Positions 1 through 39,623 of a stretch of 39,623 bases of DNA are shown in pieces (the first letter of the stretch is position 1; the number at the start of each line of letters is the position of its first letter). A program made the translations under genes and the position numbers. This DNA is from Pseudomonadota bacterium (GTDB taxonomy: Bacteria; Pseudomonadota; Gammaproteobacteria; Competibacterales; Competibacteraceae): the NCBI GenBank assembly GCA_029780415.1, contig JAKOYN010000073.1, positions 1 through 39,623 of the forward strand. The letters run 5' to 3'. Below the pieces are notes generated by a model. It was not told the DNA's origin. It made no database searches and saw only the letters and a list, made by a program, of their open reading frames with translations.

Positions 1-333
1 GGTAACGCTCAGCGGCAGCAGGGCGATAATGGTCGCTGCCGCTGCACTGGAGGTGAAACGCAGGGCATGGGTTTCACATAGAAAGTACAGGACCGGCTCG
101 AACAGCGCCATCAGCAGCAGCCATTTCCAGTCGCCGGGACGGTAGCGCAGCGGACCAAAGTAGCGGCGCAGGCTCAGGAAAACGACACTGGCGATCAGCA
201 GTCGGGCGAAAGTCACCAGCAGCGGGTCATACACCGCGACCGCCAGTTTCATGGCCGCAAAGGAACTGCCCCAGATCAGCATGGCGACCAGCAGCAGGAT
301 TACGGAATATTGCAAAACGGGCCTGGTTTTCAT
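1..333 (-). CDS. EamA/DMT-family transporter, N-terminal part (gene runs off the window start)
   Basis: Minus-strand translation from ATG at 333-331 gives MKTRPVLQYSVILLLVAMLIWGSSFAAMKLAVAVYDPLLVTFARLLIAS... It has several hydrophobic helices and the LIWGSSFxAMK-type motif typical of EamA domains. The ORF is open to the window edge. Confidence 0.6.
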   Translation of the reverse strand, partial: MKTRPVLQYSVILLLVAMLIWGSSFAAMKLAVAVYDPLLVTFARLLIASVVFLSLRRYFGPLRYRPGDWKWLLLMALFEPVLYFLCETHALRFTSSAAAATIIALLPLSVT

Positions 334-564
334 GGGCATGGACAGGGTGGAGACCGGCTACTGGGAAAGGCGCCGATTCTAGCGCGGTTTTGTCCCACCA
401 GCCGATCCGGATGCGATAGGCCGCGTCCAGCCTGCCGCGTCCATGTTAGAATCGTCTCCGATTTTATTTTTATTATGGTGGCGCTTGCCGCCATCGTAGC
501 CGGCCAGCCTTGCTGACCCTGTTCTCCCATACTGGGACCATGACCACCGGCCTCACCGGCCCTT

Positions 565-1098
565 GTGCAGCTTTTCAGGCCAAACGGATCTGTTGTGCTC
601 GTAAAAAAACAACACGCGCGCGATGCACACGGGAATTCCGCGCCCACAGGCTCGGATCCAGGCTCTGGCTATACGCGTCGGTGGTGCCTGAATGCATGCC
701 TGGCCATGCTGATCCTGACTCTGGAGCTTCCTGCACTGCCCGCTCAGGAACTGATCGCCAATCCGGCATTGCCGAGCGCGCCAGTGGATCGCAACCAGTT
801 GCGGCTGTATTTCACCCTGCGCCTGAAGCTCTGGGATAACCGCATCCCCCTGACGGTATTCGTCCTGCCAGATGATCATCCCCTGCATGAGCAATTCGCC
901 AAGAGCGTCCTTGGCCTGTTTCCCTACCAGTTGCGGCAGGTCTGGGACCGCCAGTTATTCTCCGGAACCGGGCAGACACCGATCACCGTCAACAGTGAAC
1001 AGGACATGATCGAGCGGGTCGCAAACACGCCTGGAGCGATCGGCTATGCCGCATCCGGAGTCTCTCATCCACAGGTGCAGACCCTGGAGATCCGTTGA
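565..1098 (+). CDS. PstS-like periplasmic-binding-protein-fold domain protein. Start is uncertain: the alternative ATG at 706 gives 131 aa, and neither start gives a signal peptide.
   Basis: The C-terminal part, ...ITVNSEQDMIERVANTPGAIGYAASG..., resembles the PGAIGY motif region of phosphate/phosphonate-binding PBP-fold proteins. It lies immediately upstream of an OM barrel and a GGDEF-EAL sensor. The 5' region is frame-ambiguous. Confidence 0.4.
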   Translation: MQLFRPNGSVVLVKKQHARDAHGNSAPTGSDPGSGYTRRWCLNACLAMLILTLELPALPAQELIANPALPSAPVDRNQLRLYFTLRLKLWDNRIPLTVFVLPDDHPLHEQFAKSVLGLFPYQLRQVWDRQLFSGTGQTPITVNSEQDMIERVANTPGAIGYAASGVSHPQVQTLEIR

Positions 1099-1099
1099 C

Positions 1100-2302
1100 A
1101 TGCGCACCGGATCAATCCTGTTAACCATCATCCTGCTGTTCGTGCTCGATCTGGGCAGCGCGCGCGCCGATGAAGCTTCTTGGCTGGATACCCTGCAAGT
1201 GCATGGTTTCGCCAGCCAGGCCGCCGTGCAAACCAGCGATAATCATTTTTTCGGTGACAGCGACGATCAGTTCTCGCTGGACTTCACCGAACTGGGTATC
1301 AACGCCTCGCTGCAGCCGCAACCCTGGCTGCTGCTGTCTGGCCAATTGCTGTCGCGGCGCGCCGGCGAGATGTACGATGGCAGCCCGACTGTTGACTATG
1401 CGCTGGCCGATATCACCTTCGCCGCCACCCCTGATTACCTGCTGGATTTGCGCATTGGGCGCATCAAGAATCCGCTCGGACTGTACAACGAAACCCGCGA
1501 TGTGCCCTTCACCCATCCGGGCATCTTCCTGCCCCAGGTGGTCTATTACGACCGGGTGCGCAACCTGATGCTCGCCTCCGATGGCATGATGCTCCATGGC
1601 GAGCTGTATGGTGATACCGGCACGTTTACATTCACCCTTGGCGGCGGCCAGTCCGTCATGGACGAAAATGTCGAGTGGACCTACCTCGGCTATGACTTCG
1701 ACGGCGAACTGAAACCGGATGGCAATACCGGGATTGCCAGCTTCTGGTACACGCTGCCGGGCGATCAACTCAAATTCGGCCTGAGCGGCGCGGCCTTGTC
1801 CATGCATTTCAACCCCGGCCCGTATTCGCCACTCAGTAATGGCACCACTGAACTCCTCTATTGGATCGCCTCCATCCAGTACGACGCCGAAGACTGGACC
1901 CTGTCGGCCGAGTACGCCAGCGAACCACTCGAATGGCGTGACTATGGCCCCTTTTTCATGAATCGCAAGGTTACCACCGAGGGCTATTACCTGCAGGGAC
2001 TCTACCGGATCCGTCCCGATATCCAACTGATGCTGCGCTACGAGGAAGGCTTTGCCGACCGCAATAACCGCGCGGGCACGCCACCACCAGGCGTTACTGC
2101 GGGCCTGTTGCCACCTTACGCCAACTTCTCCAAGATCTGGACCACGGGGCTGCGCTGGGACATTGACCGCAACTGGATGCTGCGCGTCGAGTACCAGCGC
2201 CACCACGGAACCTTCGTGCTATCGCCCCGGGAAAATCTCGATCCTGGCCAGTTGCGCGAGGATTGGGATCTATTCGCCATCCAGGCCGCGTTTCGTTTCT
2301 AA
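1100..2302 (+). CDS. Outer-membrane beta-barrel protein, family unassigned
   Basis: The N-terminus, MRTGSILLTIILLFVLDLGSARA, is a signal peptide. Aromatic residues alternate along the sequence, and the C-terminus ends ...AIQAAFRF with a terminal Phe, typical of OMP barrels. Confidence 0.7.
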   Translation: MRTGSILLTIILLFVLDLGSARADEASWLDTLQVHGFASQAAVQTSDNHFFGDSDDQFSLDFTELGINASLQPQPWLLLSGQLLSRRAGEMYDGSPTVDYALADITFAATPDYLLDLRIGRIKNPLGLYNETRDVPFTHPGIFLPQVVYYDRVRNLMLASDGMMLHGELYGDTGTFTFTLGGGQSVMDENVEWTYLGYDFDGELKPDGNTGIASFWYTLPGDQLKFGLSGAALSMHFNPGPYSPLSNGTTELLYWIASIQYDAEDWTLSAEYASEPLEWRDYGPFFMNRKVTTEGYYLQGLYRIRPDIQLMLRYEEGFADRNNRAGTPPPGVTAGLLPPYANFSKIWTTGLRWDIDRNWMLRVEYQRHHGTFVLSPRENLDPGQLREDWDLFAIQAAFRF

Positions 2303-2313
2303 AAGGCAGCGCC

Positions 2314-4725
2314 ATGGACCTGCATCGTCCGTTATCTTCGCCGGTGCGCTATCTGAGCCTGCGCTGGAAGACGCTGATCCTGCTCAGCGTCGTGCTGGTG
2401 CTGGTCAATACCGCGCTGGCGCTGCTGGCCTACCGGCAATCAGCGCGGCAGTTCAATCAGCAGCAGGCGCAACTGCGCGAGCAGCACATCCGCCAGTTTC
2501 GTTCCCTGTTCGATGAGGGCTATCGGCAGATGTCGCGGCTGGCCAACATCGTGCCACTGCTGGGCTCCTATCATCCAGCCCCGGATCTCAATGCCCGCCT
2601 GCGCCAGGCAGTAGGCGCCAACGGCTATATGCTCGATCTGGAATGGGATATCCGCTCGGTGCACTGGCTCCCGGCCACCGGCCAGCTCACCCTGCTGTGG
2701 CCACCTGAAGCGCCGCCGCTGCCGATCACAGTCGCTGAGCAATTGCGCGCGGCGACCGAGCACACCACCACTCTGCTGTCCTGTGACGAGGACTGTCGCC
2801 AATATTTGGCTTCGCCCCTGCTCTGGGAAAGCCATTTTGCCGGTACCCTGCTCCTCAGCCGCTCACTGGCCGATATGCTGCTGGCCTTCCAGGCGCTGAC
2901 GGGTGTCGATGTTGCCATAGTCAATACCCAGATTGCCGCCACCCGACCCGCGCCGGCGGACTGGATGCAGCGCCGCTTCCCAGCCGTCACACATCGTGAA
3001 CAACTGCAACTGATTCTGGTAGAGACTGGACTGACCCAGCAGCTACTCGCGCCCGGTGATAGCCCGCACTGGGTGACCGTCGGCGCGCAGACCTTTGAGC
3101 TGTCGCGCCTCGCTACCCTGGCGACCGGCGTCGATGCCCTGGCCATCACTGAAGTCACCGCCCAGCGTCAGGCTATCGCCCAGGCAACCCGCAACAGCTT
3201 CCTGATCGGCCTGCTCGGGCTGGCGCTCTCGGAAACCCTGCTGCTGCTGCTGCTGCGCAAACCGCTATCCCGGCTGCGCCGCCTGGCCGAACTGCTGCCG
3301 CTGCTCGCTGAAAACCGCCATGTCGAACTGCGCACCCGGCTGCCGCTGCTGGGCCGTTCGCCCCTGCATCGGGACGAAATGGACCTGCTGGTCGATACGG
3401 TTGGCAATCTGACCACGCGCATGCAACAGCTCCAGCAAGACCGCGAAGAGGCCGAAAGCCGCCTGCTGTGGCTGGCCGATCACGACCCGCTGACCACGCT
3501 GGCCAACCGCCGGCGCTTCAACGACGATTTCAGCCGGGTGATTGATCAGGCCCTGCGCTATAACCACTCGGGCGCGCTGCTGTTTTTCGATCTCGACCAG
3601 TTCAAGGATGTCAACGACCTCAGCGGTCACAGTATCGGCGACCAACTGCTGATCCAGATCGCCAGCCAGCTGCAGCAGATCGTGCGCAAAAGCGACCTGC
3701 TAGCGCGCTTTGGCGGCGACGAATTCGCGCTGGCCATCCCGGAATCGAGCGTCGAGCAGGCCATCGTCACTGCCGAGCGCGTGCAGGAGGCGGTGCGCGC
3801 CATCGTGCTGCACAGCCACGGCCGGCGGCATCAGGTATCCGCGAGCATCGGCATCGCCCTGTTTCCGCTCCACGGTGAACAGCCTCAGCAGGTACTGGCC
3901 AACGCCGATCTGGCCATGTACCAGGCCAAGGCCAAGGGCCGTGGCGTCTGGCACCTGTTCTCCGACGATGAACAGGCCCGCGAGCAGGCCGCCAGCCGCG
4001 TGCTGTGGAAACAGAAAATCGCCGATGCCCTGGCCGAGAACCGCTTCGAGTTGTACGGCCAGCCGATCCTGCACATCCCCACTCAACGCGTGACCCGCAT
4101 GGAGGTGCTGCTGCGGATGCGCGAAACCGATGGCACACTGGTCTATCCTGACCGTTTCATCCCAATCGCCGAGCATACCGGCCAGATTAGGGCCATCGAT
4201 CACTGGGTGCTGGCGCGGGCGATCGCCTTGATGCATGAGCAGCCGGAACTCTGCCTGTCGGTCAACCTGTCCGCCGGCGCTCTGGAAGATCCCTCGCTGC
4301 TGCCAGACATTGAGGCCCAGTTGCGTGACCAGAACATCGTCGCGGCGCGGGTGACCTTTGAAATCACCGAAACCGTCGCCATCAACAACCTGCAGGACGC
4401 CATCCGGCTGATGCACAGCATTCGTCAACTCGGCTGCCGCTTTGCCCTGGACGATTTCGGCAGCGGTTTTGCCTCCTATGCCTATCTACGGCAGTTACCG
4501 ATCGACGATGTAAAAATCGACGGAACCTTCATTCGCGAACTGGCGGCAAACCGCGAAGACCAGATCTTCGTTAAGTCGATCACCGACATTGCCCACGGCA
4601 TGGGCAAGCGGGTCGTCGCCGAGTTTGTTGAGAACGAAGAGATTCTGCGCATCCTCGGCGAAATCGGCGTCGACTACGCTCAGGGCTACCACATTGGCCG
4701 ACCGGCACCGCTGCCAGCGGCCTGA
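2314..4725 (+). CDS. Membrane sensor diguanylate cyclase/phosphodiesterase (periplasmic sensor domain, TM, GGDEF and EAL domains)
   Basis: Two TM segments flank a ~280-aa periplasmic region. The GGDEF motif is RFGGDEFAL, preceded by LFFDLDQFKDVND. The EAL domain shows EVLLRMRE ... FALDDFGSGFASYAYLRQLPIDDVKID. Confidence 0.9.
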   Translation: MDLHRPLSSPVRYLSLRWKTLILLSVVLVLVNTALALLAYRQSARQFNQQQAQLREQHIRQFRSLFDEGYRQMSRLANIVPLLGSYHPAPDLNARLRQAVGANGYMLDLEWDIRSVHWLPATGQLTLLWPPEAPPLPITVAEQLRAATEHTTTLLSCDEDCRQYLASPLLWESHFAGTLLLSRSLADMLLAFQALTGVDVAIVNTQIAATRPAPADWMQRRFPAVTHREQLQLILVETGLTQQLLAPGDSPHWVTVGAQTFELSRLATLATGVDALAITEVTAQRQAIAQATRNSFLIGLLGLALSETLLLLLLRKPLSRLRRLAELLPLLAENRHVELRTRLPLLGRSPLHRDEMDLLVDTVGNLTTRMQQLQQDREEAESRLLWLADHDPLTTLANRRRFNDDFSRVIDQALRYNHSGALLFFDLDQFKDVNDLSGHSIGDQLLIQIASQLQQIVRKSDLLARFGGDEFALAIPESSVEQAIVTAERVQEAVRAIVLHSHGRRHQVSASIGIALFPLHGEQPQQVLANADLAMYQAKAKGRGVWHLFSDDEQAREQAASRVLWKQKIADALAENRFELYGQPILHIPTQRVTRMEVLLRMRETDGTLVYPDRFIPIAEHTGQIRAIDHWVLARAIALMHEQPELCLSVNLSAGALEDPSLLPDIEAQLRDQNIVAARVTFEITETVAINNLQDAIRLMHSIRQLGCRFALDDFGSGFASYAYLRQLPIDDVKIDGTFIRELAANREDQIFVKSITDIAHGMGKRVVAEFVENEEILRILGEIGVDYAQGYHIGRPAPLPAA

Positions 4726-4728
4726 GGT

Positions 4729-6507
4729 TCACGGTGCCCTAGCCGGCGCAGGCGGCGGACTGCCGGCCGTCTGACCCAAACCACGCGCCACGGTGCTGTT
4801 GCCGAGGAAACCGAAGATCGCCGCCGCCGCTGGCAGCGAGTTATTCGCTTCGCTGCCCTCGACCAGCACATTTGGTACTTTCACCGCCTCGGGATGGGCG
4901 GCGATAAAGGCCAGCACGTCCTTGACCATCGCCAACTGATAGGTCAGTTCGCGGCCGAGCACACCGGCCTGCGCCTGCTGGCCAGCGGCGATTTCCTGCA
5001 GGCGCAGCTTTTCACCTTCACCACGCAATTGCGCTGCAGTGCGATCCTGCTTGGCCACCTCGACCTGAATTTCGGCGCGCACCAGTTCTGACTGCTGCTC
5101 GGCGGTGGAGCGGGCCTTTTCGGTCTTGATGCGCTCTTCCTGCGCCTGCTGCTCCTTCTGGAAGGTCGTGGTCATCTGCTGCGCCAACTGCTCGCGCTTG
5201 CGAGCCAGCAGCAGTTCCGGCGGCAGCGCCGGATCGCCAAAGCGCACCTCACGCACTGAGACACCCGCGTTGCGTGCCTCGGGAATCAGGGCTTCCAGCA
5301 CTGCCTGCTCCAGTTGCGGCCGCTTGTCCTGCAGATCCAGCACCCGATGCACGCTCTGAGTGACATCGCCGCCCCGGGCATCGACCGGCGCCACATAGGA
5401 ACCGGTGACGTTGCGCACGATGCTGCGCACCGTCGGAGTCATGATCTTGTCCTCGACCGCCTGCAGATCACCGACCGAGGCGACCACAAAAGGCGCATCC
5501 TCCGGCGTTACTTGGGCCAGCACGCGCAGATCCTGCGGAATTTCCCAGCCTTCGACCCGCAGCAGCACGGCGTTATCAGCGGCATTCTGGGGTGTCACCA
5601 CATCCTCGCGCTCGGCGGTCTGTTCGATCTGGCCATTCTGGTTCAGAGTCAGATTGATGCGCCGTTTGACGTAGCCGCCCTGGTATTGCCAGGTCTGGAT
5701 GCGGGTATCAACCAGCGCCACTTCATAGGCACGCTTGTTAAGGTAATAGGTACCCGGCAGCAGCGGCTCGCTCCACACCCCGCGACAGCCACGCGGCACC
5801 AGGGGCACCGACAGCTTTTCGGTGCGCTCATCGTGGATCGGCTGGCAATTCTCGGCCGGAATCTCGCGGACGTTGGATTTGATCACCGCGACAAAGCCGG
5901 CCGGCACCGAGGTCGCGCGCAGTGGCTCACCCTTGGCCTGCACCTCAAACAGATACTGATTGAGGCGATAGCGCCCGGGCTTGAGCACCGTCAATTGCGG
6001 TCCCTTCTGCCCCTGACCCTGGTTGAGGAAAAAGTCGGCATCGAGCATGCGCTGCTCGTCACGCCAGGCATCGGCGAGAAACTGATCCGGGCGCAGCGGC
6101 AATCCATCACGCGCGACCAGATAGCCGTAGTGGCCCTCGGGCACCTCGGTCACCGGCAACTGCTCGACTTCATAGAGCAGATTCAGCAGCGGCTTGAAAT
6201 TAAAGCCGGGACCAAGGATTTCCGCCTGCGGGCCAGCCTCGCCGGACATGGCGATGATATGACCCGATGGCAACTGCTTAACGCCATAGATCAGCTTCAG
6301 ATGGCCGACCTTGTCCTGATCGATGATGACAAAGGAGGTCGCCAGCACCATGAACACCGCCGCCAGCGATAGCGCGACGCGGATTCCGCTGCGCAGCCAG
6401 CCGAGGGTGATAGGCTGGCCACCGCGCGTGGTTCTGGTTTCGGGAATAAAGCGCGGTATGAAAATCGCGCCGAGTATAAACAGCAAAATCAGCAGCAGAA
6501 GGGTCAT
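4729..6507 (-). CDS. Flotillin/SPFH (band-7) family membrane protein, YqiK-like
   Basis: There is an N-terminal TM helix, an SPFH-like core, and a C-terminal E/Q/A/R-rich coiled-coil region (EQQAQEERIKTEKARSTAEQQSELVRAEIQVEVAKQ). It is convergent with the GGDEF-EAL gene across a 3-bp gap. Confidence 0.8.
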   Translation of the reverse strand: MTLLLLILLFILGAIFIPRFIPETRTTRGGQPITLGWLRSGIRVALSLAAVFMVLATSFVIIDQDKVGHLKLIYGVKQLPSGHIIAMSGEAGPQAEILGPGFNFKPLLNLLYEVEQLPVTEVPEGHYGYLVARDGLPLRPDQFLADAWRDEQRMLDADFFLNQGQGQKGPQLTVLKPGRYRLNQYLFEVQAKGEPLRATSVPAGFVAVIKSNVREIPAENCQPIHDERTEKLSVPLVPRGCRGVWSEPLLPGTYYLNKRAYEVALVDTRIQTWQYQGGYVKRRINLTLNQNGQIEQTAEREDVVTPQNAADNAVLLRVEGWEIPQDLRVLAQVTPEDAPFVVASVGDLQAVEDKIMTPTVRSIVRNVTGSYVAPVDARGGDVTQSVHRVLDLQDKRPQLEQAVLEALIPEARNAGVSVREVRFGDPALPPELLLARKREQLAQQMTTTFQKEQQAQEERIKTEKARSTAEQQSELVRAEIQVEVAKQDRTAAQLRGEGEKLRLQEIAAGQQAQAGVLGRELTYQLAMVKDVLAFIAAHPEAVKVPNVLVEGSEANNSLPAAAAIFGFLGNSTVARGLGQTAGSPPPAPARAP

Positions 6508-6600
6508 GGACAGCCTCTCACGGTTCGCCGCAGCGAGTCGCTGTTCAGCGTTGCAGGGATTGGTTAGAGTCTAGCGCCTGTTCCATGATCTGATACTGCG

Positions 6601-9600
6601 ATGCCCGACCTTCCCGTGCCCACGCTTGCCGACCCGTCCCGCTGGCAGTTCTGGATTGACCGTGGCGGTACCTTCACCGATATCGTCGCCCGCCGCCCCG
6701 ATGGCCAACTGGTGACGCATAAGCTGCTCTCGGACAATCCCGGGCATTATGCCGATGCGGCCCTGCACGGGATTCGCCAGTTGCTCGGCCTGTCCCGGGA
6801 CCAGCCAATTCCCGCCGAACGCATCGCGGCGGTGAAAATGGGCACTACCGTCGCCACCAATGCCCTTTTGGAACGCAAGGGTGACCGTACTCTGCTGCTC
6901 ATTACCCAGGGCTTTCGCGACGCTCTGCGCATCGGCTATCAGAATCGGCCCAGGCTGTTCGCCCGCCATATCGTGCTGCCGGAATTGCTGTACGAGCGGG
7001 TCGCGGAAGTGAACGAGCGGGTCGCGGCGCACGGCGACATCATCATCCCCTTCGATGCCGACAGCACCCGCGCGGCGCTGATCGACGCTTACCAGGCCGG
7101 TATCCGCGCCGTAGCCATCGTGTTCCTGCACGGCTATCGCTACCCGGATCACGAGCGGCGCGCGGCAGAACTGGCGCGCGCCATTGGCTTCAGCCAGATT
7201 TCAATCTCGCATCAGGTCAGTCCGCTGATGAAGCTGGTCGGGCGCGGCGACACCACCGTAGTGGACGCTTATCTATCGCCGATCCTGCGCCGCTACGTTG
7301 ACCGGGTGAGCGCCGAACTGGGCAACGCGCGCCTGCTGTTCATGCAGTCCAATGGTGGTCTGGCCGATGCCCGCCATTTCCAGGGCAAGGACAGCGTTCT
7401 GTCCGGCCCGGCCGGTGGCATCGTTGGCGCCGCCCGCAGCACGGCCCGCGCCGGCTTCGACCGGATCATCACCTTCGACATGGGCGGTACATCCACCGAT
7501 GTCGCCCACTACGCCGGCGCATACGAACGCGCCTTCGAAACCCTGGTCGCTGGCGTGCGGCTGCATGCACCGATGCTGCATATCCATACCGTAGCGGCGG
7601 GCGGTGGCTCGATCTGCCGCTTTGACGGCAGCCGGCTGCGGGTTGGACCGGAATCCGCCGGCGCCCATCCCGGTCCGGCCTGCTACCGGCGCGGTGGGCC
7701 GCTGACCGTGACCGACTGCAACCTGCTTCTCGGGCGGATTCAGCCGGCATTCTTCCCGCGCGTGTTCGGTGCCACTCAGGATCAGGCCCTGGACCGGGCA
7801 ACGGTCATCGACCGGTTTGCAGCGCTGGTCGCCAGAATTCAGGCCGCAACCGGAACGCTGCATACGCCAACGGCACTGGCCGAGGGCTTCCTGAATATCG
7901 CCATCGAAAACATGGCGAATGCCATCAAGCAGATTTCCACCCAGCGCGGTTATGACGTGACCGAATACACCCTGTGCTGCTTTGGCGGTGCCGGCGGCCA
8001 GCATGCCTGCGCGGTGGCCGATGCGCTGGGCATGTCGAGCGTCTTCATTCATCCCTTTGCCGGGGTGTTGTCGGCCTATGGCATGGGGCTGGCCGACGCC
8101 CGGCTGTTGCGGGAACAGGCGATCGAAGCGCCGCTGAGCGCCGCACTTTTGCCAACCCTGGAAAGGGTATTCGCCAAACTGGAACAGGCCGGCCGGACGG
8201 AAATGGCAGCGCAGGACATTCCCGCCGCGCACATCCGCAGCGCCCGTACCGTTCGCCTGCGCTACGCCAACAGCGATAGCGCTCTGAGCATCACCGCCGA
8301 TGAGCTGAGCACCCTGCAGGCACGCTTTGAAAGCGCTCACCGGCAGCGCTATGGTTTTCTCATGCCGGACAAGGCATTGATCGTACAGGCAGCGCTGCTT
8401 GAGGTGATCGGCGGTGGCTTCGATATCGGCCACGCCGATGCGCCTGAACCGGCTGGCCCTGTGCCAGAATCCAAGGCGGCATCATCAACCCCGCAACCCA
8501 TCACAACGGTCCCGGTGCATATTGCGGGTCGCGACCATGATGCGCCCCTGTACCGGCGTGACCAGTTGCGCCCCGGCGATCGCATCCCCGGTCCCGCCAT
8601 CCTGAGTGAAACCGGCGCTACGACGCTGATCGAACCCGGCTGGCAGGCCGACATCACGGCGCGGCACGATCTGGTGCTGACGCGGCATGAACCCCTCGCT
8701 CGACGGGTAGCGGTCGGGACTGCAGCGGATCCTATTTTGCTGGAGGTGTTCAACAACCGGTTCATGGCCATCGCCGAACAGATGGGCGTGACCCTGGCCA
8801 ATACCGCGCATTCGGTCAACATCAAGGAACGGCTGGATTTTTCCTGCGCGCTGTTCGACCAGAACGGTCAATTGATCGCCAACGCCCCGCATATTCCGGT
8901 GCATCTTGGTTCGATGGGCGAAGCGGTGCAGGCACTCATTCAGGCACAGGGCGACCGGTTCCTGCCCGGCGACGTCTACGCCAGCAACGCGCCCTACAGC
9001 GGCGGGACGCATCTGCCGGACATCACGGTCATCACCCCGGTTTTCGATGCAGAAGGGGAACAGGTTCTGTTCTACGTCGCCTCGCGCGGCCATCACGCCG
9101 ACATCGGCGGCATTTCGCCCGGCTCGATGCCGCCGGACAGCGTCAGCATCGATCAGGAAGGCGTGTTACTGGACAATTTTCCACTGGTGACAGGCGGACG
9201 GTTCTGCGAGCGGGAACTGCTCGAACAGTTGAACCGTGGCCCCTGGCCGGCTCGCAACCCGCAGCAAAATCTCGCTGACCTGCAGGCCCAGATTGCCGCC
9301 AACGGCAAGGGTGTGCAGGAACTGCAGCACATGGTGGCACAGTTTGGATTACCGGTGGTCCACGCCTACATGGGCCACGTCCAGGATAACGCCGCCGAAC
9401 AGGTACGCCGGGCGCTGGACCGGCTGCAGGAGGGTAAGTTCACCTACGAGATGGACAACGGCGCGGCTATCCGGGTCGCTATCACACTGGATCGGGAACG
9501 CCGCTCGGCCCGGATCGACTTCACCGGCACCTCGCCGCAACAGGCCAGCAATTTCAATGCACCGCGCGCGGTAGGTCTGGCGGCGGTGCTGTACGTGTTC

Positions 9601-10269
9601 CGCACCCTGGTGGACGACGACATCCCGCTGAACGCCGGCTGCCTGCGCCCGCTGGACATAGTCATCCCGGCAGGTTGCCTGCTCGATCCCCGCCCGCCGG
9701 CGGCAGTGGTGGCCGGCAATGTGGAAACCTCGCAGTGCGTGGTCGATGCCCTGTACGGCGCGCTCGGGGTGATGGCCGCCGCACAGGGCACCATGAACAA
9801 CTTCACCTTCGGCAACGACCGCCACCAGTATTACGAAACGATCTGTGGCGGCGCCGGCGCGGGACCGGGTTTCGATGGCGCTTCGGCGGTGCAGACCCAC
9901 ATGACCAATTCCCGGCTGACCGACCCCGAGGTGCTGGAATGGCGGTTTCCGGTGCGGCTGGAGGAGTTCTGCATCCGCGCCGGCAGTGGCGGCGCGGGCC
10001 GCTGGCGCGGCGGCGATGGCGTGATTCGGCAGCTTCGCTTCCTGGAGCCGATGAGCGCGGCGATTCTCTCCGGCCATCGCCGCATTCCACCCTACGGCCT
10101 GGCCGGCGGGGAACCGGGTCAGGTCGGACGCAATGCTGTGGAACGGGCTGATGGACGGACTGAGGAACTGCCGGGTACGGCGGTCGTCGCGATGCAGGCC
10201 GGGGATGCTGTCGTCATCGAAACGCCGGGCGGCGGGGGTTGGGGTATACCTGGCAATCCAGGCCCTTGA
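6601..10269 (+). CDS. 5-oxoprolinase / hydantoinase, fused A (N-terminal) and B (C-terminal) subunits in one 1222-aa polypeptide
   Basis: The N-terminal [14 protein letters not shown] motif belongs to the hydantoinase A/oxoprolinase family. The C-terminal half matches the hydantoinase B architecture. It is a single uninterrupted ORF. Confidence 0.85.
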
Positions 10270-10286
10270 TTTCTATCTGAACCGGA

Positions 10287-10736
10287 CTACCAGTACTGTT
10301 TAAAATCAGGCCCGCGTTCCGGCAGTTGGCGCGGCGAGCCGTCCGCGTTGACCGCGACATAGACGATCACCGCCTCGGTGACCTGATCGGACAGCAGTTC
10401 GCCATCACGGGCGCGCTGCACGAACACCTCCACCTTGACCGTGATCGAGGTCGAGCCGACCTTCTGAATCCGCGCGAAACAGCTCAGCAGGTCGCCGACG
10501 AACACCGGCTTGTGGAACTCCATCGATGTCACAGCCACGGTTGCGACCCGGCCACCGGCGTACTCGACCGCCACCACGCTGCCGGCAACGTCCATCTGCG
10601 CCATGATCCAGCCGCCGAAAATATTGCCATTGGGATTAGCGTGCGCGGGCATCGCCAGAATGCGCACGGTTGGCTGGCGATCACGCGGAAATGTGTCGGT
10701 AGTTGACGGGGTCGCGGGAGATTCGGGGGTAGACAT
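10287..10736 (-). CDS. Acyl-CoA thioesterase, hotdog fold (YciA-like)
   Basis: MSTPES...VRILAMPAHANPNGNIFGGWIMAQMDVAGS...VGSTSITVKVEVF matches the YciA-type thioesterase pattern. The start was chosen at the internal Met, where the conserved domain begins. Confidence 0.75.
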   Translation of the reverse strand: MSTPESPATPSTTDTFPRDRQPTVRILAMPAHANPNGNIFGGWIMAQMDVAGSVVAVEYAGGRVATVAVTSMEFHKPVFVGDLLSCFARIQKVGSTSITVKVEVFVQRARDGELLSDQVTEAVIVYVAVNADGSPRQLPERGPDFKQYW

Positions 10737-10900
10737 GACAACTCCTGACAGGATACGGAAAAAAACCAGACGGCCATGATGCGGCGCAGGATGCGGCACG
10801 ATGGTCGGTTTTGGCAAAATGCCGTGCCAAACTCGCCACGGACTGGACTATCATACTGTGATTGAAACAGCGCCAACATTCAAAGAGAGGATCAACAATA

Positions 10901-11860
10901 ATGTCACGCAGTAGAACGGTGGCCGTCTATACCGGCGAAGAACTGGGCCGCTACGGATTCGAAGACCATCCTTTCGGAGAAGATCGCATCCACGCCTTCT
11001 GGGATGAGATGCACCTGCGCCATCTCGACTACCAGGTTCGCGTCTTCCACCCGGCGCTGGCCAGTGAGGATCAACTCAAGCTGTTTCATACTGTCGAGTA
11101 CGTCGACAAGGTCAAGACCCTGTCCGAAGCCGGCGAGGGCCTGCTCGACTACGGCGATACCCCGGCCTACAAGGGCGTGTTCGAGGACGCAGCCACCGTA
11201 GTCGGCACGGTAGTGGATGCCACTCGCAAGCTGATGAACAGCGAGGCGAGGCGCATCTTCGTACCCATCGCCGGCCTGCACCACAGCATGCCCGACACCG
11301 CCGCCGGTTTCTGCGTGTTCAACGATGTTGGCGTGGCGATCAAAATCCTGCAGCAGGAGTATGGCCTGGAGCGTATCGCCTATGTCGATATCGACGCCCA
11401 TCATGGCGATGGTCTGTTCTATCCCTTTGAATCCGATCCGACGGTGATCTTCGCCGACATCCACGAGGATGGCCGCTACAACTTCCCGCAAAGCGGCTTT
11501 CCGCACGAAATCGGCAAGGGCGAGGCCAAGGGCCGCAAGCTCAACATCCCGCTGCTGCCGCTGTCAGCCGATGACGATTTCATGATGATGTGGGACAAGG
11601 TCGAGGGCTTCCTGCGCCAGTGGAAACCGCAGTTCATCTTCATGAACTGTGGCGCCGACGGTCTCGACGGTGACCCGCTCGCCCACCTGCACTACTCAGC
11701 CCGCGCCCACGCCCGCGCCGCCCGGGGCCTGTGCCAGATCGCCGAGGAATTTGCCGAGGGCCGCATTCTTGGCGTTGGCGGCGGCGGCTATGAACTGCGC
11801 AATGTCGGCAAGGCCTGGGTGGCTGTGGTTGACGCCTTCCTTGAAGCGCCGATGCCCTAG
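10901..11860 (+). CDS. Histone-deacetylase-family protein (acetoin utilisation AcuC / acetylpolyamine amidohydrolase-like)
   Basis: HDAC-family motifs are present: VDIDAHHGDG, GGGGY. A strong Shine-Dalgarno sequence (aagagagga) precedes ATG 10901. Confidence 0.8.
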   Translation: MSRSRTVAVYTGEELGRYGFEDHPFGEDRIHAFWDEMHLRHLDYQVRVFHPALASEDQLKLFHTVEYVDKVKTLSEAGEGLLDYGDTPAYKGVFEDAATVVGTVVDATRKLMNSEARRIFVPIAGLHHSMPDTAAGFCVFNDVGVAIKILQQEYGLERIAYVDIDAHHGDGLFYPFESDPTVIFADIHEDGRYNFPQSGFPHEIGKGEAKGRKLNIPLLPLSADDDFMMMWDKVEGFLRQWKPQFIFMNCGADGLDGDPLAHLHYSARAHARAARGLCQIAEEFAEGRILGVGGGGYELRNVGKAWVAVVDAFLEAPMP

Positions 11861-12159
11861 ATCCCCTGCCTGATTCCGTAGAATCCTGCGGAACAATTTA
11901 CTTGAGTTAACACGCCCAAACATGGGCCCCGTGCTGTTTGCGTACCGGCAGGGATCCGGAAACGCCCGCATATCGACCAGTCCCGCCATTTTTTACCATG
12001 GCCGACCCGTCACACCGGGTCGCGCCGTATTTCCGTTCTGCCGCTGATGGGCGAATTTTGCCCCGACCGGTGGCAAGATCAGGTATGATTGTCCGCTTTC
12101 CATGATCTGCCCGCTGTTGACCCTGGGGAAACTGCGGGCGCTCTTTGCAGAGGTCGCGA

Positions 12160-13413
12160 ATGTTCAGTCGAGAGATGCGGATCGCCGGTTTTGACAACGA
12201 GTTGTGGGCCGCCCTGCAGGGCGAGCGGCAACGCCAGGAAGACCACATCGAGCTGATCGCCTCGGAAAACTACGCCAGTCCACGGGTACTTGAAGCCCAG
12301 GGTTCGGTGCTGACCAACAAATACGCCGAAGGCTATCCGGGCAAGCGCTACTATGGGGGTTGCGAATTCGTCGACATCGCCGAGCAACTGGCGATCGACC
12401 GCGCCAAACAACTGTTCGGCGCCGCCTATGCCAACGTCCAGCCGCATTCCGGCTCACAGGCCAATGCTGCGGTTTACATGGCGCTGCTGGAACCGGGCGA
12501 TGCCGTGCTCGGCATGAGCCTGGCGCACGGCGGCCACCTCACCCACGGCGCCAAGGTCAACTTCTCCGGGCGCCTGTACCAGGCAGCGCAGTACGGCCTT
12601 GACGAAGCCACCGGCGAGATCGATTACGCCCAGGTGGAATGCCTGGCGCTGGAGCACCGGCCGAAAATGATCGTCGCGGGCTTCTCCGCCTACTCGCGGG
12701 TCATCGACTGGGCGCGCTTCCGCGCCATCGCCGATCAGGTTGGCGCCTACCTGTTTGTCGATATGGCGCACGTCGCCGGACTGGTCGCGGCTGGCGTCTA
12801 TCCCAGCCCGGTAGCGGTCGCCGACGTCGTCACCACCACCACCCATAAGACCCTGCGCGGTCCACGTGGCGGCCTGATCCTGGCCCGGTCCAATCCCGAG
12901 ATCGAGAAGAAACTCAACTCGCTGGTGTTTCCCGGCACCCAGGGCGGCCCCTTGATGCATGTCATCGCCGCCAAGGCGGTGGCCTTCAAGGAAGCGTTGT
13001 CTCCGGAATTCGTCGCCTATCAGCAGCAGGTAGTCGCCAATGCCCGGGCCATGGCCGGAGTCTTCATCGAGCGCGGCTACGACATCGTCTCCGGCGGCAC
13101 TGATAATCACCTGTTCCTGGTTAGCCTGATCGCCAAGGGCCTGACCGGCAAGGCCGCCGACGCCGCACTGGGCCGCGCCTGGATCACCGTCAACAAGAAC
13201 GCCGTGCCCAACGATCCGCAGTCGCCCTTCGTGACCAGCGGCATCCGCATCGGTTCGCCGGCGATCACCACCCGTGGTTTCCAGGAACGCGAGTGCCGCG
13301 AACTGACCGGCTGGATCTGCGACATCCTTGATGATCTTGGCAACGAAGCGGTGATTGAGCGGGTGCGCAGCCAGGTGCAGACGCTGTGCGCACGCTTCCC
13401 GGTCTACGGCTGA
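12160..13413 (+). CDS. glyA: Serine hydroxymethyltransferase
   Basis: The N-terminus, [16 protein letters not shown], and the lysine-bearing [14 protein letters not shown] region are canonical for GlyA. Length is 417 aa. Confidence 0.95.
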
Positions 13414-13441
13414 AACCGCAGCCGGCAGCGGACGCACGGCA

Positions 13442-13915
13442 GTGCACTGCCCGTTCTGCGGCACACCCGATACCCGGGTGATCGACTCGCGGCTGTCGGC
13501 GGAAGGCGATAAAGTGCGCCGCCGCCGCGAGTGCCTGCGCTGCAACGCCCGCTTCACCACCTACGAAGTCGCCGAACTGCTGATGCCGCCAGTGGTGAAG
13601 CGCGACGGGCGTCGCGAACCGTTCCTGGATGAAAAACTGCGCACCGGGCTGATGCGGGCGCTGGAAAAACGCCCGGTGAGCGCCGAGCGTATCGAGGAAC
13701 TGTTGCAGCGGATTCGCAACCGCGCCCGTGCCAGCAGTGAACGCGAGCTGAGCAGCCGGCAGATCGGTGAATGGGTCATGGATGAACTGCGCCAGATCGA
13801 CCCGGTCGCCTACGTGCGCTTTGCCTCGGTCTACCGCAGCTTCGAGGATGTCAACGCCTTCCGCGAGGAAATCGAGCGCCTGCAGACGCCGCCCGGCGCG
13901 CCGGACAACCGCTGA
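13442..13915 (+). CDS. nrdR: Transcriptional repressor NrdR (GTG start)
   Basis: VHCPFCG...[16 protein letters not shown] is the NrdR zinc ribbon, followed by an ATP-cone. The GTG start was chosen to match the canonical MxCPFC N-terminus. The upstream ATG would overlap glyA. Confidence 0.85.
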
Positions 13916-15006
13916 TGTCATCCGCTGATTACCGCCACATGGCGCGTGCCCTGAGCTTGGCGCAGCGCGGCCTGTACAGCACCGATCCCAACCCGCGGGT
14001 CGGCTGTGTGCTGGTGCGTGAGGGCGAAATCGTCGGCGAGGGCTGGCATGAGCGCGCCGGTGAAGCACATGCCGAGATCCACGCCCTGCGGCAGGCGGGC
14101 GAACGGGCCCGGGGGGCAACGGCCTATGTCACCCTCGAACCCTGTTGTCATCACGGACGCACCCCGCCCTGCAGCACGGCACTGCTTGATGCCGGCGTAG
14201 CCCGGGTGGTCGCGGCGATGGCCGATCCCAACCCCCGCGTCGCCGGTCAGGGACTGGCGCAGTTGCGCGAGGCCGGCGTGGTCGTCGCCTGCGGGCTGCT
14301 GGAAGCCGAGGCGCGGGCGCTGAATCCGGGTTTCATCCTGCGCATGACCGCCGGCCGGCCTGTGGTGCGCCTTAAGCTGGCGATGAGCCTGGACGGGCGC
14401 ACCGCGCTGGCTTCGGGTGAAAGCCAATGGCTGACCGGCACAGCGGCACGGCAGGATGTGCAAAGACTGCGGGCGCGGAGTTCGGCTATCTTGACCGGCA
14501 TTGGCACGCTGCTGGCCGATGATCCCGGTTTGAACGTGCGCCTGCCGGATGCGCTACGCCAGCCGCTGCGGGTGATCCTCGACAGCGCCCTGCGCACACC
14601 GCCCACGGCCAGGACCCTGCAGCTCCCCGGCAGGGTGCTGATTTTCACTGCCGTGACGGATAGCGGCTTGCACACCCCCCTGCAGGCAGCGGGGGCGCAT
14701 CTGGTCGTCACGCCCTGCGCCGCCGGGCCGGGGCTGGATCTGCACGCAGTCATGGCAGAACTCGCCCGCCGCGAGTGTAACGAAATCCATGTCGAGTGTG
14801 GCCCGACCCTGGCCGGTGCCTTGTTGCAGGCCCATCTGGTTGATGAACTGGTGGTGTACATGGCGCCCATTCTGCTCGGCGATCAGGCACGCGCTCTATT
14901 CCGACTGCCGGAATTGATGCGGATGCAGGAACGGCGCGCACTGGAGATCGTCGAAACCCGTGCAGTAGGTCAGGATTGGCGACTGCGCTTGCGGCCCGCG
15001 CCCTAG
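13915..15006 (+). CDS. ribD: Bifunctional riboflavin biosynthesis deaminase/reductase
   Basis: The deaminase motif HAEIHAL...PCCHHGRTPPC (zinc-binding CDA fold) is followed by a reductase domain. The ATG overlaps the nrdR stop codon. Confidence 0.9.
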   Translation: MSSADYRHMARALSLAQRGLYSTDPNPRVGCVLVREGEIVGEGWHERAGEAHAEIHALRQAGERARGATAYVTLEPCCHHGRTPPCSTALLDAGVARVVAAMADPNPRVAGQGLAQLREAGVVVACGLLEAEARALNPGFILRMTAGRPVVRLKLAMSLDGRTALASGESQWLTGTAARQDVQRLRARSSAILTGIGTLLADDPGLNVRLPDALRQPLRVILDSALRTPPTARTLQLPGRVLIFTAVTDSGLHTPLQAAGAHLVVTPCAAGPGLDLHAVMAELARRECNEIHVECGPTLAGALLQAHLVDELVVYMAPILLGDQARALFRLPELMRMQERRALEIVETRAVGQDWRLRLRPAP

Positions 15007-15105
15007 CTGCACTGCCTGTCATCGCCTGAACTGTGGCGCATTCAGCACAACCATGACCCCAACAGCACACTGCCCGCTCTTTAAGGTTTCCAGAAGGATA
15101 TTGCC

Positions 15106-15765
15106 ATGTTCACCGGCATCATCACCGCAGTCGGAACCCTCACCGCGATCCAGCCACGCGGCGGCGATGTCCGTCTGCGCATCGCCACTGGCCGGCTGGA
15201 CCTGCGCGACGTGCAGCTTGGCGACAGCATCGCGGTCAGCGGTGTCTGTCTGACCGCTGTCGAACTGCCCGGCGATGGCTTCTGGGCGGATGTCTCACGT
15301 GAAACCCTTGACCACACCATCCTCGGTGACGCCGCGCCGGGCATGACGGTCAATCTGGAAAAGGCCCTGACCCCAACCACGCGCCTGGGCGGCCACCTGG
15401 TCAGCGGCCACGTCGACGGCGTCGGCACCGTGAGCGAATGGCGCCCGGATGGCCGTTCCTGGCGCCTGCGCATTCAGGCCCCGGACGCGCTGGCCCGCTA
15501 CATCGCCGCCAAGGGCTCGATCTGCATCGACGGCATCAGCTTGACCGTCAACCGGGTCGACGGCGCCGCCTTTGAACTCAACATCGTCCCGCACACCCTG
15601 GCGGAAACCACCCTCGCCACCTGCAAGGTCGGCCGGCGGGTCAATCTGGAAGTCGATCTGATCGCCCGCTACCTGGAACGGCTGCTGCTCGGCGAACGCG
15701 CCGCCCAGCCCAGCAGCGGCGCACTCAGCGAAGCCCTGCTACGCGAACACGGGTTCTGGAACTAG
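15106..15765 (+). CDS. ribE: Riboflavin synthase alpha chain
   Basis: [12 protein letters not shown] and the internally duplicated lumazine-binding halves are typical of riboflavin synthase. Length is 219 aa. Confidence 0.9.
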
Positions 15766-15768
15766 ATC

Positions 15769-16872
15769 ATGGCACTCAACAGCATCGATGAAATCCTCGC
15801 CGACCTGCGGCAGGGCAAGATGGTCATCATCATGGATGACGAGGACCGCGAAAACGAAGGCGACCTGCTGATGGCGGCGCCGCTGGTCCGCCCCGAGGAC
15901 ATCAACTTCATGGCCCGTTACGGGCGCGGACTGATCTGCCTGACCTTGACCCGTGAGCGCTGCCAGCAGTTGCGCCTGCCGCTGATGGTCCAGGACAACG
16001 CCACGCCCTACTCGACCAATTTCACCGTCTCGGTCGAGGCGGCCGAGGGCGTCACCACCGGCATTTCCGCCTATGATCGCGCCCACACCATTCGCACTGC
16101 GGTGCGCCCCGATGCCCGCCCCGAAGATCTGGTGCAGCCCGGGCACATCTTCCCGCTGATGGCCCAGCCCGGCGGCGTGCTGACCCGCGCCGGGCATACC
16201 GAAGCCGGCTGCGACCTGGTCCGGCTGGCCGGCCTGGAACCGGCGGCGGTGATCGTCGAAATTCTCAATGAAGACGGCACCATGGCGCGGCGGCCTGATC
16301 TGGAGCTGTTCGCCGGACGTCACGACCTGAAAATCGGCACCATTGCCGACCTGATCCGCTACCGGATACAGAACGAGAAAACCGTCGAGCGGGTCGCCGA
16401 TGCGGTGATGAACACCGAGTTTGGCCCGTTCCGGGTGCTCACTTATCAGGACGTAGTCAGCAAGCAGGTGCATTTCGCTCTGGTCAAGGGCGAGATTCAG
16501 GCCGAGCAGCCGGCGCTGGTGCGCGTGCACGTCCAGCACCTGCTCAGCGATCTGCTGGCCCTGCGGCTGGCTGACAGCGGCTGGCCGCTGCGCGATGCTC
16601 TGCAGCGGGTGGCGAACGCACCCGCCGGGGTTCTGGTGTTCCTCAGCCGCCAGGAAGACCCGACGACCCTGATCCGGCGCATGCGCAGCTACCAGCTCGA
16701 AGCCGGCGACACCGCCCGCAGCGTCGACTACACCACTGCGCTGCGCACCTACGGCATCGGCGCGCAGATCCTGCTTGATATCGGCGTGCGGCGCATGCAG
16801 GTGCTCAGTGCGCCCAAGCGCCTCACCGGCCTGTCCGGCTTCAACCTGGAAGTGGTTGAATACATTTCCTGA
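15769..16872 (+). CDS. ribBA: 3,4-dihydroxy-2-butanone-4-phosphate synthase with a GTP cyclohydrolase II-like C-terminal domain
   Basis: The N-terminus, [20 protein letters not shown], is the DHBP synthase signature. The 367-aa two-domain length is consistent with RibBA. Confidence 0.85.
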
Positions 16873-16906
16873 CCACTCATTGCCCAACCGTCACGGACTG
16901 CCCGCC

Positions 16907-17386
16907 ATGTACCCGTTCAAAACCTTTGAAGGTGACTTCACCCCACCCCAGGATGCCCGCTTCGCCCTGGTCGCGGCCCGCTTCAACAGCTTCATCGTGC
17001 AGAGCCTGATCAGCGGCGCCGCCGACGCCTTGCGCCGCCATGGCGTGGCCGATGCCAATATTCATCTGATCTGGGCACCCGGAGCCTTTGAGCTGCCGCT
17101 GGTGGCGCAGCGTCTGGCCGCCAGCGAGCGCTACGATGGCATTGTCGCCCTTGGCGCGGTGATCCGCGGCGGTACCCCGCATTTTGAATACGTCGCCAGC
17201 GAATGCACCAAGGGGCTGGCCAGCGTGGCGCTGGAATATGACCTGCCGATCGGCTTTGGCGTGCTGACCGTGGACAGCATCGATCAGGCAGTGGAACGGG
17301 CTGGCACCAAGGCCGGTAACAAGGGCGCCGATGCTGCGATGTCGGTTCTGGAGATGGTCAGCCTGCTGCACCGGCTGGAAGGTTGA
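16907..17386 (+). CDS. ribH: 6,7-dimethyl-8-ribityllumazine synthase
   Basis: The 159-aa protein with ...[17 protein letters not shown]...GAFELP...HFEYVASE is canonical for RibH. Confidence 0.9.
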
Positions 17387-17390
17387 GCCC

Positions 17391-17843
17391 GTGGCTGCTC
17401 CTCCCCGCAAGAACGTGCCCGGCAAGCGCAGCTGGGCACGGCGCTGTGCCCTGCAGGCGCTGTATCAGTGGCAGTTGACCGACCAGGAACCGCGCCTGAT
17501 TGCCAACCAGTTCCTCGCTGACGAGGATCTCGGCAAGGCCGACCCGGACTATTTTCGCGAACTGCTCCATCAGGTTCCGGCGCAACTGGCCGCGATCGAT
17601 GCCGCCCTGAGTCCGTTTCTCGACCGACCGATGTCCCAGGTTGATCCGGTGGAACGCGCCATCCTGCGCATTGGCGGCTATGAGCTGATGCAGCAGCCCG
17701 GCACCGCCTACCGGATCATCATCAACGAGGCAGTGGAACTGGCCAAGATCTTTGGCGCCGAACAGGGCCACCGCTTTGTCAACGGTGTGCTCGACAAGGT
17801 AGCGCGCGCCGTGCGGCCGGTGGAATTCGCGACGCGCTCCTGA
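17391..17843 (+). CDS. nusB: Transcription antitermination factor NusB (GTG start)
   Basis: RRCALQALYQWQLT...VERAILRIGGYEL is the NusB signature. The GTG start was chosen because the longer ATG ORF would overlap ribH. Confidence 0.85.
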   Translation: MAAPPRKNVPGKRSWARRCALQALYQWQLTDQEPRLIANQFLADEDLGKADPDYFRELLHQVPAQLAAIDAALSPFLDRPMSQVDPVERAILRIGGYELMQQPGTAYRIIINEAVELAKIFGAEQGHRFVNGVLDKVARAVRPVEFATRS

Positions 17844-17887
17844 ACCCGGCGGGGCGTAGCCGCAAACCGTACCACGCCCCGCGCCGC

Positions 17888-19774
17888 TCACAGTTCGGCC
17901 AGATTACCCTTCTCCTCCAGCCAGTTCTTGCGATCACCGGCGCGCTTTTTCGCCAGCAGCAGATCCATCAGCGCCAGGGTCGTATCGGCACCATCCAGGG
18001 TCAACTGCACCAGGCGCCGGGTGGCCGGGTCCATGGTGGTTTCACGCAGTTGCAGCGGATTCATCTCACCCAGGCCCTTAAAGCGGGTGACATTGACCTT
18101 GCCTTTCTTCTTCTCGGCAGCGATGCGATCAAGAATGCCCTGCTTCTCGGCCTCGTCCAGGGCATAGAACACCTCCTTGCCAACATCGATCCGGAACAGC
18201 GGTGGCATGGCCACATGCACATGGCCCGCCGCTACCAGCGGCCGGAAGTGGCGCACGAACAGCGCGCACAGCAGGGTGGCAATGTGCAGCCCGTCGGAAT
18301 CAGCGTCGGCGAGGATACACACCTTGCCATAGCGCAGCCCGCCCAGCTCCTCGGCGCCGGGATCAATACCGATCGCCACGGCGATATCGTGTACTTCCTG
18401 CGAGGCCATCACCTCGGCCGAATCGACTTCCCAGGTGTTGAGAATCTTGCCGCGCAGGGGCATCACTGCCTGGAATTCGCGGTTACGCGCCTGCTTGGCC
18501 GAGCCACCGGCGGAATCGCCCTCGACCAGAAACAGCTCGGTGCGCGCCAGATCCTGCGCGGTGCAGTCGGTGAGCTTACCGGGCAGCGCCGGGCCACTGG
18601 TGACCTGTTTGCGCACCACCTTGCGGCTGGCGCGCAGACGCCTGTGGGCATTAGCCAGCGCCAGTTGCGCGATGCGCTCGCCCATCTCGGGGTGCTGATT
18701 CAGCCACAGGCTCAGCGCGTCCTTGACCACGCCGGCGACGAACACCGCGCATTCGCGCGAGGACAGCCGTTCCTTGGTCTGGCCGGAGAACTGCGGATCA
18801 GCCAGCTTGACCGAGAGCACATAGCAGCAGCCTTCCCAGACATCTTCCGGGGCGATGCGCAGGCCGCGCGGTACCAGATTGCGGAACTCGCAAAATTCGC
18901 GCACCGCATCGGTCAGGCCGCCGCGCAGACCGTTGACATGCGTGCCGCCCTGCGGGGTGGGAATCAGGTTGACATAGCTTTCCATGACCGGCTCGCCACC
19001 GTCCGGCAGCCAGGTCAGCGCCCAGTCGGCGGCTTCATGGGCGCTGCTGACGTGGCCGACAAACGGTGGATCAGGCAACAACGCGGTCTGACCGAGTGCC
19101 TCGCGCAGGTAATCGGTAAAGCCATCCTGGTAATGCCAGATGATCTGCTCGCCGCTAGCCTCGTCGCTGAAGCTGACCTTCAGCCCCGGACACAGCACAG
19201 CCTTGGCGCGCAGCACATGCTTAAGGCGCGACACGGAGAATTTGGGTGCATCGAAATAGCGCGCATCAGGCCAGAAACGCACCGTGGTGCCGGTGATCCG
19301 GCGCGCCACCGTGCCGACCTCGGCCAGATCGGACACCTTGTCGCCGCCGGCAAAGGCGATGTGATACTGGCGACCGTTGCGCCGCACCCAGACCTCAAGA
19401 CGGCTGGACAGGGCATTCACCACCGACACGCCCACACCGTGCAGGCCACCGGAAAACTGGTAATTGCGGTTGGAAAACTTACCGCCGGCATGCAGACGGG
19501 TCAGGATCAGTTCGACGCCGGGAATGCCTTCCTCGGGGTGAATATCGACCGGCATGCCGCGGCCATCGTCCTCGACTGAGAGCGAGCCGTCGGCATACAG
19601 CACCACGCTGATGGCGCGGGCGTGGCCGGCGATGGCCTCATCGACGCTGTTGTCGATCACTTCCTGAGCCAGGTGGTTGGGCCGGCTGGTATCGGTGTAC
19701 ATGCCGGGGCGCTTGCGGACTGGGTCCAGACCGCTGAGGACTTCGATGGCGGAGGCGTCGTAGGACGTGTTCAT
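17888..19774 (-). CDS. parE: DNA topoisomerase IV subunit B
   Basis: The type II topoisomerase ATPase domain (MNTSYDASAIEVLSGLDPVRKRPGMYT) and Toprim domain are present. The ~628-aa length fits ParE rather than the ~800-aa GyrB. Confidence 0.85.
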   Translation of the reverse strand: MNTSYDASAIEVLSGLDPVRKRPGMYTDTSRPNHLAQEVIDNSVDEAIAGHARAISVVLYADGSLSVEDDGRGMPVDIHPEEGIPGVELILTRLHAGGKFSNRNYQFSGGLHGVGVSVVNALSSRLEVWVRRNGRQYHIAFAGGDKVSDLAEVGTVARRITGTTVRFWPDARYFDAPKFSVSRLKHVLRAKAVLCPGLKVSFSDEASGEQIIWHYQDGFTDYLREALGQTALLPDPPFVGHVSSAHEAADWALTWLPDGGEPVMESYVNLIPTPQGGTHVNGLRGGLTDAVREFCEFRNLVPRGLRIAPEDVWEGCCYVLSVKLADPQFSGQTKERLSSRECAVFVAGVVKDALSLWLNQHPEMGERIAQLALANAHRRLRASRKVVRKQVTSGPALPGKLTDCTAQDLARTELFLVEGDSAGGSAKQARNREFQAVMPLRGKILNTWEVDSAEVMASQEVHDIAVAIGIDPGAEELGGLRYGKVCILADADSDGLHIATLLCALFVRHFRPLVAAGHVHVAMPPLFRIDVGKEVFYALDEAEKQGILDRIAAEKKKGKVNVTRFKGLGEMNPLQLRETTMDPATRRLVQLTLDGADTTLALMDLLLAKKRAGDRKNWLEEKGNLAEL

Positions 19775-20121
19775 GAGGCGCGGCGATATCCAGGCACGTT
19801 GAAGTAGCAAGTCCACCCGACCAGTGGACGGCTGCGCATTATACGCAAGGCGGCGTGCCGCAAAACCACCGCTGGACCACGCGCTTCAGGCACCGGCGGC
19901 GCGCTGCGATCACGGCAACCCCCAGCCGATACGGATCGGTACCGACCGACCGCCCGTTTTTCAGACGCTTTTTCATGCCCTGCCCAATCTCCCGCTAACA
20001 CTGCGGATCTGTTTGCTTTTTGCCTACCGAGACACAGCAATGCCCGGCATATTGTCTTTTTTATTGAACAAATGCGCAGGGCCGGTTTGCGCTGGTTATT
20101 GCAGGCTTTTTCCCGAAGGCG

Positions 20122-20140
20122 GAATAAAACCGTTTTATTC
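20122..20140. promoter_or_regulatory. Perfect 19-bp palindrome, a candidate enhancer (UAS) for the sigma-54 activator
   Basis: GAATAAAACcgGTTTTATTC has 9-bp inverted arms with a 1-nt centre. It lies ~65-80 bp upstream of the -24 element, and an AT-rich tract sits between them. Confidence 0.45.
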
Positions 20141-20202
20141 ATGACACAGATTCGATTTACGGTCATTCAATTAATTATTATTAAAAACATCAAGTTAACG
20201 AT

Positions 20203-20218
20203 TGGCACGATGGTTGCT
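20203..20218 (+). promoter_or_regulatory. Sigma-54 (RpoN) promoter, -24/-12 elements
   Basis: TGGCACGatggTTGCT is a perfect match to TGGCACG-N4-TTGCW, with GG at 20204-20205 and GC at 20216-20217. It lies ~84 bp upstream of the ATG of the first small secreted protein gene. Confidence 0.8.
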
Positions 20219-20300
20219 AAATCCTTATCGACGCTGAATCTCTGGCGTCTTCGGTAAAAAGCAAGATGCCCTGCATCACTTCATTATTGGAGGCAATCTC

Positions 20301-20588
20301 ATGAAAACCAAACTGTATAGCGCTATTGTCGGTGCCACTCTGCTGGCCGCTTCCGGTCTGGCCATGGCTGAAACCCCGCTGACCACCAGTCAGATGGACG
20401 GCGTGACTGCGGGTGGCGTCGCCACAGCAACGGCACTCGCGGCAGCGGCGGGCAAATACCTAGCGGCGACCGTAACCGAAACTGAAACCATCGTTCAGGG
20501 TGTGCTGCTGGTGCCGGTACAAGTCGGCAGCATTTGGGTCGTCGGCACAGGCGCGGGATCCTATTCCGAATCCTATGCCCACAATTAG
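20301..20588 (+). CDS. Small secreted protein, paralog 1 (Sec signal peptide plus Ala-Gly leader-like segment)
   Basis: MKTKLYSAIVGATLLAASGLAMA|ETPLTTSQMDGVTAG|GVATATALAAAAG... has an AXA signal-peptidase site followed by the conserved segment L-[ST]-x-x-[QD]-[ML]-D-x-[VI]-[TS]-A-G. A GGAGG Shine-Dalgarno sits 7 nt upstream. It is the first gene after the sigma-54 promoter. Confidence 0.7.
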   Translation: MKTKLYSAIVGATLLAASGLAMAETPLTTSQMDGVTAGGVATATALAAAAGKYLAATVTETETIVQGVLLVPVQVGSIWVVGTGAGSYSESYAHN

Positions 20589-20644
20589 CTCAGCTTTCCG
20601 GCGTAAGCACTAAACATTTGGCTGACTTATTCAGGAGACTCACC

Positions 20645-20959
20645 ATGAAACGTTTCGCGATTCTTGCCGCCGCCGCCCTGCTGGGCGCCACCAGTTATGC
20701 TAATGCCGAGACCGTGCTGTCCGGCCCGCAAATGGATCAGATCAGCGCAGGTCTTTTCGGTCTTGCGATCACCGAAGGCATGGCCATCGCCACCGGTGAT
20801 ATTGGCTCCCTGTCAACCACAAATTCGGTGAGCGGCGTTAATCTGCTTGCTCCAAACCCAATCGCCTATAGCGCGACCGCTAGCGCTGCCATAGCGACCG
20901 GCTTCCTGGGCGCGGTTGCCGGCAGTCAATCGGCAAGTGGCTCGGAGCTCGGCAACTAA
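20645..20959 (+). CDS. Small secreted protein, paralog 2
   Basis: MKRFAILAAAALLGATSYANA|ETVLSGPQMDQISAG|LFGLAITEG... shows the same signal-plus-leader motif. The mature part is Ala/Ser/Thr/Gly-rich. Confidence 0.7.
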   Translation: MKRFAILAAAALLGATSYANAETVLSGPQMDQISAGLFGLAITEGMAIATGDIGSLSTTNSVSGVNLLAPNPIAYSATASAAIATGFLGAVAGSQSASGSELGN

Positions 20960-21044
20960 GTTGCGAGTCTCTCGAAAGAGCGGTTATCAAACCTTGCGGC
21001 GCGATGACCGCTCGCGCACGACTCAAGCATTGGAGATAGACAAC

Positions 21045-21524
21045 ATGATCAAGCATATGCAGTTAAGCGCTCTATCCCTGTGCGCCTTGACCGCGACCGC
21101 TATTGCAGCGCCACCATCACAAAATCCGCTGACACTATCCAGCATTGACCTGGATCGTGTGACCGCAGGCGGCGTCGTCAATGGCGTTGTTACAGCTTCG
21201 GCAATCGCCTACGGTCCATCGGACGCCATAACCGATACCAGTACATTTTCCAGCACGACACTGAGTCCGGGACCCACAGCCGCGCAGAATTCCACATTGG
21301 TTGTAGTTGTCGGTTCAGCAACCGCCTATGGCGGACTCGGCGGCACCACGGCAACGGCAACTGACAGTGCGATTAATTCCGCCACTACCAACACCGTTGG
21401 CCATACCTACGAAATTAGCCTGCAGGGCCATCTCGCTTCATCCTCGACGGTGTTTGCCTATGAGCTCGGTCGCCCCGCGCAACTCGGTCAGGGCGCTAGT
21501 ACACCGGTGGTATCACCGTATTAG
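21045..21524 (+). CDS. Small secreted protein, paralog 3
   Basis: MIKHMQLSALSLCALTATAIA|APPSQNPLTLSSIDLDRVTAG|GVVNG... shows the same motif. The mature part is Thr/Ser/Ala/Gly-rich and low-complexity. Confidence 0.7.
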   Translation: MIKHMQLSALSLCALTATAIAAPPSQNPLTLSSIDLDRVTAGGVVNGVVTASAIAYGPSDAITDTSTFSSTTLSPGPTAAQNSTLVVVVGSATAYGGLGGTTATATDSAINSATTNTVGHTYEISLQGHLASSSTVFAYELGRPAQLGQGASTPVVSPY

Positions 21525-21529
21525 CCGAT

Positions 21530-21553
21530 CAGGCGTCCCTTCCCGGACGCCTG
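21530..21553 (+). terminator. GC-rich hairpin (9-bp stem) just after paralog 3, with no U-tract; a possible partial terminator or attenuator
   Basis: CAGGCGTCC-cttccc-GGACGCCTG starts 6 bp after the stop codon at 21522-21524. Confidence 0.35.
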
Positions 21554-21603
21554 CGCCGTGCGTGTCCCGGCAATTCCTTCTAGACGGCAGGATCGAGATA
21601 CTC

Positions 21604-22065
21604 ATGAATATGCAAAGCCGATTTCTTTCCCGCACCGGATTCGCTGGCATTTTGGCGCTATTTATACCTCTGGGATCACTCGCTGCTGAAACCACTAGCC
21701 CGGCAGCGACCGTAATTATTCGTTGCGCCTGGCCCGGACCCGCGACGAATCCGGACAATGCCCCTGCCACCGATGGCAACAGCGCTTGCACCTGCGTGAG
21801 CAACGGCAATGGCAGCACCTGCAGTTGCACCAGCGGCGCGGCGACCCCGGTCAATAGCGGCTCCACACCCGTCTTCACCGTCGATGCCAGCTCCAACACA
21901 CCTGCAACCCTGGTCGAGCACCTGAAAACCGCCACCAGTTGCGCCGATGCCAGGGCGTTCACCGAATCCGCCAGTGACGGCGCCCGCCAAGCCTGTACCC
22001 CCCTGGCCAGCGGCTCGGTGAATGCCCTGCTTTATTCCTGCACCGTTCCCGGCACTCCACTGTAG
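21604..22065 (+). CDS. Cysteine-rich secreted protein (8 Cys) with no Ala-Gly leader motif
   Basis: MNMQSRFLSRTGFAGILALFIPLGSLA|AETTSP... is a signal peptide. The mature part carries C-x-C/C-x-C-type cysteine clusters. Confidence 0.6.
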   Translation: MNMQSRFLSRTGFAGILALFIPLGSLAAETTSPAATVIIRCAWPGPATNPDNAPATDGNSACTCVSNGNGSTCSCTSGAATPVNSGSTPVFTVDASSNTPATLVEHLKTATSCADARAFTESASDGARQACTPLASGSVNALLYSCTVPGTPL

Positions 22066-22102
22066 AACCTGTATACCCTGTATCCCAGCACTCGCGCCGC
22101 AG

Positions 22103-22144
22103 AAAAAAAGGAAACGGGCAAAAAACTCTCTGTCACCCGTTTCC
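22103..22144. terminator. Hairpin with an upstream A7 run after the Cys-rich gene; terminator-like when read on the minus strand, or weakly bidirectional
   Basis: AAAAAAA-GGAAACGGG-(17-nt loop)-CCCGTTTCC. On the minus strand the stem is followed by TTTTTTT. Confidence 0.4.
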
Positions 22145-22331
22145 AGCTAACGCGGCGCGGCACCACTTGCCCACGCACGCACCGCGCGACCCCACCTGAC
22201 CCATCGCCCACGCCATGTGCCCCGGTTGACATCATCCCCAGCAAGTCACATTTTTATTATTTATAGAATCAAAATTGATATTTTTATACTAGGATTGTGA
22301 TAGAAAAATCTGCACATGGAGTTGCCAAACC

Positions 22332-22982
22332 ATGCGTGCCAGCCTCATACCCTGCCGCTGCTTTCCCGCGATCATCCTCGCCACGCTCCTGCTCACCGGC
22401 CCGATCCAGACCACTCACGCCGAGGACTATCCGCCGGTCAAGTCACTGCTGGAAATACGCCGCGAACGGGTTGTAATCCAGAAATGGGATCTGAGTTGCG
22501 GCGCCGCAGCCCTGACCACCCTGTTGCGCTACCAGCACGGCGACCCGGTCACCGAAAAGGATGTCGCCACCGCGCTAATCAACCGTAGCGAATATCTGCG
22601 CAATCCTCAGCTCGTGCAGATTCGTGAGGGCTTTTCCCTACTCGACCTCAAGCGCTATGTCGATGGTCGCGGCTATCAGGGCACCGGCCTGGGCCAGCTC
22701 ACCCTCGACGACCTCAATCGGCGCGCACCGATCCTGATTCCGATCCAGACCCGGGGCTACAACCACTTCGTGGTGTTCCGTGGCCAACGCGACAACCGCG
22801 TCCTGCTCGCTGACCCGGCCTGGGGCAACCGCACCATGACCGTAGAGCACTTCATGCAGGCTTGGATCGACTACCCAAAAATCGGTCACGTTGGCTTCGT
22901 CGTCGAAGCAGCGCCCGGTCATCCACGCAGCGCATCCACACCGCTTGCACCGCGCCCCGAGGAATTCGTCACGTTCAATTGA
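22332..22982 (+). CDS. Standalone periplasmic C39-like cysteine peptidase (Peptidase_C39_2 / FapD-like architecture)
   Basis: A signal peptide is followed by the catalytic Cys context WDLSCGAAALTTLLRYQ, the His context GYNHFVVFRG, and the Asp context LLADPAWG. Length is 216 aa. There is no ABC-transporter fusion. Confidence 0.75.
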   Translation: MRASLIPCRCFPAIILATLLLTGPIQTTHAEDYPPVKSLLEIRRERVVIQKWDLSCGAAALTTLLRYQHGDPVTEKDVATALINRSEYLRNPQLVQIREGFSLLDLKRYVDGRGYQGTGLGQLTLDDLNRRAPILIPIQTRGYNHFVVFRGQRDNRVLLADPAWGNRTMTVEHFMQAWIDYPKIGHVGFVVEAAPGHPRSASTPLAPRPEEFVTFN

Positions 22983-23054
22983 GCCCCCTCCAGCACTTTC
23001 CGCCGCCATGCAGGGAACCGATTTCATCGTCAAATGCACGCAAGGAGATTATTC

Positions 23055-24299
23055 ATGGCCCGTCTGCCGTTTCGCTGGACCCGCCACCCCCTTTCACGCC
23101 ATCCGCTTACGAGCTGTTGCACGACGCTGGGCATCAGCACCCTGAGCCTGTGCCTGCTGAGCGGCGCGCCCGCCAGCGCCGACGATGTCATCACACAAGC
23201 CGACGCCCGCCAGTTACGCCAGGAACTGCGCGAACGGGATCGCATCATTGCTGAACTGCTGGCACGGGTCAGCGAACTGGAACGCCGCATGGATGGCGAC
23301 ACCACGCCACCGGCCAGCACCAGACGCCGCGCCACTGCCAGGACCCGTACCGCACAAATCACCGCGCCGGCACCTGTCGCCACACCTACACCCACGCCTG
23401 AACCGGTAAGCAGCGCGGTCGCGCCGCCTGCTCCGACCGGTCCCGGCGCGGTGGCCATCGATGCACAGGCTGCAGAACGGGCCCTGGAACGGACCCTGAC
23501 CGCCGAGGGCGCCCTGCTGCTGCCAGCGGGCAGTTACGACTTCGAGCCGTACTTCAATTACAACCGCCGGGTCAACGATGGCCCAACCCTGGTGCAAACC
23601 GACGCAGGCATCCTGGCGCGCAGCTTCGGGATCCGTCGCAATGAATTTGATCTGGGTCTGCGCGCCCGCGTCGGCCTGCCCTATGACGCCCAGGTGGAAC
23701 TCGACCTGCCCTATCGCAGCGTCAATCAGGAGCTGTTGCGACCCACCGGCCTGGCCGGCTTCGACAGCACTGAAAATACCGGCTCGGCCATCGGCGACAT
23801 CCGCCTGGGCATCGCCAAAACCCTCAGCCGCGAAAGTGGCTGGCAACCGGACCTGGTCGGACGCCTGACCTGGAACACCGGCACTGGGGAAATCGTCGAT
23901 CAGAACGTACCGATGGGCGATGGCTTCAACCGCCTGCGCGCCTCACTGACTGCGCTCAAGCGTCAGGATCCCCTGGCCTTCACTGCCAGCCTGGCCTACC
24001 AAACCACATTTGAAAAAGACGGTGTCCAACCTGGCAACGAGCTTGGCCTGTCCTTCGGCGTCTCGCTGGCCGCCAGCCCGGAAACCTCGCTGAGTCTTGC
24101 GCTGGCCCAGAGCTTTACTGCCGAAACCGAGTTGAATGGCCGCACGGTTACCGGCAGCGATCAGGTCAGCGGTGTGCTATTGCTCGGCGCATCCTCGGTG
24201 ATCAACCGGCAGACCCTGCTGCTGGTAACCGGCGCCATCGGCCTGACCGATGACGCCCCGGATTACGGCATCAGCATATCGCTACCGATCCGTTTCTAG
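23055..24299 (+). CDS. Outer-membrane beta-barrel with an N-terminal periplasmic coiled coil and Pro/Thr-rich linker (FapF-like architecture)
   Basis: The signal ends ...LLSGAPASA. The coiled-coil heptads are DARQLRQELRERDRIIAELLARVSELERRM, followed by the linker TPPASTRRRATARTRTAQITAPAPVATPTPTPEP. A putative plug helix is AQAAERALERTL. Amphipathic beta-strands end ...ISLPIRF. An AAGGAG Shine-Dalgarno precedes the ATG. Confidence 0.75.
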   Translation: MARLPFRWTRHPLSRHPLTSCCTTLGISTLSLCLLSGAPASADDVITQADARQLRQELRERDRIIAELLARVSELERRMDGDTTPPASTRRRATARTRTAQITAPAPVATPTPTPEPVSSAVAPPAPTGPGAVAIDAQAAERALERTLTAEGALLLPAGSYDFEPYFNYNRRVNDGPTLVQTDAGILARSFGIRRNEFDLGLRARVGLPYDAQVELDLPYRSVNQELLRPTGLAGFDSTENTGSAIGDIRLGIAKTLSRESGWQPDLVGRLTWNTGTGEIVDQNVPMGDGFNRLRASLTALKRQDPLAFTASLAYQTTFEKDGVQPGNELGLSFGVSLAASPETSLSLALAQSFTAETELNGRTVTGSDQVSGVLLLGASSVINRQTLLLVTGAIGLTDDAPDYGISISLPIRF

Positions 24300-25863
24300 A
24301 CCGTCGCCGCCACAGCAACAGCAGCGCCAGCCCGCCACCCAGCAGCCACAGGGTGGCGGCTTCCGCGAGCGGCGGTACCGGCACCGGCCCCGCGAAGGAC
24401 AGCAGCGCGCTGACCGGTGTCGAAACCGGCGTATCGATGGCCTCCAGCACCCCAGTGTCAAAACCCAGGAACAGTTCCGGCAGGTAGAACGAATCCATGC
24501 TGATGCGGCTGAGAAATGCCGCCAGCCAGCGGGAATCGCTCTGCGCGCCCGGTTCCGTCATCAGAATTGGCGCGAAGCCATTGAAACCCTGCACCGGATG
24601 CAAGCTGCCGTCCAGGACCACGGTCGGCGTGCGTGCAGTCAGCACCACATGATGGTTTCCATCGAACAGGCGCAGATCGCTACCGGAAAAATACCGCCGG
24701 CCCTCCAGAGTGCCCAACTGCGCCAGCGGATCAATCTCCAGAAATCCACCCAGCAGGGAATCCGCCAGTTCATCGGCATCGAATGTCCAGTCGCGCCCAC
24801 CCCGAAGCATATCGAGCGGAATCGGATCAAAAGCCAGCAGGCCGCTGGAGGGATCCCAGTGCACCTGCGGATCGCCAGGCGCACCGGACGCCCGGTAGCC
24901 GGCGGATTCTTCGACCTGTATCACCGCGCGGGGCGGTGCCTCGTAGGACTGCTCGGTGTGACGGCTGAACAGGATCAGCCCAAGCGGAGCAAATTCCCGA
25001 TCAAAGGCATCCAGCAGCGGCACCGCTACGCGCAACGGCTCCGCGTCCGGCTGCAGCAGCAGGCGACCCGCAGCAGCGTTGAACTGCGTGGCGAACCAGT
25101 CACGGATCGCGTCACTCCCTGGCACATCAAACACCCGGACCGTGGGCAAGCCATTTTCCAGGTAGCCCAGAAAACCGACCTCATCGTAGCGCACCGCGCC
25201 CGTCGCGCTGATCTGCACAGTCGTCAGCGTATCGCGCATGTAGGCCAGACTGCTCGCCGGCGTGCCCTGCCAGCGCAGCGTATCGAAATCCCAATCCAGA
25301 TGCAGGAACAGATCATCGCTCCCCCGGTCGGGATCGGCGCGGAGCTGAATACCCAGGGCCATACCCTCGGTCATGGCGGTGGCGCGGCCAAAGAGCGGCT
25401 CGGTAGCCCACGCAGCAGCATAGGTCGCCTGGCTTATCGCGAACTGGGCCAGCATGCCGCTCTCATCGAGAGCGCCACCAAGCCATGCCCCGGGGGCCAT
25501 CCCAACCGCGATGCCCGCCCCGGCAGTCGCTGCATGCGCACTGACCCCAGGCACTGCAATTGACGTAAATCCCAAGCCGTCCTGCACTGAACGCACCGTA
25601 GTCGCAAATGTCACCGTACTCGTCGTCGATCCCGCTTGGGCAAGCGCATAGGGATTGCCAATAAACTCAATACCCGCCGTTTCCGACAGCCCGATCGTCA
25701 TAGTCAAAATGCTTGCCGTTTCTGCAGCAGGCACAAAAGATGTTTGCGCAACAGCTGAATTCATAGCGATGCCAAGCCAGCCGATGCCCACTATTGAAAG
25801 CCATCCTTTGTCCCGAAAATACTGCTTTCCGTATTCAGCAAGCGCTCCCTTTAATCTCTGCAT
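24271..25863 (-). CDS. Secreted protein with a PEP-CTERM-like C-terminal sorting signal (variant Pro-rich motif)
   Basis: The N-terminus is MQRLKGALAEYGKQYFRDKGWLSIVGIGWLGIAMNSAVAQ. The C-terminus is ...VPVPPLAEAATLWLLGGGLALLLLWRRRSRNGSVAIC, giving a Pro motif, a TM helix and an Arg cluster. The 3' end overlaps the convergent OMP gene by 29 bp. The start is uncertain, since the ORF is open up to 26067. Confidence 0.6.
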   Translation of the reverse strand: MQRLKGALAEYGKQYFRDKGWLSIVGIGWLGIAMNSAVAQTSFVPAAETASILTMTIGLSETAGIEFIGNPYALAQAGSTTSTVTFATTVRSVQDGLGFTSIAVPGVSAHAATAGAGIAVGMAPGAWLGGALDESGMLAQFAISQATYAAAWATEPLFGRATAMTEGMALGIQLRADPDRGSDDLFLHLDWDFDTLRWQGTPASSLAYMRDTLTTVQISATGAVRYDEVGFLGYLENGLPTVRVFDVPGSDAIRDWFATQFNAAAGRLLLQPDAEPLRVAVPLLDAFDREFAPLGLILFSRHTEQSYEAPPRAVIQVEESAGYRASGAPGDPQVHWDPSSGLLAFDPIPLDMLRGGRDWTFDADELADSLLGGFLEIDPLAQLGTLEGRRYFSGSDLRLFDGNHHVVLTARTPTVVLDGSLHPVQGFNGFAPILMTEPGAQSDSRWLAAFLSRISMDSFYLPELFLGFDTGVLEAIDTPVSTPVSALLSFAGPVPVPPLAEAATLWLLGGGLALLLLWRRRSRNGSVAIC

Positions 25864-26158
25864 GAATCGCAAAGGTTTGCAATCATCTTGAGCCTGGAAC
25901 CGAATACGGCCATGGATATGCAAACTGCCACAGGTCAAATCCAGAAACGCTCCAGAATCCAGCAGCCGCAAACAGTCAGGCATCCATGAAGTCCAAGGCC
26001 AAACTGCCTGTAAAACCGCTGCATCATATAATCCCGCTCGCCCTATCCTGAATTGCATGGCGACCACCTCACAAGCGACATAAATCCTGAAATTCCATGT
26101 CAGAAAATCCCGTATCCATTTCCATAAATGGATTCCTGAACCCGGACACTAACAGAAC

Positions 26159-27544
26159 TTATTTCCTGAGTTTTCTATGCGCCTGATTATTTTCGTTCAT
26201 CTCTACATTGAACTTGCAAAGCCGGTACAGCGAGGCGCGGGAAATACCCAGAACCTTGGCCGCGCGGGTCAGGTTTCCATTAGCATGCTGAATCGCGATG
26301 TGGATTGCATCATGCTCGGCTCTCTTGCGCGCCTCTTCAATAGTGACGATTTGTCTGGAATTATTGCGCCGATCCAGATCCAGATGTTTCGGAGCAATCA
26401 GCCGGTCATCGCAAAACAGCACCGCTCGCTCGACCCGGTTGATCAACTCGCGCACATTGCCAGGCCAGTTGTGCACACGCATGACCCGCAAGGCTTCAAT
26501 GCTGAAGTCTCTGGGTTTCGACTTGTTTTGCTCCCTGAGAAATTTCTCTAGAAAACAATAAGCTAGATCTATAATATCGTCTTCTCTTTCCCGCAGTGGC
26601 GGCATTTGCAGATGCAGTGTATTCAAGCGATAGTACAGATCCTCACGAAAAGTACCCTCGACCACCGCGCGCTTCAAATCGCGATGGGTAGCGGCAATGA
26701 CACGCACATTCAGACCAATACTTTCAGTACCGCCCAAGCGCTCGATGGTTTTCTCCTGCAGAAAGCGCAGCAGGGCTATTTGTACATCCGGAGCGATATC
26801 GCCTATCTCATCAAGCAGAATTGTACCTTCGTTTGCAGCTTCAATCTTGCCCATCTTGAAGCGGTTTGCGCCGGTAAAGGCACCTCTTTCATATCCAAAA
26901 AGTTCGGATTGAATCAGATTGGCCGGCAATGCAGCACTGTTGACCGTAATCCATGGACCTTTCGCGCGCTGGGAAAATTGATGCAGGGCGCGCGCTGCCA
27001 GTTCCTTGCCTGTTCCGCTTTCGCCGGTAATCAACACGGTTTTTTCAACCGGCGCCATTTTAATGATCTGCTGCCGGACATTCTTCATGGCAGTGGACTT
27101 GCCAATTAGAATGTAATTTTTTTCAATCGACGTGTCGTAATTCCTGGCGATAGATCGTGCCAACTCACTCATGCCATAGGCGCGACAGAGAGCCGGCAAC
27201 AATCGCGACATGTCGATGGGTAATCGCTGGTAATCGTAGAAATGGTTCACAATCGTCTCGCGAACCGCAGGATTGGAGATGGCCGCATCATCGGTCATGG
27301 CAATCCATTGCACATGTTTTCCCAAACTAACCAGTTCCTGGATACAGCGCAAAAAATCCGGTTGATAGCGGGTCATAAACACGATACCCACCCGGTGATT
27401 ATCGGTAAAAATAGCTTTCTTGGCGCTGTTGATGTCATTAATCTTGGTCACATTCCAGTGATCAAGACCAATATTATCAACCAAACTCATACCGTCATGA
27501 TCAGAAAAAAAAAGCAAAACATCTCTACGGTTCAATGTGGACAT
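26159..27544 (-). CDS. Sigma-54-dependent transcriptional activator (bEBP) with a degenerate N-terminal receiver-like domain
   Basis: AAA+ motifs are present: Walker A GESGTGKE, GAFTGA, and ESELFGYERGAFTGA. The C-terminus has a Fis-type HTH (AAKVLGISRASLYRL). The N-terminal ~130 aa look like a receiver fold lacking the acceptor Asp. The gene is markedly AT-richer than its surroundings. Confidence 0.85.
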   Translation of the reverse strand: MSTLNRRDVLLFFSDHDGMSLVDNIGLDHWNVTKINDINSAKKAIFTDNHRVGIVFMTRYQPDFLRCIQELVSLGKHVQWIAMTDDAAISNPAVRETIVNHFYDYQRLPIDMSRLLPALCRAYGMSELARSIARNYDTSIEKNYILIGKSTAMKNVRQQIIKMAPVEKTVLITGESGTGKELAARALHQFSQRAKGPWITVNSAALPANLIQSELFGYERGAFTGANRFKMGKIEAANEGTILLDEIGDIAPDVQIALLRFLQEKTIERLGGTESIGLNVRVIAATHRDLKRAVVEGTFREDLYYRLNTLHLQMPPLREREDDIIDLAYCFLEKFLREQNKSKPRDFSIEALRVMRVHNWPGNVRELINRVERAVLFCDDRLIAPKHLDLDRRNNSRQIVTIEEARKRAEHDAIHIAIQHANGNLTRAAKVLGISRASLYRLCKFNVEMNENNQAHRKLRK

Positions 27545-28711
27545 TGCAACCCCCTAATGACCGCCATTATCCGAAAACCACAATACATCACATGGTTTTT
27601 ATCCAGCCAAGCCAAGTAAAAATCTTAGCAACTCCGAACCTTCGCCATGTGTTGATCGTCCACACTGATCCTAGTATGTATTTTCTTGATTGTGCAATTT
27701 GTCGATCATTTTTATGTCTTGTTTTTAAGATTTTTTATGTCAAAATTTTATGACGTTATACAAATATGGCACTTTTTATATTATTAATCAGCTCATTGAT
27801 GGCATCTTGGCATACGTATTCATGCATCGATACCCCATCATGCATCAACATAAGCATCCATGACTGGAATATTGACACATAAAACCGCCCGATCAAAACG
27901 GCATGATCTGGATTACTTATTCCATTATCAGGGATAACCATGATTTCCATGCACAATAATCCTATCGCATAAAAAGGCGACACAACCAAGCTCCAACAGT
28001 TTTTCCTTAATCAACTATTTTTATTAACTAAATGATTTTAAATAAAATTTATAATCGCATTCATGAAAATATACGCAATAAAGCATTTGCTTTTACAGAA
28101 CAGCATCCGTTGCCTTGCGAAAATCGATCAGAGCATTTCACCAAATAAATCAGGAGACGCACTATCAGGAAAGCCGAAAAGGAGAGACGTGGAGGAAAGC
28201 TAAACTGGCTGCTGCGTGTCTCACGCTGACACATTTGCCTAGCGCATGCCCGGCAAATCCTTCACCCTACAGAACAGGCGCATGTCATGGCATTCACATC
28301 CGCCGCGTGGACGCTGCGCAATGCGTCCCGGGCGACAGGCGCCATCAGGGGATTGATCGAGGAACAGCAAGCCGCTCGATTCGACCAGCGCCGCTCAATT
28401 GCGTGACTGCAGGGCATGCAGTCGCCCGCAGGAACCTTTCATGCGAGAGGTCCGTTGTGCAATCTGTTCCAACACACGGTCGAGCAGCAACCAAGAACGA
28501 TCCTCGAAATTGCACGCCAGCGCCACCCAGCCAATCACCGGCATGCTTCAACCATTGCCAACAGCCACAGGTTCGGAATGCAGGATCATGGCAAGCGCTA
28601 CGCACAGCCAACAGCCGCGCCCCTTGGCCTTGATCAAACCCAGGACTTTCGCTTACCTGACTTTTTCCGTCATACGCGGGAAAGCGGGTATCCATTCTTT
28701 TCAACAAGCTA

Positions 28712-28801
28712 CTGGATTCCCGCATACGCGGGAATGACGAACGACGCGATGTTGAGTCTGTATCTGACCTTCTGAATTCCCGCATACGCGGGAATGACGA
28801 A
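28712..28801. repeat. Two 30-bp direct repeats with internal dyad symmetry around a 30-bp unique spacer, plus a degenerate copy upstream; CRISPR-like geometry or a REP-type element
   Basis: CTGRATTCCCGCATACGCGGGAATGACGAA occurs at 28712-28741 and 28772-28801, a period of 60 bp. The core TTCCCGC-atac-GCGGGAA is a stem-loop. A degenerate CATACGCGGGAA copy lies at ~28671. No cas genes are present in the window. Confidence 0.5.
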
Positions 28802-28823
28802 AAGCGAAAGTCCCGAAACCAAC

Positions 28824-28851
28824 AAAAAAGCGGCCTTACGGCCGCTTTTTT
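28824..28851. terminator. Bidirectional rho-independent terminator serving pgk (minus strand)
   Basis: AAAAAA-GCGGCC-ttac-GGCCGC-TTTTTT is a perfect stem with A and T runs on both sides. It lies 25 bp downstream of the pgk stop. Confidence 0.85.
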
Positions 28852-28875
28852 CCTCAGCAAAAACGACTTGTTACG

Positions 28876-30057
28876 TCAGTCGTTAGCGCGCTGTTCCAGC
28901 ATCGCCACCGCGGGCAGCACCTTGCCTTCCAGGAATTCCAGAAATGCGCCGCCCGCCGTAGAGATGTAGGACACCTTGTCATAAATGTCGTACTTCTGAA
29001 TCGCGGCGATGGTGTCGCCGCCGCCGGCCAGCGTGAAGGCCTGAGTGTTGGCAATCGCCATGGCGATGGTCTTGGTACCCTCGCCGAACTGGTCGAACTC
29101 GAACACACCAACCGGACCGTTCCAGACCACGGTGCCGGCCTTCATGATGATGTCGGCCAGTTCCTGGGCGCTCTGCGGGCCAATATCGAAGATCATGTCG
29201 TCATCAGCAACCGCACCGGCATCCTTCAGCACCGCCGGTTCCGCCGCATCGAACTGCTTGCCGCAGACCACATCAACCGCGATCGGAATGGTCGCGCCGC
29301 GCGCGGTCATCTTCTCGATCAACATCTGGGCGGTCGGCACCAGATCATCCTCGCACAGCGACTTGCCGACGTTCTTGCCGGTGGCCTTCAGGAAGGTATT
29401 GGCGATACCACCGCCCACCACAAGCTGGTCAACCTTCTCCGACAGGCTTTCCAGCACGGTCAGCTTGGTCGACACCTTGGAGCCGCCGACGATCGCGACC
29501 AGCGGTCGGGCCGGCTTGGCCAGCGCCTTGGTCAACGCATCCAGTTCCTCAGTCAGCAGGATGCCGGCGCAGGCCACCGGTGCGAACTTGGCGACGCCAT
29601 GGGTGGAAGCCTCGGCACGATGCGCGGTACCAAAAGCGTCCATAACGAAGATATCGCACAGGGCAGCATACTTCCTGGCCGTGTCCTCGACGTTCTTCTT
29701 TTCGCCCTTGTTGATGCGGCAGTTTTCCAGCAGCACCACTTCACCGGCGGCAACGTCAAAGCCACCATTGACCCAGTCACGGATTACCCGCACCGGCTTG
29801 CCCAGCTTGGCGGCCATCACATCGGCAACCGGCTGCAGCGAGTTTTCCTCGGAGAACTCGCCCTCAGTAGGCCGGCCCAGATGCGAGGTGACCATCACTT
29901 TGGCGCCAGCCTTCAGCGCGAACTCGATGGTCGGCATCGACGCGGTGATGCGCGCGTCGGAGGTGACCTTGCCGTTCTTGACCGGCACATTCAGGTCGGC
30001 GCGGATAAACACTCGCTTGCCGGCCAGGTCGAGATCGGTCATACGCTTGAAATTCAT
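28876..30057 (-). CDS. pgk: Phosphoglycerate kinase
   Basis: [26 protein letters not shown] aligns with the canonical Pgk N-terminus. The start is the second ATG, which has an AAGAGG Shine-Dalgarno at 9 nt. An alternative start is at 30066. Confidence 0.9.
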
Positions 30058-30074
30058 CTGGATCATCCTCTTTG

Positions 30075-30112
30075 CAAATAAAACCCCCGTCTACCTGCGA
30101 CAGGCAACGGGG
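30075..30112 (-). terminator. Rho-independent terminator downstream of gap
   Basis: On the minus strand, CCCCCGTtgcctgtcgcaggtagACGGGGG is followed by TTTTATTT. Confidence 0.8.
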
Positions 30113-30159
30113 GCACGGGACCTCAGTTCAACACGGGACCGCCACGGCGTGGCGCGTGC

Positions 30160-31227
<1,068 letters not shown>

Positions 31228-31282
31228 CTACAGGCATTCTAAACTGTAGCCGGTTCTGGCAAAAAATCTGGGGAACACGGGC

Positions 31283-33373
31283 CTAGTCAGCGAGCAGCGC
31301 CGTCACGGCGGCTGCCACCCGGGCAACGTTAAACCCGAAATACTCGAAGATGACTTCCGGCGGGCCGGATTCACCGAAACGGTCAATGCCGATCACCGTG
31401 CCCTGCATGCCGGCGTACTTATACCAGGGCGCAGTCACTCCAGCTTCCACCACCACGCGCCGGGTTACCGCCGCTGGCAGCACCGCTTCGCGCCAGGCCG
31501 CATCCTGGGCCTCGAATACGTCCACCGATGGCATCGACACCACGCGCACCCGCCGGCCCTGGCCGTTGAGCTGGCGCGCTGCATCGACCGCCAGCGCCAC
31601 TTCGGAACCGGTGGCAATGATGATCGCCTCCGGCGTGCCGTCCACATCCAGCAGCACATAGCCACCCCGGGCGATACCTCGTACCTGCTCGGGCGTGCGG
31701 GTCTGATGCGACAGCTTCTGCCGGGTCAGCACCAGACAGGTCGGCCCATCACGCCGCTCCAGGGCTGCCTTCCAGGCCACAGCGGTTTCCACGGCATCGC
31801 AACTGCGCCACAGCGACAATCCCGGCACCAGGCGCAGGCTGGCAATCTGCTCGATCGGCTGGTGGGTTGGACCATCGCCGCCGACGCCGATCGAGTCGTG
31901 GGTGAGCACGAACACGCAGCGCAGATTCATCAGCGCAGCCATACGCATGGCGTTGCGGCCATAGTCGGAGAACATCAGGAAGGTGCCGCCGAAGGGAATG
32001 AAGCCGCCGTGCAGCGCCAGACCGTTCATAATGGCGTACATGGCGAATTCCCGGGCACCGTAGTAGATCAGGTTGCCGTCGGGACGAGCGCGACTCAGCC
32101 CCTGACAGCCCTGCCAGGGAATACCGTTGGATTCGGTCAGGTCCGCCGAGCCGCCAATCAGGCTCGGGAACAGCGGTCCGTAGGCATTCAGCGCCCGCTG
32201 CGAGGCAATGCGGGTGGCCAACGCCTCGCCACCGTCCTGGGTCGCCTGAATGAAGGACCAGGCCTGCGCTTCCCAGTCGGCCGGGAAGTTGCCGCTCAGG
32301 CGTTGCAGCAGTTCCGCCGCCAGTTCCGGATAGGCGGCCTGATAGGCGCTGAACAGTGCATTCCAGCTCGCCTCCCAGTCAGCACCCTTGGCGCGGGCAT
32401 CGAAGGCGCGATAAATCTCCGGCGGAATCACGAACGGTTCATGGGTCCAGCCCAGCGCTTCGCGGGTCGCGGCCACCTCGGCGGCACCCAGCGGCGCGCC
32501 ATGCGACTTCTCGCTGCCCGCCTTGCCCGGTGAGCCCCAGGCGATGGTGGTCTTGCAGCAGATCAGGGTCGGTGCATCGCCGAAGGCGCGGGCCTGCTCG
32601 ATGGCGGCATGCACCGCCGCCGCGTCATGGCCATCGACATTGGGAATGACATGCCAGCCAAAGGCAGTAAAGCAGCCCGGTATATCTTCGGTGAACCAGC
32701 CACTGACCGGACCGTCGATGGAAATACCGTTGTCGTCATACAGACAGATCAGCTTGCCCAGCCCCAGGGTGCCGGCCAGCGATGCCGCCTCGTAGGACAC
32801 GCCTTCCATCAGGCAGCCATCGCCGAGGAACACATAAGTGTAATGGTCGATGATCGGGTAGCCGGGGCGGTTGTAGCGGGCCGCCAGGGCGCGCTCAGCA
32901 ATCGCCATGCCCACGGCATTGGTAATACCCTGACCCAGCGGCCCGGTGGTGGTTTCCACGCCCGGGGTGTGTCCGTATTCAGGGTGACCGGGCGTTTTCG
33001 CACCCAGTTGCCGGAAGTTGCGCAGGTCGTCGATGCTCAGCTCATAGCCACTCAGGTGCAGCAGGGAATACAGCAGCATCGAGGCATGGCCGTTGGACAG
33101 CACCAGACGGTCACGGTTGATCCAGTCGGGATTGCCGGGGTTGTGGCGCAGAAAGTCGTTCCACAGCACTTCGGCAAAATCCGCCATCCCCATCGGGGCA
33201 CCAGGATGACCGGATTCCGCCCGTTGCACCGCGTCCATGCTCAGGGCGCGGATGGCATTCGCCCGCTCCCGACGCAACAGTGGGAAGGAGTCCTGGCCCA
33301 CCGGGCCGGAAGCGACCGGTGCCCCGGTCATGGTGTCCACCAGGCAACGGGCGGCCAATTCGCTCGAGGGCAT
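31283..33373 (-). CDS. tkt: Transketolase
   Basis: ...[35 protein letters not shown] is the canonical N-terminal region and a ThDP-binding domain follows. The start is at ATG 33373 with an AGGAGAG Shine-Dalgarno. This start adds an N-terminal extension of ~22-36 aa relative to the canonical N-terminus. Confidence 0.85.
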
Positions 33374-33652
33374 TAATTCTCTCTCCTACAATGCACAGCA
33401 GCTCAAAAAAACAACCGGAAATTTACCGGGCGAAGCGCGCGCCGGTCTCGCGGGCACACCGCAACCGGCTGCACACAGCGCTTGCGTCACTCTCGTGGGA
33501 CGTTCACCGGGAAGATTGCAAGGGATGTCCAATCAGGGCTCCAGCTCCAGCAGGGAGCTGGCTGGCCGAAAAATGGCCGCGATTATAGGGAAAATCCCGT
33601 TGAACGCCAATCCATAATCCACTACGCCCGCCACCAGGCTCCAGAACAGGCC

Positions 33653-34828
33653 TCAATCACGGCGCAGGCTGTCGGAAATGGCCACCGGAGTCGGATAGCT
33701 CAGCACCAGGTAATAGGTCGAGGCAATAAAGGTCAGCAACGTAGTTGCCTGCACCAGATAGGAGGCCTCGCGACCAATCAACTGGTTCTGCTGGGCCAGC
33801 ACCGCAATCAGCAGGGCGAATTCACTGACCTGCCCCAGGCGCACCCCGACCTCCATGGCAATGCGCGGCCGCTCACCAGCCCACTGCAGGAAACCACGGA
33901 ACACCCAGGGCTTGGCGACCAGCAGCAGCACGCCCAGCACCAGGGTCGGCAGGAACACCGCGCCCAGCATGCCACGATCGAAGCCGGCGCCCAGCGAGAA
34001 GAAAAACAGCACCAGAAAGAAATCGCGCAGCGGCTTCAGACTCTCGGCAATGTACAGGGCAATCGGGCTGGTCGCCAGCGCCACTCCGCCGATAAAGGCG
34101 CCGATGGCATAGGACAGGCCGAGCAGCGCCGCCAGCTCGGAGATGCACAGACACCAGCCAATGGCGGTCAGGAAGATATATTCGCGAATCTTGTCGAAGC
34201 GCAGAATCAGTGGAATCAGCACATAACGCGAACCGAGGTAGGCAAAACCGAGCAGGATGGGCAGGGTCACCATCAGCAAACCCAGGCCCTGCAGGGTGGA
34301 ACCGCGCCCGCCCAGACCTTCGAGCAATAGCAATACGGCGATCGCCAGCAGATCCTGCAGCAGCAGAATACTGATAATGATTTCGCCGGTATGCTGATGG
34401 TGCAGGGTACGCGTCGGCAGCAGCTTCAGGCCAATGATGGTGCTGGAAAAGGTCACCGCCGTGCCGACCAGCAGGCATTCGCCGGGCGTATAGCCAAACA
34501 GCCAGGCCACCGCGCCGCCGATCAGCGCGAATATCAGCGAGGTGCCCAGGGTAATGGCCATGGCCTTGCGCAGCATCTGCAACAGGCGCTGCGGCGACAG
34601 ATCCAGCCCGAGCAGGAACAGCAGGAACATGATGCCGATCTGCGCCATCTCTTCGATGGCCGAAGCGTTATTGATCCAGCCATAACCATAAGGGCCGATG
34701 AAAATACCCAGCACGATATAGGCGATCGGCAGGGCCTGGCGCGCGTACAACGCCAAGGTCGCGAATACCGCCGCACCGGTAAAAATCAGGAACAGGGAAA
34801 AAACAAGCGGGTTCTGGGCATCATGCAT
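33653..34828 (-). CDS. Monovalent cation:proton antiporter (CPA family membrane domain)
   Basis: About 12 TM helices are present, including LLFLLGLDLSPQRL and FSSTIIGLKLL. The start was chosen at MHDAQNPLVF just before the first TM helix. A longer ORF runs to 34957. Confidence 0.7.
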   Translation of the reverse strand: MHDAQNPLVFSLFLIFTGAAVFATLALYARQALPIAYIVLGIFIGPYGYGWINNASAIEEMAQIGIMFLLFLLGLDLSPQRLLQMLRKAMAITLGTSLIFALIGGAVAWLFGYTPGECLLVGTAVTFSSTIIGLKLLPTRTLHHQHTGEIIISILLLQDLLAIAVLLLLEGLGGRGSTLQGLGLLMVTLPILLGFAYLGSRYVLIPLILRFDKIREYIFLTAIGWCLCISELAALLGLSYAIGAFIGGVALATSPIALYIAESLKPLRDFFLVLFFFSLGAGFDRGMLGAVFLPTLVLGVLLLVAKPWVFRGFLQWAGERPRIAMEVGVRLGQVSEFALLIAVLAQQNQLIGREASYLVQATTLLTFIASTYYLVLSYPTPVAISDSLRRD

Positions 34829-34987
34829 AACAGGGTTCGCAGCAGTCCAAAATGCGCGGCGTCCGGATGGGCGCGGTAGCATGTCCCGGTCAAGCATGCC
34901 ACGATCCACACCCAAGCTGCTAGGCGCCATTCCCTCCCAGCGCGGCAACCGTGTCATAATTCACCATTCTGCCGCCCGCCACGCACG

Positions 34988-35614
34988 ATGACCTTGCCCG
35001 ACCACCCCTCCCTTGCCCTGCAACCCACACCCCGCTGGCGGCAGTACGCCACGCGCCATGCGTGCGACCTGCCACCGGAACTGGTGTCATGGCTGCTGGA
35101 TACCGGCTCGCTGACCCGACGCCTGCGCCAGGACTGTCCCGGCTGCTTTCAGGTGCGCGTGCTCTGGCAGGGCTGGAGCCGGCCCAGCCGCGACGAGGCG
35201 CAAACCCTGCAACTGCAACCTCATGCTCTGGTCTGGACGCGCGAGGTGCAATTACTCTGCGGTGGCCAGGCGCGGGTCTTTGCCCGGACCCTGGTCCCGG
35301 TCTCCACCCTGCGCGGTCGCGGGCGACATCTCACCCGGCTGGGCAGCCGACCGCTCGGCGAGGTGCTCTTCACCGATCCCGGCGTGGACCGTGGCCCGCT
35401 GCGGATCGCTCGCCTCAGCGCCGGCCATCCGCTGTACCAGCGCGCCTGCGCCGGCCTGAACACCGCCCCCGACCGGCTCTGGGGGCGACGCTCCATCTTT
35501 CGCATCGACGGTTGCCCGCTGCTGGTCTGCGAGATCTTTCTGCCCGTGCCAGCCCCGGACGCCGCAGCCGTCGAACGCCTCGGGGTGCCCGATGATGAAC
35601 ATCGACCGCTTTGA
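34988..35614 (+). CDS. ubiC: Chorismate pyruvate-lyase
   Basis: The ~208-aa protein with [13 protein letters not shown] and ...[20 protein letters not shown] resembles UbiC. It lies directly upstream of ubiA and overlaps it. Confidence 0.75.
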
Positions 35615-36476
35615 AAATCGCCTGGGCGAATATGCCCTGCTGATGCGCCTGCACCGGCCCATCGGCATCTACCTGCTGCTCTGGCCGACGCTGTGGGCGC
35701 TGTGGCTGGCCGGCCAGGGCCAACCGCCGCGCGGCGTGGTGCTGGTCTTTGTGCTCGGCGTGGTACTGATGCGCTCGGCTGGCTGCGTCATCAACGACAT
35801 CGCCGACCGCAAGTTCGACCCGCATGTCACGCGTACCCGCGACCGGCCGCTGGCGGCAGGCCGGGTCAGCCTCAGCGAAGCGATCGCCCTGCTGCTGACC
35901 TTATGCCTGCTGGCCTTTGCCCTGGTGCTGACCCAGAACACGCTGACTATTCAGCTCGCCTTTGCCGGGCTGGCCCTGGCGCTGAGCTATCCATTCATGA
36001 AGCGCTTTCACTCACTGCCACAGGTACATCTTGGCGCAGCCTTTGGCTGGGCGATTCCGATGGCCTACGCAGCGGTAATCGGCGAGCTGCCGGCGGTAGC
36101 CTGGCTGCTGTTCCTGGGCAATGTGCTCTGGTCGGTGATCTACGATACCCAGTACGCCATGGTGGATCGCGAGGATGATTTGCGCATTGGCGTCAAGTCC
36201 ACCGCTATCCTGTTTGGCAAACACGACCGGCGCATCATCGGCTACCTGCAGATCGCGCTGCTGGCAGTACTGATTCTGATCGGGCTGCTGGCAGGGCGCG
36301 GCGGCGCCTATTACCTGGGCCTGTTCGTGGCAGCCTGGTTCGCCCTTTACCAGCAGTATCTGATCCGCAATCGGGAACCGGCGGCCTGCTTCCAGGCTTT
36401 TCTCAACAACAACGGTTTTGGCCTGACCGTGTTTTGCGGCCTGTTGCTCGACTTTCTGCCAGCGGGCGCGCCATGA
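35592..36476 (+). CDS. ubiA: 4-hydroxybenzoate polyprenyltransferase
   Basis: The protein contains NDIADRKFD and [13 protein letters not shown], the UbiA prenyltransferase Asp-rich motifs. It has ~9 TM helices and is 294 aa long. Confidence 0.9.
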
Positions 36477-37324
36477 CCGGTACAGCGCTGGAACTGAGCA
36501 CCCCTTATCTGCGGCTGGCAGCGCGCGCCTGGGGACCGGCGGATGGCCTGCCGGTGCTGGCGGTGCATGGCTGGCTGGATAATGCCGCCAGCTTCGACGC
36601 ATTGGCGCCACTGCTGCCGGAGCTGCGTCTGGTGGCGCTGGACCTGCCCGGCCATGGCCACTCCGCGCACCGGCCACCGGGCACGCACTATCACTTCGTC
36701 GATTTCGTGCCCGACGTGGTCGCTGCCGCCGATGCACTGGGCTGGTCGCGCTTTGCCCTGCTCGGCCATTCCATGGGCGGCGGCATTGCCAGTTTCCTGG
36801 CCGCAGCGCTGCCGGAACGGGTCACGCATCTGGCGCTGATCGAGGGCCTTGGCCCGCCGACCAGCAATCCGGCCGACGGCCCCGATCACCTGGTCAAGGC
36901 CATGGCGCAGATGAACGCCCTGACTCACAAGCGGCTGCCGCTCTATGCCAGCATCGAAGCGGCCATTCAGGCACGCTGCGAAGCAGGCGGCCTATCGTGG
37001 CAGGCAGCGGCCATCCTGGTTGAGCGCGGACTGCAGGCGGTCGAGGGCGGTTTCCGCTGGCGCAGCGATCCACGCCTGCGTTTCGTCTCACCGCTCTACC
37101 TGAGCGAGCCGCAGATTCTCGCCTACATGGAACGGATCACTGCCCCAGCTCTGCTGCTGTGCGGCGATGCCGGCTATCTGATCAGCCGCGCCTACATGCA
37201 GGAGCGCTATGCGCGCATTGCCCGGCTGTGCATCCACATTCTGCCCGGCGGCCACCACCCGCATCTTGAAGACCCCGCACCCTGCGCGCGGCTGCTGCGG
37301 ACCTTCTTCGCCAGCACGCCTTGA
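36473..37324 (+). CDS. Alpha/beta-hydrolase fold protein
   Basis: The oxyanion/HG motif is LAVHGWLDN and the nucleophile elbow is GHSMGG. The ATG overlaps the ubiA stop (ATGA). Confidence 0.8.
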
Positions 37325-37627
37325 ACGCGGACCGCACTTTCCCCTGTCCCTAAAAATCAACATTGGCAGCCTGTACAGTCGCTGCCGCATAATATTCATC
37401 GCGGCATCACAACCGCTGAAAAAATGTTTTTCGCCTCATATCTGATACTAAAAAAATAACTCCATGGCATCGGCAGCGTTTGACATCCGGGCTGGCCGCA
37501 ACACCCGATGCGCCGTCATCGCGCTGACGCATCCGGGCATTGGTTACAAACAGCATCCAGTACGCCAGACCCCGCAGTTTTTGTCAGCGCCACTCCTGCT
37601 GATCCCAGAACCTAAAGGATTTCACCC

Positions 37628-38545
37628 ATGCTGCTTTCCAGATCAAGCCTTAAGCTCAAGTTCTCACTGGTGTTCTTCCTGACCGTGTTTTTGGTAGTCG
37701 TCGCGCTGCTCATTGGCGTGCAGTCGCTTAAAACCCGTCAGTTGCGCAACGAAGCCATGGCCGTGGCCGAACAGGTGGTAGCCTTTCGGGCCTGGGTCGC
37801 CAACACGGGCGTGGTCTGGGTGGATCACCTGGCGCCCGAATTCCGCGACTATTTGAGCCGGCGCGCCAGTGGCGATAAAACCCTGGAGTTCTTTTCCAAG
37901 AATCCGGCGCTGGCCACCCGCGAACTGTCGGATATCGTCAGCAAAACCGCCACCCGCGCCACCTTCCGCGTTACCAGCGACGAATACCGCAACCCGGCCA
38001 ACGCACCCGACGCCTTTGAAACCAGCGCCATTCAGCTGTTCAAGGACAGCAAGGATGCCAAGCAGGAATACCGCGAGGCCTTCGAGAGCGGTCAATATCG
38101 CTATGCCCAGCCAATCTTCGTGCAGCAGTCCTGCCTGAAGTGCCACGGCGATCCCAAGGATGCACCGCCGGATGTGATTGAAAAGTACGGCAGTCAGAAA
38201 GCCTTCGGCTACAAGGTCGGCGATGTGCGCGGCATCATCAGCGTCAAGCTGCCCGATATGACCGTACTCGACGTGGTCAGGACGTTCCTCAATCCCTACA
38301 CCATCGGCCTGATCCTGCTGGCGTTCCTGCTCAACTTTGTCTATTTGCGCCAGACGCTGATTGTCCGCCTGGAACGGCTGGCCAAGACCACCGAGAGCAT
38401 TGCCGCCGGTCAGATGGACCTGCCGCTGGAAGCCCGCACCGACAGTCACGACGAAGTCGATCACGTCACCCGCGCCGTTGATCTGCTCCGCAACAGTGTG
38501 GTCGTAGCGATGCGCCGGCTGCAGAAGAACCTGTCGCAACCCTGA
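37628..38545 (+). CDS. Membrane sensor with a periplasmic DUF3365-like c-type-haem domain and a cytoplasmic HAMP domain, no output domain
   Basis: An N-terminal TM helix is followed by a periplasmic region with a CxxCH haem c motif (SCLKCHGDP). A second TM helix (IGLILLAFLLNFVYL) and a HAMP-like segment (LIVRLERLAKTTESIAAGQMDLPLEA) follow. The protein ends ~50 aa later. Confidence 0.7.
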   Translation: MLLSRSSLKLKFSLVFFLTVFLVVVALLIGVQSLKTRQLRNEAMAVAEQVVAFRAWVANTGVVWVDHLAPEFRDYLSRRASGDKTLEFFSKNPALATRELSDIVSKTATRATFRVTSDEYRNPANAPDAFETSAIQLFKDSKDAKQEYREAFESGQYRYAQPIFVQQSCLKCHGDPKDAPPDVIEKYGSQKAFGYKVGDVRGIISVKLPDMTVLDVVRTFLNPYTIGLILLAFLLNFVYLRQTLIVRLERLAKTTESIAAGQMDLPLEARTDSHDEVDHVTRAVDLLRNSVVVAMRRLQKNLSQP

Positions 38546-38609
38546 AAACCAGCGCGGCGCGGGAGCATGCCCTTGCCTCCCCGCCGCCAGCCTCATCCGA
38601 GACGCCCGC

Positions 38610-39146
38610 ATGAGTCAAGAATCGCTTTCCCTGCCGGCCATCGTCGAATACCTGCGCACACTCTGTGAAGCCCGGCGCACCGGCACCCTGTTCATCATGA
38701 ACAATACCCACCTGCTCGCGCAGATCGGCCTCGATAACGGCACTATCGTGTTTCTGTTCTCCCAGGGCCGCCAAGGCATGAATGCCGTGCCGGTCATCAG
38801 CGCGGTCGCCAGCGGTGAAATTTCTTTCAAGGAAGGCACGGTACCGTCGCTGCGCACCACGCTAGCGCCCACTGCGGAGATTCTGCGCCAGCTTGAGGAT
38901 ACGGTGCACAACGCCGCCATCGGCGATCCGCGTTCCAGCCTGAACCGGCCACTGACGGACACCGCCAAGCTGGTGCTGGAAGAAACACTCAAGGAATTCA
39001 TCGGCCCCATCGCCAGCCTGATCTGTGCCGATCATTTCAGCAAAATCGCCAGCCTCGACGCGGTCATCGCTGCCATGGCCGAGGAAATCCCCAATCCAGC
39101 CGCCGCGACCCGTTTCCGCGCCCTGGCGCAACAGCGTCTGAGTTGA
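38610..39146 (+). CDS. DUF4388-domain protein
   Basis: LRTLCEARRTGTLFIMNNTHLLAQIGLDNGTIVFLFSQG matches the GxL...G.I.F..G pattern of DUF4388. It is 178 aa long and lies immediately downstream of the HAMP sensor. Confidence 0.5.
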   Translation: MSQESLSLPAIVEYLRTLCEARRTGTLFIMNNTHLLAQIGLDNGTIVFLFSQGRQGMNAVPVISAVASGEISFKEGTVPSLRTTLAPTAEILRQLEDTVHNAAIGDPRSSLNRPLTDTAKLVLEETLKEFIGPIASLICADHFSKIASLDAVIAAMAEEIPNPAAATRFRALAQQRLS

Positions 39147-39285
39147 GCGGCCGGCCAGATGCCCGCTCAGGGGCACTGCCGCTCACCGCGCCCGCAGGCG
39201 CGGCATGGTGCACAATTCTGGTAAAGTTACCCGTCATCAGAATTGCGCGAGAAGCCCCGCTGTTTACGGCGGGGAGGGATAGCGC

Positions 39286-39310
39286 ACCGCGCACAGCGCG
39301 GTCAGCTTTT
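39286..39310 (+). terminator. Candidate intrinsic terminator ~140 bp downstream of the DUF4388 gene
   Basis: ACCGCGC-aca-GCGCGGT is followed by cagcTTTT. The T-run is short. Confidence 0.35.
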
Positions 39311-39623
39311 GGGTTGAATTGAGTCATAACTTCCTATGTAATCAGACCTAATGCACATAGGCACCCTCGCGGTAAACCGTTTCCCGTGCAGAAAAATACT
39401 GGCGCTGTTCGTCTGAGTGGAACAATCCACACGGGTCGCAATCGATCAAGACTCGGAACGAAGAGCGAGGTCGCTCTGCTTCAACGCAGCCCCTTGATCC
39501 GGGGTGTCAACCGACCTAACGGGTACGCATGTTATGCCAGGAATCCATGCTTGAATGCCCAATGCAGCGTGCAATGACGACAAGGGACCGTCCGAGCACA
39601 GCCGCAAGCCCCGCCCTAAAGGG

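What the first reader, a model, noticed from the sequence alone, without database searches (positions are those of the whole stretch)
20122..20300. Perfect sigma-54 promoter with an upstream 19-bp palindrome driving the secreted-protein genes
TGGCACGatggTTGCT (20203-20218) matches the RpoN -24/-12 consensus at every specified position and has the correct GG-N10-GC spacing. It is the only such site I could find in the 39.6 kb. It lies ~84 bp upstream of the first small-protein ATG, whose GGAGG Shine-Dalgarno sits 7 nt before the start. The perfect palindrome GAATAAAACcgGTTTTATTC lies 65-80 bp further upstream, separated by an A/T-rich tract. This is the classical layout of enhancer site, bend and sigma-54 promoter. 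The only bEBP in the window is the divergently acquired activator at 26159-27544, which makes it the obvious candidate regulator.
Basis: seen in the sequence. Interest (0 to 1): 0.7.

Follow-up and report, generated by a model that had tools for sequence, protein, structure and literature searches.

The report
Sigma-54 promoter of a Fap-like secretion operon
This is a genuine-looking sigma-54 promoter, with a DNA-bending site and an upstream palindrome, in front of small secreted-protein genes and their Fap-like export machinery; a neighbouring activator probably switches it on, and the same design is already known from the Pseudomonas amyloid (fap) operon.

Summary
TGGCACGATGGTTGCT (20203-20218, +) is the only exact sigma-54 consensus match in the window (0.01 expected by chance). 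GAATAAAAC-C-GTTTTATTC (20122-20140) is the window's only perfect palindrome with arms of 8 bp or more (p≈0.007).

Orthologous Competibacteraceae-type loci keep the -24/-12 elements. In the close clade the palindrome never varies (0/19 sites against a 21% background). In the distant clade only its core survives.

An IHF-like site (AAACATCAAGTTA, 20185-20197) abuts the -24 element. The same motif, at the same spacing, precedes at least 107 other sigma-54 promoters in metagenomes.

The operon encodes four small secreted proteins, three of them carrying a conserved 'QMDxVTAGG' double-glycine-like leader. It also encodes a periplasmic C39 peptidase (FapD/FilB-like) and a FapF-like outer-membrane channel.

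The convergent gene at 26159-27544 encodes an enhancer-binding protein with a VpsR-type N-domain, an intact GAFTGA motif and an HTH_8 domain. Homologues sit beside such loci in several lineages, usually with a sigma-54 site ahead of the cargo genes. One of these is a true Fap cluster in Acidithiobacillus.

This mirrors RpoN/BrfA control of fapA-E in Pseudomonas fluorescens. It is a new member of a known kind. Neither the palindrome as the activator's binding site nor the activating signal has been shown.

The parts
20007..20025 (.). Conserved upstream block 1 (ATCTGTTTGCTTTTTGCCT). It could be a distal activator or accessory site.
   Evidence: Invariant in the six close (clade A) orthologous regions, against 21% variable sites in the background. 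Function is inferred only.
20051..20072 (.). Conserved upstream block 2 (TTGTCTTTTTTATTGAACAAA), which contains a TTTTATTG copy of the palindrome half-site.
   Evidence: Invariant in clade A and partly conserved in clade B. L211 has CGTTTTTATTCAAC here.
20122..20140 (.). Perfect 19-bp palindrome GAATAAAAC-C-GTTTTATTC, centred about 98 nt upstream of the predicted start. It is the candidate enhancer (UAS) for the activator.
   Evidence: chance p≈0.007; unique in the window. 0/19 sites vary in clade A. Only the core AAAAnCGTyTT is kept in clade B. Binding has not been shown.
20143..20154 (.). Conserved block GACACAGATTCG, adjacent to the palindrome.
   Evidence: An identical 12-mer lies at almost the same distance from -24 (3 nt nearer) in L208, where it is the right arm of the dyad ATCTGT-N10-ACAGAT. 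It occurs once in the window.
20185..20197 (+). IHF-like core AAACATCAAGTTA (7 of 9 specified positions of WATCAANNNNTTR), preceded by an A-tract and ending 5 nt before the -24 element.
   Evidence: Conserved as TAAAAACA-N4-GTTA-N5/6-TGGCA in window, L001, L081 and L087. At least 119 metagenome loci carry it upstream of pspA-, nirB-, amtB-, flgB- and hsp20-like genes. L208/L209 have a perfect consensus at the same spacing.
20203..20218 (+). Sigma-54 (-24/-12) promoter TGGCACG-ATGG-TTGCT.
   Evidence: heuristic PWM score 19.1; the next best in the window is 13.7. Conserved in orthologues.
20227..20231 (+). Predicted transcription start (C of the GC at 20217 taken as -12, so +1 is about 20229). 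The 5' UTR would be about 72 nt.
   Evidence: Inferred from the standard sigma-54 promoter geometry. GACGCTGA at 20230-20237 is invariant in all nine orthologous regions.
20230..20249 (+). 5'-terminal stem-loop GACGCU...GGCGUC in the predicted transcript.
   Evidence: present in both the MFE and centroid structures. The whole-UTR z-score is only -1.1, so the evidence is weak.
20289..20293 (+). Shine-Dalgarno sequence GGAGG.
20301..20588 (+). Small secreted protein 1 (95 aa): Sec signal peptide followed by the leader ...AETPLTTSQMDGVTAGG.
   Evidence: The leader is nearly invariant and the mature part is variable.
20645..20959 (+). Small secreted protein 2 (104 aa), with leader motif QMDQISAG.
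21045..21524 (+). Small secreted protein 3 (159 aa), with leader motif DLDRVTAGG.
21604..22065 (+). Small secreted protein 4 (153 aa): signal peptide, Cys-rich, no GG-type leader motif.
   Evidence: 80% identical in L001.
22332..22982 (+). Periplasmic C39 cysteine peptidase (FapD/FilB-like).
   Evidence: Pfam PF03412, 51 bits. NCBIfam FilB 101.9 bits and FapD 90.9 bits, both below their cut-offs. 5277 homologues.
23034..24299 (+). FapF-like outer-membrane channel with an N-terminal coiled coil.
   Evidence: NCBIfam FapF 50 bits, below cut-off. FapF is the only solved-structure sequence match, and the two share a C-terminal TDDAPD motif.
24271..26067 (-). Conserved accessory protein of about 570-598 aa with a hydrophobic, Arg-rich C-terminal sorting-type tail. 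It lies downstream of the activator on the same strand.
   Evidence: homologues in 11 of the 80 loci; weak VPDSG-CTERM match.
26159..27544 (-). Enhancer-binding protein: VpsR-type pseudo-receiver, sigma-54 AAA+ domain with GAFTGA, and HTH_8. It is the candidate activator of the 20203 promoter.
   Evidence: Synteny.

Best explanation
The 20.0-20.3 kb intergenic region holds a classical sigma-54 promoter for the operon 20301-24299. RNA polymerase with sigma-54 binds TGGCACG-N4-TTGCT (20203-20218) and should start transcription near 20229. An IHF-like site directly upstream (20185-20197) bends the DNA. This brings an activator bound about 100 nt upstream, at the palindrome 20122-20140 and possibly at the conserved blocks around it, onto the closed complex.

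The activator is most likely the protein encoded convergently at 26159-27544. It has a non-phosphorylatable VpsR-type N-domain, a sigma-54 AAA+ domain with an intact GAFTGA motif, and an HTH_8 domain. By analogy with BrfA of Pseudomonas fluorescens it may respond to c-di-GMP.

The transcript encodes four small Sec-exported proteins; the first three carry a double-glycine-like leader. It also encodes a periplasmic C39 peptidase that probably removes that leader, and a FapF-like outer-membrane channel that exports the products.

Shown by sequence and comparison: the promoter, the IHF-like element, conservation of both, the gene contents, and the linkage between activator and locus. Inferred: the transcription start, which upstream element the activator binds, the activating signal, leader cleavage, and export.
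For: Exact and unique consensus match, with 0.01 expected by chance.

The -24/-12 elements are kept in all nine orthologous regions while the spacer and flanks vary.

The IHF-like motif occurs at identical spacing in at least 107 distinct independent sigma-54 promoters. Their unspecified positions follow the consensus: -21 is C or T in 100 of 107, -12 is C in 75 of 107, and -11 is A or T in 95 of 107. L208 and L209 carry a perfect IHF consensus there.

The palindrome is non-random (p≈0.007) and unique in the window. It is invariant in clade A, 0/19 against a 21% background, binomial 0.011. It is centred about 98 nt upstream of the predicted start.

No sigma-70-like promoter was found on the + strand upstream of the operon.

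The bEBP has Sigma54_activat (225 bits), GAFTGA, HTH_8 and a VpsR N-domain, and it is the only bEBP in the window.

Homologous bEBPs are linked to C39/FapF-type loci in L002, L081, L211, L208, L209, L055 and the Noviherbaspirillum loci. In Acidithiobacillus one sits beside a Pfam-FapBC cluster, with TGGCATAGGGGTTGCT 127 nt upstream of the FapBC gene.

A linked bEBP is associated with a sigma-54 site ahead of the small genes: 4 of 8 loci against 5 of 58, Fisher p=0.009, and really 5 of 8.

Precedent: fapA-E has an RpoN -24/-12 promoter. It needs rpoN and brfA, a bEBP gene on the opposite strand downstream of fapF. BrfA senses c-di-GMP (PMC9207406, PMC13101488, bioRxiv 10.64898/2026.01.27.702051).
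Against: There are no expression, start-site or binding data for this organism, which is apparently an uncultured Competibacteraceae bacterium.

The palindrome is not conserved as such in clade B (L211, L217, L081), although the HTH recognition helix was the same in the two clade-B-type activators compared (L002, L081). It therefore may not be the activator's site, or not its only one.

Sigma-54 sites are not a general feature of this system: 13 hits with score 10 or more upstream of 187 small genes, against 6.6 expected. Three Noviherbaspirillum loci have a linked bEBP but no sigma-54 site ahead of the small genes.

rpoN and the IHF genes are not in the window.

A 266-nt gap containing a stem-loop and an AT-rich tract precedes the C39 gene. 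The peptidase and channel may therefore have their own promoter.
Confidence: 0.7

Rival explanations
1. The promoter and the neighbouring activator work as described, but the 19-bp palindrome is not the activator's site. On this reading the activator binds the other conserved blocks (20051-20072, 20143-20154 or 20007-20025). The palindrome would then be bound by a different protein, such as a repressor or a nucleoid-associated protein, or would act as an A-tract/T-tract bend.
For: In clade B the perfect dyad is lost and only AAAAnCGTyTT persists, yet the HTH recognition helix (SRASLYRL) was identical in the two clade-B-type activators compared, L002 and L081. GACACAGATTCG is shared exactly with L208, where it forms a different dyad at the same position. 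Two further invariant blocks exist upstream.
Against: The palindrome lies at the canonical distance and is the longest invariant stretch in clade A (20121-20149). TTTTATTC-like half-sites recur in block 2 of the window and of L211, as expected for multiple sites of a single protein. The palindrome showed little resemblance to the Fur or ArgR boxes, but those consensus sequences were recalled from memory and not tested.
Confidence: 0.3
2. The sigma-54 promoter is real but is activated by an unlinked bEBP encoded elsewhere in the genome. On this reading the neighbouring bEBP controls only its own transcription unit (the 598-aa protein) or other targets.
For: bEBPs can act in trans from anywhere in the genome. 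Most C39/FapF-like loci have no linked bEBP. The Noviherbaspirillum loci have the bEBP without a sigma-54 site ahead of the small genes.
Against: The bEBP is linked to a sigma-54 site in at least five independent lineages, including a true Fap cluster. No other strong sigma-54 site in the window could serve as its target. The BrfA precedent has the same gene order (PMC9207406).
Confidence: 0.12
3. The consensus match is fortuitous. On this reading the operon is transcribed from an unrecognised sigma-70-type or other promoter.
For: A single 16-nt match can arise by chance, and no experimental data exist.
Against: The expected number of exact matches is 0.01. The site is intergenic, correctly oriented and 82 nt from the ATG. 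It is conserved in diverged orthologues while neighbouring bases change. It is flanked by the IHF-like element typical of sigma-54 promoters. No sigma-70-like site was found upstream on the + strand.
Confidence: 0.03

Closest known systems
fapA-E promoter of Pseudomonas fluorescens PF07/SBW25, controlled by RpoN and the c-di-GMP-sensing enhancer-binding protein BrfA (PMC9207406; PMC13101488; Guo et al. 2024, Microbiol Res 287:127864, not held)
   Same: A -24/-12 promoter lies ahead of the first secreted-subunit gene. The operon contains a C39 peptidase (FapD) and ends with a FapF channel. The activator gene sits on the opposite strand downstream of the channel gene.
   Different: The cargo here is not FapB/FapC: there is no PF27129 hit. 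The peptidase and channel score far below the FapD and FapF equivalog cut-offs. An extra 598-aa protein lies between the channel and the activator. Orthology of the activator to BrfA, and c-di-GMP sensing, were not tested.
Classical sigma-54 promoters with an IHF site and upstream activator sites (Pu/XylR, nifH/NifA, glnHp2/NtrC, pspA/PspF; established knowledge)
   Same: The order and distances match: UAS at about -100, IHF-like site, then the -24/-12 elements. pspA-like genes in metagenomes carry the same IHF-like motif at the same spacing.
   Different: Only one clear dyad is visible rather than the usual tandem pair. The IHF-like core matches 7 of 9 specified positions in the window.
Neisseria nap island: GG-motif peptides NapA-C, C39 peptidase NapP, FapF-like NapF, regulator NapR (PMC11798529)
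   Same: Small peptides with a double-glycine cleavage motif are combined with a stand-alone C39 peptidase and a FapF-type channel on a horizontally acquired island.
   Different: The paper passages retrieved mention only a putative regulator, NapR, and no sigma-54 promoter or bEBP. The nap peptides are cationic and microcin-like. The proteins here are Ala/Gly/Thr/Ser-rich, 95-159 aa long, and have a Sec signal peptide ahead of the GG-type leader.
VpsR (Vibrio cholerae) and FleQ (Pseudomonas), c-di-GMP-binding bEBP-like regulators (PMC6158489; PDB 7v2b, 8p53)
   Same: The N-terminal domain matches Pfam VpsR (57 bits, above the cut-off). The central AAA+ domain is homologous to both.
   Different: VpsR lacks the residues needed to contact sigma-54 and works with sigma-70 (PMC6158489). 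This protein keeps GAFTGA and sits next to a perfect sigma-54 promoter.
PEP-CTERM-box response regulator PrsR (TIGR02915)
   Same: It is the best-scoring NCBIfam model for the activator (388.9 bits). The neighbouring 598-aa protein has a sorting-type C-terminal tail.
   Different: The score is below the model's cut-off of 502.6 bits. The N-domain is VpsR-type and lacks the receiver aspartate. No exosortase gene was found in the window.

Membership tests
Sigma-54 (-24/-12) promoter | GG and GC dinucleotides separated by exactly 10 nt, within TGGCACG-N4-TTGCW | tested here: met
   All 12 specified positions match at 20203-20218.
Sigma-54 (-24/-12) promoter | Intergenic, oriented towards a downstream gene, and more frequent than chance | tested here: met
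   The site is 82 nt upstream of the ATG at 20301. 0.01 exact matches are expected and it is unique in the window.
Sigma-54 (-24/-12) promoter | Conserved at the same position in orthologous loci | tested here: met
   Nine orthologous regions keep TGGCA(C/T)-N6-TTG(C/T)TA. The more distant loci L208, L209 and L087 have strong sites ahead of the cargo genes.
Sigma-54 (-24/-12) promoter | A cognate enhancer-binding protein with GAFTGA is available | tested here: met
   The protein encoded at 26159-27544 has Sigma54_activat (225 bits) and GAFTGA.
Sigma-54 (-24/-12) promoter | rpoN-dependent transcription starting about 12 nt downstream of the GC | not testable with these tools
   This needs RACE or dRNA-seq and an rpoN mutant or a heterologous host. 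rpoN is not in the window.
bEBP upstream activator site (enhancer) | A dyad-symmetric site about 80-150 nt upstream of the start | tested here: met
   A perfect 9-1-9 palindrome is centred at about -98.
bEBP upstream activator site (enhancer) | Conservation in loci that carry orthologous activators | tested here: inconclusive
   Invariant in clade A (0/19). Only the core is kept in clade B. L211 and L217 have TAAAAA-N7-TTTTTA instead.
bEBP upstream activator site (enhancer) | An IHF site or intrinsic bend between the enhancer and the promoter | tested here: met
   An IHF-like core lies at 20185-20197. The same motif and spacing occur in at least 107 other sigma-54 promoters, and L208/L209 have the perfect consensus.
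bEBP upstream activator site (enhancer) | Direct binding by the activator | not testable with these tools
   This needs EMSA or footprinting.
BrfA-type activator of fap operons | A bEBP gene on the opposite strand downstream of the FapF-type channel gene, with a sigma-54 promoter ahead of the first subunit gene | tested here: met
   Gene order, compared with the description in PMC9207406 and bioRxiv 10.64898/2026.01.27.702051.
BrfA-type activator of fap operons | Sequence orthology to BrfA (D7M10_RS14495) | not tested
   The BrfA sequence and the 2024 paper were not available. Indirect support: a 47%-identical homologue flanks a Pfam-FapBC cluster in Acidithiobacillus.
BrfA-type activator of fap operons | Binds c-di-GMP | not testable with these tools
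   This is a biochemical property. GGDEF/EAL genes neighbour several homologues, which is only suggestive.
Fap functional-amyloid operon (fapABCDEF) | FapB/FapC repeat subunits (PF27129) | tested here: not met
   The four small proteins hit no Pfam or NCBIfam family.
Fap functional-amyloid operon (fapABCDEF) | FapD and FapF equivalogs | tested here: not met
   FapD scores 90.9 bits against a cut-off of 330, and FapF 50.1 against 700. They are homologous but outside the equivalog range. FapF is the only PDB match.
PEP-CTERM-box regulator PrsR (TIGR02915) | Score above the model's cut-off | tested here: not met
   388.9 bits against 502.6.

The most novel reading that the evidence does not exclude
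The promoter may be the switch for a large and essentially undescribed branch of FapD/FapF-type secretion systems. Their cargo is a set of fast-evolving small proteins that share only a Sec signal peptide and an invariant 'PLTxxQMDxVTAGG' double-glycine-like leader. On this reading the leader is cut in the periplasm by the stand-alone C39 peptidase. In Competibacteraceae, which are abundant glycogen-accumulating bacteria of activated sludge, these products could be c-di-GMP-controlled fibre or matrix proteins that hold flocs and granules together. The sigma-54/pseudo-receiver bEBP module would be a mobile, low-GC regulatory cassette that has been attached to such systems repeatedly.
Probability: 0.3. 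Interest if true: 0.55.

Novelty: new member of a known kind. Interest (0 to 1): 0.35.

Why it matters
The result gives a concrete and testable regulatory model: sigma-54, an IHF-type bend, and a BrfA-like activator that may read c-di-GMP. The model applies to a secreted-protein system in an uncultured wastewater bacterium. It also extends the RpoN/BrfA logic of Pseudomonas amyloid genes to distant relatives of the FapD/FapF machinery.

The promoter fragment (about 20000-20300) and the activator gene could be moved into a reporter host. That would identify the signal controlling matrix or fibre production in Competibacteraceae. The conserved leader offers a way to test what periplasmic C39 peptidases of the FapD type actually cleave, which the 2018 review read here (PMC6173800) lists as undetermined.

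Tried and rejected
1. Whether sigma-54 promoters are a general feature of this gene family. They are not: 13 hits with score 10 or more upstream of 187 small genes, against 6.6 expected. Several of those hits lie inside neighbouring coding sequence.

2. L002, the second-closest genome locus. It lacks the small genes in the contig and has no good site. It was later explained by L081 and L211, where an S8 protease gene lies between the small genes and the C39 gene.

3. The palindrome elsewhere in the window, for example for autoregulation of the activator. No copy was found with 3 mismatches or fewer, and there were no informative half-site copies.

4. A terminator or RNA-element reading of the region. 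The palindrome has a 1-nt centre and cannot form a hairpin. Rfam gave nothing in 19700-28700, and only sub-threshold hits at the pgk terminator. Folding of the 5' UTR is not exceptional (z = -1.1).

5. Sigma-70 promoter scan. It found none upstream on the + strand.

6. Comparison of the palindrome with the Fur, ArgR, NtrC and FleQ boxes, recalled from memory only. There was no convincing resemblance, and this was not a formal test.

7. Fetching the BrfA paper or sequence for a direct comparison failed.

8. A shared enhancer motif across distant loci (L055, L086, L087, L208). Each has its own dyad and no common consensus emerged.

9. (a GG-N10-GC count in all loci) was uninformative.
Full report
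OBSERVATION. The sequence shows TGGCACGATGGTTGCT at 20203-20218 on the + strand. All 12 specified positions of TGGCACG-N4-TTGCW match, with GG at 20204-20205 and GC at 20216-20217. It is the only exact match in the 39,623 bases on either strand. Dinucleotide-preserving shuffles give 0.01 matches on average. With up to two mismatches the window holds 6 sites against 10 expected, so only the exact site stands out. A heuristic position-weight matrix scores it 19.1 bits, against 13.7 for the next best site in the window.

The palindrome is GAATAAAAC-C-GTTTTATTC (20122-20140, 19 bp). A perfect palindrome with 9-bp arms and a gap of 3 nt or less appears in 0.7% of shuffles of the 484-bp intergenic region. 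It is the only perfect palindrome with arms of 8 bp or more in the whole window. GGAGG lies at 20289-20293, 7 nt before the ATG at 20301.

CONTEXT. The region lies between two housekeeping blocks. On one side are glyA, the rib genes, nusB and parE, with parE at 17888-19816 on the minus strand. On the other are pgk, gap and tkt, from 28876 onwards on the minus strand. Between them is an island of about 9 kb.

- On the + strand the island carries four small proteins with Sec-type signal peptides: 20301-20588, 20645-20959, 21045-21524 and 21604-22065.
- Next comes a C39 peptidase with its own signal peptide (22332-22982). It hits Pfam PF03412, and its best NCBIfam models are FilB and FapD, both below their cut-offs.
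- Then comes an outer-membrane protein (23034-24299). Its only NCBIfam matches are FapF and, more weakly, FilC, and its only solved-structure match is FapF. The two share a C-terminal TDDAPD motif.
- On the minus strand the island carries a 598-aa protein with a sorting-type tail (24271-26067) and an enhancer-binding protein (26159-27544).

The enhancer-binding protein has a VpsR-type N-domain, a Sigma54_activat domain (225 bits), an AAA lid and an HTH_8 domain. It keeps Walker A and GAFTGA but lacks the receiver aspartate. It is the only bEBP in the window. Its gene is 48.8% GC in a 61.6% GC window, and its orthologues in relatives are 35-38% GC. It is convergent with the operon, not divergent from it.

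The closest genome match is a Candidatus Competibacteraceae MAG (L001, 96% identical peptidase).

THE CARGO. A scan of the 80 related loci plus the window found 187 small genes in 62 of them. These genes encode a signal peptide followed by [ML]D-x-[VI]-[ST]-A-G(G), typically '...EP-x-x-L-[ST]-x-x-Q-M-D-x-V-T-A-G-G'. They almost always sit beside the C39 peptidase and FapF-like gene pair. Among the 16 closest relatives of protein 1, the first 38 residues or so (signal peptide plus leader) are nearly invariant and the rest diverges to 55% identity.

The motif resembles the double-glycine leader cut by C39 peptidases. In the Acidithiobacillus Fap cluster, a 182-aa protein of unassigned identity has '...ELAKLRGG...' in a comparable position. 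None of the window's small proteins matches any Pfam or NCBIfam family, FapB/C included.

The system is therefore a relative of the FapD/FapF module with different cargo. This is the kind of co-localised fapD-fapF pair noted outside Pseudomonas (PMC6173800) and in the Neisseria nap island (PMC11798529). It is not a Fap operon in the strict sense.

IS THE PROMOTER REAL? I assembled orthologous upstream regions from eight further contigs that run from the parE side to protein 1 and aligned them with the window.

- Clade A comprises window, L215, L216, L001, L213 and L214. It keeps TGGCAC and TTGCT exactly, while the four unspecified spacer bases and the flanks change.
- Clade B comprises L211, L217 and L081. 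Its activator is about 63% identical. It has TGGCA(C/T)GGCTTTTGTTA at the aligned position, so -12 reads GT.

The TTGT variant also occurs upstream of pspA-like genes in metagenomes, so it is compatible with function.

Further away, L208 and L209 are Chromatiales-type loci with a linked activator 41% identical. They carry TGGCACTATGATTGCT and TGGCATTGTGATTGCA about 140 nt ahead of the first small gene. An Acidithiobacillus contig carries a 47%-identical activator next to a Pfam-FapBC, C39 and channel-type cluster, with TGGCATAGGGGTTGCT 127 nt upstream of the FapBC gene. L086 has TGGCATGGGGGTTGCT between the activator gene and downstream small genes.

Across the C39 loci, a linked activator goes with a sigma-54 site ahead of the small genes. 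The counts are 4 of 8 against 5 of 58 (Fisher p=0.009). L081 was miscounted because its first gene escaped my pattern, so the true figure is 5 of 8. Three of the five hits scored as activator-absent are truncated contigs. These data are not phylogenetically independent.

Family-wide, sigma-54 sites are not enriched: 13 hits against 6.6 expected. The three Noviherbaspirillum loci have the activator but no such site. Sigma-54 control is therefore a lineage-specific add-on that travels with the activator.

THE BEND. Immediately upstream of -24, the window, L001, L081 and the Acidithiobacillus locus share TTAAAAACA-N4-GTTA-N5/6-TGGCA. The core AAACA(A/T)NNNNTTA is a one- or two-mismatch version of the IHF consensus WATCAANNNNTTR (established knowledge). 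L208 and L209 have the perfect AATCAATTTTTTA at the same spacing.

I scanned the metagenome collection for TAAAAACA-N4-GTTA-N5/6-TGGCA-N6-TTG. The downstream genes include pspA-, nirB-, amtB-, flgB- and hsp20-like genes. In the 107 distinct sites the positions I had not specified follow the sigma-54 consensus: -21 is C or T in 100, -12 is C in 75, and -11 is A or T in 95.

The A/T tract therefore contains the generic bending element of sigma-54 promoters. This independently marks 20203-20218 as a true promoter.

THE PALINDROME. If the C of the GC at 20217 is -12, the start falls near 20229. The IHF-like core then spans about -44 to -32, and the palindrome centre lies at about -98. This is the textbook arrangement.

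Within clade A, 21% of upstream positions vary, but none of the 19 palindrome positions does (binomial 0.011). The invariant run extends over 20121-20149. Two other invariant blocks exist. One is 20007-20025. The other is 20051-20072, which contains TTTTATTG, a copy of the palindrome half-site. L211 has CGTTTTTATTC at that place.

In clade B the palindrome is not kept. The core AAAAnCGTyTT persists, and L211 and L217 form a different dyad, TAAAAA-N7-TTTTTA. L081 has no clear dyad. Yet the recognition helix of the activator's HTH was identical in the two clade-B-type activators compared, L002 and L081.

The adjacent GACACAGATTCG (20143-20154) is shared exactly with L208, where it is one arm of ATCTGT-N10-ACAGAT. 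No common enhancer consensus emerged across distant loci.

I conclude that a protein-binding element at 20121-20154 is very likely. That the palindrome is the activator's site is plausible, at roughly even odds, but it is not shown.

OTHER CHECKS.
- No sigma-70-like promoter was found on the + strand upstream of the operon.
- The parE promoter, with a TATAAT on the minus strand at 19838-19843, is about 280 bp away and separately conserved.
- Rfam finds nothing in the region.
- The predicted 5' UTR begins with a small hairpin (20230-20249), but overall folding is unremarkable.
- A 266-nt gap lies before the C39 gene. It holds a 9-bp stem-loop (22110-22144) and an AT-rich tract with a TTGACA. 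The peptidase and channel genes may therefore also have their own promoter. This would match P. fluorescens, where fapF is not co-regulated with fapA-E (PMC9207406).

COMPARISON WITH WHAT IS KNOWN. In P. fluorescens PF07, fapA-E has a -24/-12 promoter. [quoted passage not shown]

The window has the same design: a sigma-54 promoter, then subunit genes, a C39 peptidase and a FapF-type channel, then a convergent bEBP gene. It differs in the cargo, in the very distant peptidase and channel, and in the extra 598-aa protein.

The activator's N-domain is the VpsR type. Unlike VpsR, which lacks the residues needed to contact sigma-54 and works with sigma-70 (PMC6158489), it keeps GAFTGA. It scores below the cut-off of the PEP-CTERM regulator model. 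I could not obtain the BrfA sequence, so orthology to BrfA and c-di-GMP sensing remain inferences. The GGDEF/EAL genes next to several homologues, and one in the window at 2263-4725, are only suggestive.

VERDICT. This is a functional-looking sigma-54 promoter with an IHF-type bend and an upstream conserved dyad region. It is most likely fired by the neighbouring BrfA-like activator, and it drives a Fap-like secretion operon. It is a new member of a known kind and of moderate interest. The less ordinary part is what the promoter drives: a widespread and barely described family of GG-leader small proteins tied to FapD/FapF-type machinery.

Noticed in passing
window 20301-21524; 62 of 81 loci (for example L012 10737-13130, L005 2936-8208): I found 187 small secreted proteins that share a signal peptide and an invariant double-glycine-like leader, '...PxxL[ST]xxQMDxVTAG(G)'. 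They occur in multiple paralogous copies next to a periplasmic C39 peptidase and a FapF-like channel. In the protein-1 family the leader is nearly invariant while the mature part diverges quickly. No Pfam or NCBIfam family covers them.
   Followed up: partly
L008 10720-10745, L012 10640-10665, L041, L017, L021, L026, L036 (upstream of the first small gene): The Oxalobacteraceae (Noviherbaspirillum-type) loci share a different conserved motif, (G)ATCGAAATTTCnTACTTAT, about 90-120 nt ahead of the first small gene. They have no sigma-54 site there, although a homologous bEBP is linked. What this motif binds is unknown.
   Followed up: no
window 26159-28100: The activator gene (48.8% GC) and the 1.3 kb of apparently non-coding DNA upstream of it (down to 42% GC) are far below the window average of 61.6%. 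The orthologous activator genes in L002 and L081 are 35-38% GC. This suggests a foreign regulatory cassette that is slowly adjusting to the host's composition.
   Followed up: partly
window 28716-28741 and 28776-28801 (partial copy near 28665-28690): Two copies of a REP-like palindromic element, ATTCCCGCATACGCGGGAATGACGAA, lie just inside the island boundary next to the pgk terminator.
   Followed up: no
L081 10262-10277 (-), L211, L217, L055 8479-8494: The orthologous promoters in the second Competibacteraceae clade, and in Lamprobacter, read TTGT instead of TTGC at -12. The same variant precedes pspA-like genes in metagenomes (L109, L145, L166, L196).
   Followed up: partly
window 22066-22331: The 266-nt gap between the fourth small gene and the C39 gene contains a perfect 9-bp stem (22110-22118 / 22136-22144) and an AT-rich tract with TTGACA at 22227-22232. 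This could be an attenuator plus an internal promoter that uncouple the peptidase and channel from the subunit genes.
   Followed up: no
window 24271-26067 (-); homologues in L004, L022, L030, L034, L044, L051, L055, L062, L081, L208, L209: A protein of about 500-600 aa recurs in these loci, often directly after the activator gene. It has no known domain, and the window's copy carries a hydrophobic, Arg-rich C-terminal tail (weak VPDSG-CTERM match). Its 3' end overlaps the 3' end of the channel gene by 29 nt, in convergent orientation.
   Followed up: partly
L002 391-3225, L081 5830-8664, L211 10481-13300, L217 1937-4756: In the second Competibacteraceae clade, a 940-aa secreted S8 subtilisin-like protease with CLIPPER repeats lies between the small genes and the C39 gene. 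It is absent from the window, which has a fourth, Cys-rich small protein instead.
   Followed up: no
window 2263-4725; L086 4314-6437 and 10661-11800; L088 11709-14009; L087 21018-21389: GGDEF/EAL (c-di-GMP turnover) genes lie next to several homologues of the activator, and one lies 16 kb away in the window. This fits the c-di-GMP-sensing precedent of BrfA but does not prove it.
   Followed up: no
window 19834-19846 (minus strand): GCGTATAATGCGC, which contains a perfect TATAAT, is conserved in all orthologous regions. It is probably the -10 element of the divergent parE promoter and is separate from the sigma-54 control region.
   Followed up: no

Follow-up and report, generated by a model that had tools for sequence, protein, structure and literature searches.

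A predicted two-step secretion module whose small proteins carry a Sec-type signal followed by a double-glycine-type leader in a Candidatus Competibacteraceae genome

Genes of the locus

The stretch of DNA analysed (the window) was 39,623 nucleotides long (Pseudomonadota bacterium, GCA_029780415.1, JAKOYN010000073.1:1-39623) and belonged to a genome of Candidatus Competibacteraceae, a wastewater bacterium. The region from 20301 to 24299 was found to encode three small paralogous secreted proteins, followed downstream by a standalone peptidase and an outer-membrane protein (OMP). The following features were found in and around this region.

20203..20218 (+), sigma-54 promoter TGGCACGATGGTTGCT, 83 bp upstream of the first small gene.
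20301..20588 (+), substrate 1 (95 aa), with a signal peptide at aa 1-23 (20301-20369, ending in AMA), a GG-type propeptide at aa 24-38, ETPLTTSQMDGVTAG (20370-20414), and an Ala/Thr-rich core of 57 aa.
20645..20959 (+), substrate 2 (104 aa), with a signal at aa 1-21 (ending in ANA), a propeptide at aa 22-36, ETVLSGPQMDQISAG, and a core of 68 aa.
21045..21524 (+), substrate 3 (159 aa), with a signal at aa 1-21 (ending in AIA), a propeptide at aa 22-42, APPSQNPLTLSSIDLDRVTAG, and a core of 117 aa.
21604..22065 (+), Cys-rich protein of 153 aa with a signal peptide and no GG-type leader.
22332..22982 (+), standalone periplasmic C39 (double-glycine-type) cysteine peptidase of 216 aa with its own signal peptide.
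23055..24299 (+), FapF-like outer-membrane protein of 414 aa (alternative start at 23034), with a signal peptide, a coiled coil of about 30 aa (DARQLRQELRERDRIIAELLARVSELERRM), a Pro/Thr/Ala linker of about 55 aa, a candidate plug helix and a beta-barrel, in this order.
24271..25983 (-), secreted protein of 570 aa with a PEP-CTERM/VPDSG-like C-terminal sorting tail, converging on the OMP gene.
26159..27544 (-), sigma-54-dependent activator with an N-terminal VpsR domain, closest to the PEP-CTERM-box regulator.

Each small protein contained a Sec-type signal, followed by a segment of 15-21 residues ending with L-[ST]-x-x-[QD]-[ML]-D-x-[VI]-[TS]-A-G. Substrate 1 was found to contain MKTKLYSAIVGATLLAASGLAMA, then ETPLTTSQMDGVTAG, then G, whereas substrate 2 contained TSYANA, then ETVLSGPQMDQISAG, then L, and substrate 3 contained TATAIA, then APPSQNPLTLSSIDLDRVTAG, then G. 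The cores contained 51-57% Ala+Thr+Ser+Gly and 5-7% Asn+Gln, and were devoid of Cys. The core of substrate 1 belonged to a cluster shared with 7 other loci. Its AlphaFold model was of low confidence (pLDDT 62), with a helix over the leader and three long strands in the core.

The peptidase matched Pfam Peptidase_C39 (PF03412) at 51 bits against a cut-off of 22. It contained an N-terminal hydrophobic signal, and no ABC domain was present. Loss of the Cys/His dyad on alignment had been named in advance as a result that would count against the reading; however, Cys56 (WDLSCG), His145 (NHFVV) and Asp161 (ADPAWG) were invariant in 22 homologs. The AlphaFold model (AF2, pLDDT 81) best matched the double-glycine peptidase domains of PCAT1, LahT and ComA, with a target-normalised TM of 0.71-0.75, and a profile of the family matched the LahT GG protease (6mpz); the fold matches included LahT in complex with its leader. 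More than 5285 homolog clusters of the peptidase were found.

The OMP aligned end to end with the NCBIfam FapF model (E 1.8e-13, positions 5-420 of 420). An affinity with an unrelated porin family would have counted against the reading, but in the PDB the protein matched only FapF among membrane barrels (E 2e-6), and the one other hit was a marginal flagellar protein (E 0.048). The heptad coiled coil and the Pro/Thr/Ala linker were conserved in about 56 of 65 homologs. The plug helix and the strand number were not confirmed, as no confident model of the OMP was obtained.

The sigma-54 promoter was the only exact match to TGGCAC-N5-TTGCW in the window, and no sigma-70-like site was found in 19800-24500. 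The same element was present upstream of the orthologous gene in the closest relative (locus L007), but a strict match was found upstream of leader genes in only 3 of 71 sequence sets tested, one of which is the window itself. The promoter is thus specific to this lineage and is not a feature of the family. Its likely activator is the product of 26159..27544, which matched Pfam Sigma54_activat (6.9e-67) and VpsR (1.6e-15), and TIGR02915 at 389 bits, below its cut-off of 503. Homologs of this regulator were present next to the module in 6-7 of 80 related loci and in locus L091. The protein at 24271..25983 showed a weak VPDSG-CTERM match at residues 571-590; its homologs were present in 9-10 of 80 loci, so that it accompanies the module only occasionally, and its role is unknown. 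The Cys-rich protein was called as a gene in the source contigs and had no Pfam or NCBIfam match. A homolog was found only in L007; although it lies in the operon, its membership in the system is doubtful.

The observation made in the initial annotation is confirmed: the paralogs with their AMA, ANA and AIA sites, the motif spacing, the C39 peptidase and the outer-membrane protein were all present where it had placed them. A few details were corrected. The peptidase starts 0.8 kb after the third paralog, not 1.3 kb, the Cys-rich ORF lies between them, and gene callers start the OMP at 23055.

Conservation of the leader and of its gene neighborhood

Conservation of the motif in other genomes, and its co-occurrence with the C39 and OMP genes, had been proposed beforehand as tests. 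We examined 80 related loci from Alpha-, Beta- and Gammaproteobacteria, collected from the peptidase. The motif was found 207 times in the ORFs of these loci, against a mean of 2.3 (maximum 6) in 50 shuffles, and the window itself contained only the three matches in the small proteins. The motif was conserved well beyond orthologs. The consensus was L(-12)-[TS]-x-x-Q(-8)-M(-7)-D-x-V(-4)-T-A-G(-1), and in 204 of 210 cases it was preceded by a signal-like hydrophobic N-terminus, with the motif starting at residues 24-36. Besides L(-12), the frequencies were T/S(-11) 81%, Q(-8) 74%, M(-7) 81%, V(-4) 88%, T(-3) 74%, A(-2) 95% and G(-1) 88%, whereas from +1 onward no residue exceeded 27%. The regular expression used to collect the sequences fixes or restricts several of these positions, and those frequencies are partly circular; an independent HMM search gave a similar picture. 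Conservation stopped exactly after Ala-Gly, and the cores, with a median of 76 aa, fell into 88 unrelated clusters among 204.

Leader-bearing small genes were present in 72 of 80 loci, with 1-7 genes per locus, typically 2-4, and 235 in all. Of the eight loci without them, five had under 0.7 kb of upstream sequence, whereas L008, L031 and L076 had adequate flanks and contained the peptidase but no nearby leader gene. The barrel was present next to the peptidase in 68 of 80 loci. Two loci with sequence around the peptidase showed no barrel, namely L049, which has full flanks, and L020, which has only downstream sequence. Only the peptidase and the barrel were conserved partners across loci. The linkage was also found in the opposite direction: two leader proteins found independently both lay next to a C39 gene, and one of them also lay next to a 407-aa gene of barrel size, which was not checked for homology. 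A leader profile found 2078 protein clusters in public data at E<=1e-3 among 1.84 billion representatives, none of them matched by Pfam or NCBIfam, and no Pfam or NCBIfam model matched the substrates.

Comparison with known systems

As had been suggested for testing, both proteins were searched with models of the Fap system. In the Fap functional-amyloid system of Pseudomonas (FapA-F), FapD is a periplasmic C39 peptidase whose catalytic Cys is needed for Fap secretion (PMC5557850), and FapF is a trimeric barrel. As in Fap, a standalone C39 peptidase with a signal peptide was present next to a homologous barrel with an N-terminal coiled coil and a disordered linker, and the cargo of both is Sec-dependent and unfolded. 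The NCBIfam FapD model matched the peptidase at 7e-26; however, the scores were far below the equivalog cut-offs (91 against 330 for FapD and 50 against 700 for FapF), so that the proteins are related but distinct. Identity to a Fap-like Aeromonas operon was only 37% for the peptidase and 27% for the barrel. No FapA, FapB, FapC or FapE homologs and no Asn/Gln repeats were present, and every cargo protein here contained a clear GG-type propeptide.

The nap island of Neisseria, described in PLoS Biol in 2025 (PMC11798529), contains small GG-motif peptides (NapA/B/C) encoded beside a signal-peptide C39 peptidase (NapP) and a FapF-related channel (NapF), and the published model is cleavage in the periplasm by NapP followed by export through NapF. 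NapP was 33% identical to the window peptidase (E 1e-20). The Nap peptides are cationic, helical and lytic, their precursors lack a recognisable Sec signal plus consensus leader, and a holin was proposed for crossing the inner membrane. NapF had no N-terminal coiled-coil region in the sequence given in the supplement, as read by eye and not tested, and was barely alignable to the window OMP (E 0.03). The island is confined to a few Neisseria species, whereas the family found here spans three proteobacterial classes and has a uniform leader.

In the Acinetobacter Fil "putative pilus" locus (FilA-F), read in locus L087, FilB is a C39 peptidase and FilC a FapF-like barrel, adjacent to FilA, which has a signal peptide. 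The window proteins matched the NCBIfam FilB model at 4e-29 and the NCBIfam FilC model at 1.5e-7, again below the cut-offs (102 against 475 and 31 against 630). FilA is a 289-aa DUF6160 protein whose post-signal motif (MQSMDDAALSAATGQDG) differs from the one found here, and the additional FadL-like, FilE and FilF genes of Fil were absent.

The leader has the spacing of double-glycine leaders processed by peptidase-containing ABC transporters (PCAT; class II microcins, ComC, lantibiotics; LahT, ComA, PCAT1), with hydrophobic residues at -12, -7 and -4, an acidic or polar residue at -8 or -6, and small residues at -2 and -1, and the peptidase has the same fold and catalytic residues. However, the leader here follows a Sec signal instead of lying at the very N-terminus, the peptidase is periplasmic and not fused to an ABC transporter, and no ABC or MFP genes were found in the loci. 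The site is Ala-Gly and not the canonical Gly-Gly, Gln-Met replaces Glu-Leu, and no NCBIfam leader or bacteriocin model matched. Curli (type VIII) secretion of CsgA/B through CsgG is a functional analogy only, as a Sec-dependent, ATP-independent route which exports unfolded, beta-prone fibre subunits through a dedicated outer-membrane channel. The curli channel is unrelated, curli has no peptidase step, and the resemblance of some cores to curlin repeats was not significant (Curlin_rpt E 0.24).

The initial annotation considered the system Fap-related but distinct and possibly undescribed, and the last point needs tempering. Co-localised fapD-fapF homologs in other phyla were noted in 2018 (PMC6173800), and the Fap work of 2017, the Fil locus and the nap island are precedents. 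Neither the 2018 report nor the Neisseria study describes a Sec signal followed by a canonical GG-type leader, and this clean bipartite leader is, as far as our search of the literature extended, undescribed.

Inferred route of secretion and alternative readings

The interpretation given in the initial annotation, that the substrates are exported by Sec, trimmed after Ala-Gly by the periplasmic C39 enzyme and released through the barrel, is supported, and every prediction that could be checked by computation held. We consider it the best explanation, with fairly good confidence. The motif, its conservation, the homologies and the gene linkage were observed directly in the sequences, whereas removal of the signal by signal peptidase, C39 cleavage at Ala-Gly and passage through the barrel are all inferred, and no experiment exists for any member of this clade.

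In this view, the locus is a two-step secretion module of the Fap/Fil/Nap kind, with a periplasmic C39 peptidase and a FapF-type outer-membrane channel, whose cargo proteins carry a bipartite N-terminal address. A classical Sec signal peptide would take each small protein across the inner membrane and signal peptidase I would remove it, as inferred from a typical n-region and h-region and a small-x-small site 3-5 residues before the motif. The new N-terminus would be a propeptide of about 15-17 residues, (A)EPxx-L-[TS]-x-x-Q-M-D-x-V-T-A-G, which the co-encoded peptidase would bind as an amphipathic helix and cut after Ala-Gly. This is inferred from homology and fold, the invariant catalytic triad, the conservation cliff exactly at -1/+1 and the strict gene linkage. 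The unfolded core would then be handed to, and pass through, the FapF-like barrel, whose periplasmic coiled coil probably recruits substrate or peptidase, as inferred by analogy with FapF. Outside the cell, the Ala/Ser/Gly/Thr-rich, weakly charged, beta-prone cores most likely assemble into fibres or matrix material. This role rests on composition, a low-confidence all-beta model and non-significant curlin/RHIM resemblance.

An alternative, which we consider unlikely, is that the machinery is the same but the cargo is bacteriocin-like or microcin-like, or lytic as in the Neisseria Nap peptides, so that the module would be a Sec-dependent alternative to PCAT/type I export of class II microcins. 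The leader closely resembles class II microcin leaders such as that of colicin V, MRTLTLNELDSVSGG. The cores are small, Gly/Ala/Ser-rich and extremely diverse (88 clusters among 204, and 47 of them contain two or more Cys), multiple paralogs per locus are usual, and the Nap peptides are described as bacteriocin-like (PMC11798529). However, clustering of ORFs of 100 aa or more across loci showed no recurrent immunity-like gene, although this search could miss small immunity genes. Several core families (clusters 1, 2, 4 and 6) were conserved across classes of bacteria, which fits structural proteins better than arms-race toxins. The cores are nearly uncharged (4-7% charged in the window), whereas the Nap peptides are cationic, the known cargo of FapF-type channels is amyloid subunits, and the regulator here is of a biofilm or floc type.

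It is also unlikely that the hydrophobic N-terminus is a membrane anchor or a part of one long leader, from which C39 cleavage would release the core of an inner-membrane-tethered precursor. The signals were assigned from hydropathy and small-x-small sites without a signal-peptide predictor, and the Nap precursors have long hydrophobic N-terminal parts without an obvious signal-peptidase site. However, most precursors here contained a textbook Lys/Arg n-region, an h-region of 10-15 residues and an A-x-A-type site 3-5 residues before L(-12). This reading differs from the best explanation only in whether signal peptidase acts first, and the C39 and export steps are unchanged.

Least likely is an uncleaved recognition or chaperoning tag, which might dock onto the coiled coil of the barrel or keep the cargo unfolded while the C39 enzyme processes something else, such as the OMP linker, or acts mainly as a chaperone, as C39-like domains do in some type I systems. 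The FapD target in Fap is still unknown and cleavage of FapF itself was considered (PMC5557850), an OMP homolog in locus L079 contained a motif-like LSSGDLDRVVAG just after its coiled coil, non-catalytic C39-like domains exist, and the HlyB C39-like domain was among the fold matches; but the invariant Cys/His/Asp make a purely chaperone role unlikely, conservation ends exactly at Ala-Gly with small residues at -2 and -1 as expected for a scissile site, the OMP of the window has no such motif, and the single L079 match is within the 2.3 expected by chance.

In this organism the operon would be driven by the sigma-54 promoter and the VpsR/PrsR-like activator, a kind of regulator associated with biofilm and floc formation. 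In the best explanation, the leader works as a general export tag, because it is attached to at least 88 unrelated core types. The combination of leader-bearing small proteins, periplasmic C39 peptidase and outer-membrane barrel recurs in most of the related loci examined across Proteobacteria, so it looks like a widespread two-step secretion route related to the Fap system of Pseudomonas.

Gene content of the locus

In this Candidatus Competibacteraceae genome from wastewater, a block of lower G+C (about 20.0-28.5 kb) was found between parE and pgk/gap/tkt. The block contained the following features:

20203-20218 (+), perfect sigma-54 promoter, TGGCACGATGGTTGCT
20301-20588 (+), small protein 1
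20645-20959 (+), small protein 2
21045-21524 (+), small protein 3
21604-22065 (+), 153-aa Cys-rich secreted protein
22332-22982 (+), 216-aa C39 peptidase
23055/23034-24299 (+), 414/421-aa outer-membrane protein (OMP)
24271-25983 (-), 570-aa secreted protein with a PEP-CTERM/VPDSG-like tail
26159-27544 (-), sigma-54 activator with a VpsR domain
27545-28700, AT-rich stretch of about 1.1 kb

The observation of the initial annotation was correct, as the three small proteins read exactly as it had described. Each of them contained a signal peptide ending in AMA, ANA or AIA, followed by ETPLTTSQMDGVTAG and then G, ETVLSGPQMDQISAG and then L, and (APPSQ)NPLTLSSIDLDRVTAG and then G, respectively. The cores were found to contain 51-57% Ala+Thr+Ser+Gly, 5-7% Asn+Gln and 4-7% charged residues, whereas Cys was absent.

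The sigma-54 promoter is the only exact TGGCAC-N5-TTGC element in the window and lies 83 bp upstream of the first small gene. The activator gene lies 1.9 kb beyond the operon and is closest to the PEP-CTERM-box regulator TIGR02915 (389 bits, below the cut-off). No sigma-70-like promoter was found in 19800-24500, and the scans for terminators and Rfam families gave nothing informative. Sigma-54 control was rejected as a family trait, because a strict promoter was present upstream of the leader genes in only 3 of 71 sequence sets tested, namely the window, L007 (the locus of the nearest relative) and the related locus L023. The activator co-occurred in only 6-7 of 80 related loci.

The 153-aa protein between the third small gene and the peptidase was rich in Cys, Thr, Ser and Pro (...NSACTCVSNGNGSTCSCTSG...) and contained a signal peptide but no GG-type leader. 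A homolog was found only in L007, and the protein was therefore rejected as a conserved component. The 570-aa protein contained no Pfam domain and ended in the tail VPVPPLAEAATLWLLGGGLALLLLWRRRSR, and its stop overlapped the OMP stop region. Homologs with 30-42% identity accompanied the module in 9-10 of 80 loci, and it was rejected as a core component; its function is unknown. The AT-rich stretch (G+C 42-50%) between the activator gene and pgk contained only a 64-aa called ORF and had no Rfam match.

The peptidase and the outer-membrane protein

The peptidase matched Pfam Peptidase_C39 (PF03412) with 51.1 bits against a cut-off of 22 (E 1.5e-13) and contained its own hydrophobic signal. Loss of the catalytic Cys and His had been named beforehand as evidence against the proposal; however, Cys56, His145 and Asp161 were invariant across 22 diverse homologs of 57-73% identity. 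A profile of the family matched the LahT double-glycine protease 6mpz in the PDB. The best Foldseek matches of the AlphaFold model (pLDDT 81) were the double-glycine peptidase domains of PCAT1, LahT (6mpz, in complex with its leader) and ComA, with target-normalised TM of 0.71-0.75 and E of about 1e-5. The enzyme contained no ABC domain, and no ABC gene recurred in the 80 loci; in this respect it differs from the PCAT/bacteriocin exporters, in which the C39 domain is fused to an ABC transporter and acts in the cytoplasm.

The peptidase and the barrel are homologs of FapD and FapF, but the searches with FapD and FapF models, which had been proposed in advance to place the two proteins, gave scores below the equivalog cut-offs. 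The peptidase scored 90.9 bits against the FapD cut-off of 330 (NCBIfam NF058616) and the OMP scored 50.1 bits against the FapF cut-off of 700 (NF058560). The OMP alignment nevertheless covered the full length of the FapF model (E 1.8e-13). An unrelated porin family was the alternative named for the OMP, but FapF was its only barrel match in the PDB (5o65, 5o67 and 5o68, E 2e-6), the one other hit being a marginal flagellar protein at E 0.048. The OMP is therefore a homolog of FapF and not an ortholog.

After its signal peptide, the OMP contained four clean heptads (DARQLRQELRERDRIIAELLARVSELERRM) followed by a Pro/Thr/Ala linker of about 55 residues. A heptad segment of 28 residues or more, with the coiled-coil motif xLxxxLxERDxxIxDLxRRVxxLE, followed by a low-complexity Pro/Thr/Ala/Ser-rich stretch, recurred in about 56 of 65 complete homologs. 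The median heptad score was 1.5, against 0.58 for the barrel regions used as a control. The plug helix suggested in the initial annotation, the 12 strands and the trimer were not verified, as no structural model of the OMP was made and only the sequence alignment to FapF residues 127-333 is available. In the OMP homolog of a Geminicoccaceae locus (L079, about 6657-6750), the barrel protein itself carried a leader-like LSSGDLDRVVAG immediately after its coiled coil. This is either a chance match (about 2 are expected in the data set) or a hint that some barrels are also processed, as was once proposed for FapF.

Conservation of the leader and diversity of the cores

The peptidase family is large, with at least 5285 clusters at E<1e-5. 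A scan of one genome per species returned 80 loci, from the Gammaproteobacteria (Methylobacter, Crenothrix, Thiocapsa, Lamprobacter, Halioglobus), Betaproteobacteria (Nitrosospira, Nitrosomonas, Noviherbaspirillum, Sulfuriferula) and Alphaproteobacteria (Defluviicoccus, Geminicoccaceae, Pelagibius). Conservation of the motif in other genomes, together with the peptidase and barrel genes, had been put forward as a test before the comparison, and it was found in most of these loci. A permissive regular expression matched 207 times in their ORFs, whereas fifty residue-shuffles gave a mean of 2.3 and a maximum of 6, and a chance origin of the motif was rejected. In 204 of 210 matches the motif started at residues 24-36, behind an N-terminal hydrophobic segment with a Lys/Arg n-region, and the last small-x-small site was present 3-5 residues before L(-12). 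The leader therefore does not lie at the extreme N-terminus, as it does in double-glycine leader peptides without a Sec signal.

In 204 proteins, the leader contained A at -18 (57%), E at -16 (50%), P at -15 (64%), L at -12, T or S at -11 (81%), Q at -8 (74%), M (81%) or L (19%) at -7, D at -6, V at -4 (88%), T at -3 (74%), A at -2 (95%) and G at -1 (88%). From +1 onward no residue exceeded 27%, and the conserved block therefore ends exactly at Ala-Gly. The spacing is identical to the double-glycine consensus L(-12) S(-11) xx E(-8) L(-7) xx I(-4) x G(-2) G(-1), with substitutions of Q for E, M for L and A for G. The positions -12, -8, -7, -6, -4, -2 and -1 were restricted by the regular expression. 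However, an HMM built from 84 leaders gave the same picture independently, with 235 hits in 72 of 80 loci, usually 2-4 per locus. Of the eight loci without hits, five have under 0.7 kb of sequence upstream of the peptidase, whereas L008, L031 and L076 have adequate flanks but no leader gene nearby. L008 belongs to a related Competibacteraceae genome, whose peptidase is 78% identical; the gene upstream of the peptidase (391-3225) encodes a 944-aa subtilisin/kexin-like secreted protease, and no small leader genes were found there, although the contig ends 3.4 kb upstream.

The barrel gene was found next to the peptidase in 68 of 80 loci, and most of the rest are contig ends. Clustering of all ORFs showed that only the peptidase and the barrel are conserved partners across loci. 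A LuxR-type regulator was present in 23 loci, a LysR type in 12, the PEP-CTERM-like protein in 10 and the sigma-54 activator in 7. Starting from the substrate side, two leader proteins found by profile search were present next to a Peptidase_C39 gene; one of them (P0146) also lies next to a 407-aa gene of barrel size, whose homology was not checked. A word-indexed search with a leader profile gave only 32 hits, all 'hypothetical', whereas an exhaustive profile search of 1.84 billion cluster representatives found 2078 proteins at E<=1e-3 and 80 at E<=1e-10. No Pfam or NCBIfam model matched any of these substrates. The sources that name them mostly call them 'hypothetical protein', and one carries a spurious methylase name.

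The cores had a median length of 76 aa, were rich in Ala, Ser, Gly and Thr, and fell into 88 BLAST clusters among 204 sequences. Some clusters spanned several genera; small protein 1 of the window grouped with cores from seven other loci, most of them labelled Gammaproteobacteria. Others were lineage-specific, such as the Cys-Cys cores in Nitrosospira, the Asp-rich repeats in Minwuiaceae and the short cores in Oxalobacteraceae that look like curlin or RHIM units (...VTIVQIGNNNTAIVISGNFSWIRQ). The resemblance of the last to curlin and RHIM was not significant (E 0.24 and 0.36). The AlphaFold model of small protein 1 was of low confidence (pLDDT 62) and is used only as a hint; it showed a helix over QMDGVTA and three long strands in the core. 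The leader thus behaves as a general tag on many unrelated, mostly beta-prone, weakly charged small proteins. We favor a fiber or matrix role, because of the FapF precedent, the cross-class conservation of some cores and the biofilm-type regulator present here. A bacteriocin-like or lytic role, as proposed for the Neisseria Nap peptides, remains a live alternative.

Comparison with known systems and the inferred secretion route

In the Fap comparison, Pseudomonas fap loci were not included, and an Aeromonas Fap-like operon and a Cupriavidus relative from the plasmid collection were used. The Aeromonas operon scored 249 (FapD) and 371 (FapF), also below the cut-offs but far higher than the window proteins, and the Cupriavidus relative scored 149 and 141. 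Pairwise identity to FapD, FilB and the Cupriavidus enzyme was 37-41%, and 24-28% for the barrels. No FapA, B, C or E was present; the small proteins had no NCBIfam Fap match at E<0.1, and their Asn+Gln content does not fit the Asn/Gln-rich Fap repeats. The Fap literature (latest 2018) states that the FapD substrate is unknown and that Fap proteins lack canonical C39 sites, and also notes co-localised fapD-fapF homologs in five further phyla. No title or abstract listed in later searches reports the FapD substrate; those papers were judged by title and abstract only.

In the Aeromonas caviae operon (L089, 7590-8237), the FapE-like protein (NCBIfam FapE, 46 bits, below the cut-off) contained, after its signal peptide, PE-L-A-D-G-E-L-A-H-L-R-G-R followed by Y. 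It has the L(-12)...E(-8)L(-7)...L(-4)xG(-2) spacing of a double-glycine leader and is a possible FapD site in Fap systems, although it rests on one sequence only. A third kind of C39 plus FapF-like module was found on the Cupriavidus metallidurans CH34 megaplasmid (L088, 6396-6884 and 7362-8732). Its neighboring proteins contained ...SSKLDDVRGG followed by AELVV and ...RLEESRGG followed by FDVAG, with VIQNxGNNxxIQN-type C-terminal motifs thereafter, and a 511-aa Gly-rich protein lies upstream. The Acinetobacter Fil locus is another relative and comprises FilA with DUF6160, FilB, FilC and extra genes. FilA of Acinetobacter baumannii (L087, 5679-6548) contained a conserved segment right after its signal peptide, AMA followed by MQSMDDAALSAATGQDG, which could be the FilB recognition site, but its spacing differs from the motif studied here.

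The closest conceptual precedent is the Neisseria nap island (PMC11798529), which has the same gene trio of GG peptides, a signal-peptide C39 (NapP, 33% identical to the window enzyme) and a FapF homolog (NapF). The published model is periplasmic cleavage followed by export. However, the peptides are unrelated, the window OMP is barely alignable to NapF, and NapF has no evident coiled-coil region. The Nap precursors lack a recognisable Sec signal plus consensus leader, and how they cross the inner membrane is left open, with a holin suggested. The PCAT and microcin systems share the leader logic and the peptidase fold, but they work from the cytoplasm.

The initial annotation had proposed export of the substrates by Sec, trimming after Ala-Gly by the periplasmic C39 enzyme and release through the barrel, and this interpretation was supported. 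The sequence analysis itself shows the gene trio and its linkage, the Sec-like signals on cargo, peptidase and barrel, the GG-leader spacing, an intact catalytic triad and C39 fold, and the homology of the barrel to FapF with a coiled coil and linker; the steps of the route are inferred. In this view, Sec export and signal peptidase I cleavage would leave a propeptide of about 15-17 residues, close to the 15-residue colicin V leader. The periplasmic peptidase would bind it as an amphipathic helix through positions -12, -7 and -4, which established work on ComA and LahT identifies as the positions recognised by double-glycine peptidases, and would cut after Ala-Gly. Cleavage was not assayed, and its only indirect support is the conservation cliff at -1/+1. 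The unfolded core would then pass through the barrel without ATP, as proposed for Fap and curli. In this organism the operon is probably switched on by the adjacent VpsR/PrsR-like activator acting at the sigma-54 promoter, a regulatory link specific to this lineage.

The type of machinery is already known. The new elements are the uniform bipartite address of a Sec signal followed by a GG-type propeptide, its presence in most loci of this very large clade (72 of 80 examined) and the diversity of cargo behind it. Full-text literature searches and the 2025-2026 Pfam and NCBIfam libraries showed no description of a Sec signal followed by a GG leader, although most subscription journals were not covered and an earlier description is not ruled out; the Nap island paper found in these searches lowers the claim of novelty.

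A broader reading, which we consider slightly more likely than not, is that Fap, Fil, Nap and this much larger clade are one class of Sec-dependent secretion system, in which a periplasmic C39 peptidase reads a double-glycine-type propeptide placed directly behind the Sec signal and cleavage licenses passage through a FapF-type barrel. The leader EPxxL[TS]xxQMDxVTAG would then be a portable outer-membrane export tag used by thousands of unannotated small proteins in nitrifiers, methanotrophs, purple sulfur bacteria and wastewater floc-formers, and it would also be the long-sought recognition rule for FapD-type enzymes. The segment of the Aeromonas FapE-like protein supports this reading.

The clade offers a clean, uniform candidate site, testable with one peptide and one purified enzyme, for the question of what FapD-type peptidases cut. 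It also suggests how GG-tagged cargo crosses the inner membrane, namely by Sec, a step that the Neisseria Nap model leaves unexplained. A tag of about 40 residues that drives export across both membranes would also be useful for protein secretion engineering. The bacteria involved, Nitrosospira, Nitrosomonas, Methylobacter, Crenothrix, Defluviicoccus and Competibacter, are environmentally important, and Competibacter was recently reported as a possible amyloid producer in sludge without a known genetic basis (PMC9720597). If the model is right, a large set of 'hypothetical' small proteins, with 2078 clusters at 50% identity found by the leader profile, becomes interpretable as a secretome.

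Follow-up and report, generated by a model that had tools for sequence, protein, structure and literature searches.

A 39.6-kb stretch of a Competibacteraceae contig (hereinafter the window) codes on its minus strand for a 530-aa exported protein that we read, at a probability of roughly 0.55, as a conserved accessory component of a Fap/Fil-like system for fibre secretion under sigma-54 control, and whose C-terminal tail would be a lineage-specific, decayed PEP-CTERM domain now serving mainly as a membrane anchor. The tail displays the architecture of that domain, with the hydrophobic helix LWLLGGGLALLLLW followed by RRRSR at the C-terminus; at the position aligned with the eponymous tripeptide it has AEA, not PEP (defining features from Haft et al. 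2006, PMC1569441, where PEP is described as near-invariant). The features of the locus are collected in Table 1.

Table 1. Features of the PEP-CTERM-like gene and its neighbours, in window coordinates.
Feature	Position	Strand	Basis or remark
Sigma-54 promoter TGGCACGATGGTTGCT	20203..20218	+	82 nt upstream of first small-subunit ATG
Four small secreted proteins	20301-20588, 20645-20959, 21045-21524, 21604-22065 (span 20301..22065)	+	ORFs
Periplasmic C39 cysteine peptidase, FilB/FapD-like	22332..22982	+	PF03412, E 1.5e-13
FapF/FilC-like OMP, N-terminal coiled-coil-like segment	23034..24299	+	Conserved neighbour of the family
Convergent 3'-end overlap, 29 bp	24271..24299	both	Tail extension (-); OMP C-terminus ...ISLPIRF and stop (+)
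CDS of 530-aa exported all-beta protein	24271..25863	-	Uncharacterised PEP-CTERM-tailed family member
Basic cluster RRRSR, residues 519-523	24295..24309	-	Read from sequence
Hydrophobic TM helix, residues 505-518	24310..24351	-	Hydropathy scan
A500-E501-A502, apparently decayed PEP tripeptide (codons GCG GAA GCC)	24358..24366	-	Alignment
VPVPP, residues 494-498	24370..24384	-	Variable Pro-rich linker between LSFAG and sorting motif
Predicted Sec signal peptide, residues 1-40	25744..25863	-	h-region WLSIVGIGWLGIAM, AVA/Q site, read from sequence
Sigma-54 enhancer-binding protein, N-terminal VpsR domain, GAFTGA motif	26159..27544	-	Pfam/NCBIfam

With ATG 25863 as its start the gene codes for 530 aa and a stop, which corrects the 531 aa of the preliminary description and leaves its minus-strand ORF with an end at 24271 in place. 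Different gene callers give this same gene 394–595 aa and its start codon is, accordingly, uncertain in the Competibacteraceae clade; the open frame extends upstream to GTG 26067, ATG 25980 is another possible start, and the Met at 25863 aligns with an Ile in P0003/L001. The product probably bears a Sec signal peptide, the n-region of which is unusually long when counted from ATG 25863; in the aligned relatives the signal peptides are short and canonical and end in A-x-A/Q at the same column.

The disagreement over the start, the absence of an obvious Shine-Dalgarno sequence at ATG 25863, and a long antisense ORF on the plus strand (24250–25563, 437 aa) could be taken to mean that no genuine gene exists here on the minus strand, or that the tail is a chance hydrophobic and Arg-rich read-out of GC-rich antisense sequence. 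As judged from the sequences, family conservation refutes this in practice, and we assign it a negligible probability: homologues to ~30% identity are present in Nitrosococcus, Methylobacter, Methyloprofundus and many MAGs with both motifs and synteny conserved, the substitutions in the CDS relative to L001 favor the third codon position (67, vs 25 at the first and 15 at the second), and the AF2 model of the 530-aa protein has a pLDDT of 89.5. No other stop-to-stop segment of at least 80 aa in the six frames of the window has a hydrophobic C-terminal stretch with three or more Arg/Lys after it, and the tail is not a chance feature because it is conserved across the protein family.

That family yielded 12 homologues in a first search and, at E ≤ 1e-3, 106 representatives. 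Its all-beta body matches neither a Pfam nor an NCBIfam model, and the AF2 model has no PDB fold neighbor; going by that model, the body represents an uncharacterised all-beta family. A candidate catalytic triad (H302/S306/D337) was dropped as the residues are not conserved in a 50-sequence alignment. Exact sequence look-ups returned no record for the window OMP or for P0008.

The C-terminal end of the protein reads ...SFAGPVPVPPLAEAATLWLLGGGLALLLLWRRRSRNGSVAIC followed by the stop, and the previously noted tail with a hydrophobic helix and RRRSR is borne out, with the AF2 helix spanning residues 504–524; 7 residues lie between RRRSR and the stop. Across the family, the tail has a constant order—LSF(A/S)G, a variable Pro-rich linker, the sorting motif [V/I]-P-x-P, the TM helix and the basic cluster. 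We took the motif register from the 50-sequence family alignment, in which L507, G511 and L515 are kept family-wide and columns 519–523 are mostly R/K throughout. In this register the window counterpart of the sorting motif is L499-A500-E501-A502: E501 falls in the column of the PEP Glu, with no shift in spacing to the conserved L507/G511. Pro is found at column 500 in 32/50 sequences, Glu at 501 in 25/50 and Pro at 502 in 46/50; the only four sequences with a residue other than Pro at 502 are the window protein and P0001–P0003, with the second Pro being present in 46/46 aligned members outside the Competibacteraceae clade. Each Ala codon of AEA equals a Pro codon but for its first base. Among the 98 TM-helix-bearing tails of a wider census, PEP/PDP is seen in 46, PxP in 20 from outside this clade and xEP in 10. 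The two closest clusters comprise 31 members from many metagenomes, every one with LAEAA, and the tail of P0001 is identical to that of the window protein; the LAEAA-fixed sequences are at least 88% identical, and hence their fixation says little on selection. Two observations at this site point against decay, namely the retention of the Glu and the first Pro being already variable in the family. The actual change, as the alignment suggests, is from PEP to AEA with the loss of the motif prolines and the emergence of no new Pro motif.

The preliminary description had instead placed VPVPP in the role of PEP. The alignment contradicts this, as the PEP position falls at A500-E501-A502 and VPVPP lies five residues upstream. 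VPVP-type motifs do occur at the PEP position in distant members (P0041, EVPVPGSLW; P0029, LPVPATV), and the VPDSG-CTERM models give a weak, sub-threshold match of 15.4–15.5 bits, either of which might favor VPVPP as a novel Pro-rich replacement of PEP, i.e., a new sorting-signal variant with a dedicated exosortase elsewhere in the genome. We regard this as highly improbable. VPVPP is five residues too far from the helix, with 10 residues and not 5 between its second Pro and L507; it occupies linker columns (493–498) that are mostly gaps or variable; relatives 88–89% identical to the window protein have VPVPP shortened or altered and keep LAEAA (GPVPPLAEAA in P0002, GPVPRLAEAA in P0003/L001); and the matches of the sorting-domain HMMs are confined to residues 501–522, in the helix and basic part. 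VPVPP is, on this alignment, part of the linker. The extension beyond the Arg cluster, given as 9 residues in the preliminary description, is not conserved and is an incidental read-through into the antisense of the overlapping OMP gene 3' end.

Profile models agree with a degenerate tail to the extent that none recognizes the window protein at its cut-off. The Pfam PEP-CTERM model (PF07589) scores 13.6 against a cut-off of 20.7, and neither TIGR02595 nor, in the NCBIfam scan, the VPLPA-CTERM model matches at E ≤ 1. VPDSG-CTERM, apparently what the "VPXXXP-CTERM" of the preliminary description meant, also falls short (TIGR03778, 15.5 vs 22; PF18205, 15.4 vs 25), and its match covers only model positions 6–26, namely the helix and basic part. 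A GlyGly-CTERM/rhombosortase reading of the GGG in the helix was set aside, with no model matching and the GGG lying mid-helix. In contrast to the window protein, four relatives (P0004, P0006, P0008 and P0010) reach the TIGR02595 cut-off of 16 bits, with scores of 17.5, 16.5, 16.5 and 23.4 in unassigned order, and other Competibacteraceae homologues (L002, with the matching cluster P0007/P0010) retain a canonical PEP. The earlier assignment to the PEP-CTERM/exosortase class is supported by descent, given these relatives with VPEP, a TM helix and a basic cluster; it does not hold for VPVPP as the motif.

The AEA-bearing tail might alternatively be a still-working exosortase signal, if the enzyme of this lineage tolerates AEA and relies for recognition chiefly on the Glu together with the helix and basic cluster; like relatives bearing VPEP, the protein would then be cleaved and end up at the cell surface or in the EPS. 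E501 is in register, the helix and Arg cluster are intact, and VPAP, VPLP, VAEP and VSEP are already tolerated at this site in the family; moreover, LAEAA is stable in its 31 sequences, and the canonical PEP of L002 suggests that exosortases exist in Competibacteraceae. We know of no experiment that shows which residues an exosortase requires and, as a consequence, AEA might still be cleaved. Nevertheless, we consider a working signal possible yet rather doubtful, given the second Pro in every aligned member outside the clade, the near-invariance of PEP (PMC1569441) and the failure of every sorting-domain HMM; the stability of LAEAA, being that of near-identical sequences, has little bearing on selection.

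In line with the earlier note, no exosortase was matched among the 28 longer ORFs scanned across the window, and those with matches are housekeeping or signaling genes. Exosortase sequences were obtained from plasmids (pDV of N. vulgaris; XrtA of Vibrio alfacsensis). Among the best 120 of 3072 matches in an XrtA protein search, the named ones are from Vibrio, Photobacterium and other marine Gammaproteobacteria, which is uninformative for Competibacteraceae. In the literature we found PEP-CTERM and Competibacter mentioned together but no link between Competibacter and an exosortase, no link of FapF or C39 to PEP-CTERM, and nothing useful on the Fil system.

The genomic context connects the family to a fibre operon, which in the window lies on the opposite strand. 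The OMP gene has its stop at 24299, bearing out the 29-bp convergent overlap; like overlaps occur in L012 (29 bp), L019 (24 bp) and L002 (75 bp), with none in L004. The two transcripts were earlier supposed to collide or share a terminator there; intrinsic-terminator prediction gives none at this position. The window yielded no Rfam or tRNA match. The OMP was previously called FapF-like, which is valid as homology over the full length (E 1.8e-13 over 37–421) but not as an equivalog, with scores far below the cut-offs (FapF, NF058560, 50.1 bits vs 700; FilC, 31.1 vs 630). In Pfam it matches PF13557 at 16.8 bits. The C39 peptidase is also below cut-off for both FilB (101.9 bits vs 475) and FapD (NF058616; 90.9 vs 330), the FilB/FilC models being NF050078 and NF050079. 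Upstream, the first three small proteins carry a Sec signal peptide and, after it, a double-glycine-leader-like motif when compared across loci, and L012 has identical gene calls for the four (95/104/159/153 aa). None matches an NCBIfam family, FapB/C/E included, and they are presumed to be fibre subunits or substrates.

In most sampled lineages the family gene adjoins a FapF/FilC-like OMP. Genes for a C39 peptidase and small secreted proteins usually accompany the pair, and in many cases so does one for a VpsR-type sigma-54 activator. The OMP is the immediate neighbor, or separated by a single gene, in L001, L002, L004, L005, L007-L011, L008, L012, L013, L017/L018 and L019, and the arrangement is found again in relatives to about 30% identity. 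In L017 the enhancer-binding protein, the homologue and the OMP follow one another co-directionally in that order, with a 10-bp spacer; in L003 and L006 the flanks that were available contain neither an OMP nor a C39 gene.

The preliminary description rightly reported no sigma-54 -24/-12 element upstream of the PEP-CTERM-like gene. What it missed is the perfect promoter ahead of the adjacent operon, the sole zero-mismatch match to TGGCAC-N5-TTGCW in the window, which is found as the same element in L012 and is preceded in the window by an AT-rich stretch and a palindrome at 20122–20141. By its position, this promoter is predicted to drive the fibre operon and not the PEP-CTERM-like gene. The activator gene lies directly upstream of, and co-directional with, the latter, an adjacency kept in L001, L002, L013, L017/L018 and L019. 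Its product matches Sigma54_activat (E 6.9e-67), VpsR (1.6e-15) and HTH_8 in Pfam, and scores 388.9 against 502.6 on the PrsR model TIGR02915. No meaningful motif of at least 10 nt is shared among the upstream regions of the fibre operon, the PEP-CTERM-like gene and the activator.

The family shares with the PEP-CTERM/EpsH (XrtA) system a motif, a ~14-residue hydrophobic helix and a basic cluster at the extreme C-terminus, an N-terminal signal peptide, a body devoid of recognizable domains, and VPEP-bearing members that pass TIGR02595. The window gene departs from that system in more than its AEA and its sub-threshold HMM scores. Proteobacterial PEP-CTERM genes usually have their own sigma-54 promoter and the PrsR/PrsK/PrsT regulators, whereas this one does not form a single-gene operon under such a promoter of its own; its neighbors are the FapF-like OMP, the C39 peptidase and the small secreted proteins rather than EPS or exosortase genes; and the adjacent activator differs from PrsR in its VpsR-type N-terminus as well as its score. 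PEP-CTERM genomes typically code for several paralogous proteins, with a median of eight (PMC1569441). VPDSG-CTERM and VPLPA-CTERM/XrtD are Pro-containing variants of PEP-CTERM, and a Methylobacter member with AVPLPNSF resembles VPLPA; unlike in these, the Pro-rich stretch of the window protein is out of register with the motif. As in the Fap (Pseudomonas FapA–F; Rouse et al. 2017, PMC5557850) and Fil systems, the C39 peptidase is periplasmic and carries its own signal peptide, the OMP has a coiled-coil-like segment at its N-terminus and is homologous to FapF over its full length, and the operon also encodes, further upstream, small proteins exported by Sec. Given the low FapF, FapD, FilB and FilC scores, the components are homologous to those of Fap/Fil without being equivalogs. 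Furthermore, the small proteins of the window have a double-glycine-leader-like motif and Fap proteins do not, and FapA–F include no PEP-CTERM-tailed component (PMC5557850).

We accordingly favor a decayed sorting domain acting as an anchor, under which the protein would be exported by Sec and held in the inner membrane by its C-terminal helix, RRRSR facing the cytoplasm and the beta domain the periplasm. Relatives that retain V-P-x-P would be cut at this motif by an exosortase and passed outward. In the Competibacteraceae clade the cleavage site is most likely unrecognized or poorly recognized; the tail would then be mainly a permanent anchor, and the beta domain may act with the OMP/C39 fibre machinery.

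Taken as a single gene, this is a hypothetical protein bearing a degenerate version of a known signal. More speculatively, and with little confidence, we suggest that the family might form the link, missing so far, from exosortase-type sorting to a FapF-type channel, possessing its own outer-membrane translocator, C39-processed fibre subunits with double-glycine leaders and a VpsR-like activator, with this clade having turned a cleavable signal into a permanent inner-membrane anchor. If so, it would constitute a natural experiment on what an exosortase must recognize. PEP-CTERM recognition and the crossing of the outer membrane are still largely inferred from genomics, and the loss in one clade of an otherwise constant second Pro offers a clean natural contrast for exosortase specificity. 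The canonical-looking double-glycine site of the small subunits could also help with the targets of periplasmic FapD-type peptidases. Competibacter is an organism of activated sludge, where aggregation matters. A FapF-like channel and a C39 peptidase of the periplasm are conserved partners of the family, a pairing that points to an undescribed fibre or biofilm system; its carriers are Candidatus Competibacteraceae MAGs and relatives of the methanotrophs Methylobacter and Methyloprofundus and the nitrifier Nitrosococcus.

The PEP-CTERM-like gene on the minus strand (see table) is real: its homologues reach down to ~30% identity, substitutions relative to the 88% identical copy in the related locus L001 are concentrated at third codon positions, and an AlphaFold model from a 50-sequence alignment has a mean pLDDT of 89.5. 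The plus-strand ORF facing it is its antisense shadow. The preliminary description correctly recognized the ORF but gave its product as 531 aa, a count reached only by including the stop codon. The start codon is ambiguous: the frame stays open upstream to a GTG at 26067, the 88% relative has Ile in place of the Met at 25863, and this ATG lacks an upstream Shine-Dalgarno sequence. The upstream extension diverges by ~8% from L001, as against 8.3% for the bulk of the CDS and 15% for its first 300 nt, and public gene calls vary from 394 to 595 aa. A further homologue, in the Competibacteraceae MAG locus L002 (5076-6578), is broken into two ORFs of 147 and 325 aa, reflecting a frameshift or else a fault in the assembly (contig coverage 3x).

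Features of the fibre module and associated genes
Feature	Position	Strand	Remarks
GGDEF-EAL protein	2263-4725	+	~20 kb from VpsR-domain activator
Palindrome GAATAAAAC-N-GTTTTATTC	20122-20141	+	followed by AT-rich stretch, then perfect -24/-12
Sigma-54 promoter TGGCACGATGGTTGCT	20203-20218	+	sole zero-mismatch match in window; 82 nt upstream of first ATG
Four small secreted proteins	20301-21524 (Q-M-D-type motif); 21604-22065 (fourth)	+	part of module
C39 peptidase	22332-22982	+	FilB/FapD-like; part of module
Outer-membrane protein (OMP)	23034-24299	+	FapF homology over full length, E 1.8e-13, far under equivalog cut-off; part of module
Antisense shadow ORF	24250-25563	+	437 aa
Convergent overlap	24271-24299		29 bp
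PEP-CTERM-like CDS	24271-25863	-	ATG 25863; 530 residues (531 codons with stop)
Ambiguous start region	25863-26067	-	ATG to GTG
Sigma-54 activator	26159-27544	-	VpsR-type N-terminal domain, GAFTGA motif; PEP-CTERM-like gene comes next
Low-GC region	26159-28875		activator gene and spacer to pgk

A six-frame survey of the window's stop-to-stop segments (80 aa or longer) singles out this protein (ending ...LLSFAGPVPVPPLAEAATLWLLGGGLALLLLWRRRSRNGSVAIC): no other has a C-terminal hydrophobic stretch followed by three or more Arg/Lys. The sorting-domain models named in the preliminary description leave it below cut-off or unmatched: Pfam PEP-CTERM scores 13.6 bits (cut-off 20.7) and VPDSG-CTERM (TIGR03778, apparently the model meant by 'VPXXXP-CTERM') 15.4 and 15.5 bits (cut-offs 25 and 22), with alignments spanning only the helix and basic cluster, while TIGR02595 and VPLPA-CTERM give no match at E <= 1. 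A protein search recovered 12 relatives, and an exhaustive profile search 106 representatives at E <= 1e-3 (59 at E <= 1e-30); neither Pfam nor NCBIfam holds a model for the body of the family. All full-length members share one ending: a conserved LSF(A/S)G leads into a linker of variable sequence, in many cases rich in Pro, and then come [V/I]-P-x-P, the hydrophobic helix and the cluster of basic residues. With TIGR02595, four relatives score above the cut-off of 16 (P0004, 17.5; P0006, 16.5; P0008, 16.5; P0010, 23.4 bits), and of the more distant proteins, which have no more in common than a C-terminal domain of ~200 residues, nearly all carry a canonical PEP; hence, judged by sequence relationships, the tail is by descent a PEP-CTERM domain. 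A near-invariant PEP is the defining feature of PEP-CTERM (Haft et al. 2006, PMC1569441), by which the window copy, lacking it, is a non-member. In the distant relatives P0078 and P0082 the ~200-residue domain follows a peptidyl-arginine deiminase domain of the Porphyromonas type (PF04371), marking it as a mobile pre-tail module.

The preliminary description was right about the presence of a sorting tail but took VPVPP as the replacement of PEP, an assignment that we consider very improbable. VPVPP (residues 494-498) is out of register: it belongs to the gap-rich linker, further from the helix by five residues than the motif should be, and close relatives do not keep it. The 89% cluster reads GPVPPLAEAA and the 88% cluster GPVPRLAEAA, with LAEAA unchanged in 31/31 members of these two closest clusters. 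In the 50-sequence alignment, the columns facing residues 499-502 are V/I/L (44/50), P (32/50), E (25/50, otherwise A, L or V) and P (46/50), the last proline being missing only in the window protein and P0001-P0003, all L-A-E-A. Since all aligned sequences have the same spacing between this position and the conserved residues L507 and G511, and E501 falls under the Glu of PEP, the window protein shows a PEP to AEA change; a first base alone separates each Ala codon (GCG, GCC) from a Pro codon. Both prolines are thus lost in the window clade and the helix and Arg cluster retained. Nine residues come behind the first three Arg, seven of them (N524-C530) following RRRSR, and these nine show no conservation in the family; the residues after the Arg cluster are a chance antisense read-out of the last codons of the OMP gene until a stop.

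The window protein would be exported by Sec, after which its C-terminal helix would hold it in the inner membrane with the Arg cluster on the cytoplasmic side; in its relatives, an exosortase would cut at V-P-x-P. We posit, at a probability of roughly 0.55, that in the window clade the site is no longer recognized and the tail is a permanent anchor that keeps the beta domain on the periplasmic side, close to the fibre machinery. The alternative that AEA is still accepted as an exosortase signal accords with the retained Glu and with the VPAP, VPLP and VAEP variants already tolerated in the family; however, none of the 46 aligned sequences outside the clade lacks the second proline, and mainly for this reason we hold continued recognition to be rather unlikely and the anchor reading somewhat likelier. 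Two indirect observations make an exosortase in the wider group plausible: Nitrosococcus oceani is listed with EpsH (PMC1569441), and other Competibacteraceae homologues retain PEP.

The window is chromosomal (parE, glyA, rib genes, pgk, gap, tkt, ubiCA), and the module sits between parE and pgk. Candidatus Competibacteraceae MAGs provide the closest genome matches and all cluster members that carry a name. The family's association with the operon for the OMP, C39 peptidase and small subunits, and with the sigma-54 activator, is conserved. A family member adjoins the OMP gene or lies one gene off in L001, L002, L004, L005, L007-L011, L008, L012, L013, L017/L018 and L019, together with the C39 peptidase and small subunits wherever the contig reaches far enough; OMP and C39 genes are absent only from the short available flanks of L003 and L006. 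The homologue and OMP genes are convergent in L001 and L002 (both Competibacteraceae MAGs), L012, L013, L019 and L004/L005, and co-directional in Methylobacter, L008 and L017, with the activator directly upstream of the homologue in L001, L002, L013, L017/L018 and L019. Canonical-PEP members (L008, L019) and motif-variant members show the same linkage. Additional genes within the module encode a 729-aa unannotated protein after the homologue in L013 (4796-6985) and, in L019 (5830-8664), an S8 peptidase of 944 aa that has CLIPPER domains and is placed between C39 peptidase and small subunits.

The region 20122-20218 has a textbook sigma-54 promoter architecture ahead of the fibre operon, whose ATG at 20301 is preceded by a GGAGG Shine-Dalgarno sequence; the -24/-12 element recurs in L012. 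As the preliminary description noted, the PEP-CTERM-like gene has no sigma-54 element upstream, and its 3′ end does overlap that of the OMP gene, the latter stopping at 24299 and the minus-strand ORF ending at 24271. The 295-bp spacer from the activator gene has no predicted terminator, making a putative co-transcription with it possible. Prediction gives no intrinsic terminator where the two genes overlap. Loci L012, L019 and L002 have overlaps of 24-75 bp, and L004 has none. The window's overlap looks like a by-product of stop-poor GC-rich sequence, and nothing suggests a regulatory role. The GC content of the activator gene (0.49; GC3 0.55), as against ~0.62 (GC3 0.7-0.8) in its neighbours, and of the 1.3-kb AT-rich non-coding spacer between it and pgk (0.46) suggests a separate or recent acquisition, or strong regulatory AT-richness. 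VpsR-type domains are known from c-di-GMP-responsive regulators, making a signaling link between the GGDEF-EAL protein and the activator conceivable.

Immediately behind the Sec signal peptide of the small secreted proteins comes the motif L-(S/T)-x-x-Q-M-D-x-(V/I)-(S/T)-A-G-(G/A) (e.g., PLTTSQMDGVTAGG), conserved in the window, L004, L007, L008, L013 and L019. The motif resembles a bacteriocin-type leader of the double-glycine kind and would be a natural candidate for cleavage by the periplasmic C39 peptidase. In this the small proteins differ from Fap proteins, reported to be without a canonical double-glycine-type site (PMC5557850). The fourth stands apart from the other three: it is rich in Cys (...VIIRCAWPGP...CTCVSNGNGSTCSCTSG...), has no Q-M-D-x-V-T-A-G-G motif, and shares 62% identity with the product at the same place in L013 (9409-9891).

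Given this conserved neighbourhood, the window protein is best seen as a component of a Fap/Fil-like system rather than as a free-standing PEP-CTERM gene. It belongs to an uncharacterized family whose members have a PEP-CTERM tail and go with a Fap/Fil-like secretion operon under sigma-54 control; in the window clade PEP has decayed to AEA, and the conserved surrounding system is of more interest than the tail itself.

Follow-up and report, generated by a model that had tools for sequence, protein, structure and literature searches.

Organization of the locus

The window, by which the whole analysed stretch of 39,623 nucleotides is meant, carries a gene for a predicted sigma-54 enhancer-binding protein (bEBP), here termed the regulator, that is convergent to an operon spanning positions 20301-24299 (Table 1). 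The regulator ORF starts with an ATG codon, and a Shine-Dalgarno sequence (AGGGGG) is positioned 7 nucleotides upstream.

Table 1. Coordinates of genes, protein domains, motifs and non-coding elements at the regulator locus
Feature	Position in window	Strand	Remarks
Sigma-54 (-24/-12) promoter, TGGCACGATGGTTGC	20203-20217	+	Predicted target of the regulator
Four small secreted proteins	20301-20588, 20645-20959, 21045-21524, 21604-22065	+	
Periplasmic C39 peptidase, FapD/FilB-like	22332-22982	+	Pfam Peptidase_C39, E 1.5e-13
FapF-like outer-membrane barrel	23034-24299	+	PDB FapF 5o67, E 2e-6, aa 249-420
Secreted protein, ~530 aa	24271-25863	-	Follows the regulator gene on the same strand; ORF open to 26067
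Regulator gene, BrfA-family sigma-54 enhancer-binding protein	26159-27544	-	461 aa
Fis-type HTH_8, DNA-binding	26222-26323	-	aa 408-441; PF02954, E 2.7e-9
AAA+ sigma-54 interaction domain	26609-27109	-	aa 146-312; PF00158, E 6.9e-67
Walker B	26801-26818	-	
GAFTGA	26867-26884	-	aa 221-226
Walker A	27002-27025	-	
VpsR-type pseudo-receiver	27140-27544	-	aa 1-135; PF20161, E 1.6e-15
Thr58 codon	27371-27373	-	Acceptor position of the pseudo-receiver
AT-rich 5' non-coding region of the regulator gene	27545-28110		GC 0.35
77-aa ORF	27756-27989		Probably spurious
Spacer up to pgk	28111-28875		
Two exact palindromes, ATTCCCGCATACGCGGGAAT	28716-28735 and 28776-28795		
pgk terminator hairpin	28824-28851		

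Four Pfam families are matched by the regulator, namely VpsR (PF20161), Sigma54_activat (PF00158), AAA_lid_14 (PF25601) and HTH_8 (PF02954), and its motifs for catalysis and for contact with sigma-54 are all intact. The first-pass annotation of the protein as a sigma-54 activator is borne out by the Sigma54_activat match and by the presence of Walker A, Walker B, GAFTGA and a Fis-type HTH. In addition, the regulator codons differ from those of its counterpart in L009 by 78 synonymous and 19 nonsynonymous changes, indicating that the gene is under purifying selection.

An alignment of the regulator with the Pseudomonas BrfA ortholog (L020:9146-10471) extends over 414 aa at 43% identity (E 9e-110) and takes in the N-terminal domain from residue 30, and the two proteins share the same set of Pfam domains. 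The Pseudomonas gene was identified as brfA by its position convergent to fapF and by its size (441 aa, 1,326 bp) rather than by accession; the published brfA has the same size and position (PMC9207406). Judged from its sequence, the regulator is a complete and functional BrfA-family bEBP and, as such, is ordinary for the family. A search of plasmids yielded no close relatives, only BerB-like proteins of 26-28% identity. Two apparent domain-swapped relatives (P0005 and P0011) were rejected as short-contig chimeras fused at conserved bEBP motifs.

Base composition and age of the island

The regulator ORF has a GC content of 0.488 and a GC3 of 0.545, whereas GC3 for 18 other genes of the window is 0.786±0.028 with a minimum of 0.742, placing the regulator at z = -8.5. 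The GC content of the region immediately upstream is lower still (Table 1), and is 0.374 in the 500-nt window 27501-28000. The claim of an activator ORF and upstream region richer in AT than their surroundings thus holds, although the background of ~65% GC given with it is slightly high, since the whole window has a GC content of 0.616 and typical 500-nt windows lie between 0.60 and 0.66. The A/T run quoted in illustration, ttttatttttatt, is absent from 27545-28110, its sole copy being at 462-474. Nor is a lowered GC3 confined to the gene and leader: the downstream gene has a value of 0.59 in its 5' third, and values of 0.56-0.68 are found for the four genes of small proteins (20301-22065).

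One interpretation of this composition, suggested in the first-pass annotation, is that the regulator is a recently acquired foreign gene, possibly held quiet by a xenogeneic silencer of the H-NS/MvaT type bound to the AT-rich DNA of the gene and of its leader (560 bp). Beyond the extreme GC3 and the AT-rich leader, this is suggested by an amino acid usage shifted towards AT-rich codons (FYMINK 0.284, versus 0.218±0.030 in 105 homologs) and by the brfA-like genes of six other genomes, which match their hosts in composition, so that a low GC content is not a trait of the family. For instance, the Pseudomonas brfA ortholog has a GC3 of 0.74, in line with its host. Recent acquisition is nevertheless unlikely. 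Regulator orthologs with 63-64% identity are found in two other Competibacteraceae genomes in the same slot, between pgk and parE, with the same gene order, and there the gene is even richer in AT (GC3 0.29 and 0.37). At 4-fold sites, the neighbouring pgk and gap genes share no more than 60-67% identity with those of the same genomes, and synteny of the locus extends to three relatives that have diverged. A shared slot and shared AT-richness in such diverged orthologs indicate that any transfer predates these lineages. Purifying selection on the gene also argues against a recent arrival, as does the lack of a closer low-GC donor among 5.8 billion clusters, where the next matches after the Competibacteraceae group are 48% identical. 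A scan of island ORFs revealed no integrase, transposase or tRNA. The evidence therefore points to an ancient foreign origin of the low-GC island, or to a locus-specific AT bias, and not to a recent insertion.

Within the Competibacteraceae, it is the regulator gene and its leader alone that are strongly AT-rich (GC3 0.29-0.55), with the rest of the Fap-like island nearer to the host, and the pattern extends over lineages with substantial synonymous divergence in their housekeeping genes. The persistence of AT-richness in this one gene poses a small puzzle in evolutionary terms.

A Fap-like operon as the predicted target

The promoter at 20203 is the only zero-mismatch TGGCAC-N5-TTGC sequence in the window, and is intergenic, lying 83 nucleotides before the first gene of the convergent operon. 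In the orthologous promoter of L021, the -24 element is conserved, and the -12 element reads TTGT instead of TTGC. The window does not contain rpoN. A link between regulator and promoter had been drawn in the first-pass annotation, but the Fap-like nature of the target had not been recognised.

Three of the four small proteins encoded at the start of the operon have a signal peptide followed by a L..QMD.VTAGG-type motif, which resembles the EEL..MRGG motif that FapE-like proteins carry at bona fide fap loci. None of the four has a match in Pfam or NCBIfam, and at E ≤ 1 there is none to PF27129 (FapBC) or to the NCBIfam Fap models. Thus, the cargo of the operon is not demonstrated to be amyloid, and the predicted target is best termed Fap-like as opposed to canonical fap. 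Further downstream, the C39 peptidase matches the NCBIfam models FilB (4e-29) and FapD (7e-26), and the barrel matches FapF (1.8e-13), all of these scores being under the respective cutoffs.

The arrangement of a related regulator gene next to a fap operon is a recurrent one. Of five loci with distant homologs, four adjoin FapBC/C39 operons; relatives of 46-48% identity beside fap operons come from Acidithiobacillus, from Sulfuricella and from two further genomes. A distant homolog in Thiocystis (L017) has no fap genes within 8 kb. Every fap operon of this kind, in L011, L014, L015, L016 and L020, has a -24/-12 promoter ahead of its first gene. In one Pseudomonas genome, brfA is absent next to fapF. 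Where the pairing has been addressed genetically in Pseudomonas, transcription of fapA-E is abolished by deletion of brfA and by deletion of rpoN, and a -24/-12 promoter has been mapped by 5'-RACE (PMC9207406).

The gene immediately downstream of the regulator encodes a protein with a PEP-CTERM/VPDSG-CTERM tail, for which the sorting-domain matches are below cutoff. Its orthologs in L007 and L021 begin 37 nucleotides past the regulator stop codon, and the PEP motif is present in the L007 copy. No sigma-54 promoter was found before this gene or before the regulator gene. A co-oriented neighbour with such a tail raises the alternative that the regulator serves another target, for instance a distant PEP-CTERM/exosortase polysaccharide locus, with the 20203 promoter being served by a different bEBP. 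This would agree with the best NCBIfam score of the regulator, which is to the PEP-CTERM-box regulator PrsR (TIGR02915), and with the location of a related Burkholderia BerB-like protein within a polysaccharide cluster. However, the TIGR02915 score of 388.9 bits falls well under the cutoff of 502.6, and the alignment spans only aa 65-444 and leaves out the N-terminal domain, on which grounds the regulator was rejected as a PrsR equivalog. Given also that regulator, fap genes and sigma-54 promoter recur together in four proteobacterial lineages as well as in the genetically tested Pseudomonas, a separate target is very unlikely, and the Fap-like operon is retained as the predicted one.

A pseudo-receiver at the N-terminus

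The AF2 model of the first 135 residues (pLDDT 88.9) adopts the (β/α)5 receiver fold, with β3 formed by residues 52-57 (VGIVFM) and Thr58 immediately following. No Asp or Glu is present at positions 56-58, such that the loss of the acceptor is robust to an alignment shift of ±2. The positions that define a phospho-receiver are occupied by Phe13-Ser14 (the β1 pair), Thr58 (β3), Thr84 (β4) and Leu108 (β5), meaning that only the β4 Thr of the signature is kept. With the acidic pair, the acceptor Asp and the β5 Lys all missing, and with no match to Pfam Response_reg anywhere on the regulator, a canonical NtrC-type phospho-receiver can be dismissed. Two statements of the first-pass annotation stand up on this evidence, that the domain is receiver-like but lacks a phospho-acceptor Asp, and that no histidine kinase is adjacent, since a gene for one adjoins the regulator neither here nor at the orthologous loci L001, L007 and L021.

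The same annotation had likened the protein to FleQ-type bEBPs, and the data do not support a FleQ-type assignment. Its Pfam family is VpsR, its best Foldseek match is the VpsR/BrpR receiver 7y19, and the FleQ receiver is absent from the top 50 structural matches. The Pfam FleQ N-domain (PF06490) gave no match at E ≤ 0.01, and FleQ matches to the regulator span the AAA+ domain only. FleQ of Pseudomonas aeruginosa, likewise a c-di-GMP-responsive bEBP, also has a receiver-like N-domain that is not phosphorylated, and its AAA+ domain is homologous to that of the regulator; the likeness is one of analogy in N-domain logic, not of family membership. FleQ is said to contact c-di-GMP through an LFRS motif, which is not evident in the regulator on reading by eye. 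The only genuine sequence matches in the PDB are VpsR 7v2b and 7y19. Matches to TALE proteins (E 5e-27) were spurious, arising because helix α5 (RLLPALCRAYGM) mimics the TALE repeat (RLLPVLCQAHGL), and only VpsR was left once the query had been trimmed.

In a 115-sequence family alignment, the acceptor column is Asp in 61 sequences, and in other members is Ser or Lys (orthologs) or Gln (Pseudomonas BrfA), while the β1 acidic pair and β5 Lys are missing family-wide. The Asp-bearing members, one of which (from Sulfuricella) has a HisKA_2 gene ~430 nucleotides upstream, could be taken to mean that the regulator is a conventional response regulator, phosphorylated by a kinase encoded elsewhere on an acidic residue close by, for example Asp63, but this is highly improbable given the Thr at the acceptor position here and its replacement in the orthologs and in Pseudomonas BrfA, the family-wide loss of the residues for phosphotransfer chemistry, and the lack of a kinase gene adjoining the regulator in four syntenic loci. 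From the model and the alignment, the N-terminal domain is a pseudo-receiver, and the regulator is controlled by means other than phosphorylation.

Proposed mechanism and relation to known systems

The observations are probably best combined by regarding the regulator as a BrfA-family activator of the Fap-like operon, under non-phosphorylation control and encoded in an old low-GC island. The regulator would bind upstream of the 20203 promoter, and its hydrolysis of ATP would open the Eσ54 closed complex. The convergent operon would thereby be switched on, and its products would be small secreted proteins of the fibre or matrix, a C39 peptidase resembling FapD and an outer-membrane channel resembling FapF. 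By analogy with BrfA, VpsR and BerB, an input of the c-di-GMP type is plausible, with c-di-GMP itself the most likely signal. The low-GC island, made up of the gene and the DNA 5' to it, has been kept between pgk and parE as the Competibacteraceae diverged.

The closest parallel is BrfA of Pseudomonas fluorescens PF07 and SBW25 (Guo 2022, PMC9207406), with which the regulator shares the VpsR domain, a Sigma54_activat domain with GAFTGA, the HTH, a gene convergent to the end of a C39/FapF operon with a -24/-12 promoter, and a non-Asp residue at the acceptor position. BrfA 'directly senses c-di-GMP', according to a statement in PMC13101488 that cites Guo 2024 (Microbiol Res 287:127864). The two systems differ in three respects: FapA and FapB/FapC are not detectable here, where four small Ala/Gly/Thr-rich secreted proteins are found instead; a gene for a PEP-CTERM-like protein lies just downstream of the regulator; and its low GC content makes the regulator gene a strong outlier, unlike the gene in Pseudomonas, which has the composition of its host.

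VpsR of Vibrio cholerae and BrpR of V. vulnificus, c-di-GMP-responsive regulators of the biofilm matrix (PMC6158489), have an N-domain of the same family (PF20161) and provide its best PDB matches. VpsR has lost the σ54-contact residues and acts with σ70-RNAP (PMC6158489), whereas GAFTGA is intact in the regulator. VpsR also keeps Asp59, and Thr58 and Phe56 occupy the equivalent positions here. The regulator was accordingly rejected as a VpsR proper, that is, as a σ70-dependent atypical bEBP.

In the case of BerB from Burkholderia cenocepacia, a GAFTGA-containing, RpoN-dependent protein binds c-di-GMP and activates matrix genes (PMC5552954). A Burkholderia plasmid protein with a VpsR domain (51 bits), 26% identical to the regulator N-domain, is encoded alongside a BerA-like (Crp/Fnr) protein and polysaccharide genes, and on this context is presumed to be BerB. 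The similarity of BerB to the regulator is much lower than that of BrfA, and BerB acts on a polysaccharide regulator and cluster, not on a Fap-like operon.

The BrfA logic, which combines a bEBP bearing a VpsR-type pseudo-receiver with a -24/-12 promoter and an operon of the fap type, extends well past Pseudomonas, to Acidithiobacillus, Sulfuricella, Syntrophotaleaceae and Competibacteraceae, and includes cargo not recognisable as FapB/C. For a protein otherwise described generically as a 'sigma-54 dependent Fis family regulator', a concrete role can be proposed in the control of a Fap-like surface-fibre operon. The Competibacteraceae are uncultured, glycogen-accumulating bacteria of wastewater, and in these organisms the operon may contribute to the floc or granule matrix. 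A bolder version, quite unlikely at present, would have the AT-richness selectively maintained as a control element, providing a 'handle' for a nucleoid protein (H-NS/MvaT-like) or through DNA curvature that gates a c-di-GMP-sensing master switch for a new, non-FapC class of secreted fibre relevant to floc and granule formation.

Non-coding sequences bordering the island

The region 27545-28110 is ~88-90% identical to L009, and has no detectable similarity to its equivalent in L007, a 609-bp region with a GC content of 0.32. The ORF at 27756-27989 within it is called as a gene of 64-75 aa in related contigs, but was rejected as coding owing to mostly nonsynonymous changes relative to L009 and to the lack of any trace of it in L007. 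The possibility that either leader holds a riboswitch or an sRNA was likewise rejected, as no Rfam match reached the gathering thresholds and the sub-threshold matches all fell on the pgk terminator. Footprinting against L021 identified no binding site for the regulator, conservation being limited to the promoter itself and an A/T block next to it. The sequence ATGCCCKGCA, a motif considered as a possible enhancer site but derived post hoc and not present in L007, occurs in exactly four copies, at 20040, 20266, 28246 and 28408, against 0.63 expected, and each of them falls in one of the two non-coding stretches that border the island.

Domain structure and genomic setting of the regulator

The regulator is a new member of the recently described BrfA kind, lying beside a divergent Fap-like operon without FapB/C in the island between parE and pgk. 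Four Pfam domains are found in the protein, namely VpsR (PF20161; aa 9-119, E 1.6e-15), Sigma54_activat (146-312), AAA_lid_14 and HTH_8, and the Walker A, GAFTGA (221-226), Walker B and sensor II motifs are intact. It is an intact σ54-type AAA+ activator, and the first-pass annotation as a sigma-54 activator was correct. An NCBIfam search returned no equivalog at or above its cutoff, the top match being TIGR02915 (PEP-CTERM-box regulator), which scores 389 bits (cutoff 503) and covers aa 65-444 only. Codon differences between the gene and its 96% identical ortholog in L009 are synonymous in 78 cases and nonsynonymous in 19, indicating purifying selection. In two proteins from short metagenome contigs (P0005 and P0011), a C-terminal part that shares 92-100% identity with the regulator is joined, exactly at GESGTGKELAARALH or at DLYYRLNTLHLQ, to an unrelated N-terminal bEBP part; they look like assembly chimeras of paralogous bEBPs.

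Features of the island and its flanks
Feature	Position	Strand	Remarks
parE	17888-19816	-	One flank of the island
Sigma-54 promoter	20203-20217		Perfect TGGCAC-N5-TTGC; heads the operon convergent to the regulator
Small secreted proteins (n=4)	20301-22065	+	First part of the operon
Regulator ORF	26159-27544	-	461 aa; ATG start as in the first-pass annotation; AGGGGG ribosome-binding site
pgk	28876-30066	-	Other flank of the island

A single strong σ54 promoter precedes the Fap-like operon; it is intergenic, the only perfect match to its motif in the whole window, and the first start codon lies 83 nt on. Among the operon's products are a FapD/FilB-related C39 peptidase and an outer-membrane protein with a match to the solved FapF barrel 5o67 (E 2e-6); its four small secreted proteins have no family matches. 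Three of these four carry an L..(Q/S)(M/I)D.(V/I)(T/S)AG(G) motif (L..QMD.VTAGG type) directly after the signal peptide. The small proteins are possible substrates of the C39 peptidase in the periplasm. The motif resembles double-glycine leaders and the EEL..(M/L)RG(G/R) of FapE-like proteins in genuine fap loci (L011, L013, L015, L016, L020). Downstream of the regulator, and co-oriented with it, is a gene for a secreted protein of ~530 aa with a PEP-CTERM-like tail that is below threshold. In the Competibacteraceae loci L007 (8517-11336) and L021 (5830-8664), a gene for an S8 peptidase of 939-944 aa that has CLIPPER domains lies between the C39 and small-protein genes; the corresponding slot in the window (22066-22331) is a 266-bp AT-rich gap only (GC 0.50).

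Comparison with BrfA and other homologs

In Pseudomonas fluorescens, the 1,326-bp brfA gene codes for a Fis-family, RpoN-dependent regulator convergent to and downstream of fapA-F, the -24/-12 promoter of fapA has been mapped by 5'-RACE, and fap transcription and biofilm matrix are lost in ΔbrfA and ΔrpoN mutants (PMC9207406). The arrangement in the window, a regulator convergent to a fap-type operon with a -24/-12 promoter, is the same, although that operon differs from fapA-F in having no FapB/C. With FapF of Pseudomonas sp. UK4 (from a PDB alignment) as query for Pseudomonas FapF proteins, a Pseudomonas fap locus (L020) was reached where fapA-F is followed by a convergent gene for a 441-aa protein with VpsR and Sigma54_activat domains, 43% identical to the regulator over 414 aa (E 9e-110). 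In another Pseudomonas (L019, GCA_005223225.1) fapA-F is present and a sulfatase gene rather than brfA lies beside fapF; adjacency of BrfA is therefore not universal even within this genus.

All more distant homologs (46-48% identity) possess the VpsR domain. Genomic context was sampled for five of them, and four (Acidithiobacillus ferrivorans SS3, Sulfuricella, GCA_000423825 and a Syntrophotaleaceae MAG) adjoin operons with a Pfam FapBC protein and/or a C39 peptidase plus small secreted proteins; the fifth, from Thiocystis, adjoins a GGDEF-EAL gene. Every fap-associated locus has a -24/-12 promoter 40-115 nt ahead of the first fap gene. The combination of a VpsR/BrfA-type pseudo-receiver bEBP, a σ54 promoter and a fap-type operon thus recurs across proteobacterial lineages, and the regulator itself is ordinary within its family. 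The regulator would bind upstream of the promoter at 20203 and activate it, presumably with c-di-GMP, and not phosphorylation, as input. Direct c-di-GMP sensing is reported for BrfA (PMC13101488, citing Guo 2024). BerB is an RpoN-dependent bEBP that binds c-di-GMP (PMC5552954), and the presence of a VpsR domain in a Burkholderia plasmid protein from a BerA-like/polysaccharide context suggests that BerB falls in the same broad group.

Several signalling genes were seen near family members (L013 8909-9574 and 3215-5812; L017 12086-15211). A HisKA_2 gene lies ~430 nt upstream of an Asp-bearing member in Sulfuricella, CheB-CheR-PAS fusion genes occur in Sulfuricella and Thiocystis, and GGDEF-EAL genes flank the Thiocystis regulator and the A. 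ferrivorans fap locus.

The N-terminal pseudo-receiver

The proposal of a receiver-like domain lacking the acceptor Asp was borne out. In an AF2 model from 69 sequences (pLDDT 88.9, pTM 0.85) the N-domain adopts the (β/α)5 fold of receivers, in which β3 covers residues 52-57 and is directly followed by Thr58. In an alignment of 115 family sequences, 61 have Asp in the acceptor column and the regulator has Thr; the acidic pair and the Lys are replaced family-wide, in the regulator by Phe13-Ser14 after β1 and Leu108 after β5. A HMMER pairwise alignment to VpsR moves the register by two, with Asp59 opposite Phe56, and residues 56-58 include no acidic residue in either register. The acceptor position is Ser or Lys in orthologs and Gln in the Pseudomonas BrfA ortholog. 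As had also been stated, there is no histidine kinase near the regulator in the window.

The likeness to FleQ did not hold, the N-domain being of the VpsR type. In a PDB search the N-domain alone had genuine matches only to VpsR (7v2b) and its V. vulnificus homolog BrpR (7y19), and Foldseek with the model placed 7y19 on top; ordinary receivers, DctD and NtrX among them, came next, and the top 50 contained no FleQ receiver. TALE matches in the PDB search (E down to 5e-27) are an artefact, a 12-residue resemblance between helix α5 RLLPALCRAYGM (aa 114-125, window 27170-27205) and the TALE repeat core RLLPVLCQAHGL being added up over the repeats.

Age of the AT-rich segment

What remains curious is a long-lived low GC limited to the regulator gene, together with the unfamiliar cargo of the Fap-like operon. 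The compositional anomaly noted at first pass is real and far outside within-window variation: overall GC is 0.616, with a trough at 25501-29000 (lowest value 0.374, at 27501-28000), and the regulator gene has GC 0.488 and GC3 0.545, against a GC3 of 0.786±0.028 in 18 background genes (z = -8.5). GC1 and GC2 are low as well, and amino acids with AT-rich codons are more frequent (FYMINK 0.284 versus 0.218±0.030 in 105 homologs). The leader, the 5' region at 27545-28110, has a GC of 0.35; ttttatttttatt, which had been quoted for it, is absent there, its sole copy in the window being at 462-474.

Low GC is no property of the family, since brfA-like genes of six other genomes match their hosts (GC3 0.63-0.87). 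In L007 and L021, orthologs with 64% and 63% identity occur in the same order as in the window (pgk, a 600-700-bp AT-rich leader, regulator, PEP-CTERM-like gene, FapF-like, C39 ... parE), with GC3 of 0.29 and 0.37; neighbouring island genes there have 0.66-0.77 and the flanks about 0.78-0.81. Only the regulator gene, its leader and the first part of the next gene show the anomaly. A comparison of the window with L007 gives 94-96% protein identity for Gap and Pgk but only 60-67% at 4-fold sites, and the regulator is saturated at such sites (0.32). The same slot and low GC3 in these diverged loci place the anomaly before the split of these Competibacteraceae lineages. This pattern fits a gene acquired long ago from a low-GC source and ameliorated unevenly, and a maintained locus-specific AT bias would fit as well; the recent acquisition originally proposed is not supported, AT-richness and synteny being kept in L007 and L021. 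No mobility or tRNA genes were seen among the island ORFs scanned.

Non-coding borders

Enhancer sites of the regulator were not found; in a comparison with L021 the conserved parts are only the -24 element, part of the -12 element (TTGT in that locus) and an adjacent A/T block. The motif ATGCCCKGCA, picked post hoc, has exactly four copies in the window (20040, 20266, 28246 and 28408; 0.63 expected, and four reached in 0/100 shuffles), all within the non-coding borders at either end of the island, and does not occur in L007. The copy at 20040 lies within a perfect palindrome, ATGCCCGGCAT, ~160 nt ahead of the σ54 promoter.

A 77-aa ORF in the leader (27756-27989, minus strand), annotated as a gene of 64-75 aa in related contigs, is open in L009 with mostly nonsynonymous changes and is absent in L007; it is probably no real gene. 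The stretch from 28657 to 28801, between the leader and the pgk terminator, holds two exact 20-nt palindromes, ATTCCCGCATACGCGGGAAT, inside direct repeats of 33 nt; a third, degenerate copy is close by. The palindromes fit the ATTCCC-N8-GGGAAT form of Neisseria dRS3 repeats. At the other border, a 19-nt block (19831-19849, GCTGCGCATTATACGCAAG) identical in the window and L021 contains, on the parE strand, a TATAAT that is probably the -10 element of the parE promoter.
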